Positions 1-54,817 of a DNA stretch of 54,817 bases are shown piece after piece (position 1 is the first letter of the stretch; each line of letters begins with the position of its first letter). This DNA comes from an uncultured Eubacteriales bacterium (GTDB lineage Bacteria; Bacillota; Clostridia; Oscillospirales; Oscillospiraceae). The notes under the pieces are model-generated. The model saw only the letters and a list, made by a program, of their open reading frames with translations, did not search any database and had not been told where the DNA came from. Location: positions 1 to 54,817 of the forward strand of contig CABRZO010000001.1 of NCBI GenBank assembly GCA_902475455.1, read 5' to 3'. The translations under genes and the position numbers were made by a program.

Positions 1-54
1 GTGAATTGCCCGAAGGGCAAGAGAAGCCACCCTGGGGTGTGTCCCCGGAAATGA
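1..54 (+). CDS. possible 3' tail of a CDS truncated by the window edge (...VNCPKGKRSHPGVCPRK*)
   Basis: Frame 1 is open from base 1 to a TGA at 52-54. Too short to identify. Confidence 0.2.
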   Translation: MNCPKGKRSHPGVCPRK

Positions 55-70
55 CGAAATCGAATTTTGT

Positions 71-92
71 TCCGTCCTCTTCGGAGGACGGA
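71..92 (+). other. 9-bp stem hairpin with a TTCG tetraloop (tccgtcctc-ttcg-gaggacgga)
   Basis: Direct reading of the sequence. It shares a CGTCC/GGACG core with the terminator hairpin at 138-166. Confidence 0.4.
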
Positions 93-137
93 ATTCTGTG
101 AAACTGCCTAATCTTATCGTTTTTCGACAGACTGAAA

Positions 138-166
138 GAGTCGTCCCTGGAGGACGACTCTTTTTT
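138..166 (+). terminator. rho-independent terminator
   Basis: gagtcgtcc-ctgga-ggacgactc is a 9-bp stem followed by TTTTTT (161-166). Confidence 0.65.
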
Positions 167-172
167 GCAGTT

Positions 173-1111
173 TTACCACTGAAAGGGGATGTCCCGCCGG
201 GGCAGCTTTCCCAGATCAAAGAGGGGGATCAGCTCCCGGGCCGAAATGGGCTCCGGCCGGTCCATCAGCCCGGCGCAGCAGGCCAGCCGGCCTACAATCT
301 CCTCCGGCTTCACCCCGGAGGCCCGGAGGGAGGCCAGGGTCAGATCCGCCTCCCGCTTGGACAGCCGCCGGCCGTCCGGGGCACAGAGCAGGGGCACATG
401 GCAGTACTCCGGGGCGGAAAAGCCCAGCAGCCGCTGCAAATAGATCTGCCGGGGCGTGGAAGTCAGCAGGTCGCTGCCCCGGACCACCTGGTTAATCCCC
501 ATGAGTCCGTCATCCACCACCACCGCCAGCTGGTAGGCAAACACCCCGTCGGAACGCCGGAGAATGAAATCGCCGCAGTCCCGGGCCAGATTCTCCCGGT
601 ATTGTCCCTGCAGCAGGTCGGTAAATGAGATTTCCTCATCGGGCACCCGGAGGCGCAGGGCGGGGCGGCGGGTTCTGGCCCGCTCCTCCCGCTCCTGCGG
701 GGTCAGAGTCCGGCAGGTGCCCGGATAGATGATCTCCCCGTCGGAGCGGTGGGGGGCGTTAGGGGCGTGGAGCTGGCCCCGGGTACAAAAGCAGGGGTAG
801 AGCAACTCCATATTCTGAAGCCGGTCCAGGGCAGCCTGGTAATATTTCCCCCGTTGACTCTGGTAATAGGCGTCGCCCCCGGCGCTGCCTCCCTCATCCC
901 AGTCCAGCCCCAGCCAGCGCAGATCCTCCTCCACGCCGTCGCAGAGTGGCCGCTTGCATCGGTCCGGGTCCAGATCCTCCAGCCGGAGCACCATAACGCC
1001 GCCCCGGGAGCGCACCGAAAGCCAGGCCAGCAGCGCCGACCAGGCGTTGCCCAGGTGCATCCGTCCGCTGGGGGATGGGGCAAATCTCCCCCGCACAATT
1101 GGCTCCGCCAT
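173..1111 (-). CDS. gluQ: tRNA glutamyl-Q(34) synthetase (truncated GluRS paralogue)
   Basis: N-terminus RGRFAPSPSGRMHLGN is a class I HIGH-like motif. Length is about 312 aa with no anticodon-binding domain. The MAEP start at 1111 is preceded by GAGGAGGGA. The longer ORF start at 1144 lacks an RBS. Confidence 0.85.
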   Translation of the reverse strand: MAEPIVRGRFAPSPSGRMHLGNAWSALLAWLSVRSRGGVMVLRLEDLDPDRCKRPLCDGVEEDLRWLGLDWDEGGSAGGDAYYQSQRGKYYQAALDRLQNMELLYPCFCTRGQLHAPNAPHRSDGEIIYPGTCRTLTPQEREERARTRRPALRLRVPDEEISFTDLLQGQYRENLARDCGDFILRRSDGVFAYQLAVVVDDGLMGINQVVRGSDLLTSTPRQIYLQRLLGFSAPEYCHVPLLCAPDGRRLSKREADLTLASLRASGVKPEEIVGRLACCAGLMDRPEPISARELIPLFDLGKLPRRDIPFQW

Positions 1112-1126
1112 CTTGTCCCTCCTCAT

Positions 1127-1156
1127 AAAACAGGGGGACAGCAAGCTGTCCCCCTG
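1127..1156 (-). terminator. rho-independent terminator after the TPM gene
   Basis: cagggggacagc-aa-gctgtccccctg palindrome. On the minus strand it is followed by TTTT (revcomp of aaaa at 1127-1130). Confidence 0.75.
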
Positions 1157-1165
1157 TATTCCTAA

Positions 1166-2221
1166 TTATCTGCGGCGTCCACCGCCGCCAAAACCGCCCC
1201 GGGAGGAGCCGCCTCGGCTGCTGCCGCCGCCCCCAAAACCGCCGGGACGGGAGCCACCACTGTGGCCTCGGCTGCTGCCACCGCCCCCAAAGCCGCCGGG
1301 CCGGGAACTGCCGCCGCCTCCAAAGCCACTCCAGAAATTGTTGGGTCTGGAGCCACCGGGCCGGGGACCTCCCCCGGGACCAGGACCACCAGGTCTGGGA
1401 CCACCGCCAAAGCCGGGCCCACCGGGTCTTGGTCCGCCGGGGCCGGGGCCGTAACGGCGCCGGTTCCACCAGGCGCTGCCGGGCCGGTGCCAGAAGAAGA
1501 TAGGACGGAACACCACGGTGGGGGTGTCCATATGTCCGTAACGGCTGTACCAGTGGCGGTAGCGGTTCTGCTCCATGGAGCTCAGCATCACATAGACCAC
1601 CACCAGAATCACCGCCAGGACAATCACTCCGGAGAGGACTCTGTTTCTCATATAGTAGGCGGCATAACTGTCAATATAACTGCCGTCATAGTCCGGCAGG
1701 CTGGCCCCGTCGCTGTCGGGGTTGTAGCCTCCGTTCTGCTGGGCAAGATAACTCTCCATCCCGGTGAACAGATTGGTCACCGCCGCGTCATAATTTCCGG
1801 CAAAGAAATCCGGGTTGACATAATTGTCCAAGTAGGATGCAAAGTCAAAATCAGTGTAATTGCTGCCGTTATAGAGGTAGCTCTGGTTGCCGCCAATATC
1901 CAGCACCAGCAGGAAGTCGTTGCCGTAGAGCTCCCACTTATTGAACAGCTCCTCGGCATATACATCCGGGTCCCAGCCCTTGAGGCTCTCCACTGTGGCT
2001 ACCGCCACATAGGCGGAGTAGCTCTGATCAAACTGGGCATTGTAGCTGCGTACGGTGTTCTCCGTCTCCTCCGAGAGGACCCCCGCCCCGTCGCACACCC
2101 AGTTGCCCGGGGTGACCGGCAGCATATCTTCCCTGGCCATGGCAATCCCAAATACGCTGGAAGCCAGGATCACCGCAATGGTGATCACCCAGGCCACTGA
2201 ATATTTCCGTAATACTTTCAC
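1166..2221 (-). CDS. TPM-domain membrane protein with a Gly/Pro/Ser/Arg-rich C-terminal tail
   Basis: Has an N-terminal TM helix. The TPM-like core reads VCDGAGVLSEETE...AVATVESLKG...FNKW...FLLVLDIGGNQ, followed by a second TM and an approximately 98-aa low-complexity tail. GTG start at 2221 with AAGGTGA 8 nt upstream. Confidence 0.8.
   Translation of the reverse strand: MKVLRKYSVAWVITIAVILASSVFGIAMAREDMLPVTPGNWVCDGAGVLSEETENTVRSYNAQFDQSYSAYVAVATVESLKGWDPDVYAEELFNKWELYGNDFLLVLDIGGNQSYLYNGSNYTDFDFASYLDNYVNPDFFAGNYDAAVTNLFTGMESYLAQQNGGYNPDSDGASLPDYDGSYIDSYAAYYMRNRVLSGVIVLAVILVVVYVMLSSMEQNRYRHWYSRYGHMDTPTVVFRPIFFWHRPGSAWWNRRRYGPGPGGPRPGGPGFGGGPRPGGPGPGGGPRPGGSRPNNFWSGFGGGGSSRPGGFGGGGSSRGHSGGSRPGGFGGGGSSRGGSSRGGFGGGGRRR
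1169..1463 (-). repeat. imperfect in-frame tandem repeats encoding (GGFGGGGSSR / GGPRPGGPG)n
   Basis: The protein tail contains repeated GGPRPGGPG, GGFGGGGSSRP and similar units. The DNA shows reiterated ccgccgcc/ccaaaaccgcc units. Confidence 0.6.
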
Positions 2222-2264
2222 GCGATCATCACCTTCTCAACGGCACACGTCCACCGGCACAAAA

Positions 2265-3467
2265 TCAGTGCAGCTCCATCAGCTTGCGCTTCAGCTCGCC
2301 CTCGATCTTGCCCAGTTCCACCTCGGCGGCGGCCCGCTTCTCCCGGCCCTCGGTCTGGATCCGCAGCACCTCGTCCAGGGTGGCGATGAGCTCCTGGTTG
2401 GTGTGCTGCAGGGTCTCGATGTCCACAATGCTCCGCTCGGCCTCCTGGGCGGTGGCCACAGTGCCCATCCGCAGCATCTCGGCGTTCTGGCGCAGCAGAT
2501 CATTGGTCATATTGGTCACAGCGGTCTGGGCCGCGGTGGCCTGACGGGAGTGCTCCAGTCCCAGAGCCAGCACCATCTGGCTCTTCCACAGGGGGATGGT
2601 ATTCACCAGAGAGGTCTGGATCTTCTCGATCATCAGGGTATCATTGTTCTGCAGCAGCCGGGTCTGGGGACCCATCTGGATGGAGATGATCCGGGTCAGC
2701 TCCAGATCGTGGAGCTTCTTCTCAAACCGGTTGCACAGATTCACCATATCGTTGTAGGCCTGGGCATCCTCCTGGCTGCCGGAGGCCTCCGCCTTTTTGC
2801 GCAGCTCCTCCAGCTCGTTGGCCCGGATGGAGGCCAGCCGCTTCTTGCCGGCGATGATATACATGGTGAGCTCCTTGCAGTACTGCTGGTTGAGCTCAAA
2901 CATCTGGTCCAGCATGGCCACATCCTTCATCAGGGTGACCTGGTGGCCCTCCAGCATCTCCACGATCTTGTCCACATTGGCTTCAGCCTTGGCGTACTGG
3001 GCCTTCATCTCCTCCAGCCGGCGCTTACCCCGCTGGAAGAAGCCGGACAGGCCGCCCTTCTTCTCGGGCTGGGAGACCTGCTTCAGCTCCAGCACCAGAT
3101 TGGACAGGGCCTCACCCACGCCCCCCAGATCCTTGGTGCGCACGCTGCTCAGGGCGGTCTCCGAGAACTGGGCGATGTTTTTCTGGGCCGCGGAGCCGTA
3201 CTGCATCACCTGGGTGGCATCGGTAATATCAATTTTCTCCGCAAAGGCGTCCACCGCCCGGCGCTCCTCCTCGGTGAGCATGCTCTCATCGACAACCACC
3301 GGATCCACCTGGGCCTCCTGCTGGGCAGGCTGGGCCCCCAGGGTCAGAGAGGGGGCGGCGGGAGCGGCAGGAGCCCCCTGGGGGGCAGCGGGAGCAGCGG
3401 CAGCCGCTGCGGCGGCGGTGCCCTCGGGATCCAGAGTCAGCTGGGGAATATGGGTCTGTTCACTCAT
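2265..3467 (-). CDS. TelA-family toxic anion resistance protein
   Basis: Characteristic TelA-like sequence (AFAEKIDITD...VMQYGSAAQKNIAQFSE...) and coiled-coil rich. The MSEQ start at 3467 has GGAGG 8 nt upstream. Confidence 0.85.
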   Translation of the reverse strand: MSEQTHIPQLTLDPEGTAAAAAAAAPAAPQGAPAAPAAPSLTLGAQPAQQEAQVDPVVVDESMLTEEERRAVDAFAEKIDITDATQVMQYGSAAQKNIAQFSETALSSVRTKDLGGVGEALSNLVLELKQVSQPEKKGGLSGFFQRGKRRLEEMKAQYAKAEANVDKIVEMLEGHQVTLMKDVAMLDQMFELNQQYCKELTMYIIAGKKRLASIRANELEELRKKAEASGSQEDAQAYNDMVNLCNRFEKKLHDLELTRIISIQMGPQTRLLQNNDTLMIEKIQTSLVNTIPLWKSQMVLALGLEHSRQATAAQTAVTNMTNDLLRQNAEMLRMGTVATAQEAERSIVDIETLQHTNQELIATLDEVLRIQTEGREKRAAAEVELGKIEGELKRKLMELH

Positions 3468-3542
3468 CTGTGTTACCTCCATTTATCTCTCAATCGTTGT
3501 ATGATACTATATTTTCTATGGCTTTAACGGCGGTATACCCGG

Positions 3543-4277
3543 TCACTGCCCCCCGGCGGAGATATTGCCCTGGTCCGCCAGGCCGTCACCGGTGAGCAGG
3601 CTTTGCAGCACCTTGATTTCAGCGTTGATGTCCATGACCTCGCCCTGGTAGAGGGCGTCCAGCTGGCGGTCAAAGCCGTCCACGATGGCCTTCATCACCT
3701 CGCTGATACGGCCCTTGGCTCCGTCGATGTTGATGCCGGAAATGCCGGCCTCGTCCAGCCGGTCATAGGCGTTGAGCAGCTTCAGGGTGGTAGGCAGATA
3801 GTAATTCAGGAAGCGGCGGATCTGCCCCTTGCGGTCGGGATGGGCCATCACATACTGAAAAATCTTGCCGGTGGTGGCCTCGATGTGGTCGATCTGCTGG
3901 GAGAGCACCGGGTCCTCGATGCTGTCGTTGAGCCGGCGCATCTCCCCCACCGCCCGGTCCCGCTCCTGCCGCAGCTCGGCGATCTCCGGGTCCTCCGGCT
4001 CCTGGGGCTGCTCCGGCTCGTTGGTCTGCTCCTGCCGGGACTCCTGCTCGGGCTCCTGCTTCTGCTCCTCCTGCTGAGGAGCCGCATCTTTGGCATTGAT
4101 CACGATGGTGCGATCCCGCCAGATCAGCCTGGACAACAGGAATACCGCTGCAGAGATGGCAATGGTAACCGCAAACTGCAGCGGCCGGTGGATTCGAACG
4201 CCAAAACCGGCCACCAGCCAAACCACCGCCACCAGGTAGACCGGAATCACGCTGCGTTGTTTTTTCAGCTTTTTCAT
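3543..4277 (-). CDS. xpaC: XpaC-like (5-bromo-4-chloroindolyl phosphate hydrolysis) family protein
   Basis: Two N-terminal TM helices, an acidic linker, and a C-terminal region resembling XpaC. It sits next to TelA, as in Bacillus xpaC-yaaN. The ATG at 4277 has GGGAAG 8 nt upstream. Confidence 0.7.
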   Translation of the reverse strand: MKKLKKQRSVIPVYLVAVVWLVAGFGVRIHRPLQFAVTIAISAAVFLLSRLIWRDRTIVINAKDAAPQQEEQKQEPEQESRQEQTNEPEQPQEPEDPEIAELRQERDRAVGEMRRLNDSIEDPVLSQQIDHIEATTGKIFQYVMAHPDRKGQIRRFLNYYLPTTLKLLNAYDRLDEAGISGINIDGAKGRISEVMKAIVDGFDRQLDALYQGEVMDINAEIKVLQSLLTGDGLADQGNISAGGQ

Positions 4278-4390
4278 CCCATTCACTTCCCGATATTAAG
4301 TAAACCTTTATGGGAAATATTCTACCGTGTTCCGGGTATAGTGTCAAGCGGAAGGGGACGGTCTCCGGTACATTTCCCACAGGGCCTATG

Positions 4391-4419
4391 ATTGACATTT
4401 TTCCTGGAATTAGCTAGAA
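4391..4419 (+). promoter_or_regulatory. sigma-A type promoter for ilvA (TTGACA-17-TAGAAT)
   Basis: TTGACA at 4391-4396, a 17-nt spacer, and TAGAAT at 4414-4419. Confidence 0.6.
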
Positions 4420-4473
4420 TATGATGTTGTATTTTATGTGGAATTTATCCAGAGAAAGGTGCGCGCCCGACTT

Positions 4474-5694
4474 ATGATGACCCTTGACAGCTTCAAATCC
4501 GCCCGGAACGTTCTGGCCGGCGTGATCAACGAAACCAACCTGATCTATTCCCCCGCTTTTTCCGCGGCCTTCGGAAACAATGTCTTTCTGAAGCCGGAAA
4601 ATATGCAGATCACCGGCGCTTATAAGATTCGGGGCGCCTATTTCAAGATCAGCACCCTCTCTGAGGAGGAGAAGGCCCTGGGGCTCATCACCGCCTCCGC
4701 CGGCAACCACGCCCAGGGCGTGGCCTATGCCGCCCAGAAGGCCGGGGTGCAGGCCACCGTGGTGATGCCCACCACCACCCCCATGCTGAAGGTCAACAAT
4801 ACCAAGGGCTACGGCGCCCGGGTGATCCTCCACGGCTCCACCTTTGATGACGCCGCCGCCAAGGCCCTGGAGCTGTCCCAGACCGAGGGCATGACCTATG
4901 TGGCCCCCTTCAACGATCTGACGGTGGCCACCGGCCAGGGCACCATCGCCTATGAAATTTTCCGGAATCTGCCCGACGTGGACCTGATCCTGGTGCCCAT
5001 CGGCGGCGGCGGACTGGCCGCCGGCGTGTCCACCCTGGCCAAGCAGCTCAACCCCAATGTGAAGGTCATCGGCGTGGAGCCCAGCGGCGCCGCCTCCATG
5101 AAGGCCTCTCTGGAGGCGGGCCATGTGGTAACTCTGGACAGCGTGTCCACCATCGCTGACGGCGTGGCGGTCAAAACCCCGGGGGACCTGGTGTTCCCCT
5201 ACATCCAGCAGAATGTGGACGACATCATCACCATCGACGACACCGAGCTGGTGGACGCCTTCCTGGATATGGCGGAAAAGCACAAGATGATCGTGGAAAA
5301 CGCCGGACTGCTCACCATCGCCGCCCTGGCCCATCTGGACTGCAAGGACAAGAACGTGGTCAGCATCCTCTCCGGCGGCAACATGGACGTGATCACCATG
5401 TCCTCCCTGATTCAGCACGGCCTCATCAACCGGGGCCGCATCTTCACCTTCTCGGTGCAGCTGCCCGACCGGCCCGGCGAACTGCTCCGGGTGGCGGAGA
5501 TCATCGCCCGGGAGAACGGCAACATCATCAAGCTGGATCACAACCAGTTTGTCAACATCAACCGCCAGAGCGGCGTGGAGCTCACCGTCACCCTGGAGGC
5601 CTTCGGCCTGGTCCATAAGCACAGCATTCTGGAGGCCATGAAGGCGGCGGGCTACGACGCCCACGAGGTGCAGACGGCGGACTTTTACGACTGA
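4474..5694 (+). CDS. ilvA: threonine ammonia-lyase (threonine dehydratase), short form with one C-terminal ACT-like domain
   Basis: PLP-lysine region ENMQITGAYKIRGA, glycine loop PIGGGGL, and a C-terminal regulatory domain. The start at 4474 was chosen because the predicted promoter leaves no leader or RBS for the ATG at 4438. Confidence 0.9.
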   Translation: MMTLDSFKSARNVLAGVINETNLIYSPAFSAAFGNNVFLKPENMQITGAYKIRGAYFKISTLSEEEKALGLITASAGNHAQGVAYAAQKAGVQATVVMPTTTPMLKVNNTKGYGARVILHGSTFDDAAAKALELSQTEGMTYVAPFNDLTVATGQGTIAYEIFRNLPDVDLILVPIGGGGLAAGVSTLAKQLNPNVKVIGVEPSGAASMKASLEAGHVVTLDSVSTIADGVAVKTPGDLVFPYIQQNVDDIITIDDTELVDAFLDMAEKHKMIVENAGLLTIAALAHLDCKDKNVVSILSGGNMDVITMSSLIQHGLINRGRIFTFSVQLPDRPGELLRVAEIIARENGNIIKLDHNQFVNINRQSGVELTVTLEAFGLVHKHSILEAMKAAGYDAHEVQTADFYD

Positions 5695-5730
5695 TTCCGG
5701 CGGGATCTGATCAAACAGAACTTTTTCTCT

Positions 5731-5757
5731 GCCTCCCGCCGCAGGGCGGCGGGAGGC
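5731..5757. other. GC-rich 11-bp stem hairpin downstream of ilvA, without a clear U-tract
   Basis: gcctcccgccg-caggg-cggcgggaggc. There is no T-run after it on either strand, so terminator function is uncertain. Confidence 0.35.
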
Positions 5758-6010
5758 ATCTATCAAAAAGCGGCGGCGGCCCACCATAGCCCCTATCGGG
5801 TTCGGGAAACGGGAGGAGGACGTCCGGCAGACCACCGGGGCGTAGCCCAAAGGCCCGCCCGGTCCGCAAATCATCCTATGCCGTCCCGGCGGCGTTGTGC
5901 CTGGCCACCCGGCGGCTTGTGGGGCGCTCCCCATCTTCAGTACACATTACCATAGGATTATGGACAATTTTGGACCAAAAGATTAAGAAACGAATAAGGA
6001 AGGGTTTGCT

Positions 6011-6655
6011 ATGATTAAAATTGCCCCCTCGATCCTGTCCGCCGACTTCACCCGGCTGGGCGCCAGCCTGGACAGCGTGTCCACCGCCGATCTGATCCAC
6101 TTCGATGTAATGGACGGCAATTTTGTCCCCAACATCTCCTTTGGCCTGCCGGTCCTCCAGGCGGTGCGGAAATACACCGACGCCTTTCTGGATGTCCACC
6201 TGATGATTGAAAAGCCGGATCGCTTTATTGACGACTTTGCCGCCGCCGGAGCGGACCTGATTTCCGTCCATCTGGAGGCGGACAACCCCAGGGGCATCCG
6301 CCGGGCCCTGGACGCCATGGAGGCCAACGGGGTCAAAAAGGCGGTGGCCCTGCGGCCCATCACCAGCCCCAACGCCATCCTGCCCTATCTGGAGGAACTG
6401 GACCTGGTGCTGGTGATGACGGTGGAGCCCGGCTTCGGGGGCCAGGCCTTCATGGAATCCCAGCTGGACACCGTCCGGCAGGTGCGCGCCCTCATCGACC
6501 GCTACCACCCGGGCTGTGACCTGGAGGTGGACGGCGGCATCAATTCCTCCACTGTCCGCCGGGTAGTGGAAGCCGGCGCCAACGTACTGGTGGCGGGCAG
6601 CGCCGTCTTTGGGGCCCAAAATCCCGCCGCCGCCATCGCCCAGCTGCGGGGATAA
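6011..6655 (+). CDS. rpe: ribulose-phosphate 3-epimerase
   Basis: Motifs IHFDVMDGNFVPN and VMTVEPGFGGQ. Length 214 aa. RBS AGGAAGGG. Confidence 0.93.
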   Translation: MIKIAPSILSADFTRLGASLDSVSTADLIHFDVMDGNFVPNISFGLPVLQAVRKYTDAFLDVHLMIEKPDRFIDDFAAAGADLISVHLEADNPRGIRRALDAMEANGVKKAVALRPITSPNAILPYLEELDLVLVMTVEPGFGGQAFMESQLDTVRQVRALIDRYHPGCDLEVDGGINSSTVRRVVEAGANVLVAGSAVFGAQNPAAAIAQLRG

Positions 6656-6699
6656 CCCCCGCCTTCCCCGGCAACCTGATTTGAAGGAGTTTTCTCTCT

Positions 6700-7302
6700 A
6701 TGCAGTATTTACCCCCCGCCATGGAAAAGCTGGTGGAACAGTTTGCCCGGCTGCCGGGCATTGGCTCCAAGAGCGCCCAGCGGCTGGCCTTTCATGTGCT
6801 CTCCCTGCCCCGGGAGCAGGCCGCGGAGTTTTCCCAGGCCATTCTGGATGCCAAGGACAAGGTGCACACCTGCCCGGTCTGCCAGAACCTCACGGAAGGG
6901 GACGGCCCCTGTGCCATCTGCTCCAGTTTCAAGCGGGATCAGAGCACCATCTGCGTGGTGGCGGAGCCCAAGGATGTCATCGCCATGGAGCGCACCGGGG
7001 AGTATAACGGAGTCTACCATGTGCTCCACGGGGTCATCTCCCCCATGAATCGAGTCGGCCCCGACGACCTGCGGATCCGTTCTCTGGTGGAGCGGGTGTC
7101 CCAGGGGGGCGTGGCGGAGGTGATCATGGCCACCAACCCGGACACCGAGGGGGAGGCCACCGCCATGTACCTGTCCCGGCTGTTAAAACCCTTTGAGCTC
7201 AAGATCACCCGGCTGGCCTACGGCATTCCGGTGGGCAGCCATCTGGAGTACGCCGACAACGCCACCTTGATGCGGGCGCTGGAAGGCCGTCAGGAAATCT
7301 GA
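6700..7302 (+). CDS. recR: recombination mediator RecR
   Basis: HhH N-terminus (LPGIGSKSAQRLAFH), C4 zinc finger CPVCQN...CAIC, and a Toprim region. Length 200 aa. Confidence 0.95.
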   Translation: MQYLPPAMEKLVEQFARLPGIGSKSAQRLAFHVLSLPREQAAEFSQAILDAKDKVHTCPVCQNLTEGDGPCAICSSFKRDQSTICVVAEPKDVIAMERTGEYNGVYHVLHGVISPMNRVGPDDLRIRSLVERVSQGGVAEVIMATNPDTEGEATAMYLSRLLKPFELKITRLAYGIPVGSHLEYADNATLMRALEGRQEI

Positions 7303-7370
7303 CGCAAGCGGAAAGGGAGAGATTTATCCTGAACAACTCATGGAAAAGGCTGCTGCGCCTGTGTCTGATC

Positions 7371-8789
7371 ATGCTGCGGATCGGCTGCATCGGCTTTGGC
7401 GGCGGCAGTGCCCTGATCCCCGTCATGTACCAGGAAGTGGTGCGGCAATACCGGCTGGTCTCGGAGGGGGAGTTCAACAAGGACGTGGTGGTGGCCTCCA
7501 TCACCCCCGGGGCCCTGCCTGTAGAGATCGCCACCGGCATCGGCCGCAATGTGGCGGGCATTCCGGGGATGATTCTGGCCTCGGTGTGCATTGCCCTGCC
7601 CGGCACCGTGATGACGGTGGTGGTGGCCGCTTTTCTGGCCATGTTCGGCAGCGCCATTACCCGGCAGATCAATTTTCTGGCCATCGGCGTGTCCGCCTAC
7701 ATCATCTATGTACTCTACTGCTATGTGCACTCCACCATCAAGGACGCCGCCGATTCCGGCAAGCGGCTCTTCTGTCTGCTGACCACCCTGGCGGTGGTGG
7801 TACTCACCGCCGGAGGCACCCTCTGCGACGCCTTGGAGCTGGACTGGGTACCCATCTTCTCCATCTCCACCGCAAATGTGATGGCGGTGGCCTTCTTTTT
7901 GATCTTTTTCCTTCGGGGCAATTACCGACTGTTCCATGTGATTCCGGCCCTGGCCATTGCCGTGGCCTATGTGCTGTCGGTGGGCAAATACCACCTGATT
8001 CCGGTCATGCCCTATAAATATCTGCTCCAGCTGGTGATGGCCCTGATGGCCGGCTGGGGGCTTTTTGCGGAATTCCGCCGGGAGCATCTGTCCGCCTCCG
8101 GCTCTCTGGTGCCCACCTTGAAGGAGACCGGCAGCTGGCTGCTCTTTCTGGCCCTGCTGGCGCTGCCCGCCCTGTTCGCCTACGACAACGGACTGCTGAT
8201 CTATGTGGGCAAGGGCTGCCTGTCCACGCTGATCTCCTTCGGCGGCGGAGACGCCTATCTGGCGGTGGCCACCGGCATGTTTGTCTCCGCGGGGATCATC
8301 AGCCGGGCCGACTTTTACAACAAGGTGGTAGCCACCGCCAACGCCTTCCCGGGCTCCATTCTGTGCAAGGTACTCTCCGGGGTGGGCTATTTTGCCGGCT
8401 ACCAGGCCACCGGAAGCATCGCCGTAGGCCTGCTGGTGGCCCTGGCGGGCTTTGCCGCCAGCGTGGCCACCTCCGGCTTCACCTTTTCCGTGGTGGCCTG
8501 CATCTATGAGCGCTTTGAGCAGATCCGGCTGTTCCACATCATCCGGGACGTAATCCGCCCCATCATCTCCGGGCTGCTTATCACCGTGGCCATCTCCTTC
8601 TTCTCCGAGTGCATGAACGTGGGCGCCAGCGCCCGGTGGCCTGACCTCTGCGCCCCCCTGCTCTGCCTGATACTGGCGGCGGGCTGTGCCCTGTTCACCA
8701 AGTTCTGGGGCCATCGCCCCCTGCGGATGGTGCTGCTGTGCGCCGGCATCTCCATTCTGATCTGCAATGCCTTTGAGCTCTGCTTCTGA
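7371..8789 (+). CDS. chrA: chromate transporter (CHR family, fused two-domain form)
   Basis: Two CHR repeats, GFGGGSALIP near the N-terminus and FGGGDAYLAV in the second half, in a polytopic membrane protein. The true start may lie upstream at a non-canonical codon. Confidence 0.85.
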   Translation: MLRIGCIGFGGGSALIPVMYQEVVRQYRLVSEGEFNKDVVVASITPGALPVEIATGIGRNVAGIPGMILASVCIALPGTVMTVVVAAFLAMFGSAITRQINFLAIGVSAYIIYVLYCYVHSTIKDAADSGKRLFCLLTTLAVVVLTAGGTLCDALELDWVPIFSISTANVMAVAFFLIFFLRGNYRLFHVIPALAIAVAYVLSVGKYHLIPVMPYKYLLQLVMALMAGWGLFAEFRREHLSASGSLVPTLKETGSWLLFLALLALPALFAYDNGLLIYVGKGCLSTLISFGGGDAYLAVATGMFVSAGIISRADFYNKVVATANAFPGSILCKVLSGVGYFAGYQATGSIAVGLLVALAGFAASVATSGFTFSVVACIYERFEQIRLFHIIRDVIRPIISGLLITVAISFFSECMNVGASARWPDLCAPLLCLILAAGCALFTKFWGHRPLRMVLLCAGISILICNAFELCF

Positions 8790-8793
8790 TTCC

Positions 8794-8821
8794 AAACCGC
8801 CTGCCCACCGGCAGGCGGTTT
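8794..8821 (+). terminator. terminator after chrA
   Basis: aaaccgcctgcc-cacc-ggcaggcggttt hairpin followed by a short T-tract. Confidence 0.6.
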
Positions 8822-8860
8822 GCTTCCCCTATATTTTTATTGATTTTCGATAAATTTTTA

Positions 8861-8889
8861 TTGACTTTTATTTTACCGCCTGCTATACT
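8861..8889 (+). promoter_or_regulatory. sigma-A type promoter (TTGACT-17-TATACT)
   Basis: TTGACT at 8861-8866, a 17-nt spacer, and TATACT at 8884-8889, in an AT-rich stretch upstream of the DUF2975 gene. Confidence 0.6.
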
Positions 8890-8920
8890 CAAAGCACAAA
8901 CCAGATTTGGAGGGATTGCA

Positions 8921-9403
8921 ATGAAACAGAAGGAATTGGCAGCGGCCCTGAAGGGCATTGTCCTGGTGTGCCTGCTGGCGGGGCTGCTGCTCTGCGGGGT
9001 GCTGATGCCCCTCTACGGCTGGTCCTGGGTCACAATTGAGCCTGCCTTTGAGGCCAGGTTCTGGTTCTGGCTCATCGCCCTTTGGGTCACCTGTGTGCCG
9101 GTGCTGGTGGTGCTGGCTTTGGTGTGGCGGATGGCCACTCGGATTGGCCGGGACAACAGCTTCTGCCAGGAAAATGCCCGGAGCCTCCGGTGGATCTGCT
9201 TTCTGGCCCTTGGTGATACGGCGGCCTATCTGATCGGCAGCCTGGTGTTTATTTTCCAGTTTGGCTTTCTCCCCCCCTTCCTGCTGCTGGCGGTGGTGGC
9301 CATTCTGTTGGTGGGCATTGCCATCGCGGTGGTGTCTGCCCTGCTCTCCCATCTGATCCAGAAGGCCGCCGATCTGAAGGCGGACCAGGATCTGACGATT
9401 TGA
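8921..9403 (+). CDS. DUF2975-like polytopic membrane protein
   Basis: Four predicted TM helices. The MKQKEL start follows GGAGGG. It is immediately followed by a YozG-like HTH gene, the usual pairing for DUF2975. Confidence 0.7.
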   Translation: MKQKELAAALKGIVLVCLLAGLLLCGVLMPLYGWSWVTIEPAFEARFWFWLIALWVTCVPVLVVLALVWRMATRIGRDNSFCQENARSLRWICFLALGDTAAYLIGSLVFIFQFGFLPPFLLLAVVAILLVGIAIAVVSALLSHLIQKAADLKADQDLTI

Positions 9404-9413
9404 GGTGGCGGAT

Positions 9414-9641
9414 ATGATCGTAGTCAATCTGGATGTGATGATGGCCAAACGGAAGATCGGGCTGGGAGAACTGGCGGAAAAAATCGGGCTGACCCAGGCT
9501 AATCTGTCGATTTTGAAGAACAACAAGGCCAAGGCGGTGCGCTTCACCACCCTGGACGCCATTTGCAAGGCCCTGGACTGCCAGCCCGGGGATCTGCTGG
9601 AGTGGGTGGACATTCCGGACCGGGATGGCGAAAACCAGTAA
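9414..9641 (+). CDS. XRE/Cro-type helix-turn-helix transcriptional regulator (YozG-like)
   Basis: LDVMMAKRKIGLGELAEKIGLTQANLSILKNNKAKAVRFTTLDAICKALDCQPGDLLEW. RBS GAGGTGG. Confidence 0.85.
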   Translation: MIVVNLDVMMAKRKIGLGELAEKIGLTQANLSILKNNKAKAVRFTTLDAICKALDCQPGDLLEWVDIPDRDGENQ

Positions 9642-9756
9642 CACCCGCAAACCGCCTGTTCCGGACCAAAACACTCACTGTCATTCTGAGCTCCAAGGGG
9701 GCGGAGAAATTTCGTCTCATCGGATTCTTGGACTGTCCTCAGAAGCACAAGGAAAA

Positions 9757-9792
9757 GGACCGCCCCAGCACATGCTGGGGCAGTCCCTTTTT
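9757..9792 (+). terminator. rho-independent terminator
   Basis: ggaccgccccagc-acat-gctggggcagtcc stem with one mismatch, followed by cTTTTT. Confidence 0.7.
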
Positions 9793-11405
9793 CAATGTGT
9801 CGCACTTTCTTCGGTTGTCCGTTTCCGATACAGTGTCCCGTCCCGCAGCTCATAGACCTCATCATAGAGGGGCAGCAGCTCCGGTAGAATCTTGTGTTCG
9901 ATGTTGATGAGCGTGACCTCCGGCCGCTCCAGCAGCTGCCGCTCAATCTGAAGGCTGCTCTCCCGGTCCACCGCAGAGGTGGCCTCATCCAGCAGCAGGA
10001 ACGTCTTTTGTGCCAGCAGGACTCGGGCCAGCCCCAACTTTTGCTTCTCTCCTCCGGAGAGATTGTCCTTGGTGTCCTGATAGAGACTGTCCAGAGGATG
10101 GCTGACCAAAAAGTCTCCCATACCCAGGGACAGCAGCACCTGACGGACCTGATCTTCTCCCCAGGGCTGATACAGTGTGATATTGTTCAGCAGTGTGTCG
10201 TTGAGAAAGAAGGTATCCTGCAAAATAACCCCAATCCGGTCATAAAAAGAATCGTCAATGGTGTTCAGATCTCGCCCGTTGACCTGGATTTGTCCCTGGT
10301 ACTGGGACTGGAATTTGGTCAGCAGCTGGAACAGGGTGCTTTTACCGCTGCCGTTCTCCCCCAGGATCAGATACTTCTTGCCCGTCTCGAAGGTCACGTT
10401 GAGATGGGCAAGAATAGGTTTCTCCTCATATTGGAAGGACACATCCCGGAATTCCAGCCGCCGGATCTCGGGGCAGGACTCTGCCCCCTTCTGCCCTTCC
10501 CAGTCAATCTTCCCATACGTCTGAAATTTCTCCCGGATGGATTTCACCGAATTCATATCGTTGATTTCATAGGCGATGCTGTTGGTGGGGATGGCCAGCA
10601 TTTGGGAGATCTGCAAGGCGCCCACCAGGGCGCCTACCGTCAGCCGCCCCCGGGCGATCAGATAGATACTGACCACCACCAGGGCTACCTCGCCCACATA
10701 GGCCATGGTACCGATGAGCATATTGATCCCCGCCTTGGTGGCATCCATGCCGAACTGCTTGTGAGCGGTAACGTCCACCTCATCCTCCAGCACCCGTCCA
10801 TACCGTCCCTCAGCCCGGCTGGTTTTCAAGGTGGGGTAGCCCTGGATCAGATTGGCCATCATCACATTGAGTTTTTCCAGACTTTTGGTGTAGAGGTTGG
10901 TCCGCTTCTGCATCCGCTTGCCCTGCAGGGTGGAAACCAGGATGGGCAGAAACGCCCCCACCAGGATCAATACCGCCAGCAGCGGGTCAATGGATAGCAG
11001 CGCCGCGGTGCAGCCAATCAGCACCAGCACACTGTACAGCAGCTCCAGGCGCTGCACATAGTAATTTTCCACCAGCATATCAACCTCCTGGTTGAGGCTG
11101 GTAATATAATTCTGTCCCTCCTCCATCTGGTACTGCCTGGGGGGCATTCTCAGAATATGTCGCAGCAGCCGATGCTTGAAGGCAGCAACGGTGTCGGCCT
11201 GGTATTTGGACACCGACAGCTGCCGACAGGCCTCAAACACCAGGATACCAATAATGCTCAAAATGTAGAGGGTCAGCCGGACCGCCACCTGGGCACCGTC
11301 TTGGGCCGTGCTGCTATCCACAGCATTCTGCAGATAGACCGGGCTCAGGGCAGTGCAGGCAGCCAGGGCCGCCGAAGACAATATTACCAATATCTTTGTG
11401 ATCAC
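9792..11405 (-). CDS. ABC transporter, fused permease/ATP-binding exporter
   Basis: Six-TM N-terminal half. Walker A GENGSGKST, signature LSGGEKQKL, Walker B FLLLDEATSAVD. Confidence 0.9.
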   Translation of the reverse strand: MITKILVILSSAALAACTALSPVYLQNAVDSSTAQDGAQVAVRLTLYILSIIGILVFEACRQLSVSKYQADTVAAFKHRLLRHILRMPPRQYQMEEGQNYITSLNQEVDMLVENYYVQRLELLYSVLVLIGCTAALLSIDPLLAVLILVGAFLPILVSTLQGKRMQKRTNLYTKSLEKLNVMMANLIQGYPTLKTSRAEGRYGRVLEDEVDVTAHKQFGMDATKAGINMLIGTMAYVGEVALVVVSIYLIARGRLTVGALVGALQISQMLAIPTNSIAYEINDMNSVKSIREKFQTYGKIDWEGQKGAESCPEIRRLEFRDVSFQYEEKPILAHLNVTFETGKKYLILGENGSGKSTLFQLLTKFQSQYQGQIQVNGRDLNTIDDSFYDRIGVILQDTFFLNDTLLNNITLYQPWGEDQVRQVLLSLGMGDFLVSHPLDSLYQDTKDNLSGGEKQKLGLARVLLAQKTFLLLDEATSAVDRESSLQIERQLLERPEVTLINIEHKILPELLPLYDEVYELRDGTLYRKRTTEESATH

Positions 11406-11450
11406 ATGTTACCTCGCTTTTTCTCTCTCCGATCAGAACAAAGCCGCAGA

Positions 11451-11480
11451 TTGTCTCCAATCTGCGGCTTGATTCATAGA
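11451..11480 (-). terminator. terminator after ybaB
   Basis: aagccgcagattg-tctc-caatctgcggctt. On the minus strand it is followed by TTTGTT. Confidence 0.7.
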
Positions 11481-11505
11481 AACGCTTATGGGGACAGCCA
11501 CGGAC

Positions 11506-11874
11506 TCAGAGCCCGAACTTGCTCAGATCCAGGCCGCCGGTCATCCGGGTCATGGACTGGGCGGCGTCCTCATCGGCCTGGCGCATGGCCTCGTTGACGG
11601 CGGAGATCACCATATCCTGGAGCATCTCCACATCTTCGGGATCCACCGCCTCCTTGGAGATGGTGAGGCTGATCAGGCTGTGCTTGCCGCTGACCACCGC
11701 CTCCACGGCGCCGCCGCCGGCCTTGGCGGTGTAGGTCTTTTCCTCCAGCTCCGCCTGCATCTTCTGCATATCCGCCTGCATCTTCTGGGCCTGGCGCACC
11801 ATATTCATATTCATGCTGCCCATGCCGCCCATGCCCCGCATACCGCGGCCGTTAAAACCTTTTGCCATTGTCAA
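11506..11874 (-). CDS. ybaB: YbaB/EbfC family nucleoid-associated protein
   Basis: Met/Gly-rich N-terminus and QAQKMQADMQKMQAELEE. Immediately downstream of dnaX. Confidence 0.9.
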   Translation of the reverse strand: MTMAKGFNGRGMRGMGGMGSMNMNMVRQAQKMQADMQKMQAELEEKTYTAKAGGGAVEAVVSGKHSLISLTISKEAVDPEDVEMLQDMVISAVNEAMRQADEDAAQSMTRMTGGLDLSKFGL

Positions 11875-11881
11875 TTCTCCT

Positions 11882-13588
11882 TTACTTCTGATGCTGCTGC
11901 ATAAAATTCTTTAGATCGTTCATGCTGCCCACCGGCTTAGGGGCGGGCTGAAGCTGAGATTTTCCCTGATCCGGCAAGCCCTTGCGCAGCTCCACCTGGA
12001 CCGCGCAGCCCACCTGGGCGGAAACCACTTCCGCGATAGCCTGGATCACCTCAGGTTTATTCACCTGGTCGTAGGCAAAGTCCTCCTTGAAGTAGATGGT
12101 GAGCAGATTGCCCTGGCGAATTCCCACCGTATCCGTGGGATGCTTCAGGAAGGAATAGGCGGGCATCCGGACCACACCGTGCATGGCCGCCACCAGCTTG
12201 GGCCACTCCCCCGCCGGGGCCGGGGCCCCTTGGGGCTCAGCCTGGGTCGCCGAGGCGGGCTGCTGCGCCGCCGGGGCTTGAGCTCCACCGGGTACCGCCG
12301 GTGGCGCCTCATACTCGGACTCCAGGGGCGGGGCATCCTCCTCCCCGGGCGGGGGAGGCGTGGTCTCATCCCAGGGGGGCTGTTCCGACTGTGTGGTGGG
12401 CGCCGGGGAGTCTTCCGGCTGTTGAACCGGGCGGGCGGGAATGCCCTGGGCCACCGCTGCCTCCAGCTTGGCAATCCGGGCCGCCAGCCCGGCGTTGGAG
12501 CCGTCCAGGGAAGGATCACACAGCCGGATCAGGCAAATTTCCGCCACGGTGCGGCTGCTGCCGCTGCGCTTGCAGTCCTCCACCGCCTGCTCCAGCAGCT
12601 CCAGAACGGCAATCAGCCGTTCCGGGGGCATATTTTTGGTGAGGGTATTCAGGGTGGCCTCGTCGTAGCCCCCCGTCATCAGGCTCAGGGCCGCACCGGG
12701 GGCGGTCTGACGGATCAGCAGATCCCGGCTCAGGGCGGTCAGCTCGGAAAGCACAGCAGTGACCTCCTTGCCGGCGGCATAGAGCTCCCCAAACTGGGAG
12801 ATGGCCCCGCCGGCATCTCCCCGGCGGATGGCGTTGAAAATATGGGCGGTCTTCAGATTGCCCGCCAGCCCCAGGGTATCCAGCACCCGGGGGCGGTCCA
12901 CAGTGCCGCCGCCCACGGCGCACTGATCCAGCAGGGACATGGCGTCCCGCATCCCGCCATCGGCCAACCGAGCCAACAGGGCGGCGCCATCCTCGGTGAG
13001 GTCAATGCCCTCCTGCCCCGCCACATATTTCAGCCTTGCCATGATGTCCTCGGGCAGAATCCGCTTGAAGGAAAACCGCTGGCACCGGGACAGGATGGTG
13101 GGCAGCACCTTGTGGAGCTCCGTGGTGGCCAGAATAAACATCAGGTGCTCCGGGGGCTCCTCCAGGATCTTCAGCAGGGCGTTGAAGGCCGCGTTGCTCA
13201 GCATGTGTACCTCGTCGATGATGTACACCCGCTTTTTCACCGCCGCCGGGGCATAGACCGCCTCATCCCGCAGGGCCCGGACCTGATCCACGCCGTTGTT
13301 GGAGGCGGCGTCCAGCTCCAGCACATCCAGAATGGAGCCGTCCAGAATCCCCCGACAGGCGGGGCACTCATTGCAGGGATTGCCATCCACCGGGTGCTCA
13401 CAGTTCACCGCCCGGGCCAGGATCTTGGCGCAGGTGGTCTTGCCGGTGCCCCGGGTGCCGGTAAACAGATAGGCATGGGAGGGCCGCCCCGCCGCCACCT
13501 GGGTCTTGAGGGTCTCCGTGATATGAGATTGGCCCGTCACCTCGTCAAAGGTCTTGGGCCGCCATTTGCGATACAGCGCCTGATACAA
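11882..13588 (-). CDS. dnaX: DNA polymerase III subunit gamma/tau
   Basis: MYQALYRKWRP, Walker A GTRGTGKTT, Zn module CNECPAC, and IIDEVHMLS. TTG start with AAGGGGAG upstream. Confidence 0.95.
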   Translation of the reverse strand: MYQALYRKWRPKTFDEVTGQSHITETLKTQVAAGRPSHAYLFTGTRGTGKTTCAKILARAVNCEHPVDGNPCNECPACRGILDGSILDVLELDAASNNGVDQVRALRDEAVYAPAAVKKRVYIIDEVHMLSNAAFNALLKILEEPPEHLMFILATTELHKVLPTILSRCQRFSFKRILPEDIMARLKYVAGQEGIDLTEDGAALLARLADGGMRDAMSLLDQCAVGGGTVDRPRVLDTLGLAGNLKTAHIFNAIRRGDAGGAISQFGELYAAGKEVTAVLSELTALSRDLLIRQTAPGAALSLMTGGYDEATLNTLTKNMPPERLIAVLELLEQAVEDCKRSGSSRTVAEICLIRLCDPSLDGSNAGLAARIAKLEAAVAQGIPARPVQQPEDSPAPTTQSEQPPWDETTPPPPGEEDAPPLESEYEAPPAVPGGAQAPAAQQPASATQAEPQGAPAPAGEWPKLVAAMHGVVRMPAYSFLKHPTDTVGIRQGNLLTIYFKEDFAYDQVNKPEVIQAIAEVVSAQVGCAVQVELRKGLPDQGKSQLQPAPKPVGSMNDLKNFMQQHQK

Positions 13589-13616
13589 CGCCTGCGCTCC
13601 CCTTTCTTGATAAAAA

Positions 13617-13640
13617 CAGCGGAAACGGCATCCGATCCGC
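13617..13640 (-). terminator. hairpin plus U-tract between SRP RNA and dnaX (terminator/attenuator)
   Basis: On the minus strand, agcgga...tccgct is followed by GTTTTT, 24 nt upstream of the dnaX RBS. Confidence 0.5.
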
Positions 13641-13692
13641 TCCCGCGTCGCAAGGACAAGACCGAATCCGGTCTCCTATGGAAAATGATACA

Positions 13693-13860
13693 AAAAAAGT
13701 TGCGCCCTCTGTTTTCGACCGGAGACTGGGACCGGCTGACCGCGGCACAAATCGAGCACTGCTTAATGCTGCTCGGTTCCCCGCCTGACATGGTTCACAG
13801 GTCGACCTTGCGCGGGACCGGACCTTTATAGCGCCTCCGGCCGAAAACAGACGGCACAAC
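13693..13860 (-). ncRNA. ffs: signal recognition particle RNA (boundaries approximate)
   Basis: The minus strand reads ...CCAUGUCAGGCGGGGAACCGAGCAGCAUUAAGCAG...GUGCCGCGGUCAGCCGG. This matches the conserved domain IV of 4.5S/scRNA (GUCAGGUCCGGAAGGAAGCAGC...). The closing helix GUUGUGCCGUCUGUUUUCGGCCGG / CCGGUCGAAAACAGAGGGCGCAAC is followed by a U-run. The position directly upstream of dnaX matches Firmicutes. Confidence 0.8.
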
Positions 13861-13884
13861 GTCTTTTTTCTATTCTGCCCTCGT

Positions 13885-13913
13885 ATTGTACTATACTTTC
13901 CCGGTTTTCGCAA
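13885..13913 (-). promoter_or_regulatory. sigma-A type promoter for SRP RNA (TTGCGA-17-TACAAT)
   Basis: Minus-strand -35 at 13908-13913 and -10 at 13885-13890, with a 17-nt spacer. Confidence 0.55.
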
Positions 13914-13942
13914 GCCATGAGAGAAATTTTTCTCCCTTCCAC

Positions 13943-13970
13943 TTTACAAACTCATTTTTTCTGATATAAT
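13943..13970 (+). promoter_or_regulatory. sigma-A type promoter for tRNA-Ala (TTTACA-16-TGaTATAAT, extended -10)
   Basis: TTTACA at 13943-13948 and TATAAT at 13965-13970, preceded by TGa. Confidence 0.6.
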
Positions 13971-13992
13971 AATTGGGTCAACAATCGCATAT

Positions 13993-14068
13993 GGGCTCGT
14001 AGCTCAGCTGGGAGAGCGTACGGTTCGCATCCGTAAGGTCGAGGGTTCGATCCCCTTCGAGTCCACCA
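13993..14068 (+). tRNA. tRNA-Ala (anticodon CGC), CCA encoded
   Basis: Cloverleaf readable by eye. The acceptor stem GGGCTCG/CGAGTCC contains the G3:U70 Ala identity pair. The anticodon loop is TTCGCAT, the T-arm is GGTTCGATCC, and the 3' end is ACCA. Confidence 0.95.
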
Positions 14069-14072
14069 AGAG

Positions 14073-14101
14073 AAAAGCACCTGCCGCGGCAGGTGCTTTT
14101 C
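14073..14101 (+). terminator. terminator after tRNA-Ala
   Basis: aaaagcacctgcc-gc-ggcaggtgctttt. Confidence 0.8.
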
Positions 14102-14118
14102 TCATTGGCAATTTCCCT

Positions 14119-14853
14119 TCAATCAGAAGTCACAGACTCTGCCCCCTCGATATAGAGGCCCTCCAAGGTATCCAGACACAGGCAGCCCAAAGGCCCGCCA
14201 AACCCACAGCCGCAATCAATGGCGATCTGTCTTCCCCGGCGGAGGATTTGATCCACCGGGGGCTCCCCCAGCCGTTCCCGCAACAGGCGGGTGGGGGTAT
14301 GGCCGTAGACCAGATACCGGTCCTGGTAAAAATCCCGGTCCGGTCTGGGCCGACAGAACAGGAAATCCCCCAGCTCATAGTCCTCCAGAGGCTTTTCCGG
14401 CTCGAAGTGGTCCAGCCCAGCGTGGACCAGCACAAAGGTTCGCCCCCCGGCGTCCACCTGGGCATAGAGCTCCATCTCCCGGAGATAGTCCAGAATCTCC
14501 TGCCGCTCCTCTCCCGTCAGTTCCCGCAAAGCCCGGAGCGTGGGCTCGCCGCCGTTGACCAGCCACTCCTGGAGGTTGGCCAGCCGGGCGGCGCTCAGCT
14601 GGGAGAGACTCTGGTCCGTAATCTCTTCCATTAGCCAGGGCAGGCAAAGGGCGGCGTTAAACTCATGATTTCCCAGGATGGGGACCACATTAGGCCGGAC
14701 CATCATATCCCGCAATATCTTCACTCCATCCGGCCCCCGGTCGATCACATCGCCCAGGATGTAGAGGGTGTCATCCGGCCCAAGGAATATCCGATTGAGC
14801 AGAGCGGCATATTGGTCATAACGGCCATGAAGATCAGAACAAACGTAAATCAT
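14119..14853 (-). CDS. metallophosphoesterase (PPP-family Ser/Thr phosphatase-like), paralogue 1
   Basis: Motifs SDLHG, GDVIDRGPDG, GNHE and VYGHTP. Confidence 0.85.
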   Translation of the reverse strand: MIYVCSDLHGRYDQYAALLNRIFLGPDDTLYILGDVIDRGPDGVKILRDMMVRPNVVPILGNHEFNAALCLPWLMEEITDQSLSQLSAARLANLQEWLVNGGEPTLRALRELTGEERQEILDYLREMELYAQVDAGGRTFVLVHAGLDHFEPEKPLEDYELGDFLFCRPRPDRDFYQDRYLVYGHTPTRLLRERLGEPPVDQILRRGRQIAIDCGCGFGGPLGCLCLDTLEGLYIEGAESVTSD

Positions 14854-15114
14854 TGGGCCTCCTTTTCATTACAGCGGGAATCCCTGGGTCAATTCCCCGC
14901 CATCCTTGGCAGATAGCGCTACCATCTCCCTCCCGGCGGATGATAGGTCAGATTTCACGAAAGCCTCATCGGTGCAGTATGGCAGCAACCAATCCCCTTT
15001 CATTTCGCTCCAGATTGGCGCCGCTGTTGCCTTTGGGGCTTTATAATAACAGATGATCTGCTTATGGGCAACGGAAACCGGCAAGTTCAGCAAAGGTAAA
15101 TTGCATTTTAATTA

Positions 15115-15143
15115 TTGCGTGCGCACACATTCTGTTGTATGAT
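15115..15143 (+). promoter_or_regulatory. candidate promoter for marR-MATE (TTGCGT-17-TATGAT), overlapping the GTGCGCAC palindrome
   Basis: TTGCGT at 15115-15120 and TATGAT at 15138-15143. The 8-bp palindrome gtgcgcac lies at the 5' end of the spacer. Confidence 0.45.
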
Positions 15144-15166
15144 ATATGTTATTGGAGGCGAAACCT

Positions 15167-15616
15167 ATGAAATTATTAAAATGGTTATCTGTGGCAGACC
15201 GATTTGCCAAAGCGGACCTGGACCAGCGGTTGGCCCCCCTGGGAATCAACAGCAGCCAGCATATTTATCTACTGAAAGTCTGCGATCATCCGGGGATCTC
15301 CCAGGATTCGTTGCTAAACAGTGTTTACGTTCATCCCAGCAATATTGTCCGTATGGTAGCCTCATTGGAGAAAAAGGGATTTCTGACCCGTAAGCCCTGC
15401 CAACAGGACAAACGGACCTGGCTGCTCTATCCCACCCAGCGCGCACTGGATATCAGCGGGCAGATCCGGACCGCCTGCGCTGAGACCGAATCCGCATTGC
15501 TGCAGGGGCTGACAGCCCAGGCCCAGGCAGAGTTTGCATCCACATTGGTGAAGGTGGGCAAACGGATGGCTGAGGCCCAGGGTGTGGTTCGGACTGGGGA
15601 TGAGTTCGATGTCTGA
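15167..15616 (+). CDS. MarR family transcriptional regulator
   Basis: Winged-HTH region (INSSQHIYLLKVCDHPGISQDSLLNSVYVHPSNIVRMVASLEKKGFLTRK...DKR). The ATG follows GGAGG. Confidence 0.9.
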   Translation: MKLLKWLSVADRFAKADLDQRLAPLGINSSQHIYLLKVCDHPGISQDSLLNSVYVHPSNIVRMVASLEKKGFLTRKPCQQDKRTWLLYPTQRALDISGQIRTACAETESALLQGLTAQAQAEFASTLVKVGKRMAEAQGVVRTGDEFDV

Positions 15617-16982
15617 AAATCCATTGGCCTATGAGAAAATTTCAAAATTACTGAGAGGCTTTGCCATTCCCAGCATCACCGCCACATTGGTCAGCTCCCT
15701 TTACAATATTGTGGACCAGATCTTTATCGGCCAGGGCGTGGGCTATTTGGGCAATGCTGCCACCAATGTGTCCTATCCCCTGTCCACCATATGCCTGGCC
15801 ATTTCTCTGCTGCTGGGCATTGGCAGCGCCTCCCGTTTCTCCATTTATCTGGGCAAAAGGCAGCCGGAACTGGCCGCTGGGCTGGTGGGCAACGGCATCG
15901 TGCTGATGGCCGTGGCGGGGCTGGTCTATCTGTTGCTGGGGGAGCTCTTTTTACATCCGCTCTTGCGGGTATTTGGCGCCACCAACCAGGTCATGCCCTA
16001 TGCCCGACAGTATGCAGAGATCGTTTTGCTGGGCATGCCTTTTCTCATTCTCACCAACGGCATCAGCAATTTGATTCGGGCGGACGGAAGCCCCAAATAC
16101 TCCATGCTTTGCATGGTGGCCGGCGCTGTGGTCAACACCATTTTGGACCCGATCTTCATCTTTGTACTGGACTGGGGGGTGTTTGGCGCAGCTCTGGCCA
16201 CCATTCTGGGGCAAATTCTCTCCTTCCTCCTGGCGATCCGTTATCTGTGGCATTTCCGCACCGTGAAACTGACCCGAGCTTGTTTTCGCCTGGAACCCCG
16301 GGACAACCTGCGCACCCTCTACATGGGAATCAGCAGCTGTGTCAATCAGCTGGCCATCACTTTGGTTCAGATCGTGCTCAACAACTCTCTGACCTATTAC
16401 GGCGCCCTCTCGGTCTACGGAAAAGACATTCCCCTGGCCGCCTGCGGCATCGTCATGAAAACCAACGCCATCTTGCTCTCCATCATTGTGGGCATCTCTC
16501 AAGGAGTCCAGCCCATCATCGGCTTTAACTTCGGCGCCGGGAAATACGACCGGGTACGAAAAGCTTATCGGCTGGCCATCCTATGGAATCTTATCGTCTC
16601 CGCGGTGGGCTTCTGTCTGTTTGAATTTTCCCCCCGCCCTATCATATCCCTGTTTGGCGACGGTGACCCTCTTTACTTTGAATTTGCCACGCTATTTATG
16701 CGCACCTTCCTGTTCATGGTGCTGGTCAATGGAGTGCAGCTGCTCTCCTCCAACTTCTTCACCGCCATCGGCAAAGCCTTGAGGGGGTTGTTGTTGTCCT
16801 TGACCCGGCAGGTGTTTTTCCTGATCCCGCTGATTCTGCTGCTGCCGCTGCGGCTGGGTATTTTCGGTGTGCTGCTGGCGGGTCCCATTGCGGATTTCAT
16901 TGCCTTTGTGGTGTCCCTGCTCTTGGTATCCAGGGAATTCAAGAATCTGACCCGTCTGCAGGAACGGAGCCACCAGGTGTAA
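15609..16982 (+). CDS. MATE family efflux transporter
   Basis: 12-TM protein with a typical N-terminus (LLRGFAIPSITATLVSSLYNIVDQIFIGQG). It overlaps the marR stop. Alternative starts are at 15600 and 15582. Confidence 0.9.
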   Translation: MSENPLAYEKISKLLRGFAIPSITATLVSSLYNIVDQIFIGQGVGYLGNAATNVSYPLSTICLAISLLLGIGSASRFSIYLGKRQPELAAGLVGNGIVLMAVAGLVYLLLGELFLHPLLRVFGATNQVMPYARQYAEIVLLGMPFLILTNGISNLIRADGSPKYSMLCMVAGAVVNTILDPIFIFVLDWGVFGAALATILGQILSFLLAIRYLWHFRTVKLTRACFRLEPRDNLRTLYMGISSCVNQLAITLVQIVLNNSLTYYGALSVYGKDIPLAACGIVMKTNAILLSIIVGISQGVQPIIGFNFGAGKYDRVRKAYRLAILWNLIVSAVGFCLFEFSPRPIISLFGDGDPLYFEFATLFMRTFLFMVLVNGVQLLSSNFFTAIGKALRGLLLSLTRQVFFLIPLILLLPLRLGIFGVLLAGPIADFIAFVVSLLLVSREFKNLTRLQERSHQV

Positions 16983-17116
16983 TTTCGCCCTCTGACAGGG
17001 TATACACCGCCCCGCTGTGGCCCAACTGACTCCCGGCACCCGGTTCCAATGGCTTGTTTCGGACTGGAAGCTGTGTTAAGATGCGGTTACTCCATTCAAG
17101 ACAGGGGGTAATCATT

Positions 17117-17782
17117 GTGATCTACTGCATGTCGGATCTCCACGGAGAACGGGATTTGTTTGCACAGATGCTGGCGCAAATAAGCTTTTGTGATCAGGAC
17201 CAGTTGTACATCATCGGTGACGTCATCGACCGGGGCCCCCAGGGGGTGGAGCTGTTGGAGCAGATCATGGCAGCCCCCAACATGACGTTGCTGCTGGGCA
17301 ACCACGAGCAGATGTGCCTGAGCACCCTGGGCCCTCACAACGAATTTGGCGCCCGGGAACTGTGGCGACAAAACGGAGGCATGTCCACCTACCGCACCCT
17401 GCGCTATCGGCGATCCCCCAGGCAGCGGAGCCAAATTCTGCAATTTCTCTCAGGTCTGCCGGACCATCTTGACCTCACGGTGGAGGGCCAAAACTTTCAC
17501 CTGGTCCACGGCTGTCCCGGCCCGGACCGGGATACCCGCCTCTGGGGCCGGGTGGAACCGGACAGCCAAAGCCCCTACCGGGACACCATCTGCATTGTGG
17601 GCCACACCCCAACGGCGTTCCTCACCGGCGGGACAGAGGAGGATCTGTCCATCTGGCACGGCAACGACATTATTGACCTTGATTGTGGCTGCGGCAATCT
17701 CAATGCGCCCCACCGCCGGCTGGCCTGCCTGCGGCTGGAGGACCTGGCCGAGTTCTATGTGGGCGGGACGGGTATAAGATAA
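17117..17782 (+). CDS. metallophosphoesterase (PPP-family Ser/Thr phosphatase-like), paralogue 2
   Basis: Motifs SDLHG, GDVIDRGPQG, GNHE and VGHTP. The GTG start at 17117 has AGGGGG 8 nt upstream. The ORF track start at 17054 is likely too long. Confidence 0.85.
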   Translation: MIYCMSDLHGERDLFAQMLAQISFCDQDQLYIIGDVIDRGPQGVELLEQIMAAPNMTLLLGNHEQMCLSTLGPHNEFGARELWRQNGGMSTYRTLRYRRSPRQRSQILQFLSGLPDHLDLTVEGQNFHLVHGCPGPDRDTRLWGRVEPDSQSPYRDTICIVGHTPTAFLTGGTEEDLSIWHGNDIIDLDCGCGNLNAPHRRLACLRLEDLAEFYVGGTGIR

Positions 17783-18090
17783 AACAAATGGTACCCACGG
17801 TGCCGCACCTGCCACAATATGAGCTCCCCTTGCGGAATGGTTAGATCTGTGTTACCCCGAGGATGGATTCCGTCTCCCGTCGTTCCGCAAAAAGAAAGGT
17901 AAACCACTGACCTGGAAAGTCTGCCCCGGCTGCGCCAGCGGGAAACGCCGTCTTCCAATACTGCCGTCACCAGTGGCCGCCAGGTCTATCAGCTGATACT
18001 GGAATTTCAGACCAGCCAGAAGTCCTGAGCGCGGAATATTCCCTCTTTGTGGAATTCCACGCAGAAAATAGAGTGTCTTTTGAAATCGCC

Positions 18091-18130
18091 CTCCGGCAAC
18101 AGCCCATTCGCTGCCGGAGAGCGTTTTTTT
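18091..18130 (+). terminator. orphan rho-independent terminator in a non-coding region
   Basis: ctccggca-(13-nt loop)-tgccggag followed by agcgTTTTTTT. The nearest upstream plus-strand gene ends 310 nt earlier. Confidence 0.5.
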
Positions 18131-18348
18131 CGTCATATGGAACGTGATCCCACGCAACAAGGAATTTACCTTCAAACGCCCATAATCTGCCTGCCTCCCG
18201 GATATGATAAAAGAGAGCGTGTTGCAGCCACTTCCCGGCGGGATGGATGACCCTCTCGGCCACCTAGAGGCTCAGATTTTTCATCCATTCTCACGATTTA
18301 TGCCCCAAACCCTCCGCAAAAGCTTGTATAAAACACCAAAGTTGAAGA

Positions 18349-18366
18349 TTGATAAAATTTTAACGC
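18349..18366. promoter_or_regulatory. Rex-like operator A (TTGATAA-AATT-TTAACGC)
   Basis: 15 of 18 positions match the clostridial Rex consensus TTGTTAA-N4-TTAACAA. Confidence 0.5.
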
Positions 18367-18375
18367 TCTTTGATA

Positions 18376-18404
18376 TTGACAAAATTTTAACGAAGTGGTA
18401 TGAT
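18376..18404 (+). promoter_or_regulatory. adhE promoter (TTGACA-17-TGgTATGAT), with the -35 embedded in Rex-like operator B (TTGACAA-AATT-TTAACGA, 18376-18393)
   Basis: TTGACA at 18376-18381, a 17-nt spacer ending in TGg, and TATGAT at 18399-18404. Confidence 0.7.
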
Positions 18405-18420
18405 GCAACCGTCAAAAGGT

Positions 18421-18438
18421 TTGTTAAAAATTTAACAA
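18421..18438. promoter_or_regulatory. Rex operator C, a perfect match (TTGTTAA-AAAT-TTAACAA)
   Basis: Exact 18-bp inverted repeat matching the clostridial Rex box. It sits about +10 to +28 relative to the predicted adhE transcription start. Confidence 0.75.
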
Positions 18439-18493
18439 TCATGTTTTATCAAAGTATTTATTATAACCCACCTGTGTATGAGGAGGACTTAAA

Positions 18494-21115
18494 ATGGCAA
18501 CCAACAAAGCACAGACCCCCCGCATCGTCGATTCCCCGGAGGCGCTGGAACAGCGCATGGCGGAGATGAAGCAGGCCCAGCAGATCTTTGCCACCTACAC
18601 CCAGGAGCAGGTGGACCACATCTTCCGCTCGGTGGCCCTGGCCATCAACAAGCAGCGGATCCCCCTGGCCAAGCTGGCGGTGGAGGAGACCGGCATGGGC
18701 GTGCTGGAGGACAAGGTGATCAAAAACCACTTCGCCACCGAGTATATCTATAACTACTACAAGGACATGAAGACCTGCGGTGTCATCGAGGAGGACAAGG
18801 TCTACGGCATCAAGAAGATTGCGGAGCCCATCGGCCTCATCGCCGCGGTGATTCCCACCACCAACCCCACTTCCACCGCCATCTTCAAGACGCTACTGGC
18901 GCTGAAGACCCGCAATGCCATCATCATCAGCCCCCACCCCCGGGCCCGGAAGTGCACCATCGCCGCCGCCCGGATGGTGCTGGAGGCCGCTGTGGAGGCC
19001 GGCGCCCCCGACGGCATCATCGGCTGGATCGATGAGCCCAGCCTGGAACTCACCAACCTGGTGATGCAGGAGGCCGACATCATTCTGGCCACCGGCGGCC
19101 CCGGCATGGTGAAGGCGGCCTACTCCTCCGGCAAGCCCGCCCTGGGCGTGGGCGCCGGCAACACCCCGGCCATCATCGACGACACTGCCGACCTGCTGCT
19201 GGCGGTCAACTCCATCATCCACTCCAAGACCTTCGACAACGGCATGATCTGTGCCTCGGAGCAGTCCGTCACGGTGCTGGAGCCGGTCTATGACCAGGTC
19301 AAGGCGGAGTTTATCCGCCGGGGCTGCTACTTCCTGAAGGGGGATGAGCTGGACAAGGTCCGCAAGACCATCCTCATCAATGGCGCCCTGAACGCCAAGA
19401 TCGTGGGCCAGAAGGCCCACACCATCGCCGCCATGGCCGGCGTGGAGGTCCCCGAGTCCACCAAGATCCTGATCGGCGAGGTGGAGTCCGTGGAGCTCAG
19501 CGAGGAGTTCGCCCACGAGAAGCTGTCCCCGGTGCTGGCCATGTACAAGGCCGCCACCTTTGACGAGGCCCTGGCCAAGGCGGAGCGGCTGGTGGCCGAC
19601 GGCGGCTACGGCCACACCTCCACCCTGTTCGTCAACGAGAACGAGACCGAGAAGCTGGCCAAGCACGCCGCCGCCATGAAGACCTGCCGCATTCTGGTCA
19701 ACATGCCCGCCTCCCAGGGCGCCATCGGCGACATGTACAACTTCAAGCTGGCCCCCTCCCTGACCCTGGGCTGCGGCTCCTGGGGCGGCAACTCGGTCTC
19801 CGAGAACGTGGGTGCCAAGCATCTGATCAACATCAAAACTGTGGCTGAGAGGCGGGAGAATATGCTCTGGATGAGAACACCGGATAAGGTCTATTTCAAG
19901 AAGGGCTGCACCCCCGTGGCCCTGGAGGAGCTGGGTAAGGTGCTCCACAAGAAGCGCTGCTTCATTGTCACCGACAACTTCCTCTATCACAACGGTTTCA
20001 CCCGGCCCATCGAGACCAAGCTGGATGAAATGGGCATCGTCCACACCTGCTTCTTCGACGTGGAGCCCGACCCCTCCCTGACCTCCGCCCAGGCCGGCGC
20101 CGCCGCCATGACCGCCTTCCAGCCCGACTGCATCATCGCCCTGGGCGGTGGCTCCGCCATGGACGCCGCCAAGATCATGTGGGTCCTCTACGAGCATCCC
20201 GACGTGAATTTCGCCGACATGGCCATGGACTTCATCGACATCCGCAAGCGGGTGTACACCTATCCGGAGATGGGCACCAAGGCCTACTTCATCGCCATCC
20301 CCACCTCCTCGGGTACCGGCTCCGAGGTGACCCCCTTCGCCGTCATCACCGACAAGGAAACCGGCATCAAGTGGCCTCTGGCGGACTACGCATTGATGCC
20401 CAATATGGCCATCGTGGACACCGACAATATGATGAGCGCTCCCAAGGGGCTCACCTGCGCCTCGGGCATCGACGTGATGACCCACGCCATCGAAGCCTAT
20501 GTCTCCGTCATGGCCTCCGACTACACCGACAGCCTGGCCCTGAAGGCCATCAAACTGGTCTTTGATTACCTGCCCCGGGCCTACCACAACGGAAACGACG
20601 TGGAGGCCAGAGACCACATGGCCAACGCCTCCACCCTGGCGGGCATGGCCTTCGCCAACGCCTTCCTGGGGGTCAACCACTCCCTGGCCCACAAGCTGGG
20701 GGCCTATCACCACCTGCCCCACGGCATCGCCAACGCCATCATGCTGCTGCATGTGATCCGCTACAACAGCGCCGAGGCCCCCACCAAGATGGGCACCTTC
20801 CCCCAGTATCACTATCCCCATGCCCTGGCCCGCTACGCCGAGATCGGCCGGTTCCTTGGCCTGGGCGGCAAGGACGACCAGGAAGTGGTGGACGCCCTCA
20901 TCGCCAAGCTGGACGACCTGATGCGGGAGATCGACATCAAGCCCTATATCAAGGACTACGGCGTGGACGAGGGCTATTTCCTGGAAACCCTGGACGAGAT
21001 GACCGAGCAGGCCTTCAACGACCAGTGCACCCCCGCCAATCCCCGCTATCCCCTGCTCAGCGAGCTCAAGGACCTGTACCTGAAGGCCTACTACGGCCCC
21101 GAAGGCCAGCACTAA
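18494..21115 (+). CDS. adhE: bifunctional acetaldehyde-CoA/alcohol dehydrogenase
   Basis: 873 aa. The ALDH half has the catalytic Cys in MICASEQS. The Fe-ADH half has GGGSAMDAAK and His-rich metal ligands. RBS GAGGAGGA. Confidence 0.97.
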   Translation: MATNKAQTPRIVDSPEALEQRMAEMKQAQQIFATYTQEQVDHIFRSVALAINKQRIPLAKLAVEETGMGVLEDKVIKNHFATEYIYNYYKDMKTCGVIEEDKVYGIKKIAEPIGLIAAVIPTTNPTSTAIFKTLLALKTRNAIIISPHPRARKCTIAAARMVLEAAVEAGAPDGIIGWIDEPSLELTNLVMQEADIILATGGPGMVKAAYSSGKPALGVGAGNTPAIIDDTADLLLAVNSIIHSKTFDNGMICASEQSVTVLEPVYDQVKAEFIRRGCYFLKGDELDKVRKTILINGALNAKIVGQKAHTIAAMAGVEVPESTKILIGEVESVELSEEFAHEKLSPVLAMYKAATFDEALAKAERLVADGGYGHTSTLFVNENETEKLAKHAAAMKTCRILVNMPASQGAIGDMYNFKLAPSLTLGCGSWGGNSVSENVGAKHLINIKTVAERRENMLWMRTPDKVYFKKGCTPVALEELGKVLHKKRCFIVTDNFLYHNGFTRPIETKLDEMGIVHTCFFDVEPDPSLTSAQAGAAAMTAFQPDCIIALGGGSAMDAAKIMWVLYEHPDVNFADMAMDFIDIRKRVYTYPEMGTKAYFIAIPTSSGTGSEVTPFAVITDKETGIKWPLADYALMPNMAIVDTDNMMSAPKGLTCASGIDVMTHAIEAYVSVMASDYTDSLALKAIKLVFDYLPRAYHNGNDVEARDHMANASTLAGMAFANAFLGVNHSLAHKLGAYHHLPHGIANAIMLLHVIRYNSAEAPTKMGTFPQYHYPHALARYAEIGRFLGLGGKDDQEVVDALIAKLDDLMREIDIKPYIKDYGVDEGYFLETLDEMTEQAFNDQCTPANPRYPLLSELKDLYLKAYYGPEGQH

Positions 21116-21137
21116 TTGACGAAAGGAAGGCATCATT

Positions 21138-21887
21138 ATGGAAAAAGAGATCATCGTCTCCCGTCCCTATAAGGTCGTTTACAAGGAAGGCGACTCCATC
21201 GTCAAAGTGTTTACCGCCGACCACGGCAAGGCAAACGTCTTCAACGAGGCCCTGTGCCAGGCCCGGGTGGAGGAGAGCGGGCTGGATATCCCCGCCGTCC
21301 AGTCGGTGCGGGAAATCGACGGCCAGTGGGCCATTGCCATCCAGTATGTGGAGGGCAAAACCCTGGAGCAGCTGATGCAGGAGCATCCGGACCAGACCGC
21401 CGCCTATATGGAGCAGTTTGTGGACCTGCAGCTGGCCATGCATCAGAAGCGGGCCCCCCGGCTCACCCTCCAGAAGGACAAATTCGCCCGCAAAATTGAC
21501 AGCATGAAGGACCTCATCGACGCCACCACCCGCTATGAGCTGCGGGTGCGGCTGGACTCCATGCCCAACCATGTGAAGCTGTGCCACGGGGATTTCAACC
21601 CCAGCAACGTCATTGTCCGGCCCGACGGGACCATGACCATTCTGGACTGGGCCCACGCCACCCAGGGCAACGCCAGCGGCGACGCCGCCATCACCTATCT
21701 GGAGTTCGCTCTGGAGAACCAGAAGCTGGCGGACCTGTATCTGGACCTGTTCTGCAAGAAGAGCGACACCGCCCGGCAGTATGTCCAGAAGTGGATGCCC
21801 ATTGCCGCCGCCGCCCAGCTCACCAAGGGTGTGGCGGAGGAGAAGGACTTCCTGCTGCGCTGGATCGACGTGATGGATTTCCAGTAA
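21138..21887 (+). CDS. APH/choline-kinase-fold phosphotransferase family protein
   Basis: Brenner-type catalytic motif LCHGDFNPSNVIV followed by ILDWAHA. Lies 22 nt after adhE with no intervening terminator. Confidence 0.8.
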   Translation: MEKEIIVSRPYKVVYKEGDSIVKVFTADHGKANVFNEALCQARVEESGLDIPAVQSVREIDGQWAIAIQYVEGKTLEQLMQEHPDQTAAYMEQFVDLQLAMHQKRAPRLTLQKDKFARKIDSMKDLIDATTRYELRVRLDSMPNHVKLCHGDFNPSNVIVRPDGTMTILDWAHATQGNASGDAAITYLEFALENQKLADLYLDLFCKKSDTARQYVQKWMPIAAAAQLTKGVAEEKDFLLRWIDVMDFQ

Positions 21888-21920
21888 GCCAAATACCTTT
21901 GTCTCACTTCCTCCCAAATA

Positions 21921-21967
21921 AAAACTGTGACCGCCACCCATTCGGGTGGCGGTCACAGTTTTGTTTT
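21921..21967. terminator. bidirectional rho-independent terminator
   Basis: 15-bp stem ctgtgaccgccaccc-attc-gggtggcggtcacag, flanked by AAAA and TTTTGTTTT. Confidence 0.85.
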
Positions 21968-23339
21968 ACATGGTCACATTGGGCTCGCAGCAGCAAAAAT
22001 CCGTGTCGATCTGGTTGGCGAAGAAGCGCACCTTGAACTTCCGGGGGGCACACATGGCACCGCCGGAGAGGCTCAGATCCTCAGGCACCACAAACCGGAT
22101 GCACTTGACTTGCACATCCCGACAGCCCGGGCCGTTATGGGCGGGAATGGTCATGGTTTTCATGCCCCGCTGTTCCTCCCGGCCGTCCCGGTCCACCTCT
22201 GTGAGGATGGCCGCCAGGGCCAACCGCCTGCCAGGACAGACCTCTTTGATGGTCACACTCACCTGAAGGATTCTGCCCTGGCTGCCCAGCCAGAGTTCCC
22301 CCAGGTCCACCTCCACCGCGTCGGCACACCCCTCCACGGTGAGTTCCGCCGGGGGCGGACACGGTTCCGGGCACACCACGATGTCGCAGCGCACCAATAC
22401 GGAGGGTTCAGGGAATGTAACCAGATTCCCCTCGTTGTCCTGATAGCAGATGCACCGGTTGACCAGTTTGGTTCCCGACGTCCGGCCGATGTGCCGGATC
22501 TCAAACTCCAGCACCGCGCTCTCGCTGCCGGTCACCCCCAGCTCCGGGATATTCCAGCGCAGGGAGTGGGCATCCAGCATGACGGCACTGCCCTTGGTGG
22601 GCAGATCGATGCCGGTGATCATGAAATCGTCGTTTACAATCTCGTTGATGACCAGATCGGTAGCTCCCGGCTTGGAGATGTTGGCGGCCAATTGGGCAAA
22701 CAGCGCCTCCAGATCCGCCGCGTCCGGCGTCACCGCCACATGGGAAAAGTCCGGGTCGGTGGCCCAGTCATTGAGGGCGTCCACATCCAGCCCGTCGGAT
22801 CCGATCAGGCCGATGCAGTAGATTACAATTCCCTGGGCCCGGGCGGCGGCGGCCACCGGTGCCGGGGGTGGGCCGGAGGTGGTGTTGCCATCGGTGAACA
22901 TGACGATTACCTTGGCATTGGGGGAAGCCGGATCGAACAGCTGGGCCGCTTTGGCGAAGGCGTCGGCATGGTTGGTGGTACCTCCGGCGGACAGCCCCTC
23001 CACCGCCCCCTTCAGATCCGCCACCGAAGTGATGAGGTTGGTATCCGCCACCGCCACATTGGAAAAGCTGACCACCCCAATACGGCTTCCGGAGCCGATT
23101 TGACCATCCTGGGTATTGTCGGTGGCCTCATCGATGATGTCGATAAAGGTTTTTGCCCCCAGCTTCATGCTCTCCAGCGGGGCGCCGGCCATACTGCCGG
23201 ATCGATCCAGCACCAGCACAATATCAGTGGGATTGGAACTGATATCCGGCGCCGCCGTCAACGTCAGTGTCACCCGCAGAGATCCATCGCAGGTAATCTC
23301 ACTGACATTGATGACTTTATTGGAATTTGTAACACCCAT
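21966..23339 (-). CDS. vWA (MIDAS) domain protein with a Cys-rich C-terminal half
   Basis: MIDAS DRSGSM (DxSxS), GGTTNH and MFTDG. The C-terminal ~190 aa hold many Cys residues (CPEPCPPP, DFCCCEP). RBS GAAGGAGG. Confidence 0.85.
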   Translation of the reverse strand: MGVTNSNKVINVSEITCDGSLRVTLTLTAAPDISSNPTDIVLVLDRSGSMAGAPLESMKLGAKTFIDIIDEATDNTQDGQIGSGSRIGVVSFSNVAVADTNLITSVADLKGAVEGLSAGGTTNHADAFAKAAQLFDPASPNAKVIVMFTDGNTTSGPPPAPVAAAARAQGIVIYCIGLIGSDGLDVDALNDWATDPDFSHVAVTPDAADLEALFAQLAANISKPGATDLVINEIVNDDFMITGIDLPTKGSAVMLDAHSLRWNIPELGVTGSESAVLEFEIRHIGRTSGTKLVNRCICYQDNEGNLVTFPEPSVLVRCDIVVCPEPCPPPAELTVEGCADAVEVDLGELWLGSQGRILQVSVTIKEVCPGRRLALAAILTEVDRDGREEQRGMKTMTIPAHNGPGCRDVQVKCIRFVVPEDLSLSGGAMCAPRKFKVRFFANQIDTDFCCCEPNVTM

Positions 23340-23469
23340 CTGTGTTACCTCCTTCTGGGGAAAAGCCCCATTCCATCATACTCAGCAGCCGCGCCCACTG
23401 ACACACGACACAAAACCACCGACTCCCCCACCGTTCCCCAGTCCAGAAGGAACCTCCCCTCACCAGTCG

Positions 23470-23477
23470 CATAGTAT
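23470..23477 (+). promoter_or_regulatory. possible mother-cell sigma (sigE/sigK-like) -10 element CATAGTAT
   Basis: Resembles CATACA-T/CATA-type -10 boxes. Lies 34 nt upstream of the Cys-rich ORF start. Weak evidence on its own. Confidence 0.25.
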
Positions 23478-23510
23478 GAAACGGCAACCGCCAGAAAGGA
23501 GACCTTTCCC

Positions 23511-23873
23511 ATGGTCAATTTGAATACCGATGCCCTCGCCGAAAGCCAGACTTGCCCCGCTGTGGGCTATCAGTCCGCTTCTATCTGCGTTCCCGTCACC
23601 GTCACCCCCTTCGCCCAGACCGGCATGACCACCACCAAGTGCTGCGGCTCTCCCGTGGTCACCCCGGGCCGTGAGGTCTGCGGCGGTATCAAAAACGGCT
23701 CCTGCTTCTTCACCATCACCCAGGATATCTGCGTGGCGGTCCCTGTGGAGTTCGGCGCCGTGGCCACTGTGGGCGACAGCTTTGTCAGCTGCAACGGTGC
23801 TTCCGAGGAGGATATCTGCACCACCTGTGAGAAAATTCCCGCCCTGCCTGATACGGTGATTCCTGAGGTGTAA
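23511..23873 (+). CDS. small Cys-rich hypothetical protein (10 Cys in 120 aa, no signal peptide)
   Basis: RBS AAAGGAGA 7 nt upstream, GC3 bias consistent with coding, and a terminator downstream. I did not recognise a family. Confidence 0.65.
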   Translation: MVNLNTDALAESQTCPAVGYQSASICVPVTVTPFAQTGMTTTKCCGSPVVTPGREVCGGIKNGSCFFTITQDICVAVPVEFGAVATVGDSFVSCNGASEEDICTTCEKIPALPDTVIPEV

Positions 23874-23931
23874 CCTCCCTTTCCCGCGGCATTGCTGCGG
23901 TGTTTTGCCAGAAGTTCCTCCAGAGACAAAA

Positions 23932-23972
23932 GGACTCCCCGGGGCCGTTGGCCCCGAGGAGTCCCGATTTTT
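23932..23972 (+). terminator. rho-independent terminator
   Basis: ggactccccggggcc-gtt-ggccccgaggagtcc followed by cgaTTTTT. Confidence 0.7.
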
Positions 23973-24154
23973 CACTTCATATCCCCGGGGAGGGCACAGC
24001 CCTCTGTCGGAGATTGTCGTTTGCGGACAGGCTGGATGCCCCGAGCCGGCGCCCTCCCAGAAATGCAGAATACAGATTGATGGACGGGGCTGGGCGTGGT
24101 ACACTTCAAAGCAAGGGATCACTACAACATGATCTGATCAAAGGAGCTGAAACC

Positions 24155-25189
24155 ATGCTTGCCTATACTTATATCAAACAGGGGACCTTTCAACTGCAGG
24201 ACAAGCCCAAGCCCCAACCGCTGGATGACCGGGACGCCATTGTCAAGGTGACCCTGGCCAGCATCTGCACCAGCGATCTTCACATCAAGCACGGCTCCGT
24301 GCCCCGGGCGGAGCCCGGGATCACCGTGGGCCATGAGATGGTGGGCGTTGTGGACCAGGTGGGGCCGGCGGTTACCGGTCTCCAGCCCGGGGACCGGGTG
24401 ACGGTGAATGTGGAGACCTTCTGCGGCAGCTGTTTCTTCTGTCAGAACGGCTGGGTCAACAACTGCACCGACCCCAATGGGGGCTGGGCCCTGGGCTGCC
24501 GCATCGACGGCGGCCAAGCGGAATATGTCCGGGTCCCCTACGCCGACCAGGGGCTGAACAAAATTCCCAACCAGGTCTCCGACCTGCAGGCCCTGCTGGT
24601 GGGGGATGTGCTGGCCACCGGCTATTGGGCCGCTCAGATCTCCGAGATTCAGCCCCGGGACACGGTGCTCATCATCGGGGCGGGCCCCACCGGTCTGTGT
24701 ACCCTCCAGTGCGTCCGGCTTCAAACACCCCGGCGGATCATCGTCTGTGACCGAGACCCTCAGCGGCTGGACTTCGTCCACACTCACTACCCGGAGGTGC
24801 TCACCACCCCGCCGGAGGGGTTGGAGGAATATGTCCGGCAGCACAGCGACCACTGGGGCGCCGACGTGGTGCTGGAGGTGGCGGGCAGTTCCGACAGCTT
24901 CCGGATGGCCTGGCAATGCGCCCGGCCCAACGCTATTGTTACGGTGGTGGCCCTCTATGACGGGCCCCAGACGCTGCCCCTGCCGGATATGTACGGCAAA
25001 AACCTGACCTTCAAGACCGGCGGTGTGGACGGCTGCCACTGCGGAGAGATTTTAGAGCTCATCGCCCAGGGCAAACTGGACACCACCCCGCTGATCACCC
25101 ATACTTTCCCGCTGCGGGACATTCAGGTGGCCTACGACCTCTTTGAAGGCCGTCAGGACGGGGTCATCAAGGTGGCCATACAGTGCTGA
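24155..25189 (+). CDS. zinc-dependent alcohol dehydrogenase (MDR family)
   Basis: GHEMVGVV catalytic-zinc motif, structural zinc CGSCFFCQNGWVNNC, and Rossmann GAGPTGL. The ATG at 24155 has AAGGAG 8 nt upstream. The ORF track N-terminal extension was rejected. Confidence 0.9.
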   Translation: MLAYTYIKQGTFQLQDKPKPQPLDDRDAIVKVTLASICTSDLHIKHGSVPRAEPGITVGHEMVGVVDQVGPAVTGLQPGDRVTVNVETFCGSCFFCQNGWVNNCTDPNGGWALGCRIDGGQAEYVRVPYADQGLNKIPNQVSDLQALLVGDVLATGYWAAQISEIQPRDTVLIIGAGPTGLCTLQCVRLQTPRRIIVCDRDPQRLDFVHTHYPEVLTTPPEGLEEYVRQHSDHWGADVVLEVAGSSDSFRMAWQCARPNAIVTVVALYDGPQTLPLPDMYGKNLTFKTGGVDGCHCGEILELIAQGKLDTTPLITHTFPLRDIQVAYDLFEGRQDGVIKVAIQC

Positions 25190-25194
25190 CAAAA

Positions 25195-25236
25195 CAGGCT
25201 GGAGCATTCGTGTCTGACCACGATTGCTCCAGCCTG
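25195..25236 (-). terminator. terminator closing the 14-gene minus-strand operon (also faces the ADH gene)
   Basis: Long stem caggctggagca...tgctccagcctg. On the minus strand it is followed by TTTT. Confidence 0.7.
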
Positions 25237-25277
25237 TCTCATTATGATAGGGGCTAAGTCTGACCGTTCCTCAGGGC

Positions 25278-25712
25278 TTAACCTGGAAAATGACGCTTCC
25301 ACTGTTCAAAAGCCGCTTGAAAATCCTTTCGGTTTTCCTCCCGCTTTCGGGTCTCCGTGGCGAACATGCTCAACAGGAAATCCCTCTGGGCCAACCGAAT
25401 CCAGGTGCGGTAATACTCAATTTCCCCGTCCCGGGCAATCTTCCACACCACCACAATTTCTCCCGCCAATTCCTCGGAATCTTCCGTACCCCACCACCGG
25501 AACACATAGTCGATTCCAACCAGCCCCTGAAATCCCTCTCCCTGCAACAGGGAAATTGCGTCGGAGCGTTCGCTGAACGACTGCTCCCAGCAGGCTTTCC
25601 CGGAATTGGTGTTGTGCAGCCATATGTTACGCACCTCGTCCGCCAAATGGTTGGCGCACATTTGCAGCGCGCTGAAACCGTCATCTTTTTCAAATACTGT
25701 TCCCACCAGCAT
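25278..25712 (-). CDS. small hypothetical protein, last gene of the operon (possibly a small alpha+beta/NTF2-like fold)
   Basis: RBS GAGGAA 5 nt upstream of the ATG, 17 nt after the SDR stop. The fold assignment is a guess from sequence pattern only. Confidence 0.55.
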   Translation of the reverse strand: MLVGTVFEKDDGFSALQMCANHLADEVRNIWLHNTNSGKACWEQSFSERSDAISLLQGEGFQGLVGIDYVFRWWGTEDSEELAGEIVVVWKIARDGEIEYYRTWIRLAQRDFLLSMFATETRKREENRKDFQAAFEQWKRHFPG

Positions 25713-25729
25713 GGCGTTTCCTCGCTTCC

Positions 25730-26512
25730 TTAAATCACATCCATACCTTTATCCGCTGTCACTACGTTACCTGTGACGTTGCCCATAGCATCCGAACACA
25801 GGGTCAACACGATTTGAGCGACCTCTTCAGGGCGGCTGAATTTGGGCTTGGGCAACCCCGCCGGCGGCGCCATCTTTTCCCCGTTTTTCCCAAAGGAACG
25901 ATCCGCCATCCCGGTGCCCAGGGTGGGGCCGGGGCAGACCACATTGCAGCGAATGCCGAAATCCCGGTTTTCCACCGCTGCTACCTTGGTCAGCTGGATC
26001 ATCCCCGCCTTGGCGGGACCATAGGCCCCGAATCCCCCCAGGGGTTTGATGCCCGCGGTGGATGCGGTGTTGACAATGCAGCCGCTCCGCTGCTTCTGCA
26101 TTTGACGCAGTTCATACTTCATGCACAGGAAAACACCCTTCATGTCCACATCGGTAATCCAGTCCCAATCCCGCTCCGTGAATTCCGTCAGCGGCGCAAT
26201 GGGAATGGTCACCCCATCCGGGCCCACCCCGGCGTTATTGAAGGCAATGTCCACACTGCCAAAATGCTCCACCGCCGAGGCCACCATGGCCTCCACCTGG
26301 GTTTCCACTCGCACATCACACTGGATTCCTACGGCGCCCACCCCATAATCCTGCTCAATTTGCCGGGCAAGCTTCGCCGCTTTATCCATAATGGTAGAGG
26401 TGACAATGACAATGTTGGCCCCCTGCTCCGCAAATGCCAATGCCGTAGCCTTTCCGATTCCGGAGGCGCCTCCGGTGATGATGACTGTTTTGCCCTCAAA
26501 TTCCCGTTTCAT
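25730..26512 (-). CDS. short-chain dehydrogenase/reductase (SDR)
   Basis: TGGASGIGKA cofactor motif, NNAG, and the catalytic YGPAK (YxxxK). Confidence 0.9.
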   Translation of the reverse strand: MKREFEGKTVIITGGASGIGKATALAFAEQGANIVIVTSTIMDKAAKLARQIEQDYGVGAVGIQCDVRVETQVEAMVASAVEHFGSVDIAFNNAGVGPDGVTIPIAPLTEFTERDWDWITDVDMKGVFLCMKYELRQMQKQRSGCIVNTASTAGIKPLGGFGAYGPAKAGMIQLTKVAAVENRDFGIRCNVVCPGPTLGTGMADRSFGKNGEKMAPPAGLPKPKFSRPEEVAQIVLTLCSDAMGNVTGNVVTADKGMDVI

Positions 26513-26584
26513 CTGTTTCACCCTGCTTTCTATGTTCAGGTTGATTTTTACTCCAGCCCAGGAGGCCGGACGGTTTTCCGTTTC

Positions 26585-28774
26585 TTAGACGGAGGGATTA
26601 AAAAGCCAGTACGCCTTCAGCGCCGCGGTGGCGCCGTCGTAAATGGCGTGATATACCTTGGTGGGCTCCACACAGTCCCCTACCAGTTCAAAGGGGGTCG
26701 CTCCCGCCGCCGCCCGGAGTTCCTCCGTGGGATTGGATACCATGCCAAAGGCGTAAACAACCATATCTGCGTCAAAGGTGACCGGTCCATCGGGACCTTG
26801 GGCATAGACCTTTCCCTGTTCCACCCGTTCCACCCGGGTGGAGGGGAACTGCCGGATGGGATATTGCTGATACAGCCGGAACAAATCCATTTTATGGGAG
26901 TCTATGCCGCCAGGGGCCAGGGTGTCCATCATCTCCACCACCGAGACCTCTGCAGCGCCTCGGCAGGCGAAGTCAAACGCGGCCTCGCAGCCCGCCAGGC
27001 CACCGCCCAGCAAAACCACCCGCTTGCCCCGGGGGTCCATGGGATAGGCTTCCATCAGCAGGGTTGCCCACTGGGTCAGCCCGGGAACGGGCGGAACCCG
27101 CTGGGAGGAACCCACTGCGCAGATGATGAAATCCGGTGCAATCTCCCCAATCAATTCGGGGTCCACCCGGGTATTCAGCCGCACATCAATCCACCCCCGC
27201 TTGGCGATTCTGCGGATCAGGCGATCCTTAAACCGTTTCAGATCGTACTTGTGGGTGTCATAGTCGGCAAACCGGAAGATTCCGCCCAGGGCGTCGGTCT
27301 GTTCACACAAAACCACATCAAAGCCAATGTCCGCCGCAGTGATGGCCGCCTGCATACCCCCCATGCCTCCGCCGATGACCAGTATTTTCTTCATAACCCG
27401 GGTTCTGGGCAGGGAGCCGTCGGGCATCATATCCTTCCGGTCATAGTAGGGGTTGACGGAGCAGTAGTCCGGCCCCACCCCCATGGGGGGCGAATTCTCA
27501 AAGATCTCATAGAAGTTGGCGTCGGCGGGGATGGCCGGAGTAAAGGGTCCGCAAAAGACCCACTTGGGCCCCTTCCCCTCCTCCGGCGGCGCCGGGGGAC
27601 CGGGAGGAGGCGCCTCCTTCAACCCCAGGGCTTCCAGATCCCGTTTGCGCAGGGTGGGGGCCGAGCCGGCGCCACCCATGCAAATACCGCACCGGATGCA
27701 CTGGTTGATCTCGTCGGGCTGGCCGGCGGTGACCTTGTTGGGGAAGTTGGAGTCCGCCTTGTTCAGTTGGCGGCCCATGGCCACCAGATCCACCAGACCA
27801 TCGGCAATGATTTTCTCCGCGTCCCAGGGGTCCCGGATGCCCCCCACGATGCAGACGGGCACCTTGACCCGGCGCTTGATATAGGCGGCCTCCTCCAAAT
27901 TGGAAATGTTGGGCCGGTACATGCTAGGGTACATACCCGTGGCAAGGGGGCTGAAGGGACCGTCCATACAGTCGGTGGTGGGATCCCGGTAGATACCGGC
28001 GGAGACATGGATGATATCCACATAATCCTGGGCGCAGACGCAAAAATCTCCCACTTCCTCCAGGGGAATCCCCCCCTCACAGCGCTCGGACCCGGAAATC
28101 CGCATCTCCAGAATGAAATCTGAGCCCACAGCCTCCCGCACTGCCTTTAAAATCCGCAGGGGGAATCTGCGGCGATTTTCCGGACTGCCGCCGTATTCAT
28201 CCGTCCGGTGGTTGCTTCTGGGGGACAAAAACTGATGGGGCAGCCAGGAGTGGCCGAAATGCAGGTTGACGCCGTCAAATCCCGCCGCCTGCATATACTT
28301 GGCAGCGGTACACCAGCTCTGAATGGTATCGGCCATAATCTCCTCGGTCATGGCCAAAATTTCGGTGCCGTCAAAGGCCGTCATGGCCTCAGGGCCATAG
28401 CCGGGCCCCTGGCAGCCCAGACTCTTCTGGCGCAGATTGCCGGACTGGCACAGCTGCACCAGGGCCAGAGCGCCGTGGCTGTGAATCATGTCCGCGTGGC
28501 GCCGCCATTCCCGGAATTGACGGCTCTTCAGATTGGTATAATCCGTGGCGGGGGGAAAACCCGACTTGTTGCCGTAGGTAAAATTCACCTCTGTCTCGCC
28601 AATGCACACAGAGGCAGCGCCGCCGGCGGCTTTTTTCTCATAGATGCGATACTGATCCATGGGAAAGGCCCCGTCCGGCATAATCAGCCCTGCCAGCGCC
28701 GGCGAAGCCACCATGCGGTTTTTATAGGTCTTGCCCGCAATGGTGATGGGGCTCATCAGATGCTCAAAGCCCAT
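26585..28774 (-). CDS. Fe-S flavoenzyme of the 2,4-dienoyl-CoA reductase/2-enoate reductase type (OYE TIM barrel plus FAD/NAD(P) domain), with an insertion
   Basis: OYE-like half (HSHGALALVQL, HFGHSWLPHQFLSPRSNHRTDEYGGS) and Cys cluster CIRCGIC...C. Rossmann motifs VIGGGMGGMQAA and LLGGGLAGCEAA. RBS GAGGAGGG. Confidence 0.9.
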   Translation of the reverse strand: MGFEHLMSPITIAGKTYKNRMVASPALAGLIMPDGAFPMDQYRIYEKKAAGGAASVCIGETEVNFTYGNKSGFPPATDYTNLKSRQFREWRRHADMIHSHGALALVQLCQSGNLRQKSLGCQGPGYGPEAMTAFDGTEILAMTEEIMADTIQSWCTAAKYMQAAGFDGVNLHFGHSWLPHQFLSPRSNHRTDEYGGSPENRRRFPLRILKAVREAVGSDFILEMRISGSERCEGGIPLEEVGDFCVCAQDYVDIIHVSAGIYRDPTTDCMDGPFSPLATGMYPSMYRPNISNLEEAAYIKRRVKVPVCIVGGIRDPWDAEKIIADGLVDLVAMGRQLNKADSNFPNKVTAGQPDEINQCIRCGICMGGAGSAPTLRKRDLEALGLKEAPPPGPPAPPEEGKGPKWVFCGPFTPAIPADANFYEIFENSPPMGVGPDYCSVNPYYDRKDMMPDGSLPRTRVMKKILVIGGGMGGMQAAITAADIGFDVVLCEQTDALGGIFRFADYDTHKYDLKRFKDRLIRRIAKRGWIDVRLNTRVDPELIGEIAPDFIICAVGSSQRVPPVPGLTQWATLLMEAYPMDPRGKRVVLLGGGLAGCEAAFDFACRGAAEVSVVEMMDTLAPGGIDSHKMDLFRLYQQYPIRQFPSTRVERVEQGKVYAQGPDGPVTFDADMVVYAFGMVSNPTEELRAAAGATPFELVGDCVEPTKVYHAIYDGATAALKAYWLFNPSV

Positions 28775-28801
28775 AGAAAACCCTCCTCTGTGATCTCTCC
28801 A

Positions 28802-29875
28802 TTATCCCATGTCCCGATAAAACTCGTTGGTCGCCTCTACCGCCAGCGCCAAATACTTGGGGTCTGCCGGAATCTTGCGGTGGGCCACATCGTAAACGTA
28901 GGGATAGAGGAAGTCGTAGGTGGGCACGGGGACCCCCATTTCCTTGGCCTTGTCCACCACATAGCCCATGGTATGATGTCCCTCCATGGGCAACCGACGC
29001 TCCGGCACCAGCTTGCCGGCCAATTCCATGGGGTTGATGGTCCAGGCCATATCCCCCAACTCCTCCTTGCTTGGGGCGAACACACTGCTGCACCGCTCAA
29101 TCAGGGACTTCTCCTCTTCCGGGGTCTTGCAGCCGTTGACATAGCGGGGCCATTCCGAGAAGGGAATGCCGATGGCCTGCCGGGGATTGGCGCCGCAAGC
29201 CTGGGCCAGATGGTAATACTCTGTGGCGCACCGGGCAATGCAGATCTGCAAATTGCGATCCTCATAGGTTTCCAGCCCGGAGCTGTTTCTGGCGGGCATA
29301 CCCACCGCCATGCAGAGCTTTTCCCATCGGGCGGAGACAATGTCTGTGGACAGCTCCACCCGCTTGGCACAGGACAGAATCTGTTCCAGCTCCTTTAGGC
29401 GGGGGGTAATACTGCCATCCATCTCACCGATGACAAAGAAACCGTCGTGCGTGACCACCGTCCCCACCTCCGGGGTGCGGCCGCCGGCGAAACACACCAC
29501 CGGGATTACATTCTCCCGGCCCACCATGGGTACGATCACATCCTCGGGAATTCCGTTCTGGAACGAGGACCAGTAGGCGCCCGGGGCAGCGTGGGGCTTC
29601 ATTTTAGTCACAGCGTCGGCGGTAAAGTCGGCGCTGCCGGTGATCATGATGATATCAAAGAGATCCTGATCCCCCAGATCCTCCCAAAACGCCGCCTTGA
29701 CCGGGGTGGTGAATACCTGGTCATTAAACTTGACGGTAATTCCCTTCTGGGCAAACACCTCGGCAGCGGTACGGCGGAACTGAGACACCACCGTGACGTC
29801 ATGTCCCCCGTGGGACAAAAAGCCACCCACCAGATGACCAATGGTTCCGGTTCCCACTACTGCAATCTTTTTCAT
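28802..29875 (-). CDS. ketopantoate reductase (ApbA/PanE) family NAD(P)H oxidoreductase
   Basis: MKKIAVVGTGTIGHLVGG Rossmann N-terminus, FQNG, ARWEKL, and a C-terminal helical domain. RBS GAGGAGGA. The ORF track extension to 29968 was rejected. Confidence 0.8.
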   Translation of the reverse strand: MKKIAVVGTGTIGHLVGGFLSHGGHDVTVVSQFRRTAAEVFAQKGITVKFNDQVFTTPVKAAFWEDLGDQDLFDIIMITGSADFTADAVTKMKPHAAPGAYWSSFQNGIPEDVIVPMVGRENVIPVVCFAGGRTPEVGTVVTHDGFFVIGEMDGSITPRLKELEQILSCAKRVELSTDIVSARWEKLCMAVGMPARNSSGLETYEDRNLQICIARCATEYYHLAQACGANPRQAIGIPFSEWPRYVNGCKTPEEEKSLIERCSSVFAPSKEELGDMAWTINPMELAGKLVPERRLPMEGHHTMGYVVDKAKEMGVPVPTYDFLYPYVYDVAHRKIPADPKYLALAVEATNEFYRDMG

Positions 29876-29888
29876 CGCTGATTCCTCC

Positions 29889-31846
29889 TCAGTCAATCTG
29901 ATACATGGCCGCCTCCCAGCCGCTCCGGGTGGCATGTAAAATACGCCCAGCCTTGACGCAATCGCCAATCACAATGGTGTTGGGCACCAGTCCCCGCAGC
30001 GCGTCCACCGCGTCGGCACGGGGAACGACACCCATGGCCACAATGACCTGATCGCAGTCAAACTGATGCTCCGTCCCCTGGCTGTCCACCGCGGTAACCC
30101 GGTGCCCTTCAAAGCTGGTGCAGCGCAGGCCGGTACAAATCTCCACCGTGCTTTCCTGCAGCTCATGCAGCAGGGCGCCCCGGTGCATAAAGTTACAATC
30201 CACGGCCACCTCATCCCGCAGTTCAATCAGGGTGACCTGTTTGCCCTCCTGGGCCAGATGCAGCGCCGTTTCACAGCCGATGAGTCCGCCGCCGGCAATG
30301 ACAAACGTCTCACCTTGCAGCTGCCGCATCTGCTCCCAATCGGCGCCGAAGCGCACATAATCGGCGTCAATGCCGGGCAGGCCGGGTCTGAGGGGTTTGC
30401 CGCCCAGGGCCAGGATCAGGGTATCCGGCTGGATCTCCCGGACCAATTCCGGGGTAACCGGCGTATTCAGTCGCACCTCTACCCCCGCCGCCTTCAGTTG
30501 GCGGATCTTGGACTGGCAAAACAGGTTCAGCTTCCTCTTAAACTCCACCTGCTGGGCAAACTGGAGGGCTCCTCCCAAATGATCCTGGGCCTCGCACAAA
30601 ATGACCTGGTGGCCCCGATAAGCCGCGGTGATGGCGGCCTGCATGCCGCCGGGGCCGCCGCCGGCCACCAAAACCCGCCGGCTGGCCCGGGCCGGTTTCT
30701 CATAGAACCGCTCCAGCTCCCGGCCGGCGAAGGGATTGACGGCACAGCGCACCGTCCTGGTCTCCCCCATGCTGCCCTCACAGTCCAGGCAGCGCAGGCA
30801 GGGGGTGATCAGGTCCTCCCGGCCCTGGACCACCTTGCGGGGAAGATAGGGGTCGGCCACCAGTCCCCGGCCCAGGGCCACGGCATCGCAGACGCCATCC
30901 CGGATCAGCCGCTCCATAAGTTCCGGATCGTGGACGGCCCCCACCAGCACCACAGGGCACTGGACCGCCGCTTTGATCTGCCGGGCGTACTCCGCAAAGG
31001 GAGCGTCGGGGGAAAAGATGGGGGGATGCATCAGCACCGCGGAGTAAAAATCCTTTTGGGTACCGGCGGAGACGTGGAGCAGGTCCACCTTGCCGTCCAA
31101 CAGCTTGGCCATCTCCACCGCCGTATCGATGTCGTATCCGCCCTCCACCAACTCGGAGCCGCTCATACGGTACTCGATGGGAAATCCCTTTCCCACCGCC
31201 TGACGAACCCGGTCAATCACCATCAGGGGGAAGCGCATCCGGTTCTCCAGGCTGCCCCCGAATTCGTCCGTCCGGTGGTTGGACAGCGGAGAGACAAACT
31301 GGTGCAGCAGCCAGCCGTGGCCGCCGTGGATCTGCACCAGGTCAAAACCGCAGCGCTTGGCCCGTTCCGCCGCCTTGCCAAAGCAGTCGGCGATGCGTTC
31401 CATGTCCTCCACCGTCATGGAGCGGATAAAATCCCCCCATTCGTCCACGAACTCCGATGGGCCCATGGGCACGGTATGTTCCGCCAGGAATTCAGGGGCC
31501 GACAGCTCACCCCCGTGATCCAACTGCACCCCCGCCACCGCGCCTCCGGCGTGGATGGCATCGGCGGCACAGGTCAGGGAATAGACACTTCCCTCGTCAT
31601 CCATGGCCACCTGCATGGGGTGGCTTCTGCCGTCGGCTAGGTTGACGATGCAGTCGCCGATGGTGACCAGGCTGGCTCCTCCCAGCGCCCGCATCCGGTA
31701 ATAGGCGATGTTTTCCGCCGTCAGATACCCTTCCGGGGAAAGCTGGGCCTGGGAAGTGGGGCTGGACATAATCCGGTGTTTAAACGTCACATTGCCTACC
31801 TTCAGCGGAGACAACAGATTGGGAAATTTGCATCCTTCCATCTCAT
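29889..31846 (-). CDS. Fe-S flavoenzyme of the 2,4-dienoyl-CoA reductase/2-enoate reductase type
   Basis: IHGGHGWLLHQFVSPLSNHRTDEFGGS, the Cys motif CLRCLDC-x11-C, and Rossmann motifs VAGGGPGGMQAA and IAGGGLIGCETA. An alternative GTG start lies at 31850. Confidence 0.9.
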
Positions 31847-31853
31847 TCACCCT

Positions 31854-32660
31854 TTACTTGCCCCGCTCCTCCGGGTCAAACACCTGAATCACCCGATACC
31901 CGGTCCCTCTGGGCGGGATATAATGCTCCGTTTCCTCATAGCTGCGATACGCCTTGGGGCAGGAGGGCTCAAACTGCCTGAGCTGTACGGGATTGATGTC
32001 ATAATGGGTGGGGCCCGGAATCTGAATGTTTCTGGGGCTGTCCTGGCTCATCATGGGGCAGATAATCTGCCCGGTGGCCATCAGATGCCGGTATTCCTCC
32101 TGGGCGTAGTTTGTGCCGTCCAGCATCAGTGTAAATTCCTCGCCCACCATGTTGTGCAGCAGCCGCCACTCGCCGGTCTTGTCATCTCCGTCCTCAAAGA
32201 CCCAATCCTGGCCATAGCGCTCCCACATCACCATAAACATCATGTTTCCCTGGGGGGTGGAGGGCCGGCCCATCATGCCGGGGGTGACAAAGAAGGATCG
32301 GGCGCTCTTGCCGTCCTCCGCCACCTCAATGACGCTGGAGGCCAGATTGTGCACAGCGAAGCCGAAATAGTCGTCATTGTCCTCGATCTCCGGATACAGC
32401 TCCCGCATCAGGGGGAGCTCTGCGTCAGTCCCCTCATAGATGCCGGTACGCCACTCCACCTCACAGCGATCATATCCGATCAGGCAGCCAAACCCATGGG
32501 TGGCGCAGCAGTCCGGACGATGGGACCAGTTATAGGTGGAGGTATATCCAGGCCGGTCCTCAATGGCATGGTAAAACACATGGGTGGACCATTCGCACTC
32601 AATATCCAGGAAGGCCTCACAGGCGTGGATCTTTTGCTCCAAACTCAGGTCGTAATTCAT
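31854..32660 (-). CDS. NTF2/SnoaL-like protein, paralogue C (~268 aa)
   Basis: Shares ...AEDGKSARSFFVT... and ...GEWRLLHN... with paralogues A and B. Its ATG overlaps the B stop (ATGA). RBS GGGAGGG. Confidence 0.7.
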   Translation of the reverse strand: MNYDLSLEQKIHACEAFLDIECEWSTHVFYHAIEDRPGYTSTYNWSHRPDCCATHGFGCLIGYDRCEVEWRTGIYEGTDAELPLMRELYPEIEDNDDYFGFAVHNLASSVIEVAEDGKSARSFFVTPGMMGRPSTPQGNMMFMVMWERYGQDWVFEDGDDKTGEWRLLHNMVGEEFTLMLDGTNYAQEEYRHLMATGQIICPMMSQDSPRNIQIPGPTHYDINPVQLRQFEPSCPKAYRSYEETEHYIPPRGTGYRVIQVFDPEERGK

Positions 32661-33430
32661 TGACACTTCCCTCCCATCATCTCGTACAGGGATTTTACAT
32701 CTTTCTTGGCCAGCCGCCCGGCCCGGAACTTCAGACAGGCTTCCAGGCTGCAGCTCATGTCCAGGCTGTAGGAGTCGTGGGCGTCCGGAATCCGGGGGAA
32801 GGCGTACCAGCCGAACTGGGGGTTATAGGCCTCCAGCGGATAGTCGGGGGTTCCAAACTCCAACTGGGTGGGATTGACGGGATGCTCCACATCCTTTCTG
32901 GCCGCCGCGGGCCAGCCCATGACATTGACGGCGTTTTCCACCGTGAAGTCGTTGCCCTCAAAGACATGCCAGATTTTCCAATCGTCGCCCTCTTTTTTCA
33001 TGTCAAACCAGATCCGGTCATAAACATCGTAGCCCCGGGTCCCGGCCCCCATATCAATGGCCTCGCTGGCCAGACTGTAAATCAGGCAGAACGCGGTCTT
33101 GCCGTCTGCGGCAATCCGCACAATGTTGGTTCCGTTGGGCATGTGGAAGGAATAGTCCTTCTGATCTGCGGGGAAGGCCTTTTCATAGTGGGCCCGGATG
33201 CGATCCAGTCCCACATAGTAGCCCCAGTTGGCCCCCAGCTGGGCAGTGGCCTGATTTTCCGGCTGCTGTACCCAGAGGTTGTCCAGTTCACCTTGGCGAT
33301 CCTGATTGAATATGTACAGGCTCCGCCGGGCCAGCACCTGCTTGATGGACTCCCGCTCCCAGACGTTTTGAATCCGCTGCTCCGACGTGGCCTCCCGGCG
33401 ATAAAAATATCTTCCCATCATCTTGGGCAT
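32657..33430 (-). CDS. NTF2/SnoaL-like protein, paralogue B (257 aa)
   Basis: N-terminal helix WERESIKQVLARRSLYIF, plus AADGKTAFCLIYS and GDDWKIWHV. RBS GAGGAGG. Confidence 0.7.
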   Translation of the reverse strand: MPKMMGRYFYRREATSEQRIQNVWERESIKQVLARRSLYIFNQDRQGELDNLWVQQPENQATAQLGANWGYYVGLDRIRAHYEKAFPADQKDYSFHMPNGTNIVRIAADGKTAFCLIYSLASEAIDMGAGTRGYDVYDRIWFDMKKEGDDWKIWHVFEGNDFTVENAVNVMGWPAAARKDVEHPVNPTQLEFGTPDYPLEAYNPQFGWYAFPRIPDAHDSYSLDMSCSLEACLKFRAGRLAKKDVKSLYEMMGGKCQ

Positions 33431-33447
33431 AGTCTGTCAACCTCCTC

Positions 33448-34218
33448 TCAGAAATTCATACCGGCGCGTTTGTACTCCGGCATGTCGGGGCCGTAGCTGA
33501 AGGTGTCATCCCAGTCATAATAGGGCTCCGGCAGACGAATCTTTTCCTGCCGGGGGCGTCCGGGATAAAAGGCCTCATACACCTTACCCGGCTTGTTGGG
33601 CTCCGGCAGCGTCAGGCCCTCCAGCTGGGCAAACTCCGGCACCGGCTCCGGAAGCTGCCACGAATCCGCCCAGTTGACCTCCTGGGGGGCCCGGGTCTCC
33701 ACAATGCGCTGCATGTGCCAAATCCTCCAGTTGGTGCCTTCCTTGGTGAAGTCCACGGCGTAATAACCGTTTTCCTGGATGGTATAGGGGCCGTTGGCCA
33801 GAATCTCATGGATGGTGCTGTTAAACAGCCACACCCCCTTGGCTGTGGTGCCGTAGCCGGAGATCTCCAGGCAGGGGGGCGAAATGGCATCCACCTGCAT
33901 GGCGCCCACTCCGTGGAGCTTCTCCTGGGTTTTATCCCCCAGATATTCCGGGAACAGCTGCTGAATCAGCTGGGAACGCTTCTGGGTGTCCTCATATCTG
34001 GCCTTATAGTAGTTGCCCACCGCCTTCCGACCGGTGTACCATCCATCATTGGTGCCATAGCAGATATCGTCCTCAAACCGGCTCCAGAGTTCGTGCAGAA
34101 TGGTGTCCTCCTGCTTCATCTGGATGGCATAGACATACCGGCCCATGGTATTCTCAATTTCCCGCAGATCCAGAAAGGCGTCCGCCATCTGTTCCGCAGT
34201 ATAGTTCTGTTTATACAT
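33448..34218 (-). CDS. NTF2/SnoaL-like protein, paralogue A (256 aa)
   Basis: LDLREIENTMGRYVYAI, GTTAKGVWLFNS and GTNWRIWHMQRI show the SnoaL_4-like pattern. It also carries a Pro-rich C-terminal extension. Confidence 0.75.
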   Translation of the reverse strand: MYKQNYTAEQMADAFLDLREIENTMGRYVYAIQMKQEDTILHELWSRFEDDICYGTNDGWYTGRKAVGNYYKARYEDTQKRSQLIQQLFPEYLGDKTQEKLHGVGAMQVDAISPPCLEISGYGTTAKGVWLFNSTIHEILANGPYTIQENGYYAVDFTKEGTNWRIWHMQRIVETRAPQEVNWADSWQLPEPVPEFAQLEGLTLPEPNKPGKVYEAFYPGRPRQEKIRLPEPYYDWDDTFSYGPDMPEYKRAGMNF

Positions 34219-34237
34219 GCCGCTTTCCTCCTGTCAA

Positions 34238-35062
34238 TCAGCTGATGGAGACCACCTCGGACCCGGAAATAAACCGTTCTCCGTCATAGGTCATAAAGAA
34301 GTCCTCCACAATATCGGAAATGAAGATTCGCGCCCGCATCTCTTCCTTTTTGCCGGGCTTTTCATCGTTGTTGTAGTGGAAGAAATAGGAGCCCTTCCAC
34401 TTCTTTCCGTCCGAGGTCTCATACTCCACCGCGTCGGGCACGTCCGCGTAGGGCACGTCCGCCTGCTTGGGACCGGGCACAAACCAGGCCCGGGGCTTCT
34501 GGCCCACCGGACCGCCGGCGGGGCCCATTTCCTTGCCGCCACAGGCAAATTTGCCCACCATATCCACATCATAATTGCTCAGATACACCTGGAGCATCCC
34601 CAGTGTGCCGATGCACTCCCGGGTGCCGTAAAAGCCTCCGCCATAGGTGGTGAACACGATACCCAAGGGACGGTTGTTCTCCTTGCAGTAAATGCCGGGG
34701 TAAGGGGCGCCCTTCCTGCGCCAGCGGCCGCCCAGAGATTGGGTCACCGCCTCCGGGTTGACCTGTCCGCCTTCCATCTCCTTTTTCAGGTCTTCCTGAA
34801 GATTTCCGTCGCCGTTCAGGCCCATGGCGTCCGCCACCGGCTTCAGGGGCGCGCCGGCCACAATGGGGCTGCCCAGGCAGATGATGTCGTAATCGTCGAA
34901 ATAGATTTTCCCTTCCAGGGCCGCCCAGTCCATTTTTAAAGTCAGTCGCACCATCTGGACATCCCAGTTGTAATATTCAAAGGTCTCTTTAAACCAATTG
35001 GCCACTTTTTCCGTGTTCTTGGTCATGGTGGCATACAGAATCAATGCCCGTCTGCGTTTCAT
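34238..35062 (-). CDS. flavodoxin-fold protein with a C-terminal extension
   Basis: The N-terminus ALILYATMTKNTEKVA...IICLGSPIVAG is typical of a flavodoxin-like FMN site. Length 274 aa. Confidence 0.65.
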   Translation of the reverse strand: MKRRRALILYATMTKNTEKVANWFKETFEYYNWDVQMVRLTLKMDWAALEGKIYFDDYDIICLGSPIVAGAPLKPVADAMGLNGDGNLQEDLKKEMEGGQVNPEAVTQSLGGRWRRKGAPYPGIYCKENNRPLGIVFTTYGGGFYGTRECIGTLGMLQVYLSNYDVDMVGKFACGGKEMGPAGGPVGQKPRAWFVPGPKQADVPYADVPDAVEYETSDGKKWKGSYFFHYNNDEKPGKKEEMRARIFISDIVEDFFMTYDGERFISGSEVVSIS

Positions 35063-35074
35063 AATGATTCTCCT

Positions 35075-36055
35075 TTATTCCTCGTTGGGTTCGGTGGGGG
35101 CAGTCGTAGCGCCCTCCACCCGGTGGCAGGCCACCAGATGGCCCGGGCACGCCTCACGCAGCTCCGGCTCCTGGGCGAAGCACTGCTCCGTGGCGAACCG
35201 GCAGCGGGGCGCAAACCGGCAGCACTTGGGCGGATTGACCGGGGAGGTGAGCTCTCCCTGGAGCAAAATGCGCTCCGGCCGGTTCTCCAGCCGGGGAACC
35301 GGAATGGAGGACAGCAGCGCCTGGGAATAGGGGTGCAGCGTATTCCGGAACAGCTCTGCCGAGGCGCATTTCTCAACCACTTGTCCCAGGTACATCACGC
35401 AGATCTCATTGGAGATATGGCGTACCACCGACAGATCGTGTGTAATGAACAGATACGTCAGCTTTTTCTCCTCCTGCAGATCCTGCAGCAGGTTGAGCAC
35501 CTGGGCCTGAATGGAAACATCCAGCGCAGACACCGGTTCGTCACAGACAATGAACTTGGGCTCCAGAGCCAGGGCCCGGGCGATGCCGATCCGCTGCCGG
35601 CGCCCGCCGTCCAGCTCATGGGGGTAGGCCTGGGCAAACCGCTCCGCCAGTCCCACCGTGTCCATCAATTCCTTGACCCTGCGGTTGGTCTCCTCCTTGC
35701 TCTTGGTCAGTTTATAGATGGCCAGGGGCTCCGCGATCAGCTGACTGACCGACATTCTGGGGTCCAGAGAGGCAAAGGGATCCTGAAAGATCATCTGCAT
35801 CTCAGTGCGCAGATGCTTGAACTGCTTGGGTTTGATCCCGGTAATCTCTGTTCCGTTAAACCAGACCTCACCGGAGGAGGGTTCCGTCAGCCGAAGGATG
35901 CTTTTCCCCAGGGTGGATTTACCGCATCCAGACTCACCCACAATACCCATGGTCTCCCCCACGTCCACAGAAAACGAAACATCATCCACCGCGTGGAGAA
36001 CACCATCGGCAGTGGGAAAATACTTCTTCAGATGCTTTACTTCCAGCAGTTTCAT
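35075..36055 (-). CDS. Opp/Dpp-type ABC transporter ATP-binding protein (OppF-like)
   Basis: Walker [10 protein letters not shown], signature LDGGRRQRI, Walker [13 protein letters not shown], and a Cys-containing C-terminal oligopeptide-transporter domain. Its ATG overlaps the OppD-like stop (ATGA). Confidence 0.9.
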
Positions 36056-37035
36056 TCCGGTACCTCCTTGCCCGGGCCAAAGTGCAGGCACTTGACAAAA
36101 TGTCCCGGCTCCACTTCCGTCAGAATGGGATCGCAACGCTTGCACTGATCCACGCACTGCTCACACCGGTCACTGAAGCTGCACCAGGGGGGCAGATCCA
36201 TGGGGTTTGCCATCAACCCCTTGATGGGCTTCAGCCGTCTCATCTCCCGCTCCAGGTCGGGCAGGGAGTCAAAGAGCCCTTTGGTATAGGGGTGCAGCGG
36301 GTTGTGGAAGATCCGCTCGGTGGTGCCGTATTCCACAATCTCTCCGGCGTAGATCACCGCGCACTTGTCGCACATCTCCGCCACCACGCCAAAATCGTGG
36401 GTGATTAGCAGCATGGAGGTGTTGAACTGGCTGCGCAGCTGTTTCATTAGTTCCAGCACCTGGGCCTGGATGGTCACATCCAGGGCGGTGGTGGGCTCGT
36501 CGGCAATCAGCAGCGCCGGGTTGCAGGCCAGGGCAATGGCAATGACCACTCGCTGCTTCATACCGCCGGAAAACTGATGGGGGTACTCTCCGGCTCGCTG
36601 GGGAGCAATGCCCACTGTCTCCAGCATCTGCCGGGCCCGCTCCATACTCTCACTTTTAGAGCAATCCGAGTGAAGTGCAATCATCTCGGCAATCTGGTCT
36701 CCCACCGTCAGCACCGGATTTAGCGCGGTCATGGGATCCTGAAAGATCATGGAGATTCGGCCTCCCCGCAGGGCCCGAAGGGATGCGTCCTCCATTTTCA
36801 TGACATCTTCGCCCTCAAACAGGATTTCGCCGTCAATGATCTTGCCTGGGGGATTGGGGACCAGCCTCAGGATACCCAGGGCGGTGGTGGTCTTGCCCGC
36901 TCCGGTCTCTCCCACCAGTCCCAGGGTCTCTCCCTTCTCCAGGGACAGGGAGACATCGTTGACCGCCCGCACGGTGCCGGCACGGGTGACGTAATGGATG
37001 GTCAGATTTTTGATTTCTAATTCTTTCATATCCAT
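36052..37035 (-). CDS. Opp/Dpp-type ABC transporter ATP-binding protein (OppD-like)
   Basis: Walker [10 protein letters not shown], signature FSGGMKQRV, and Walker [18 protein letters not shown] overlap with the upstream permease. Confidence 0.9.
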
Positions 37036-37934
37036 TACTCCTTCAGCTTGGGATCCATGGCGTCCCGGAGGCCGTCACCGAACATATTGAATCCGAACAT
37101 GGTCAGCATAATGGCAAGGCCCGGGAAGGTGATCAGCGGATAGAATTGCCGGATAAACTCCCGGCCGGAGTTCAGCATAGACCCCCATTCCGGGGTGGGG
37201 GGCTGTACGCCCAGCCCGATGAAACTCAGGCCGGAGATCATCATAATGTTGCCTCCCAACCGCAGGGTGCAGTCTACAATGATGGGGGCCAGACAGTTGG
37301 GAATCACGTGGGACAGAATGACCCGCAGATTCCGGGAGCCGCAGGCCCGGGCGGCCTCAATATACTCCTCTCCCCGAATGCTGAGGGAGGTGGCCCGCAT
37401 CATACGACAGCTGGGGGCAATGCCGCCCACTGCCACCGCAACGGCGGTCTGCCAGATGCCGTTGCCCAGCATGGAGGAGACACAGATGGCCAGCAAGGTA
37501 CCGGGAATAGCCATCAGCATGTCCATGAAGCGCATGATGACCGTGTCTACCTTGCCTCCGAAGTAGCCGGAGACGGCGCCGATCAGGCCGCCCACCACCA
37601 CGGAGCACACCACCGCCATCAGGGAGACCAGCAACGAGATGCGGCCGCCGTAGATGATTCGGCTCAGGATGTCCCGGCCATAGTTGTCGGTGCCCAGAGG
37701 ATGGGCCAGGCAGGGATAGAGCAGGCGCTGTGTTGGGTTCTGCATGTTGATGTCATAGGGGGCGATCCAGTCTGCGAAGATGGCGCAAATGATCAACAGC
37801 AGCACGATGGCCATACCCACCATGGCCAGCTTGTTGGTCTTGAGCCGGTCCCAGATCTCCAGCAGCTGGCTGCGCTTTTTCAGGCTGCCCTGGGACAGCG
37901 TCTGGTCCTGTCTGTCTTTTGGTACGGCGGTCAT
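37035..37934 (-). CDS. Opp/Dpp-type ABC transporter permease (OppC-like)
   Basis: Six-TM permease with the EAA-loop region [24 protein letters not shown]. Confidence 0.9.
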
Positions 37935-38914
37935 GCCTTCGCCTCCTCTCCTTCGGTCTGGGTCTTTTTACGGCGCTTGCCGGCGCCGGCGAACTGAGCC
38001 TTGATCCGCGGGTCAATGGCGGCATAGGCCAGGTCCACCAGCAGGTTCATACAGCACACGAACACAGCGATGACCAGCGTAATCCCCATGATCGTGGGAT
38101 AGTCCCGATTGTTGATACCGGTCACCATCAGGGAGCCGATGCCGGGAATATTGAAAATACTCTCGATGATGACGTTTCCGCCGATGACCATGGAAATCTG
38201 TCCGCCGATCATGGTAATCACCGGAATTAGCGCATTTTTCAGGGCGTGCTTACGGATGATGGCCATCTCCCGCAGGCCCTTGGCCCGGGCAGTGCGGATA
38301 TAGTCCTGACGGATGACCTCCAGCAGACTGGAGCGGGTCATGCGGGTGGTACCGGCCAGACTCATCATGCCGCTGGCCGCCACCGGCAAAACATAATGCA
38401 GCGGCGTACTCAGTCCGCTGGCTGGCAGCAGGTTCAGCTTGATGCTGAACACCACAATGCCCATCAGTGCCAGCCAAAACCCCGGAATGGAGGCCAGCAC
38501 CACCGCCAGAATGGACACGGTATAGTCCAGGGCAGTCTTCTGTTTGATGGCGGAGATAATGCCGAAGGGGATGCCCAGCACCACGGTGACGCAGACGCTG
38601 AGGACACCCAGCTGGATGGTTACCCCAACCCGTTCAGCGATGGTGGCGGATACCGCCCGGTTGGTCATATAGGAGGTGCCCAGATCCAGCCTGGTCACCA
38701 CCCCCCAGATGTACTGGCCCAGCTGAATCAGATAGGGCTGATCCAGACCCATCTCATGTTCCACCTGATCGTACTGTTCCTGGGTATAGTTGTCCGGCAG
38801 CTGGTTGAGCACCGGATCGCCCGGCATCAGATAGCTGAGCGAAAAGACAATAATCAGCACGCCCAACAGCACCGGAATCATCTGCAGCAGGCGCTTGATG
38901 ATGTATTTGATCAT
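37931..38914 (-). CDS. Opp/Dpp-type ABC transporter permease (OppB-like)
   Basis: MIKYIIKRLLQMIPVLLGV N-terminus and EAA loop DYIRTARAKGLREMAIIRKHALKN. RBS AAAGGAGAG. The ORF track extension to 38986 was rejected. Confidence 0.9.
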   Translation of the reverse strand: MIKYIIKRLLQMIPVLLGVLIIVFSLSYLMPGDPVLNQLPDNYTQEQYDQVEHEMGLDQPYLIQLGQYIWGVVTRLDLGTSYMTNRAVSATIAERVGVTIQLGVLSVCVTVVLGIPFGIISAIKQKTALDYTVSILAVVLASIPGFWLALMGIVVFSIKLNLLPASGLSTPLHYVLPVAASGMMSLAGTTRMTRSSLLEVIRQDYIRTARAKGLREMAIIRKHALKNALIPVITMIGGQISMVIGGNVIIESIFNIPGIGSLMVTGINNRDYPTIMGITLVIAVFVCCMNLLVDLAYAAIDPRIKAQFAGAGKRRKKTQTEGEEAKA

Positions 38915-39000
38915 AGACTTTCTCTCCTTTTCGCGGTTCGCCGCCCCCCTCCCCCGCCCGGGGACCGGGGAGGGGGCGGCTGCCATGCGCCGGAATGGGA

Positions 39001-40626
39001 TCAGCCCACTACGGTAATGTCCCGCAGAGAGGGAGAACCGGTGATGGGAATGTCACAGGTGCCGATCCGGCTGTTGTAGGCGTAGGCGGTGCTCCACTGG
39101 CCCACCGGGATCATGCTGTAGTGATCGTAGAAGTAATCCTGCACATCACTGTAAATCTGGGCCCGCTCCGCATCGTCAGTGGTGCTGCGGCCCGCCTCCA
39201 GCAGATCCACAATTTCGGGATCAGTCTGAGCAGTGCACTGGTAGGAGAAGTTGCCCCGGAAGAAGGTATACACGTCCGCTGCCTCATTGGTGGCGGTGGC
39301 GATGGCAGCACCGTTGATAAACAGGTCGGTGCCGTTGGGCTGGGACCAGTAGTCGGCCACGGCGGTGGACTGATCGTAGGTCTCAATCTCCACATTGACG
39401 CCGATCTCCTGCATGTAGTACTGGAAGGACTCGGCAATGGTGGTGGAGGTGGTAGCCGTATTGGTCACGAAGGTCAGGGTTGGGTTGTCAATGCCGCATT
39501 CCGCCACCAGCTGCTTGGCTGTCTCCGGGTCATACTCGTAGGAATGGCCGTCCACATAGTAGGGGTTGGACTCGTTCAGGGTTGAGGTGGAGGGGGTGGC
39601 CAGAATGCCCCAGGTCAGGTCGGCGATGGCCGCAGCATCGGTGCCGATGCAAATAGCCTCGCGGAGCTTTTCATTCTGCAGATCCTGGTTCTGGGGACTC
39701 AGCACAATCACCGCCGAGGCGTTGGAGCTGACGGGGACATAGGTGCCCATGCTGGGATCGGCGGAGATCTCTTCACAGTCGTTGGCAGTGAGGTTGATAG
39801 CCACGTCGATGACCCCGTTGATGTAGTCGGCCATCATGGTGGTGTTGTCGGTATACCGATAGCAGGTGATCTCCTGGACCGAGGCGGAGTCGCCGGCCTC
39901 GTCGGCCATCCACCAGTCGTCCCGCTTTTCAAATGTGATGGACACGTCGGTAATGCTCTCCTTCACCGTATAGGGGCCGGAGCCGCACACCGAATCCTTG
40001 GAGAACCAGTCGGCGTTCTCCCCCAGAGCTTCCACAAAGTCCTTGTTCATTACAAAGATATTGAGGCCGGACTGCCAGGGGCCGTAGGGCTGATTGTACT
40101 GGAGGTACAGGGTCATGCCATCCTCGGAAACAGAGCTGGCGTCAAAGTCCACCACGGTGAAGTTGGTGCCGCCCCGGGAGGACTGGGCAAAGCGCTGCAT
40201 GGAGTAGAGCACATCCTCCATGGTCATCTGATCCCCGTTGGAGAAATAGATACCGTCCTTCAGCTCCAGAACCAGCTGATTTTCCACCTCCTCGGACCAG
40301 TAGTAGTCGCTGAGAATGTCGGAATACCACTGGCCGTCGGAGCCGATGCTGAACAACTGGTCATAGAGCAGGTAGGTGGCCGCGGTGGAGCACTCGGTGC
40401 TGAAGTACTGGCTGGCATCAAAATGGCCCAGGAACTGCTGGGCCGTGGAGCCCACTGCAATGGCGGCATCGGTCTGAACTGTCTGGGCCGAACTGCCGGC
40501 GGAGCCGCTGGTGGTGGAGGTACCGGAGGCAGAGGTACTGCCGTTGCCGCAGGCCGCCAGCCCGAATACCATGGACGCCGCCAGGGCCAGCCCGGCCAGC
40601 CGTCTGAAGATACCGTGTTGTTTCAT
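39001..40626 (-). CDS. ABC transporter substrate-binding lipoprotein, family 5 (peptide/nickel/opine type)
   Basis: Signal peptide with the lipobox LAAC, a Ser/Thr/Gly linker, and 541 aa typical of family-5 binding proteins. RBS AGAGGAGGAA. Confidence 0.88.
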   Translation of the reverse strand: MKQHGIFRRLAGLALAASMVFGLAACGNGSTSASGTSTTSGSAGSSAQTVQTDAAIAVGSTAQQFLGHFDASQYFSTECSTAATYLLYDQLFSIGSDGQWYSDILSDYYWSEEVENQLVLELKDGIYFSNGDQMTMEDVLYSMQRFAQSSRGGTNFTVVDFDASSVSEDGMTLYLQYNQPYGPWQSGLNIFVMNKDFVEALGENADWFSKDSVCGSGPYTVKESITDVSITFEKRDDWWMADEAGDSASVQEITCYRYTDNTTMMADYINGVIDVAINLTANDCEEISADPSMGTYVPVSSNASAVIVLSPQNQDLQNEKLREAICIGTDAAAIADLTWGILATPSTSTLNESNPYYVDGHSYEYDPETAKQLVAECGIDNPTLTFVTNTATTSTTIAESFQYYMQEIGVNVEIETYDQSTAVADYWSQPNGTDLFINGAAIATATNEAADVYTFFRGNFSYQCTAQTDPEIVDLLEAGRSTTDDAERAQIYSDVQDYFYDHYSMIPVGQWSTAYAYNSRIGTCDIPITGSPSLRDITVVG

Positions 40627-40766
40627 CGTGTTTCCTCCTCTTGATTTGAAATGATGTGGTCTGTGTGGGGCGTCCCGTCGCTCCGGCTGTTCTGCGCTGC
40701 CGGCTGTCCGTCCGGGTGTGCCCGGGATGAACTGTGTCCCGGGCCCGTCGCCCTGTGATGGTTGCG

Positions 40767-40795
40767 AGTATAAAAACCTCGGCCGTCAAATGCAA
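40767..40795 (-). promoter_or_regulatory. candidate operon promoter (TTGCAT-17-TATACT)
   Basis: Minus-strand -35 at 40790-40795 and -10 at 40767-40772. This implies a GC-rich leader of about 130 nt before the binding-protein gene. Confidence 0.45.
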
Positions 40796-41029
40796 GGTGG
40801 AAAAACTGACCTGGCTGCCAAATCCTGCAGTGTTCCGTTTTTGAGGAGGTTGAAGGTCTGAACAGAGGCGGCAAAAAAGGCGGAGAATCTGACTGTGACA
40901 TTCTGAAGTCCACCCTCATATGTGACATCCGTCATACAATTCAGCTGTTTTATTCTGCTTTTTTCGATTTTTCACACCATTTCGTTCACTTTTTACAGCG
41001 GTTTTTTGTGGCCTAAATTCCGGGATTTC

Positions 41030-41059
41030 TTGAAAAAGTCCTGGGGGCTGCGCTATAAT
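41030..41059 (+). promoter_or_regulatory. candidate promoter for the AraC-family gene (TTGAAA-18-TATAAT)
   Basis: TTGAAA at 41030-41035 and TATAAT at 41054-41059. Confidence 0.45.
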
Positions 41060-41110
41060 AATTACAATCGAATTTTGGCGAAAAAGCTGCGCTGGAGGCG
41101 AGATTCCCCC

Positions 41111-42679
41111 ATGAAATCCCATAAAAATCTGCTCTGTTCTCTCTTCCTGCTCTCCCTGCTCTGCTTTTTGGCCGCGGGCACCATACTACTGGCCACGGTG
41201 TCCTCTCTCTCCGGCCCGGGCCGGGCCCTGGTGCTGCTGCTGCTCTCCCTGGCGGAGGCAGGCGGACTGGCGGCGCTGGGATACCGGGTGTTTTTTTCCT
41301 TCCGGCGCTCCGCCCAGTTGCTGCCCCGGGAGCTCTGCGCCCGGCTGGAGGACCAGCCGGTCACCGACCAGTTCCATCTGCTCTGCCAATCCTACGCTCA
41401 AAAACACGAGGACCTGAGATTCATGAGTGCAGACCGATTGCTCACCCATCTGTTGGAGGACAACACCCACACCCACGTCATTGAAAATCTGCGTCAACAG
41501 CTTCAGGACATCCTGCACAGCGAGATCTTTGGCTTCCGCTGGACCAGCTACTGCTTGATCTATGTCCGTCTGGAGGACTATGAATCCTACATGCTGAAAA
41601 CCTGTGACGGCCACTTCTTCTTTGAGGACTTCCGCCGGATGTACGAGGTGGTCAGCCACACCTTCTCCACCATGCTAAATCAGCGCAACATTGCCTTCGG
41701 CGTGGAGCGGAAAAACGCCTGTGTCTTTCTGGTCAATCTGGCCAACACCGGAGAGGACACCCCCCGATCCGAGCTGGAGAAGATCCTGGACGGCCTGTAC
41801 CACGGCTGTGAGGACATGGTACGCACCATCGGAGAGAGCTTTAATGTGACTCTGGAGGTGGTGCTCTCCACCCCCTTCCAGGATGTCACCGAGACCTACA
41901 GCATCTATGAGTGGATGCTCACCATGAAGGAGTACTGTGACTTTGTGGCCGGTCCCCGGCCGGTGCTGGGGCCTCAGGACTGCCAGCAGTTTCTTGCCGC
42001 CCCCCACGCCCTATCCTCTCCCACGGAAAAGACCTATTACAGCGCGCTGCTGGCGGAGGATTTTGTCAAGGCGGAACAGGCCCTCTACGAGATGGAACTG
42101 TACGTCCTGGCCAACAACGGCTGCAATGTGCCCGCCCTCAAGAGCGTGATGCGGCTGTGCCTCAGCGCTGCCGAGGACATCGCCACCTCCAACACCTTCT
42201 CCTCCAAGAGCATCCTCTCCCTGGACTGGCGCACCGCCATTCAGAAAGCCGAGACCCAGCAGCAGCTGGAGGAGGTCATTCACTCCTTTTTTGACTATCT
42301 CATCAGCCGCTCCGGCAAGCGCCGCAGCGAGTGCTCCAGCACCACCCAGAAGATCACCGCCTTTCTGGATGAACACTATACCTGCCCCGACCTGTCCGTC
42401 ACCATGCTCTCCGACGCCCTCTCCCTGAGCCCCTCCTATATCTCCCGGATTTTCAAACGGGAGGTTGGCATCAACGTGCCCGACTACATCCACGAAAAGC
42501 GGGTACGCCGGGCCAAGGAGCTGCTGTCCACCACGGATCTCCCCCTCAACGATGTGGCCCTGCAGGTGGGCTACTCTACCGCTTGGACCATGAACCGTAT
42601 TTTCAAGCGGATAGTCCACATGACCCCCGGCGCCTGGCGCCAGGTGGCCCAATCCAACCAGGAGGAAAACCAACCATGA
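41111..42679 (+). CDS. membrane-anchored AraC family transcriptional regulator
   Basis: Two N-terminal hydrophobic helices (LLCSLFLLSLLCFLAAGTILLATV and ALVLLLLSLAEAGGLAALGY), a large central domain, and a C-terminal double-HTH (LSPSYISRIFKREVG...VALQVGYSTAWTMNRIFKR). The start at 41111 follows GGAGG. The low-GC upstream extension in the ORF track was rejected. Confidence 0.85.
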   Translation: MKSHKNLLCSLFLLSLLCFLAAGTILLATVSSLSGPGRALVLLLLSLAEAGGLAALGYRVFFSFRRSAQLLPRELCARLEDQPVTDQFHLLCQSYAQKHEDLRFMSADRLLTHLLEDNTHTHVIENLRQQLQDILHSEIFGFRWTSYCLIYVRLEDYESYMLKTCDGHFFFEDFRRMYEVVSHTFSTMLNQRNIAFGVERKNACVFLVNLANTGEDTPRSELEKILDGLYHGCEDMVRTIGESFNVTLEVVLSTPFQDVTETYSIYEWMLTMKEYCDFVAGPRPVLGPQDCQQFLAAPHALSSPTEKTYYSALLAEDFVKAEQALYEMELYVLANNGCNVPALKSVMRLCLSAAEDIATSNTFSSKSILSLDWRTAIQKAETQQQLEEVIHSFFDYLISRSGKRRSECSSTTQKITAFLDEHYTCPDLSVTMLSDALSLSPSYISRIFKREVGINVPDYIHEKRVRRAKELLSTTDLPLNDVALQVGYSTAWTMNRIFKRIVHMTPGAWRQVAQSNQEENQP

Positions 42680-43509
42680 AACTACTCCGACTTCTGCTGG
42701 CCCTGGCCTTGTGTCCCCTGCTGCTGCAGCCGCTGCTGCCCCAGGCTGCCGCCTTGGAGGAAGCGCTGATCCAGGCGGAGACCGACTTTACCTCGGAAGA
42801 GGGACTTCCGGACACCTGTGCCGAGACCTCCCTGGGCAATCTGTGCGCCGATGCGGCCCGGGAGTGCTGCGGCGCCGACTTCGCCCTGCTCCCCGCCGAG
42901 GCTATGGAGGGCACCCTGGCCCATGGCGCAGTCTTTGCCAGCGATTTGGAGCGGATTATCCCGCAGGACGATTCTCTCTTTATGGTCTCGATCTCCGCCG
43001 CCCAGCTCTTCGATCTGCTGGAAACCGGCGTGAGTCATCTGGTGACCAACCAGGCGGAGCAGATCGATTCGGAGCGCTCCGCCTGGCAGGGCTTTCCTCA
43101 GGTCTCCGGCTTCTCCTGGACCTATGACGCCTCCGCCCCAGCCGGGGAGCGGGTACTCTCGATCTCCCGGAATGGCGCCGAGCTGGACCCGGCGGACGAA
43201 ACCGTCCAATATACCCTGGTGACCACCGCCCCGTTGTTGGAGGGCTCCCTGGACTATCAGCTTCCGGGCACCCATCAGGACACCGGCTTCACCCTCCGGG
43301 ATGCCCTGACCCACTACTGCACTGGCCGGGACTCACTGTCTGCCCTCCCCTCCCGGGCCACCGTCATTGGCACTGCCAGTTACCCGCTCTGGGAGCGATT
43401 CCCCCTGCCCGCCCTGGTGGGCATCTGTCTGATAGTAGCACTGCTGGCCGCCCTCCCCCGTTGGAAGGGAGAAAAGCACTTCTCCTTCCGGCAAAACGTT
43501 TCGCGCTGA
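42676..43509 (+). CDS. exported, C-terminally anchored protein consisting only of a 5'-nucleotidase C-terminal (substrate-binding) domain
   Basis: Signal peptide MKLLRLLLALALCPLLLQPLLPQAAA. SLGNLCADAARE and FPQVSGFSWTYDASAPAGERVLSI resemble the UshA/5'-NT C-domain. C-terminal TM LPALVGICLIVALLAAL. ATGA overlap with the AraC stop. Confidence 0.72.
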   Translation: MKLLRLLLALALCPLLLQPLLPQAAALEEALIQAETDFTSEEGLPDTCAETSLGNLCADAARECCGADFALLPAEAMEGTLAHGAVFASDLERIIPQDDSLFMVSISAAQLFDLLETGVSHLVTNQAEQIDSERSAWQGFPQVSGFSWTYDASAPAGERVLSISRNGAELDPADETVQYTLVTTAPLLEGSLDYQLPGTHQDTGFTLRDALTHYCTGRDSLSALPSRATVIGTASYPLWERFPLPALVGICLIVALLAALPRWKGEKHFSFRQNVSR

Positions 43510-43536
43510 ACGCTCTTTTCTTGAAAGATCCCAACC

Positions 43537-43572
43537 AAAAAGCGCGCTGCAATTGCTTGCAGCGCGCTTTCC
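43537..43572. terminator. bidirectional terminator
   Basis: aaaa-agcgcgctgcaa-ttgc-ttgcagcgcgct-ttcc. Confidence 0.75.
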
Positions 43573-43649
43573 TACGTTATACGGTTTTGAAGGACTGTGA
43601 TTTCAGGTAACCAAGAGGAGTCCCGGTATGCTGGATGAATTGTACAAAA

Positions 43650-45689
43650 TCAAATTCCGCTGGCCACCGCAAACGCCTGGCGAATGGTGGTCTGGATGGT
43701 GCCGGGCTTTTTGCAGTCGCCCAGGAGATAAAACTCCGGCGCACTGCCATAGAAGGCCAGGGCCCGCTCTGTCTGTCCCTTCATTCCAGCGGCCACCACA
43801 ATATCATCCGCCGGGAGGGTGTGGCTCTGGCCCGCCTGGTCCACATAGGTCACGGAATGGTCGGTGACCGCCGTCACCGTGACATTGACCAGTCCGGTGA
43901 AGTTGGGAAGCTTCTGCCACATCTCATCCATCTGCTCCCGGTAGTGGATCTTGGTGGCGTCCATGGCCAGCATGGGGCGCATCTCCAGCACCGTGGCCTG
44001 GCGTCCGGTCTGGGCAATCCTGATGCCGGCCTCCAGGCCCACTTCACCGCCGCCGATGACCACTACGTTCTGTCCCATCTGCTCCGCCCCGCCGTAGGCC
44101 TCAGCGGAATACCAGACCTTTTTGACCTGATCCAGCCCCTGGATGGGAGGCTTGGCAGGCACGCCCCCCAGAGCCGCCACCACGGCATCAAACTGTTCCG
44201 CCTCAATGAGGGCAGGGGTTGCCGGTGTGTTCAGTCTGACCTGAATATTGTTCCGCTTGCCCACCTGGGCAATCAGATAGTCTTTAAACTGCTTTAGAGT
44301 CCATTTGAAATCAGCATAGTCTGCATGTTTGATGGCCCCGCCCAGGGCGTCACTGGCCTCGTAGAGCACCACATCGTGGCCCCGATCCGCCAGATCCAGG
44401 GCACAGCGCATTCCACCGGGGCCGCCACCGATCACCGCCACCCGTTTTTTGCGCTCCACTGGACGGATCAGGTGCTGGAGCTCATGCTCCATGCCGATCA
44501 AGGGATTGACCGAGCAGACGGACTGATAGGGATCTCCCTCGGAACGGCCATGGCACCGGTTGCAGCGCAGACAGGGCACTAGATCCTCTGCCCGGCCCTC
44601 CAACAGCTTGTGTCCGTAGTCCGGATTGGAGATCCAGGCCCGGCCCTGCGCGATCAGATCCAGCTTTCCCTCTGCCAGGGACCGTTCCATGACCTCCGGA
44701 TCAAAATAACCGGCGATGCCGGCGATCAGCAGACCGGGCACCCGCTGCTTGATGTAGGCAGCCTGCTCCAGGAAAGGCTCGTGTTTCAGTTCAAAGCTGG
44801 TGGGATGGGCGGGCACTCCGTCGTTGGCCCGCAGCTGGACAATGTCCACATACTGTTTGGCCTGGTTCAGGAAGGCCACCGTGTCGTCGATGGTATAGCC
44901 CCCCGGCAGATCCTCAAAGGACCAGAGAATCTCCAGAATCGCTTTGGGACCGATCGCTTCCCGCACCTTTCTCAGCACCAGCAGCGGATATTTCATGCGG
45001 TTTTCCAGGCTGCCGTTCCACTCGTCGGTCCGGTTATTGGCCAGAGGGGAGAACATTTTGGAGGGCAAATTCATGCGGTAGGCGAAGTGGAGGCTGATCA
45101 TGTCAAAATCCAGCTTGCGCACAATGGCAGCCTGCTGGGCATAGGCCTCGGCGATCTGGTCCAGCTGCTCCTCGGTGTACTCCGCCGGACGCAGATGGGA
45201 GGGAATCTGCTGATACTCGTACTCCGCCTCAAAGGTGGGCACAAAGGACATGGTGGGGTCCCCCGCCACGCCGTTGGCCCCGGGAGGGGGCGGCAGCTCT
45301 CCGCCCTTTTTGTACCGCAGCATATAGTCGTCCGGCGGCCCCCACATGAGGCAGGCGTTGGCAATGGAGCCATGGAAGTGAATGGTATCCGTCAGGTGCA
45401 GCAGATAGTTCTGACTTTCGGTATCAAAAATATCAAAATGGGGCATATGGCTGAAGTCCATATCCATGTCAAAATTCTTCCGATGGGGACCGGAGGAGAA
45501 ATTTGAGATGGATACGATGGCCGCCCCGGATTTGGCCCGGTTGGCAAAATGGGTGATGGTCCCCTGACCGGGATAGGTCTCGGGGCCCTGGATAAAATGC
45601 GGCATGGAGTTGGCGGATTCCAGCCGGTTTTTCAACACATAGCCCCGCAGTGCCAGAGGGGCAAAAATATGGGGATACTTGCTTTTCAT
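43650..45689 (-). CDS. Fe-S flavoenzyme of the 2-enoate reductase/2,4-dienoyl-CoA reductase type (third paralogue)
   Basis: OYE-like N-terminal half, the Cys motif CLRCNRC-x12-C, and Rossmann motifs VIGGGPGGMRCA and VIGGGEVGLEAG. RBS AAGGAG. The start at 45689 was chosen over 45728. Confidence 0.9.
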   Translation of the reverse strand: MKSKYPHIFAPLALRGYVLKNRLESANSMPHFIQGPETYPGQGTITHFANRAKSGAAIVSISNFSSGPHRKNFDMDMDFSHMPHFDIFDTESQNYLLHLTDTIHFHGSIANACLMWGPPDDYMLRYKKGGELPPPPGANGVAGDPTMSFVPTFEAEYEYQQIPSHLRPAEYTEEQLDQIAEAYAQQAAIVRKLDFDMISLHFAYRMNLPSKMFSPLANNRTDEWNGSLENRMKYPLLVLRKVREAIGPKAILEILWSFEDLPGGYTIDDTVAFLNQAKQYVDIVQLRANDGVPAHPTSFELKHEPFLEQAAYIKQRVPGLLIAGIAGYFDPEVMERSLAEGKLDLIAQGRAWISNPDYGHKLLEGRAEDLVPCLRCNRCHGRSEGDPYQSVCSVNPLIGMEHELQHLIRPVERKKRVAVIGGGPGGMRCALDLADRGHDVVLYEASDALGGAIKHADYADFKWTLKQFKDYLIAQVGKRNNIQVRLNTPATPALIEAEQFDAVVAALGGVPAKPPIQGLDQVKKVWYSAEAYGGAEQMGQNVVVIGGGEVGLEAGIRIAQTGRQATVLEMRPMLAMDATKIHYREQMDEMWQKLPNFTGLVNVTVTAVTDHSVTYVDQAGQSHTLPADDIVVAAGMKGQTERALAFYGSAPEFYLLGDCKKPGTIQTTIRQAFAVASGI

Positions 45690-45741
45690 TGTGGCACGCT
45701 CCTTTATACATGGGTTCCTGGGCGGCAAAACCGCCGGTGCG

Positions 45742-46335
45742 TTATCGTTTCCGCCGGTTTTTCAGCGGACCCCAGGCGGGGCCGGCCCCGCCCGGGCGCA
45801 GGTTTTGATGGTCCCGACGGAACTTGTCCCGCTCCTGGCGCATCTGCTCCCGCTCATACTGTCGGGCCAGTTTCCGGGTATTCTGATACCACTGGAAGAT
45901 CCATTGCTCCTGCTCCGGCGTAAGTTGGCGCAGCGGAATCAGATTGCCGCTGGCACTGTCGTTATAGAGGAATAGGCAGTCTTTTGTCCTGTGCAGCTTG
46001 ACGGTCCCCCGCCAATCAACACTGACCTCCTGCTGGCCGTTTTTGACCCGCCAGCGCAGCCCGTCAAAGTGGTATTCCACCGGGTCTACCTGTTCCAGCT
46101 GCCCCTTATAGTTCAGTCGGGTCATCAGCTCATAGGCTGCCACAGCCATTAAAAACACCAGCACCGGGCCCACAAAGGCCGCAGCGCTGACATTGCCGGT
46201 GGCCAGCATAATGACCCCGCAGATGACAACCATGGCCGCCGCCAGGATCAGATACAGCCTTTTGGCGTTTTCCCGGCACGCCTGCAGATATTCCCGGCGG
46301 GTAATGCCGGTGACAGTGATGGTAAACGAATCCAT
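45742..46335 (-). CDS. YcxB-like membrane protein
   Basis: Two central TM helices followed by a PH-like C-terminal region (LFLYNDSASGNLIPLRQL), typical of the YcxB family, and a basic tail. Confidence 0.6.
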   Translation of the reverse strand: MDSFTITVTGITRREYLQACRENAKRLYLILAAAMVVICGVIMLATGNVSAAAFVGPVLVFLMAVAAYELMTRLNYKGQLEQVDPVEYHFDGLRWRVKNGQQEVSVDWRGTVKLHRTKDCLFLYNDSASGNLIPLRQLTPEQEQWIFQWYQNTRKLARQYEREQMRQERDKFRRDHQNLRPGGAGPAWGPLKNRRKR

Positions 46336-46374
46336 AAACGGCTCCCTTCAGTTCTGGCCCAGGCCAGTGGAAAG

Positions 46375-46402
46375 CAGGGGGACAGCGGATGCTGTCCCCC
46401 TG
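46375..46402 (-). terminator. palindromic hairpin after the TRAP binding-protein gene
   Basis: cagggggacagc-ggat-gctgtccccctg. Its stem sequence is the same as the hairpin at 1131-1156. The U-tract on the minus strand is weak. Confidence 0.5.
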
Positions 46403-46436
46403 TCAAAGTGCGGTGGTCAGGGGAACTCCCGATCTG

Positions 46437-47618
46437 TCAGCCCTGGTAGGACCAATCGTAACCGGTGAGTTCAGCGGCCAGCTCCAGAATCTTGACCATG
46501 CCCTCGGTCTTGCCGTTGGCCTCGGCGATGCTGAGCGCGGACTGGACCTTGGCCTCAAAGTTGGCGGCCCAGATCCGGTCGATATCCTCGTCGGACAGCT
46601 CCACAATGGGGTTGCCGGTCTCCGCCTCGATGGTGCTCAGACCGGTCTCAATCTCGTCCTCAAACTCAGCGCAAGACCAGGCCTGCACCGCGTCGGAGGC
46701 GGCCCGGATGATGGACTGCTGATCCTCGCTGAGGCTGTTCCACCAATCCAGGTTGGCAGAGATGAAGTTACCGGCGGCGTAGGTGCCGTCCAGAGCCCAG
46801 TAGTCCGCAATGTCGTAGTACTGCATGGACACCAGCGGGGTCAGGCCCATCTGGGTGGAGTCGATGAGGCCGCGCTGCAGGGCGTCATAACCGTCGGCAG
46901 GGCCGATGGCAGTGACCTGGAAGCCCAGCGCCTCAAAGACGGTGGCGTCGATGTTGCCGAAGGACTTGCTGTTGCTGACCAGGGAGTCCAGGTCGGTGAA
47001 CTCATAGGTGGTGCAGAACACGTTGGCGCCGCCGGGCAGCACATTCAGATAGATGATGCCGTTGTCGGCAGCCTCCTGCTGCACCAGGGAAGCGGTCTCT
47101 TCATTTTCAAACATGATGGTGGTGAAGTAATCCAGGGCAGCCTCGGTTCCGCCAGGCGCAAAGGAGGGGAAGTTAAGGTAGACCAGGGTATTCAGATGGG
47201 GCATGTGGCCCAGGGTGGTCATGTTGATGGCACCGGAAGACAGGCCGTCCAGCACATCCACGTCGCCGTACAGGGTGCCGCCCCAGTAGGGATCCACCGT
47301 GATATTGCCGTTGGAGTACTCTGCCAGATAGTCGATCCACTGCTGGATCACCTGGCCGCCGGTCTCGGTCTGGTTATAGGTGGTGGAGAAGCTGATCTCC
47401 AGGGGATCGCAGTCAATGGGGGTGAAGTCCCCCTCGGCGGCGGGCTGGGCCTCGCCGTCCTCCGTGCTGAAGGCGGCATCATTAGCGCCGGAGCCCTCCG
47501 AGCTGGTGGGGGCAGTATCATTTTCCGGGGCGGAGCTGCCGGGGGCGGCAGAGTTTCCGCAGGCGGCCAGAGCGACGGTCATCGCCAGAGCCAGAAAAAG
47601 CGCAGCTAGTTTTTTCAT
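46437..47618 (-). CDS. TRAP transporter substrate-binding lipoprotein (DctP-type)
   Basis: Lipobox LAAC, a Ser/Ala/Gly linker, and DctP-like features (GYDALQRGLIDS, ANLDWWNSLSEDQQ). Confidence 0.78.
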   Translation of the reverse strand: MKKLAALFLALAMTVALAACGNSAAPGSSAPENDTAPTSSEGSGANDAAFSTEDGEAQPAAEGDFTPIDCDPLEISFSTTYNQTETGGQVIQQWIDYLAEYSNGNITVDPYWGGTLYGDVDVLDGLSSGAINMTTLGHMPHLNTLVYLNFPSFAPGGTEAALDYFTTIMFENEETASLVQQEAADNGIIYLNVLPGGANVFCTTYEFTDLDSLVSNSKSFGNIDATVFEALGFQVTAIGPADGYDALQRGLIDSTQMGLTPLVSMQYYDIADYWALDGTYAAGNFISANLDWWNSLSEDQQSIIRAASDAVQAWSCAEFEDEIETGLSTIEAETGNPIVELSDEDIDRIWAANFEAKVQSALSIAEANGKTEGMVKILELAAELTGYDWSYQG

Positions 47619-47687
47619 GGTTGTTCCTCCTTCATTTCAGTCCTCTTTTATATTGGTGTATCGCCTCAGCGATACGGACTCACCAAA

Positions 47688-48545
47688 TCAGGCGTGAATT
47701 TCTCGTTTCAAGTAGTCGATGGCCCGCTGGCACGCCTCATCCGCCTCGGGATAGAGGCCCACATCCGTGGCAAAGGCATGGCCCAGACCGCCCCAGCGGT
47801 CGTAGACCACCTCCACCCCCTGCCCTTCCATGGCCCGGATCATCTCCTCCCCGGGGCCCTTCAGCACCGCGTCCAGGTCGTCGGTGCCGTACTGAACAAA
47901 CACCCGCTGCAAGCCGGTGTAGTCACCGTATCGGGGGGAGATCAGCGGGGCCGTCAAGTCACGGCCCGGAGCCAGCCGGCGTCCGATCTCTGCCTCGGTG
48001 CCGGAGAGATCCACGGCCGGAGACAGGGCGGCCAGGGCTCCCGGCGGGGTGATGCCGTACTGTCTGCACCACAGCCACAGCACCAGGGTCAGGTTTCCGC
48101 CGGCGGACTCCCCCACCACGCCGATGTTTTCCGCTGCATATCCCGAGGCCAGCAGCCCCTGATAGACCCGGCAAACGTCGTGAATGGTGTCGGGAAAGTG
48201 ATGCCGGGGCATCAGCCGGTAATCCGCCGCCACACATGTCAGCTGGGAGCGGTGGGCCAGCTCCCCCACAAAGGGAAACTTCAGGTATTTTCCCGGCGGG
48301 ACCTCCTGGAACCCGCCCCCGTGGAGATAGAGGAGCAGTTTATCCTCCGGCGCCCCCTGGGGCTGGGCCCAGATCACCGGCACCCCACTGATCTCATCCT
48401 GGCGGATATCCACCCCCGCAGGAACAGGGGTGGCGCCTCCGAACAGATAAACTCCCTCGGGAGGCAACGCGTCGGGGGGCATGGAGCCCGGAGGCGGCAG
48501 CTTTGCCATGGCCTCCCGGAAGTTCAAATAGGCTTGACTGAGCAT
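47688..48545 (-). CDS. alpha/beta hydrolase, HSL/family IV esterase-lipase type
   Basis: Oxyanion motif YLHGGGF, nucleophile elbow GESAGGN, and a C-terminal Asp/His (DDLD, GLGHAF). RBS AAGGAGAG. The ORF track extension into dctM was rejected. Confidence 0.85.
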   Translation of the reverse strand: MLSQAYLNFREAMAKLPPPGSMPPDALPPEGVYLFGGATPVPAGVDIRQDEISGVPVIWAQPQGAPEDKLLLYLHGGGFQEVPPGKYLKFPFVGELAHRSQLTCVAADYRLMPRHHFPDTIHDVCRVYQGLLASGYAAENIGVVGESAGGNLTLVLWLWCRQYGITPPGALAALSPAVDLSGTEAEIGRRLAPGRDLTAPLISPRYGDYTGLQRVFVQYGTDDLDAVLKGPGEEMIRAMEGQGVEVVYDRWGGLGHAFATDVGLYPEADEACQRAIDYLKREIHA

Positions 48546-48573
48546 AGCAGCTCTCCTTTCCTGTGCAAGGGCT

Positions 48574-49902
48574 TCACAATCCCGCCGCGCCCAGCAGCGT
48601 GGGCAGCCCCAGGCAGATCTGGGGGAACAGCGCCACAATGAGCACCACGATGATCTCGCAGACGAAGTAGGGGACGACGCCGGAGAAGATCTCACTGGAG
48701 CTGATCCGCAGGGCGTTGGAAGTGGCAAAGACGTTCATACCGATGGGGGGTGTCAGTCCGGCGATCTCGCAGACAAAGCACAGGGTGATGACCAGCACAT
48801 AGGGGCTGTAACCTAGGGCGTTCAGCACCGGGAACACCACCGGCACGGTGATGATAATGATGGACACCACATCCATGCAGCAGCCGCAGAAGATGTACAG
48901 CAGCAGCACCAGGCAGAAAATCAGGAAGGGAGGCGCGTTGATGCTGGCAATCAGATTGGCCAGATCATCCGCCAAATGGGTGGCGGAGACAAAGGAACCA
49001 AAGAGCTGGCCGGCAATGATGATGGGAAATACTCCGGCTTCCATGCAGGCGGAATCCCACATGTTCCACAGGATCCGCTTGAGGGGCACCCGCTTGGCAA
49101 AGGCATAGACGGTTACCGCCACCGCACCGAAGGCACCGCCCACCGTGGCGGTGAACCAGCCGGCGAAGGTGCCGCCGATAATCAGGCCGAACAGGCAGAA
49201 AATCGGGATCAGCAGCGTCAGGGACTTCAGCTTGGTCAGTACGGAGACCTTGGGGCCGCCGCCAGGAGGGATGCTCCCCTTGGCAAACAGGCTGATCAGC
49301 AGCACGGTGGCCGCCAGGCATACCGCCGTCAGCAGGCCGGGGCCGATACCGCACATCAGGGCGGTGCCCACATTCATGGAGATGGGCGAGATCATGCAGA
49401 ACATGATGATGGCCATGGAGGGAGGGATCAGCGTGGAGAGGGCGCCGGAGGCGGTGATGCAGCCCAGAGAATACTTACGGCTGTAACCGGCCTGCTCCAG
49501 CTGAGGCATGGCCAGCTTGCCGAAGACCACATCGCCCGCCACGGAAGAGCCGGAGCAGGCGCCAAACACGGCGTTGGCGGCAATAACGGTAAACAGCAGA
49601 CCGCCCCGGATTCGGCCCAGCCAGGCGTGCATGGCCTGGAAGGCGCCGCCGGCGATGCCGGTCTCTCCCGCTAGGGCTCCTACCAACATGAACATTGGGA
49701 ACACCGCGTAATTGTAATTGGCCGCCAAATCAAAGGGTGTGGCGGTAAACTTACTCAGCAGCATGGCCGGATTGCCGTCGGCAATCCACAAAAAGCCCAC
49801 AAAGGCGGCGGACAGCAGCGAGACGAACACGGGGCAGCCGATAAAGATCAGCACCATCATCAAGCCAAACACTACAAGTCCAATGATTGCTCCAGCACTC
49901 AT
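48574..49902 (-). CDS. dctM: TRAP transporter large permease
   Basis: 442-aa polytopic protein with typical DctM composition. ATGA overlap with dctQ. Confidence 0.9.
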   Translation of the reverse strand: MSAGAIIGLVVFGLMMVLIFIGCPVFVSLLSAAFVGFLWIADGNPAMLLSKFTATPFDLAANYNYAVFPMFMLVGALAGETGIAGGAFQAMHAWLGRIRGGLLFTVIAANAVFGACSGSSVAGDVVFGKLAMPQLEQAGYSRKYSLGCITASGALSTLIPPSMAIIMFCMISPISMNVGTALMCGIGPGLLTAVCLAATVLLISLFAKGSIPPGGGPKVSVLTKLKSLTLLIPIFCLFGLIIGGTFAGWFTATVGGAFGAVAVTVYAFAKRVPLKRILWNMWDSACMEAGVFPIIIAGQLFGSFVSATHLADDLANLIASINAPPFLIFCLVLLLYIFCGCCMDVVSIIIITVPVVFPVLNALGYSPYVLVITLCFVCEIAGLTPPIGMNVFATSNALRISSSEIFSGVVPYFVCEIIVVLIVALFPQICLGLPTLLGAAGL

Positions 49903-50465
49903 GCCACAGCGCCTCCTTCCTCAGTTCCGGCATCCCCGGGTTCTTCCTCTTTGAGGGCAAAATAACGCACAATGCTCCACAGGAAGGCAAAGGCGATCAT
50001 AAAAAAGCCCAGGGCAAAAATAAACGAAAAGGGCCACAGCGGAAAGCCGAAGCCGGTGACGGAAGATCTGGCATGGGTCTTCAGATGTTTTCCCATCTGA
50101 ACCAGACCCCGATAGCCGATGAACACGGAGATCGCCGCCCCCAACAGGAAATTGAAGGTGGTGGTGACGGTGCGGATCGCCTTGGGGAAATGCTGGCTCA
50201 ACAGATCGATGGCCGTCTGGCCCCGGTCCAGGGTGACATAGGCCGCACTGAGGAACACCACCGGGACGTGAAGATATTTGACAATCTCCGTGGACCCGGG
50301 AATTCCCTGGTGCAGGATCTTTTCACCCAGCACGTTGAAAAACGCGACGAACATAATGCCAATCAGAAAAACAGCGGACAAATATGAAATAACCCGGACC
50401 ACCGAGACAATGGTGCGGTCCACTTTGCCCAAATTTCCTTTCAGCGTCTGATGATGTGGAGGCAT
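49899..50465 (-). CDS. dctQ: TRAP transporter small permease
   Basis: Four-TM protein of about 188 aa directly upstream of dctM. The ATG at 50465 has AAGGAGAG upstream. Confidence 0.8.
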   Translation of the reverse strand: MPPHHQTLKGNLGKVDRTIVSVVRVISYLSAVFLIGIMFVAFFNVLGEKILHQGIPGSTEIVKYLHVPVVFLSAAYVTLDRGQTAIDLLSQHFPKAIRTVTTTFNFLLGAAISVFIGYRGLVQMGKHLKTHARSSVTGFGFPLWPFSFIFALGFFMIAFAFLWSIVRYFALKEEEPGDAGTEEGGAVA

Positions 50466-50601
50466 ATACTCTCTCCTTTCTCCTCTTTTCCGGCAGCCCA
50501 TCCTGTACAAATTGCACAGATGCGCGAGTTTTTTTCGCCGGACTCTAGTTCAATCATAATAGCTTCCACAGCAAGGCACAAACACATAAAAAACTTTATC
50601 C

Positions 50602-50619
50602 TACAAGTAAATACTTGTA
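50602..50619. promoter_or_regulatory. palindromic operator TACAAG-TAAATA-CTTGTA upstream of the TRAP operon
   Basis: Perfect 6+6 inverted repeat. The same half-sites recur at 51611-51628. Confidence 0.55.
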
Positions 50620-50646
50620 TGTCTAACATATTTCGACACAAGAAAA

Positions 50647-50670
50647 GGCCGCTGTCCGAAGACAGCGGCC
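50647..50670 (-). terminator. terminator after the LysR gene
   Basis: ggccgctgtc-cgaa-gacagcggcc. On the minus strand it is followed by TTTTCTT. Confidence 0.75.
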
Positions 50671-50687
50671 TGACTTGATCCAGGGGA

Positions 50688-51587
50688 TTATGCTTCTTTT
50701 CGTTTAAAATAGTGGCGAGTAATGTCTAAAAAACGGGCTGCCGGCCCTGAAAGTACCGTATCTTTTTCATAACAGATGTAGCTGGCCGGAATCTGGTCGG
50801 GAACATTGGGCACCAGATAACCAGGTAAATTCTCTATGTGTTTCATTGCGTTTTGCAGCGTGGTCATGGCCCCCTGTCCATCGGCACACAGACGACTCAT
50901 GGTGGACACCTTACCCATGACAGGCAAATATTGGGGCTCAAAATGATTTTGCTCAAAGGCCCGTTCAGTGATGTCCTGTAACGGGGTGTTGACGTGCTTC
51001 AAAAACGGACATCCCTCCAGGGCGCTGATATCCCCCTGCCGCAGACGCTCCTTCCGCTGCCGCCAATCCGGATACCGCTTTTTCAGCAGACTGTCGGCCA
51101 CGCAGACCACCAGTCGGTCGCAGAACAGCAGCTCACTGCGATAGTTTCCCCCCAATTCCCTGGGGCTCAGGAACAACGGCACATCCGTCGGAATCGGATC
51201 CCCGGAATACAGTTCCCGGGTCAGAACCAGCACCTGGGGTTCCTTTTTGATGAACAGCTCCGCCAGAGGGGCAAAGAAGTCCGGGGTGCCGTAGTCGATC
51301 ATGCCGATGGTCAGCTCCACCGCCCTGGCGCCGCTGCAGTCGGCCACCTCTTGCTCCATCCGGTCCAGGGTCTCCATCACGGTTTTGGCTGCCCGGTAGA
51401 CACACTTCCCCGCCTGGGTCAGCACCAGCGGATTGTCCCGATGAAAGAGCTGGGCCCCCACCTCGGTCTCCATTTTCTTGATGTGCTGGCTCAGAGACTG
51501 CTGGGAGATGTAAAGCTTTCGGGCCGCGGCGTTGATGGTGCCCATTTCGCAGACTGTCAGGAAATATTTAAAGCTCCGGAAGTTCAT
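50688..51587 (-). CDS. LysR family transcriptional regulator
   Basis: N-terminal HTH FKYFLTVCEMGTINAAARKLYISQQSLSQHIKKME. About 299 aa. The start at 51587 was chosen. Confidence 0.9.
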   Translation of the reverse strand: MNFRSFKYFLTVCEMGTINAAARKLYISQQSLSQHIKKMETEVGAQLFHRDNPLVLTQAGKCVYRAAKTVMETLDRMEQEVADCSGARAVELTIGMIDYGTPDFFAPLAELFIKKEPQVLVLTRELYSGDPIPTDVPLFLSPRELGGNYRSELLFCDRLVVCVADSLLKKRYPDWRQRKERLRQGDISALEGCPFLKHVNTPLQDITERAFEQNHFEPQYLPVMGKVSTMSRLCADGQGAMTTLQNAMKHIENLPGYLVPNVPDQIPASYICYEKDTVLSGPAARFLDITRHYFKRKEA

Positions 51588-51610
51588 ATCCTCACCCCTT
51601 TTCTTTATCA

Positions 51611-51628
51611 TACAAGCTTTTACTTGTA
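51611..51628. promoter_or_regulatory. palindromic operator TACAAG-CTTTTA-CTTGTA in the LysR/esterase divergent region
   Basis: Perfect 6+6 inverted repeat, 24 nt upstream of the lysR ATG and 94 nt upstream of the esterase ATG. Confidence 0.55.
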
Positions 51629-51721
51629 TTCGCAAGGTGATTTGATGTTTGTGCTGGAAATTTTCCAGTGCTAGGATGGGTTTACCAAGCCCCCGTTTTA
51701 GTTGAGAAAGGAGAGATACAT

Positions 51722-52591
51722 ATGCCCAGTCAACAATTTACCCATCGCCGGGGCAGCATCTGGGAACGCACTCGCTTTGAAGGAAAGTCCCTGCCGGAAC
51801 TGCGGGCAGAGATGGATGCTGCTGTCACGGCAGAGCTGCGACAGTACGACGATGTGACCTGGACCCCGGGCAACGCGGGTTCCATTTCCGGCAAATGGGT
51901 CCACCCTAGCCAAGCCTCCGGAGATCTGCTATATTATATTCACGGCGGTGGATTCACCCTCGGCTCCTCCGGTATCCCCCTCCCCTTCCTGATGGAGCTG
52001 AGCCATCGGCTTGGCATCACCTGTTTTTCCGCCGACTACCGGCTGGCCCCGGAACACACCTTCCCTGCCGCCCCCCAGGACGCCTTTGCCGGCTATCGGG
52101 CGCTGTTGGATCTGGGGTATTCCGCCGACCGGATTGTGGTATGCGGTGAATCCGCCGGAGCCACCCTTTCCCTGGGCATTCCCTTTCAGGCCAAGGCCGC
52201 CGGAATTCCCATGCCTAAGGCCATTATCGCCATGTCCCCGGTCACTGACGCTGTCACCCCGGCGGAAGGCACAGTACTGGAGGGCTTGGACGACAGCGAT
52301 CAGGTGCTGAACGTCTACGCCCCCGGGGCGGACAAGTCTGATCCGCTGATTTCCCCGGCCTTCGGCGACCTGAGGGATTATCCCCCGGTCTTTCTCAGCG
52401 CCGGCGGCGCCGAGGTACTGCTGAAAGATGCACTGATCTTTACCAGCACCGCCGCCAAGTCCGGAGTGGACATCCGCCTGCATGTGGGCAAGGATATGAT
52501 CCACACCTACCCGCTGGATCTCTGGGACTATCCGGAGGCCATGGTAGCCTTTGAGGAAATCGAGCTGTTCCTCCGGCAACAGCTGAGCTGA
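51722..52591 (+). CDS. alpha/beta hydrolase, HSL/family IV esterase-lipase type (second copy)
   Basis: YIHGGGF, GESAGAT and DMIHTY. RBS AAAGGAGAG. Confidence 0.85.
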   Translation: MPSQQFTHRRGSIWERTRFEGKSLPELRAEMDAAVTAELRQYDDVTWTPGNAGSISGKWVHPSQASGDLLYYIHGGGFTLGSSGIPLPFLMELSHRLGITCFSADYRLAPEHTFPAAPQDAFAGYRALLDLGYSADRIVVCGESAGATLSLGIPFQAKAAGIPMPKAIIAMSPVTDAVTPAEGTVLEGLDDSDQVLNVYAPGADKSDPLISPAFGDLRDYPPVFLSAGGAEVLLKDALIFTSTAAKSGVDIRLHVGKDMIHTYPLDLWDYPEAMVAFEEIELFLRQQLS

Positions 52592-52615
52592 TAATCACAG
52601 GGAGGGAAAACCATC

Positions 52616-53857
52616 ATGAAACAAAAAGCTGCAAATTATCATCTCTGTAAAATTGCCATCGCCATTACCGTATTCCTGTTGTTTTTCCTGCAAACCTTCC
52701 TGCTGGTGGACGGCACCAACATTTTCATGGCCCACTTCACCGACTGGGCGGCCACCCAGGTCAGCCTGCCCATCACGCTGGGCGGCTACATCTCCATTGT
52801 CACCACCTTCCTGATCGGCAGCTGGCTCATCCGGCACAGGGGCCGGGGAATGCTGTTGGCTCTGATCCTGCTGACCGGCCTGGCCACCATCGGGCTGGCC
52901 TTCTCTGAGGCAAGCTATCCCCTGTATTTTGTCTGTCTGGTAGTCATCAACATCACCGCGGCGGCCATGCTGATTCTGGGCACCGCCATCATCACCAACT
53001 GGTTTGTCTCCTCCCGAGGCCGGATGCTGGGCTTTGTCACCATTGGCGCCCCCTTCTCCACCGCCGTCTGCGTCCCTGTGATCCAGCGGCTGCTGACCCG
53101 GGGCATTTCCTTCCAGCTGATCTTTGTGGTCTTTGGCGTGGCCATTCTGGTCTTTGGCGTTTTGGCATTTCTCTTCGTGCCCTACCTGCCCGAGGATGTG
53201 GGCCTTCACGCCGACAACTCCTCCGAGCCTCCCGAGGAAGTGAGCGACACCGGCGCCACCGCCAAATGGAGCCTCAAGCAGCTGCTGGGCTGCAAGGAGG
53301 CCTGGTGCATCATGCTGGGCTTCGGCCTCATGATGCTGGTCTCCAACTGCGTCATGCCCCTACTGTTCCCCCACTTCATTCAGATCGGCGTTGACCAGAA
53401 CACCGTTTTGAATCTGATGACCATTTCCGCCGTGGTAGGCATTCCCCTGAGCTACTTCTGGGGCTGGCTGGATGACAAAATCGGCACGAAAAAATCCTGC
53501 TATACCCTGGCTGTCGGCTTTCTGCTGATGTCTGTTGCCATGGTCATGGCCAGAAACGGCAACATCGTCATTGTGGCCATGGCGGTCATCGGCATCGCGG
53601 CGGTCATCGGCGGCGCTCCCAACCTGAACCCCTCCATGATTGTCAACGTCTTTGGCGCCACCGAGTACCTGAACGTAAACCGCTACGTCAACATTGGCCA
53701 AAATATTCTGCGGCTGTTTGCCCTGGTCATGATGAGCGCCATCCGGGATCTGACCGGCTCCTATGTACCCGGGTATGTGGTTTGCGTGATTCTGTCCCTG
53801 GCCTCCTTGGGCTGTTTTATCGCCATCAGAACCCGGTATTCCGAGGCCAAGAACTGA
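52616..53857 (+). CDS. MFS transporter
   Basis: 12-TM protein of 413 aa, 24 nt after the esterase gene. Confidence 0.85.
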   Translation: MKQKAANYHLCKIAIAITVFLLFFLQTFLLVDGTNIFMAHFTDWAATQVSLPITLGGYISIVTTFLIGSWLIRHRGRGMLLALILLTGLATIGLAFSEASYPLYFVCLVVINITAAAMLILGTAIITNWFVSSRGRMLGFVTIGAPFSTAVCVPVIQRLLTRGISFQLIFVVFGVAILVFGVLAFLFVPYLPEDVGLHADNSSEPPEEVSDTGATAKWSLKQLLGCKEAWCIMLGFGLMMLVSNCVMPLLFPHFIQIGVDQNTVLNLMTISAVVGIPLSYFWGWLDDKIGTKKSCYTLAVGFLLMSVAMVMARNGNIVIVAMAVIGIAAVIGGAPNLNPSMIVNVFGATEYLNVNRYVNIGQNILRLFALVMMSAIRDLTGSYVPGYVVCVILSLASLGCFIAIRTRYSEAKN

Positions 53858-53903
53858 CAGCTCGTTGTCTGAGCAAAAAACTATCTGATAAGGATGCGTT
53901 CTC

Positions 53904-54599
53904 ATGCCCATTGGTGTCATTATTGATGCCGCAGCCGTCCTGTTGGGCGGTCTCTGCGGAGCCCTCATCAAAGGGAAAATCAGTCAACAATTTACCAGCC
54001 AGTTGAATCTGGTCTTTGGCGCCTGCTCTATGGCAATGGGCATCAGCAGCATCTTTCTCATGAAGCACATGCCGGCCGTGGTGTTCTCCCTGATCCTGGG
54101 CAGTACCGCAGGGCTGCTGCTGGGTTTAGGCCGCCGTATCAACAGCGCCGCCCAACGCTTTGTTCAGTCTGAGGACTCGGAGCACTCCCAGCTGTTGGTG
54201 ACAGCCATCGTATTGTTCTGCGCCAGCGGGACAGGGATCTACGGCTCCATTGCGGCAGGATTCACAGGGGATCACAGCATTCTGATTGCCAAAGCAATTC
54301 TGGACTTTTTCACGGCTGCTATTTTTGCCTGTAGCCTGGGGGCCATTGTCTCCGTCATTGCCCTGCCTCAATTCTGTATTTTCCTGGCACTATTCTTGCT
54401 GGCCGGGGTGATTTACCCTTTGACTACTGCCGACATGATCGACGATTTCAAGGCCTGTGGCGGTGTCATCATGCTGGCTACCGGATTCCGAATGGCAAAC
54501 ATCCGCAATTTTCCCGTAGCGGATATGACACCAGCTATGGTTCTGATTCTGCCCATCAGTTTTCTATGGGCCACCACAATTACTCCCTTGATTACCTGA
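53904..54599 (+). CDS. DUF554 family membrane protein
   Basis: MPIGVIIDAAAVLLGGLCG N-terminus. 231-aa polytopic protein typical of the YdfK/YqgA-like DUF554 family. Confidence 0.78.
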   Translation: MPIGVIIDAAAVLLGGLCGALIKGKISQQFTSQLNLVFGACSMAMGISSIFLMKHMPAVVFSLILGSTAGLLLGLGRRINSAAQRFVQSEDSEHSQLLVTAIVLFCASGTGIYGSIAAGFTGDHSILIAKAILDFFTAAIFACSLGAIVSVIALPQFCIFLALFLLAGVIYPLTTADMIDDFKACGGVIMLATGFRMANIRNFPVADMTPAMVLILPISFLWATTITPLIT

Positions 54600-54649
54600 C
54601 AACGACGCAATATTTGTTAGCACGCCCCCCTTCCTCCCATACACAGCTC

Positions 54650-54684
54650 AAAACCGGCAGGATCTCAGATCCTGCCGGTTTTGA
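54650..54684. terminator. bidirectional terminator
   Basis: aaaccggcaggatc-tca-gatcctgccggtttt. Confidence 0.8.
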
Positions 54685-54706
54685 ACTGTATCCCATTATT
54701 TCAGAC

Positions 54707-54817
54707 TCACTTGGTCTCGTCCGTTTCCCCCGCTTTGGGGTCGATCTGCCGGGCTAGCAGATTGATGGCCCTGCTCACCGTCTGTTTCTCGTCTCCCATC
54801 AACTTCTGCTCAACGGC
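54707..54817 (-). CDS. 3' end of a CDS truncated by the window edge (...AVEQKLMGDEKQTVSRAINLLARQIDPKAGETDETK*)
   Basis: The minus-strand frame is open from the window end to a TGA at 54707-54709, followed by the bidirectional terminator. Product unknown. Confidence 0.4.
   Translation of the reverse strand, partial: AVEQKLMGDEKQTVSRAINLLARQIDPKAGETDETK

Follow-up and report, generated by a model that had tools for sequence, protein, structure and literature searches.

The locus described here raises the question of what an Opp/Dpp-type ABC importer, three NTF2-like proteins and a set of oxidoreductases could be doing together, and which part of this assembly is conserved. Its fourteen genes occupy positions 25278-40626 on the minus strand of the window, by which we mean the whole stretch of 54,817 nucleotides that was analysed, and the host, an uncultured member of the Clostridia from gut or rumen, probably belongs to the Oscillospiraceae. 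The block is a real operon. All fourteen open reading frames listed in the initial annotation are present, and we reproduced the overlaps that it had reported, namely three of the ATGA type (PermB/PermC, ATPase/ATPase and subunits B/C) and one TAATG (PermC/ATPase), as well as the two larger gaps of 63 nt (OYE729-SDR) and 86 nt (binding protein-PermB), the latter presuming that PermB starts at ATG 38914; the remaining gaps are of 10-27 nt. A GGAGG-like motif precedes the start codon at most of the operon junctions inspected. The strong terminal hairpin also stands, as an intrinsic-terminator-like structure at 25194..25238 (minus strand, -39.4 kcal/mol) followed by TTTTG, and promoter- or terminator-like signals within the operon showed no excess over shuffled sequence. 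We are more reserved about the proposed promoter: the candidate read from the sequence (TTGCAT-17 nt-TATACT, 40767..40795, minus strand) combines a good -10 element with a poor -35, stays below threshold in a consensus promoter scan and is weaker than had been implied. Its weak -35 suggests that it is probably activator-dependent, which the presence alongside of a divergent AraC-type gene (40922..42679, plus strand; 585 aa, with a C-terminal HTH_18 domain in Pfam) would fit, and the product of that gene is a candidate activator of the operon.

Pfam and NCBIfam domain searches agree with the gene contents as first named, with a weak match for the flavodoxin. The importer begins with a family-5 solute-binding lipoprotein (39001..40626, minus strand, as are all features below; SBP_bac_5, E 2.6e-49), whose translation reveals an N-terminal signal and an AACG lipobox-like cysteine, and whose nearest PDB relatives include the non-peptide binders AccA, GsiB/YliB, NikA and AgaA. 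The 86-nt spacer that follows (38915..39000) folds into a GC-rich hairpin (-47.9 kcal/mol, z-score -1.97) that has no T-run. Next come an OppB/DppB-type permease (PermB, 37931..38914; BPD_transp_1_N and BPD_transp_1), the likely start of which is preceded by a AAGGAGAG ribosome-binding site, an OppC/DppC-type permease (PermC, 37035..37934; OppC_N and BPD_transp_1), and ATPases of the OppD (36052..37035) and OppF (35075..36055) types, each with ABC_tran and oligo_HPY domains; PermC and the OppF-type ATPase share the ATGA overlap with the gene upstream of each.

The redox genes lie towards the 3' end. Two encode Fe-S OYE-type flavoenzymes, OYE653 (29889..31841) and OYE729 (26585..28774), both with Oxidored_FMN and Pyr_redox_2 domains and a CxxCxxC...C motif. 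Between them lies a ketopantoate-reductase-fold NAD(P)H oxidoreductase (KPR-fold, 28802..29875; ApbA and ApbA_C) that falls under every PanE equivalog cutoff in NCBIfam, and they are followed by a classical SDR oxidoreductase (25730..26521; adh_short_C2, E 2.4e-55) and a 144-aa protein (25278..25712) with no Pfam or NCBIfam match. The two flavoenzymes share their TIM barrel, cluster motif and FAD/NAD(P) domain with the 2,4-dienoyl-CoA reductase-type Fe-S flavoenzymes, such as FadH, 2-naphthoyl-CoA reductase and the gut enoate, flavone and bilirubin reductases; they differ in that no equivalog cutoff is reached, in that some 65 aa are inserted into the Fe-S cluster loop of OYE729, and in that the operon has no CoA-activating enzyme. 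The best PDB match of OYE653 is 6qkg, annotated as 'NCR A'.

It could be argued that the locus is simply a divergent copy of a characterised pathway, be it bai 7-alpha-dehydroxylation, bilirubin reduction, equol formation or flavone reduction, given that the best NCBIfam matches of the flavoenzymes are BaiCD, mycofactocin OYE_2 and BilR-long. We regard this as extremely improbable. The curated cutoffs are about twice as high as the scores (424 and 345 bits against 825 for BaiCD, 405 and 277 against 750 for BilR-long, and 422 against 793 for mycofactocin OYE_2), the NTF2-like proteins yield no NCBIfam match with E of 0.01 or below, no homologue is named in the databases, and the domain search found no CoA ligase or transferase in any of the fourteen products, as had initially been noted. 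The first view that the operon matches no characterised pathway is thereby upheld, and we found no description of it in the literature. Its broad logic, in which a non-redox NTF2 enzyme is combined with Fe-S OYE reductases and dehydrogenases, also holds: an oxidising SDR, a putative NTF2-fold dehydratase and reductases of the Fe-S OYE type share one operon with a transporter, as their counterparts do in bai. In contrast to the bai operon, it lacks the CoA chemistry of BaiB/BaiF, has an ABC importer in place of a BaiG-type carrier, and encodes three NTF2 proteins of 256-270 aa that are nearer to LdpA (see below) than to BaiE. In loci for bilirubin reduction (BilR/BilS), too, an OYE-type reductase goes together with a flavodoxin-like protein, and a dedicated regulator is present; to our knowledge, these loci contain neither an NTF2 trio nor an ABC importer.

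When 185,579 species genomes were scanned, 210 matching stretches were found, from which 79 genome loci were fetched, nearly all of those kept being uncultured Oscillospiraceae or Clostridia MAGs. The conserved unit that emerges is the three NTF2-like genes, A, B and C, and not the fourteen-gene set as first supposed; neighbourhood conservation thus holds for the trio, which keeps a fixed order in every untruncated locus among the 79, and fails for the whole arrangement. The trio recurs about 100 times across the fetched loci with differing transporters and reductases, two or three times per locus in ten loci (tblastn map), and the commonest spacing is -4 nt at both A/B and B/C (26 of 75 trios each). 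Frequent partners are Fe-S OYE reductases, Opp-type importers and LysR or AraC regulators, the latter two flanking 19 and seven trio loci, respectively. Most of the fourteen-gene set is common to four close relatives (L001, L009, L010 and L100; 65-77% identity), in which OYE729 has orthologues of 67-75% identity, the KPR-like gene is weakly related (36-37%), the binding protein and permeases are different (21-45% identity), and the SDR and the 144-aa protein have no match. Homologues of the 144-aa protein (41-45% identity) occur near molybdopterin oxidoreductases in two other loci (L033 and L042), and we consider it an accessory outside the conserved core. With a 3' half that is not kept in relatives and a binding protein and permeases that seem to be replacements, the locus might be taken for a chance juxtaposition of importer, trio and assorted oxidoreductases. 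Such an explanation is very unlikely in view of the tight or overlapping junctions, the single strong terminator and the background level of internal signals, and because the block from the ATPases through Fld274, A, B and C to OYE729, together with an OYE653-like gene, recurs in all four relatives.

What, then, are A (33448..34218), B (32657..33430) and C (31854..32660)? The three proteins (256, 257 and 268-270 aa) are homologous to one another over their full length (hhalign probability 99.5-100%) at 22-23% pairwise identity, and they share a C-terminal arm ending in PxPY.T..SYG; B alone passes the Pfam cutoff for SnoaL_4 (32.6 bits). Natural A-B fusion proteins exist (P0135-P0138 and P0153) and fall into at least five clusters with less than 50% identity between them. 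Database names for the homologues are limited to 'hypothetical protein' or 'nuclear transport factor 2 family protein', we found no description of the trio proteins in the literature, and we conclude that they constitute a previously undescribed trio of enzyme-like NTF2 proteins.

By fold and profile, the closest characterised relative of the trio is LdpA, a diarylpropane (lignin-dimer) lyase from Novosphingobium/Sphingobium with gamma-formaldehyde lyase activity on erythro-DGPD (PDB 8abt, 8abu, 8abv; PMC9942872). With the AlphaFold2 model of B (pLDDT 84.7, against 39 for that of C), Foldseek ranks LdpA first over about 237 columns, a match that spans the full length, ahead of BaiE, LinA and scytalone-dehydratase-like proteins, and profile searches of the PDB match LdpA with B (E 2.4e-5) and C (E 1.3e-4); neither BaiE nor BaiI comes as near. 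LdpA shares the NTF2/SnoaL_4 fold, a length of about 240 aa and a long C-terminal arm, which in LdpA stabilises a homotrimer (PMC9942872), at an identity to the trio proteins of 14-17%. Its catalytic His97, Glu143 and Tyr147 have invariant equivalents in C alone: the profile alignment pairs them with H106, E149 and Y151, all 100% invariant, with MAFFT and HMMER differing by two residues in the placement of Glu143. The C family further holds H29, H33, E114, D118 and R150 invariant. Subunit A has K, R or D where the catalytic His would stand and has lost the LdpA catalytic residues, and B keeps the His in 80% of its family and has lost the Tyr. Scytalone dehydratase, LinA and BaiE have the same fold, and their general-base His occupies the equivalent sheet position (PMC9942872), but they are proteins of about 150-170 aa that lack the long arm and form homo-oligomers. 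Their helix-1 Asp/Tyr pair is replaced by His29/His33 in C, Arg in B and Tyr/Phe in A. For LdpA Asp40 and Tyr35 no counterpart in C could be aligned, and since C has His29/His33 in the helix that bears them, its chemistry may differ, with metal binding by C being possible.

Many NTF2-like proteins are non-catalytic, and as catalytic residues are gone from A and B and the trio accompanies several different reductase classes, A, B and C might instead have a ligand-binding, scaffolding or regulatory role, for example in carrying substrate or setting specificity for the Fe-S OYE reductases or the importer. There is a small chance that this is so; the dense invariant polar set of C (four His, three Glu/Asp, an Arg and a Tyr), which includes the three LdpA catalytic equivalents, argues against it, as do trios that have transporters and no reductase beside them. 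The NTF2 fold also takes in KSI and BaiI, and the trio could accordingly be a KSI-like isomerase that brings a double bond from the beta,gamma position into conjugation, as when a 3-oxo steroid or sterol goes from delta-5 to delta-4, and so readies the substrate for the OYE reductases, with the SDR and KPR-fold enzymes as hydroxysteroid dehydrogenases. This would suit a gut Oscillospiraceae locus with an SDR and two BaiCD/BaiH-type Fe-S OYE enzymes (345-424 bits on the BaiCD model). It is nevertheless rather unlikely, as LdpA and the dehydratase/dehydrochlorinase clade are nearer than KSI by fold and profile, the invariant His, Glu and Tyr of C agree with the LdpA set, the BaiCD cutoff is not reached, and a family-5 ABC importer, or the GntP permease found elsewhere, is ill-suited to neutral sterols.

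The genomic company of the trio bears on how its chemistry might be coupled. Fe-S OYE enzymes of the OYE653 type are the commonest reductases beside trios; in 25 of 70 trio loci a homologue is found no more than six genes away, and in 22 cases such a gene directly adjoins the trio in the same orientation. Many trios (e.g. L003-L005) have no OYE within 10 kb, and some of these are instead near molybdopterin oxidoreductases or nitroreductase-Fer4 proteins, so that coupling to ene-reduction is frequent but not obligatory. The gene preceding the trio encodes Fld274 (34238..35062), a 274-aa flavodoxin-like protein whose N-terminal 60-75 residues give weak flavodoxin matches, both in NCBIfam (E 2e-5) and when the family profile is compared with PDB flavodoxins (E 2e-4 to 0.07). 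Its family of more than 281 homologues (47-73% identity) has no Pfam domain and no homologue named in databases, is distinct from the flavodoxin-like protein of the BilR/BilS system, and defines a wider cassette family, in whose neighbourhoods the trio or, alternatively, hot-dog proteins accompany LysR, an Opp-type ABC importer and an Fe-S OYE. Fld274 is a candidate electron carrier for the OYE reductases. The proteins that often occupy the place of the trio are dehydratase-like (FAS1_DH_region); their usual substrates are thioesters, and the argument from replacement is therefore one of analogy. Neither the cassette family, nor the ordered A-B-C module, nor the kinship with LdpA featured in the initial annotation.

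Another NTF2-type reaction without elimination is also conceivable, such as phenolic-acid decarboxylation (as by fungal gallate decarboxylase), epoxide hydrolysis, or ring opening or cyclisation, with the reductases acting upstream or in a separate branch. Gallate decarboxylase is among the Foldseek matches (ranks 32-48), Arg150 is invariant in C, GntP/CitMHS permeases in some other cassettes suggest carboxylate substrates, and many trios lack a nearby OYE. We hold this to be improbable, if the foremost among the alternatives: LdpA surpasses the decarboxylase by fold and is the sole significant profile match (E 1e-4 to 1e-5), and the 22 adjoining OYE genes and the dehydratase-like stand-ins of related cassettes speak against it.

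We therefore favour, at a probability of roughly one half, a heterotrimeric lyase or dehydratase that feeds ene-reductases. The importer would take up a small molecule, probably non-peptide, and A, B and C would probably assemble into a heterotrimer, a subunit-specialised counterpart of the homotrimeric LdpA, BaiE, LinA and scytalone dehydratase; where LdpA is a one-gene homotrimer, there are here three ordered paralogues of which one looks catalytic. The active site would lie on C (His106, Glu149 and Tyr151, with further invariant histidines), A and B having diverged into scaffold or substrate-shaping subunits. Like LdpA, whose cofactor-free acid/base chemistry yields a conjugated alkene, the trio may catalyse an elimination of this kind, in the form of a dehydration or of a C-O/C-C lyase step resembling that of LdpA, and so give a conjugated alkene, enone or quinone-methide. 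LdpA is partnered by stilbene dioxygenases, whereas in this anaerobic gut or rumen Clostridia host the two Fe-S OYE-type flavoenzymes would reduce the product, with electrons from NAD(P)H via their own FAD/NAD domain and possibly via Fld274, and the SDR and KPR-fold enzymes may interconvert hydroxyl and keto groups for leaving-group activation and later restoration. As for the substrate, our guess is a phenolic or alicyclic compound of plant origin that carries hydroxyl groups. On balance, the pathway would dehydroxylate or cleave it reductively, a net reductive elimination, and the locus would serve its host as an inducible catabolic or electron-sink operon.

The ORF survey places 14 genes in succession between 25278 and 40626, all on the minus strand; this operon is real and was rightly described in the initial annotation, whose domain assignments were nearly all borne out by Pfam and NCBIfam. 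Its first five genes encode an importer (35075–40626, minus strand) made up of a family-5 binding lipoprotein, two permeases and two ATPases with an oligo_HPY tail. With an SBP_bac_5 protein, two BPD_transp_1 permeases, of which one carries BPD_transp_1_N and the other OppC_N in Pfam, and two oligo_HPY ATPases, this is an importer of the Opp/Dpp (PepT) class. Next come a 274-aa flavodoxin-like protein, Fld274 (34238–35062), and three NTF2-like paralogues, here called the trio: A (33448–34218, 256 aa), B (32657–33430, 257 aa) and C (31854–32660, 268–270 aa). The enzymes encoded 3′ of the trio are two Oxidored_FMN/Pyr_redox_2 flavoenzymes, OYE653 (29889–31841, 650–653 aa) and OYE729 (26585–28774, 729 aa), an ApbA/ApbA_C protein and an SDR, while a 144-aa protein had no family match in Pfam or NCBIfam.

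The three ATGA overlaps and the single TAATG overlap noted earlier were recovered, and the other junction gaps measure 10–27 nt, plus one of 63 nt and one of 86 nt, the last of which holds if the first permease begins at the ATG at 38914, where there is a AAGGAGAG ribosome-binding site; a GGAGG-like motif lies 5′ of the start codon at most of the operon junctions displayed. Between the genes for the binding protein and the permease, the 86-nt spacer (38915–39000, minus strand) contains a GC-rich hairpin of −47.9 kcal/mol (z-score −1.97) without a T-run, which may be an mRNA-stabilizing or attenuating element that raises expression of the binding protein relative to the permeases. The terminal hairpin of the operon proved as strong as had been claimed (−39.4 kcal/mol on folding) and may be shared with a convergent zinc-type alcohol dehydrogenase gene (23900–25189, plus strand), whose 3′ end lies near it. 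The proposed promoter fared less evenly: TTGCAT-17-TATACT is present at 40795–40767 on the minus strand, but its −35 element is poor and it did not pass a consensus scan. Within the operon, promoter-like and terminator-like signals are as numerous as in shuffled sequence. GC content is uniform along the window; the DNA of trio loci is about 60% GC. Upstream of the operon are a divergent gene for an AraC-type regulator (40922–42679, plus strand) and, just upstream, a 5′-nucleotidase_C-like ORF (42583–43509, plus strand) and a third Fe-S OYE-type flavoenzyme (43650–45728, minus strand). The window outside the operon looks like ordinary chromosome (2265–21115), with genes for TelA (2265–3482, minus), a chromate transporter (7371–8789, plus), an ABC exporter (9792–11405, minus), dnaX (11882–13588, minus), a MatE transporter (15582–16982, plus) and adhE (18494–21115, plus).

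OYE653, OYE729 and the third copy at 43650–45728 all carry the CxxCxxC...C cluster motif, and their combination of Oxidored_FMN, [4Fe-4S] cysteines and Pyr_redox_2 places them in the Fe-S OYE/2,4-dienoyl-CoA reductase class. A Pro/Gly-rich insertion of about 65 aa (residues ~365–440) separates the third and fourth [4Fe-4S] cysteines of OYE729 and is absent from the other two. Narrower identities were rejected because every curated cutoff was missed, those for bai, BilR and mycofactocin OYE proteins by about half: the BaiCD/BaiH equivalog NF041087 scored 423.7 and 344.8 bits against a cutoff of 825, and the BilR long form NF045599 scored 405.5 and 277.5 bits against 750. The ApbA/ApbA_C protein likewise fell under the cutoff of every equivalog, including PanE (TIGR00745, 91.6 against 141.35).

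NTF2 proteins of the B type are rare. Among 5.8 billion proteins, a word-indexed search returned 65 relatives, and when 1.84 billion cluster representatives (clusters at 50% identity) were all scanned with HMMER, 1,121 matched the profile at E ≤ 1e-3, of which 134 reached E ≤ 1e-30. Across 185,579 species, each represented by one genome, a pattern scan yielded 210 matching stretches, and the 80 that were kept come nearly all from uncultured Oscillospiraceae/Clostridia MAGs of human gut (Hadza included), rumen and deer, with no cultured isolate among them; several of these genomes hold three or four trio loci each. Some trio bins are labelled Bacteroides sp. CAG:927, Barnesiella, Bacteroidaceae or Flexilinea (L014, L022, L048, L049, L066, L067, L070, L075, L077 and L082), labels that are probably binning or naming errors and not true spread, since the layout is the same as in the Oscillospiraceae loci. 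When the 14 window proteins were mapped onto the kept loci by tblastn and homology-guided ORF calling, every uncut contig with B had A directly upstream and C directly downstream on the same strand; ten loci contain two or three trios in the tblastn map, and ORF calling gave 75 complete trios in 70 of 88 sequences.

The set of 14 genes, which had been proposed as a unit, is not conserved whole; in the comparison of neighbourhoods across loci the conserved unit is the trio. Within six genes of a trio we counted an Fe-S OYE reductase in 25 loci, Opp-type ATPases in 24, Opp-type permeases in 21, a LysR regulator in 19, a family-5 binding protein in 13, a 594-aa lipoprotein in 12, a FAD_binding_2 protein in eight, and an SDR and an AraC regulator in seven each; the flavodoxin-like gene (five loci), the KPR-fold gene (three) and the 144-aa gene (about three) are rare there. 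Only four close relatives (L001, L009, L010 and L100; 65–77% identity) have in common the block ATPases–Fld274–A–B–C–OYE729 together with an OYE653-like gene. Their 3′ ends are unlike that of the window, and neither the SDR nor the 144-aa protein has a match in them; in L001/L002 the KPR-like gene is followed by a small ferredoxin and a FAD_binding_2 gene, and OYE729 by a further OYE-type gene. Judged by sequence, the ATPases (66–76% identical) and enzymes (65–77%) of the four loci are clearly orthologous to those of the window, whereas the binding protein is only 21–23% and the permeases 41–45% identical to their counterparts, which suggests a mosaic importer whose substrate-recognition half (37035–40626) has been exchanged. 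Given the differing 3′ ends and the divergent binding protein and permeases, the 14-gene set is a single mosaic case, and selection acts on the trio, which usually comes with an importer and a regulator of its own and frequently with an Fe-S OYE reductase. In a variant cassette (L006, L020, L022, L031, L032, L039 and L040) the order is LysR, SDR, Dabb-domain protein, a single SnoaL_4 protein (~241 aa), Fe-S OYE and A–B–C, so that a fourth NTF2-like protein, standing alone, precedes the reductase.

The three paralogues are only 22–23% identical to one another, yet profile–profile comparison finds them homologous over their full length, and all three end in a C-terminal extension of about 90 residues terminating in PxPY.T..SYG. 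The commonest spacing at both the A/B and B/C junctions is −4 nt (ATGA). Single-chain A–B fusions of 476–528 aa, with the domains in gene order (cluster proteins P0135–P0138 and P0153), occur in at least five clusters with mutual identity below 50%; more distant two-domain NTF2 fusions were also seen (P0209, P0217, P0261, P0270 and P0274). The invariant gene order, the overlaps, the common arm and the fusions argue that A, B and C probably form a physical complex, most simply a pseudo-symmetric heterotrimer.

The closest characterized relative of the trio is LdpA, the erythro-1,2-diguaiacylpropane-1,3-diol gamma-formaldehyde lyase of sphingomonads. None of A, B and C matched an NCBIfam model at E ≤ 0.01, and B and Fld274 found no useful match in the PDB when searched as single sequences, so that family profiles were required; with these, LdpA was the only significant PDB match of B and C (E = 2.4e-5 for B and 1.3e-4 for C). 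It is also the best fold match of the AlphaFold model of B (pLDDT 84.7), with 237 of 236–240 residues aligned at TM 0.52–0.59, and ranks above BaiE, LinA and scytalone-dehydratase-like proteins, which match over a core of ~150 residues only, BaiE at the level of fold alone (11–16% identity). An AF2 model of C built from 11 homologues reached a pLDDT of 39. LdpA is a cofactor-free homotrimer held together by an extended C-terminal arm, in which His97 and Glu143 form the acid/base pair, Tyr35 and Tyr147 form the oxyanion hole, and the reaction proceeds via a quinone methide to a stilbene (PMC9942872). The trio has the NTF2 alpha+beta barrel and extended arm of an LdpA-type lyase, and the catalytic His/Glu/Tyr set is found in C only, where His106, Glu149 and Tyr151 align with LdpA His97, Glu143 and Tyr147 in the HMMER alignment. 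These three residues are 100% invariant in the C family, as are His29, His33, Glu114, Asp118 and Arg150, and His57 is 95% conserved, with Tyr in the remainder. At the catalytic-His position, 80% of the B family has His and A has Lys, Arg or Asp; the catalytic Tyr is replaced by an aliphatic residue in B and mostly by Phe in A. This pattern of conservation would make C the putative catalytic subunit and A and B its specialized partners. The helix-1 region (LdpA Asp40/Tyr35) falls outside the LdpA alignment, and C carries the invariant His29 and His33 there. LdpA differs from the trio in organism, in partner enzymes and probably in these helix-1 residues, and it is one gene as against three paralogues in invariant order, at 14–17% identity. 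No database source reached by cluster look-ups names the trio proteins or Fld274 beyond ‘hypothetical protein’, and full-text literature searches yielded no description of the trio, Fld274 or such cassettes, the LdpA papers alone surfacing as related. The ordered three-paralogue NTF2 module thus appears to be undescribed and is probably a heterotrimeric lyase or dehydratase.

Fld274 has more than 281 homologues at 47–73% identity in Oscillospiraceae, Clostridiales Family XIII, Synergistaceae and Eubacterium MAGs; all those found lack a Pfam domain, and their names are uninformative. The N-terminal 60–75 residues, which include a conserved, phosphate-loop-like YATMTKNTEK motif, match flavodoxin weakly (24.7 bits against an NCBIfam cutoff of 127; PDB profile E values of 2e-4 to 0.07). 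Across 81 loci, the family is usually accompanied by a LysR gene in divergent orientation, an importer of the Opp type and an Fe-S OYE reductase. One further position is taken by the NTF2 trio in L100, L114 and L148 and, more often, by 420–470-aa proteins whose hot-dog FAS1_DH_region dehydratase domain exceeds the Pfam cutoff (L096, 9864–11270; L097, 1030–2295; and L105, L107, L117, L125, L129, L138, L141, L152, L159 and L160). In L097 there are, in addition, another flavodoxin-like protein, of 325 aa, and a conserved partner of 135 aa. The Fld274/OYE cassettes make up a wider family, then, in which one dehydratase-type module can replace another. The trio could instead act as an isomerase, decarboxylase or hydrolase; in our analysis the best contextual evidence is that a dehydratase-fold protein takes its place next to the same reductase and accessory genes, which by analogy suggests that the trio feeds the ene-reductase with the product of a hydratase/dehydratase-type or lyase step. 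Against an obligatory coupling to OYE enzymes, these are frequent near trios but not universal, as some trios adjoin molybdopterin oxidoreductases and some have no reductase within 10 kb. Homologues of the 144-aa protein adjoin bis-MGD molybdopterin oxidoreductases of 680–722 aa (L033, 7731–11519; L042, 13947–17074), and in L033 a nitroreductase–Fer4 protein is encoded a few genes away from a trio, neighbours which indicate that the trio may pair with non-OYE reductases too.

For the operon itself we favour, with a probability of about one half, an elimination followed by reduction. The ABC system would import the substrate, plausibly a non-peptide ligand, as some of the binding protein's closest relatives of known structure in the PDB bind agrocinopine, glutathione, nickel chelates or agropinic acid. 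The SDR or the KPR-fold enzyme would optionally oxidize a hydroxyl to a ketone, the A–B–C complex would carry out an acid/base elimination at a site in C, forming a conjugated alkene, enone or quinone methide, and both Fe-S OYE enzymes would reduce this product, with Fld274 as a possible low-potential electron carrier, before the ketone is reduced again. The bai-like reductive logic invoked in the initial annotation is close to this scheme. The bai-type equivalog scores lie under cutoff, the NTF2 proteins are nearer to LdpA, and at 256–270 aa A, B and C are longer than BaiE and BaiI (~170 aa). Both systems would have oxidation, elimination and reduction in common, but bai includes the CoA ligase BaiB and the CoA transferase BaiF, whereas the window operon has neither; as had been stated, no AMP-binding or CoA-transferase domain occurs in the 14 products or the immediate flanking genes, and CoA chemistry has no part in the scheme. 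In its logic the system would resemble both the trimeric NTF2 dehydratase/lyase clade and the reductive dehydroxylation of the bai type, but it belongs to neither.

As to the substrate, our guess would be hydroxylated acids of plant origin, phenolic or alicyclic, and not steroids, a rather doubtful guess that leans on the herbivore and high-fibre guts of the trio hosts, the LdpA-like phenolate/leaving-group residues and the GntP-type permeases in sister cassettes. It is a long shot that the trio acts as an obligate, cofactor-free heterotrimer, an NTF2 lyase in which one subunit is catalytic and two are degenerate, and which removes benzylic hydroxyl, ether or C1 groups by quinone-methide-type chemistry from phenolic plant compounds, whether of lignin or lignan type or other, with the product reduced by Fe-S OYE enzymes and elsewhere by molybdenum enzymes. 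Such a route would parallel, under anaerobic conditions, the aerobic one of LdpA, and the expansion of the cassettes would then mark uncultured gut and rumen Oscillospiraceae as major, unrecognized transformers of plant aromatics.

Uncultured Oscillospiraceae are abundant in human guts, those of non-industrialized populations included, and in ruminants, and their small-molecule chemistry is largely unknown. The interest of the locus lies less in its 14-gene layout than in the trio module, its spread through gut and rumen Oscillospiraceae cassettes and the Fld274/OYE family. It reveals a compact, recurrent enzyme module nearly confined to these organisms, in which each module with its own importer and regulator follows the pattern expected of substrate-specific utilization cassettes. 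A heterotrimeric lyase or dehydratase would, to our knowledge, be the first subunit-specialized member of the trimeric NTF2 enzyme clade and, if our reading is true, the module would offer an experimental handle on reductive transformations of dietary or host compounds to which no genes are assigned today.

Follow-up and report, generated by a model that had tools for sequence, protein, structure and literature searches.

Three tandem NTF2-fold paralogues of gut Oscillospiraceae as a putative heterotrimeric lyase beside BaiCD-like flavin reductases

BaiE, LinA, scytalone dehydratase and LdpA are textbook single-gene homotrimers of the NTF2 fold, and adjacent paralogues of the NTF2/ketosteroid-isomerase fold, one of them catalytically impaired, occur in phenazine biosynthesis as PhzA/PhzB. 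LdpA and its homologue PcfL are NTF2-family diarylpropane/phenylcoumaran deformylating lyases of sphingomonads (PMC9942872, PMC12997858). LdpA deformylates erythro-DGPD to lignostilbene without a cofactor, by hydroxyl elimination via a quinone methide, and its homotrimer is stabilised by an extended C-terminal arm (PMC9942872). Its catalytic residues are His97/Asp40, Glu143 and Tyr35/Tyr147; in SpLdpA, motif I corresponds to His93/Asp36 and motif II to the Glu139/Tyr161/Gln166 triad, which is exclusive to LdpA (PMC9942872).

The window analysed here, a stretch of 54,817 nucleotides from an uncultured bacterium of the Oscillospiraceae, carries on its minus strand four consecutive open reading frames designated F (35062..34238, 274 aa), A (34218..33448, 256 aa), B (33430..32657, 257 aa) and C (32660..31854, 268 aa from its ATG, or 270 aa from an alternative GTG start two codons upstream). 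Each has a GGAGG-type ribosome-binding site, with F lying 19 nt upstream of A, a gap of 17 nt between A and B, and an ATGA overlap between B and C. The original prediction had described A, B and C as divergent NTF2/SnoaL-like paralogues that might form an obligate hetero-oligomer served by F. Re-derivation of the reading frames returned the lengths and spacing it had given, and the motifs it had quoted were all found in place, namely those of the N-terminal helix (LDLREIENTMGRYVYAI / WERESIKQVLARRSLYIF), of a central strand (GTTAKGVWLFNS / DGKTAFCLIYS / DGKSARSFFVT) and around a conserved tryptophan (NWRIWH in A, DWKIWH in B and EWRLLH in C).

Judged from alignments, the pairwise similarity of the three proteins is real but weak (22-23% identity; BLASTP E = 6e-5 for A/B, 2e-3 for A/C and 2e-4 for B/C) and the profile level is decisive. 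The B and C families were aligned by hhalign with 99.6% probability (E = 1.7e-23) over 229 columns including the C-terminal extension, and the HMMs of the A, B and C families cross-match over their entire length. The C-terminal ~90 aa are homologous across the three proteins, and a P-x-P-Y-x-T motif is common to all of them. Against the Pfam family SnoaL_4 (PF13577, cut-off 24 bits), B scored 32.6 bits and A 23.6 bits, slightly below the cut-off; C of the window had no match to this model, which was nevertheless matched by 31 of 60 members of the C family and, at E ≤ 1e-3, by 63 of 64 members of the A family. No NCBIfam family was found for A, B or C at E ≤ 1. Of the structure predictions suggested earlier for monomers and multimers, that of the C monomer was run and yielded the cone-shaped alpha+beta NTF2 fold (AlphaFold pLDDT 82.7, pTM 0.82) with helices at residues 7-33 and 63-95 followed by five long strands, A and B being placed by sequence. 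In Foldseek, ranks 1 to 45 for the C model were all NTF2-fold entries, with LdpA at the top and BaiE, LinA and scytalone dehydratase among the best matches. The proposed NTF2/SnoaL-like nature was borne out by the SnoaL_4 matches, the cross-matching profiles and the C model; A, B and C are divergent SnoaL_4/NTF2 paralogues of ~23% identity.

When the family profiles were compared with PDB sequences, LdpA (PDB 8ABT-8ABW) was the only significant match (A, 5e-8; C, 6.4e-7; B, 9.5e-5). Like A, B and C, LdpA has ~250 aa and combines an NTF2 cone with a C-terminal arm, so that the length of the triplet proteins, previously taken as a departure from the norm of NTF2 enzymes, has a precedent in which the added C-terminal stretch serves as the arm stabilising the trimer. 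LdpA is, however, encoded by one gene and assembles as a homotrimer, whereas three diverged paralogous genes are present here, two of which lack the catalytic set. LdpA hosts are aerobic sphingomonads in which the enzyme partners stilbene dioxygenases, while the triplet is hosted by anaerobic gut and rumen Oscillospiraceae and partners flavin reductases. BaiE, the bile-acid 7-alpha-dehydratase (PDB 4LEH, 4N3V, 4L8O), also originates from gut Clostridia, shares the SnoaL_4 Pfam family with the triplet and, as in the operon of the window, is an NTF2 dehydratase beside BaiCD/BaiH-type reductases and an SDR. The C model superimposed on it in Foldseek with a TM score of 0.70 normalised to BaiE, but BaiE is a single-gene protein of ~167 aa without a C-terminal arm, and the search of PDB chains detected no sequence similarity to BaiE for A, B or C, even with family profiles. 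On the strength of the model, the likeness to BaiE is at fold level only. LinA and scytalone dehydratase are likewise fold-level matches of C, eliminases with a His-centred acid-base pair, but they are single-gene, homotrimeric proteins of ~150-170 aa without sequence similarity to A, B or C. The PhzA/PhzB pair sets a precedent for adjacent NTF2-fold paralogues in which an inactive copy partners an active one. It differs from the triplet in having two closely similar subunits, in belonging to a dimeric fold class and to an unrelated lineage, and in carrying out a biosynthetic condensation.

Co-conservation of the triplet, proposed earlier as a check of the hetero-oligomer, was found throughout: 93 A-B-C triplets were identified in 90 loci, always with the genes in that order on a single strand, with gaps between genes mostly of -4 to +19 nt. 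Family counts in these loci were 115 for A, 102 for B and 96 for C, and no stand-alone B or C was found in them apart from cases at contig ends and one B-C pair (locus L056), which directly follows a complete triplet. The triplets diversify as units: the pairwise-distance matrices of the three families correlate with r = 0.91-0.93 (maximum after shuffling, 0.145). As a sign of a complex, this co-divergence is weak evidence on its own because operon neighbours co-diverge with or without contact. A natural A-B fusion, known from two contigs only, was detected (P0299 in locus L093), and its gene overlaps that of the following C by 4 nt. Two-domain proteins of C+A type were also found. B has relatives at 222 places across species-representative genomes, nearly all of them in uncultured Oscillospiraceae from the human gut (Hadza samples included) and from ruminants, often with several loci per genome.

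The retention of catalytic residues is unequal among the three families. H104, E147 and Y149 of C are the counterparts of His93, Glu139 and Tyr143 of SpLdpA and are kept in the C family in 89/89, 88/89 and 89/89 members, respectively, alongside the additional invariant or near-invariant histidines H27, H31 and H55. Of the B family, 76 of 94 members (81%) retain the catalytic His, whereas Glu and Tyr have been lost; B of the window has M97 at the His column, with H96 adjacent. The A family has none of the LdpA-type His, Glu and Tyr, the His position being occupied by K, R or D and the Glu position by T, I or E. In relatives encoded by a single gene at these loci, the His, an acidic residue and the Tyr are all retained. 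From this pattern C is presumed to be the catalytic subunit and A a non-catalytic one. The chemistry of C may nonetheless differ from that of LdpA because Tyr161 and Gln166 of the latter, and apparently its Asp partner, are not conserved: the Tyr161 position is Val in 89/89 C sequences, the Gln166 position is variable (Tyr165 and Gln170 in LdpA numbering), and the Asp36 position (Asp40 in LdpA) falls in a helix 1 where E21, H27 and H31 of C are invariant or near-invariant and where the alignment is unreliable. The histidine cluster is a further difference from LdpA.

Taken together, the synteny, the co-divergence, the A-B fusion and the unequal retention of catalytic residues lend indirect support to a hetero-oligomer, and we infer, with a probability of roughly 55%, that A, B and C form a heterotrimeric lyase or dehydratase in which C is catalytic and which feeds the adjacent BaiCD-like reductases. 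Against this reading, B often retains the catalytic His. The three families are also about equally conserved, and A and B have invariant polar residues of their own (N23 and N57 in A; R22, E27, N68 and H155 in B), because of which both could have their own activities. The equal conservation and the invariant polar residues would also suit three separate enzymes, each a homotrimer, that act on successive steps or on different stereo- or regioisomers within a single class of substrates, as would the single-gene, homo-oligomeric nature of the characterised relatives LdpA, PcfL and BaiE and the frequency of stereo-complementary paralogue sets in aromatic-dimer catabolism. Lignin-dimer pathways, with their pairs of stereospecific enzymes, are a model for such an arrangement. 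We consider it unlikely, given that A lacks all LdpA-type catalytic residues and B lacks Glu and Tyr while stand-alone relatives keep them, that independent enzymes are not usually encoded in a fixed order at 1:1:1 stoichiometry with 4-nt overlaps, as in these 93 triplets, that B and C never occur alone beyond the exceptions mentioned, and that an A-B fusion exists.

The original prediction had assigned to F a flavodoxin fold, which the AlphaFold model (pLDDT 88.5) supported as a three-layer alpha/beta/alpha arrangement around a parallel sheet. Its Foldseek matches were WrbA, flavodoxins, the flavodoxin domains of flavodiiron proteins and a flavone reductase, with E values from 2e-6 and probability 1.0. 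No Pfam model covers the F family: F scored 13.7 bits against PF00258 (cut-off 25) and 12-25 bits against the NCBIfam flavodoxin models (cut-offs 123-138), with matching confined to the N-terminal ~60-80 residues. The loop Y10-A-T-M-T-K-N-T17 (T-x-T-x-N-T) resembles a phosphate loop, the FMN loop of flavodoxins being T/S-x-T-G-x-T, and Y10, M13, N16 and T17 are invariant in 50 homologues. The placement of F immediately upstream of A, shared with the closest relatives (L001, L002, L009, L010, L012 and L013), together with its fold and loop, might indicate a four-component complex in which F is the obligate redox partner of A-B-C. This is improbable, as LdpA-type chemistry is cofactor-free, F is found near only 7 of 87 distinct triplets, and it occurs without A-B-C in all three other contexts examined, which also speaks against F serving the triplet in general, as had been suggested. 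In one of these contexts, in another genome, F is followed by a hot-dog-fold dehydratase and a flavin reductase; in the other two it lies beside another flavodoxin-like protein or alone. The first context repeats the dehydratase-then-reductase layout proposed for the window. For the F family the search gave 281 matches, of which at least 120 have ≥47% identity. In terms of gene neighbourhood, F is an accessory outside the conserved triplet core because it accompanies so few triplets, and it is probably an FMN protein accompanying such reductive cassettes in this lineage.

The operon of the window comprises 13 genes for import and reduction, all those described below being on the minus strand except the divergent regulator. 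Flavin reductase 1 (650 aa; 29889..31841; PF00724 5.9e-66, PF07992 3.2e-30) starts 12 nt after C and combines an Old Yellow Enzyme FMN domain with an FAD/NAD(P)H domain, as in BaiCD, BaiH and 2,4-dienoyl-CoA reductase. It is followed by an ApbA/PanE-like NAD(P)H ketoreductase (357 aa; 28802..29875; PF02558 1.1e-16, PF08546), by flavin reductase 2 (729 aa; 26585..28774; PF00724 7.3e-50, PF07992 8.6e-24), which has the same two domains with an insertion between them, and by an SDR (263 aa; 25730..26521; PF13561 2.4e-55) as the last gene. Flavin reductase 1 scored 424 bits against the NCBIfam BaiCD model, far below its cut-off of 825, and neither reductase reached the NCBIfam equivalog cut-offs for BaiCD, bilirubin reductase or mycofactocin. 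Directly upstream of F lies an Opp/Dpp-type ABC importer (35075..40626), whose family-5 solute-binding protein (PF00496 2.6e-49) is accompanied, judging by the Pfam labels of homologues in L001 and L009, by two permeases and two ATPases. A divergent gene on the plus strand (40922..42679) encodes an AraC-family regulator of 585 aa (PF12833 1.3e-21, residues 496-574) whose long N-terminal region had no Pfam match. No genes for a CoA ligase or CoA transferase were found in the operon.

Opp-type importers and AraC or LysR regulators are common beside related triplets. Of the 87 distinct triplets, 35 have a BaiCD-type flavin reductase within 6 kb, as do 15 of the 32 with full flanks; coupling between triplet and reductase is not universal because only ~40-47% of triplets have such a neighbour. 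Three loci (L003-L005) combine the triplet with a transporter and no reductase. These loci and the frequent importers and regulators, together with the many NTF2-like proteins that are non-catalytic binders, could be accommodated if the triplet had no enzymatic role and instead bound or sequestered a ligand, for instance by carrying or sensing the imported compound in the cytoplasm. We regard such a role as highly improbable, since 88-89 of 89 C-family members have the very His, Glu and Tyr on which catalysis by LdpA depends, the closest structural matches of C are all enzymes and redox enzymes are frequent neighbours.

In the heterotrimeric lyase that we favour, A, B and C would be three subunits of one enzyme, arranged as in LdpA, BaiE, LinA and scytalone dehydratase, the homotrimeric lyases and dehydratases of the NTF2 fold, each subunit with a cone domain and a ~90-aa arm clasping the neighbouring subunit in the fashion of LdpA. 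The acid-base machinery would be supplied by C, through His104, Glu147 and Tyr149 and the C-specific cluster of His27, His31 and His55, while A and B would be degenerate paralogues retained for assembly and perhaps for substrate binding. Such an enzyme would need no cofactor to eliminate water, or some other leaving group, from an activated substrate of phenolic or enone type, and the resulting quinone methide or conjugated enone would be reduced by the neighbouring BaiCD/BaiH-like flavin reductases, for a net reductive dehydroxylation or cleavage. In the window it would work within an operon that also provides the Opp-type importer, the SDR and the ApbA-like ketoreductase. The literature searched contained no description of a three-subunit mixed form of an NTF2-fold enzyme, as the gene arrangement suggests here.

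A broader and more tentative reading, doubtful as a whole, is that an obligate A-B-C heterotrimer with a single catalytic subunit, C, bearing a His-rich variant of the LdpA site, is the dehydratase/lyase half of an anoxic, cofactor-light 'eliminate-then-reduce' system that was multiplied within genomes and strips hydroxyl or ether groups from plant phenolics or steroids. The phenolics would be lignans, neolignans and lignin-derived dimers, handled by several substrate-specific loci per genome in uncultured gut and rumen Oscillospiraceae. If this is true, the system would be an anaerobic counterpart both to the lignin-dimer pathways of sphingomonads and to the bai pathway. A heterotrimer made of three paralogues, only one of them active, would represent an architecture new to the NTF2 fold, and would cleanly illustrate how duplicated subunits can lose catalysis and still be retained. 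The triplet loci, with their importers, regulators and BaiCD-like reductases, make up a sizeable uncharacterised catabolic set in the Oscillospiraceae, a family in which the metabolism of steroids and plant phenolics is little understood and for which the triplet gives concrete genes for expression and screening.

Thirteen tightly spaced genes run on the minus strand of the window (40626..25730), the closest overlapping by 4 nt and the furthest apart separated by 63 nt. They encode an Opp/Dpp-type ABC importer (a family-5 solute-binding protein, two permeases and two ATPases), the flavodoxin-fold protein F (35062..34238, 274 aa), the paralogues A (34218..33448, 256 aa), B (33430..32657, 257 aa) and C (32660..31854, 268 aa), a two-domain flavin reductase of 650 aa after C, an ApbA-like ketoreductase, a flavin reductase of 729 aa (26585-28774) and an SDR. 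The original prediction was correct on the ORF sizes, the shared motifs, the 17 nt between A and B and the ATGA at which B and C overlap. A scan for promoters and terminators returned counts no higher than those of shuffled controls. The 729-aa reductase carries a Pro/Gly-rich insertion of ~70 residues (PPPGPPAPPEEGKGPK) between its FMN and FAD domains, absent from its 650-aa paralogue. Divergent to the operon lies a gene for a 585-aa AraC-family regulator (40922-42679, plus strand), in which the known-domain match is limited to residues 496-574 and whose N-terminus opens with a hydrophobic stretch (MTSVIQFSCFILLFSIFHTISFTFYSGFLW) that suggests a putative membrane-anchored sensor. Just past it on the minus strand, a stretch (43650-47618) encodes a third flavin reductase of the two-domain type (692 aa), along with a YcxB-like protein and a solute-binding protein of the TRAP type (DctP), and may constitute a second uptake-and-reduction locus. 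The window also encodes an AdhE-type bifunctional aldehyde/alcohol dehydrogenase (873 aa, 18494-21115, plus strand), which fits a fermentative anaerobe.

The three paralogues are only weakly related by BLASTP (E = 6e-5, 2e-3 and 2e-4; 22-23% identity). Pfam SnoaL_4 scored 32.6 bits with B and 23.6 bits with A (cut-off 24) and did not match window C, and no NCBIfam model matched any of the three. At the family level SnoaL_4 was matched by 63 of 64 A-family and 31 of 60 C-family members, and the B and C family profiles aligned with each other across 229 columns, the C-terminal extension included (99.6% probability, E = 1.7e-23). The AlphaFold model of C, built on a 35-sequence alignment (pLDDT 82.7, pTM 0.82), adopts a helix-helix-sheet cone whose best structural matches in the PDB were LdpA (E = 1.5e-5), BaiE (TM 0.70 normalised to BaiE), LinA and scytalone dehydratase. 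The proposal that A, B and C are NTF2-like paralogues was thus borne out by SnoaL_4, the family profiles and the C model.

Single-sequence PDB searches with A, B, C and F returned nothing significant; with family profiles, LdpA was the sole significant match (A, 5.1e-8; C, 6.4e-7; B, 9.5e-5). LdpA is a sphingomonad NTF2-family lyase of ~250 aa. It needs no cofactor and acts on a lignin beta-1 dimer, which it dehydrates and deformylates by way of a quinone methide; His97/Asp40, Glu143, Tyr35 and Tyr147 (NaLdpA numbering) are essential (PMC9942872). Like LdpA, the window paralogues are long chains with a C-terminal arm beyond the cone, and a P-x-P-Y-x-T motif in this arm is common to all three families. 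The extension of about 100 aa originally remarked upon is thus not without precedent; that of LdpA is known to serve in trimer assembly (PMC9942872).

Scanning one genome per species (GTDB representatives) identified 222 stretches with relatives of B. Nearly all belong to uncultured Oscillospiraceae or Clostridia bins recovered from the human gut (Hadza samples among them), from deer rumen and from other ruminants, and a genome often carries several such loci. Iteratively built HMMs were used to classify every ORF in 90 loci, yielding 115 A, 102 B, 96 C and 9 F proteins and 93 A-B-C triplets of constant order and strand, with neighbouring genes mostly overlapping by 4 nt or lying 12-19 nt apart. 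Contig ends account for the B or C ORFs that stand alone, except for one B-C pair in locus L056 directly after a complete triplet, and the surplus A-like genes were of two kinds, truncated triplets and a distinct single-gene group. The A, B and C distance matrices for the 87 distinct triplets correlated with r = 0.91-0.93 (highest value after shuffling, 0.145), and nearest neighbours were the same in all three families for 65 of the 87, indicating that the module duplicates and diverges as a unit. Co-conservation, the check set for the triplet at the outset, is very strong, and we regard it as nearly certain that the three genes encode LdpA-like SnoaL_4 paralogues and form a conserved module. 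The C family is small and lineage-restricted, its profile recovering 897 cluster representatives at E ≤ 1e-3 and 474 at E ≤ 1e-10 among 1.84 billion. Typical triplets were also observed in bins named Bacteroides sp. CAG:927, Barnesiella intestinihominis, Flexilinea sp. and Bacteroidaceae ('cleanbin' isolates) (L017, L025, L051, L052, L069, L070, L073, L078, L080 and L085); these labels seem to clash with a distribution otherwise confined to Oscillospiraceae, and the assemblies may have been mis-binned or mislabelled.

Catalytic positions were located by aligning SpLdpA to each family with hmmalign. His93 of SpLdpA corresponds to H104 of C (89/89), to His in 76 of 94 B proteins (M97 in window B, adjacent to H96) and to Lys, Arg or Asp in A; Glu139 corresponds to E147 of C (88/89), is variable in B and is Thr, Ile or Glu in A (E149 in the window); Tyr143 corresponds to Y149 of C (89/89), to Ile, Val or Leu in B and to Phe or Tyr in A. 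Residues E21, H27, H31, H55, R121, R148, D152 and E156 were also invariant or nearly so in C, and we consider C a fairly likely sole or main catalytic subunit. The single-gene group consists of LdpA-like SnoaL_4 proteins of ~241-276 aa, encoded in some triplet loci, often just before a flavin reductase (L006:4198-5016, plus strand; also L023, L025, L034, L035, L042, L043, L054 and L070). In many of its members, unlike in A, LdpA positions 31, 93, 139 and 143 are still occupied by Tyr, His, an acidic residue and Tyr, respectively, and the group therefore resembles an ordinary homomeric LdpA-type enzyme.

Several observations suggest that A, B and C assemble into a heteromer, which we judge likely. 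The genes occur strictly 1:1:1, in fixed order and with translational coupling, and the unequal retention of the predicted catalytic residues across C, B and A would be compatible with such an assembly. The closest relative and all best structural matches of C are trimeric eliminases. BaiE, LinA and scytalone dehydratase are trimers. LdpA is a trimer as well (PMC9942872). A natural A-B fusion also appears to favor a heteromer: protein P0299 (499 aa, L093:1455-2954, plus strand), seen on two contigs, joins an A-like domain (261 bits), without the last ~12 residues of the A arm, to a B-like domain (224 bits), and is followed with a 4-nt overlap by a C gene (L093:2951-3688). This genuine A-B fusion came solely from the representative-library search. 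Another protein, P0340, has two domains, C-like and A-like. The 499-aa B of L055 and C proteins of ~510-530 aa were rejected as fusions, being due to start-codon over-extension or an extra C-terminal domain. In a C subgroup the protein extends at its C-terminus by a further ~250 aa that match no Pfam model (L055:7763-9367, L056:10724-12304, L057, L073, L074, L080 and L089), and the C of L047 (10705-12123) has a cupin domain fused to it (PF07883, E = 1.8e-9).

The flavodoxin fold originally assigned to F was matched by its AlphaFold model (pLDDT 88.5), which resembled WrbA, flavodoxins, flavodiiron flavodoxin domains and flavone reductase in Foldseek. By sequence, the N-terminal 60-80 residues are weakly flavodoxin-like, under curated cut-offs, with a conserved phosphate-loop-like Y-A-T-M-T-x-N-T motif, and no Pfam model covers the family. 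Kinship with flavone reductase (7D38, Foldseek rank 5) was rejected, having no match in the profile search. A search with F gave 281 matches, at least 120 of them, among the matches listed, with 47% identity or more to window F. The suggestion that F may serve the triplet did not hold in general, F being near only 7 of 87 triplets and in three other contexts elsewhere. In L090 it follows a LysR gene and precedes a hot-dog-fold dehydratase and a flavin reductase; in L091 an Opp importer lies before it, and another flavodoxin-like protein, a 135-aa protein and a flavin reductase come after it; in L092 it stands alone. From these settings, F goes with reductase-containing reductive cassettes and not with A-B-C specifically. 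In L090:7001-11244 and L091:7001-11363 the F homologues are 54-55% identical to F; the hot-dog-fold protein of L090, from a complete genome, has 468 aa (FAS1_DH_region), and the 135-aa protein of L091, from another genome, is unassigned to a family.

In the proposed mechanism, the pocket of C would hold a phenolate or enolate oxygen through Y149 and perhaps H27, with E147 and H104 as the acid and base expelling a hydroxyl or related leaving group; like LdpA and BaiE, the enzyme would yield a quinone methide or conjugated enone. The adjoining BaiCD/BaiH-like reductases would then reduce this product, and the SDR and ApbA-like reductase could interconvert alcohol and ketone groups, activating and later restoring the substrate, a role likened to that of BaiA in the bai pathway. 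Against the BaiCD model, whose cut-off is 825 bits, the flavin reductases (PF00724 and PF07992) scored 424 and 345 bits. Such an enzyme is encoded no more than 6 kb from 35 of the 87 triplets, and from 15 of the 32 with full flanks; we give an eliminate-then-reduce coupling an even chance. BaiE, BilR and mycofactocin-reductase identities were rejected for the operon, with scores far under equivalog cut-offs and no CoA ligase or transferase genes. Altogether, we assign a probability of roughly 0.55 to A-B-C being a heterotrimeric eliminase with C as the catalytic subunit, feeding flavin reductases. Candidate substrates are plant phenolic dimers or steroids, to which the kinship with LdpA, the multiplied loci and the enrichment in the rumen and in fibre-fed guts point. 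Full-text literature searches found no description of the triplet; its fold, its elimination chemistry and its association with bai-type reductases are each of a known kind, and the novelty lies in a conserved architecture of three paralogues with one predicted catalytic subunit and in the spread of the family in uncultured Oscillospiraceae.
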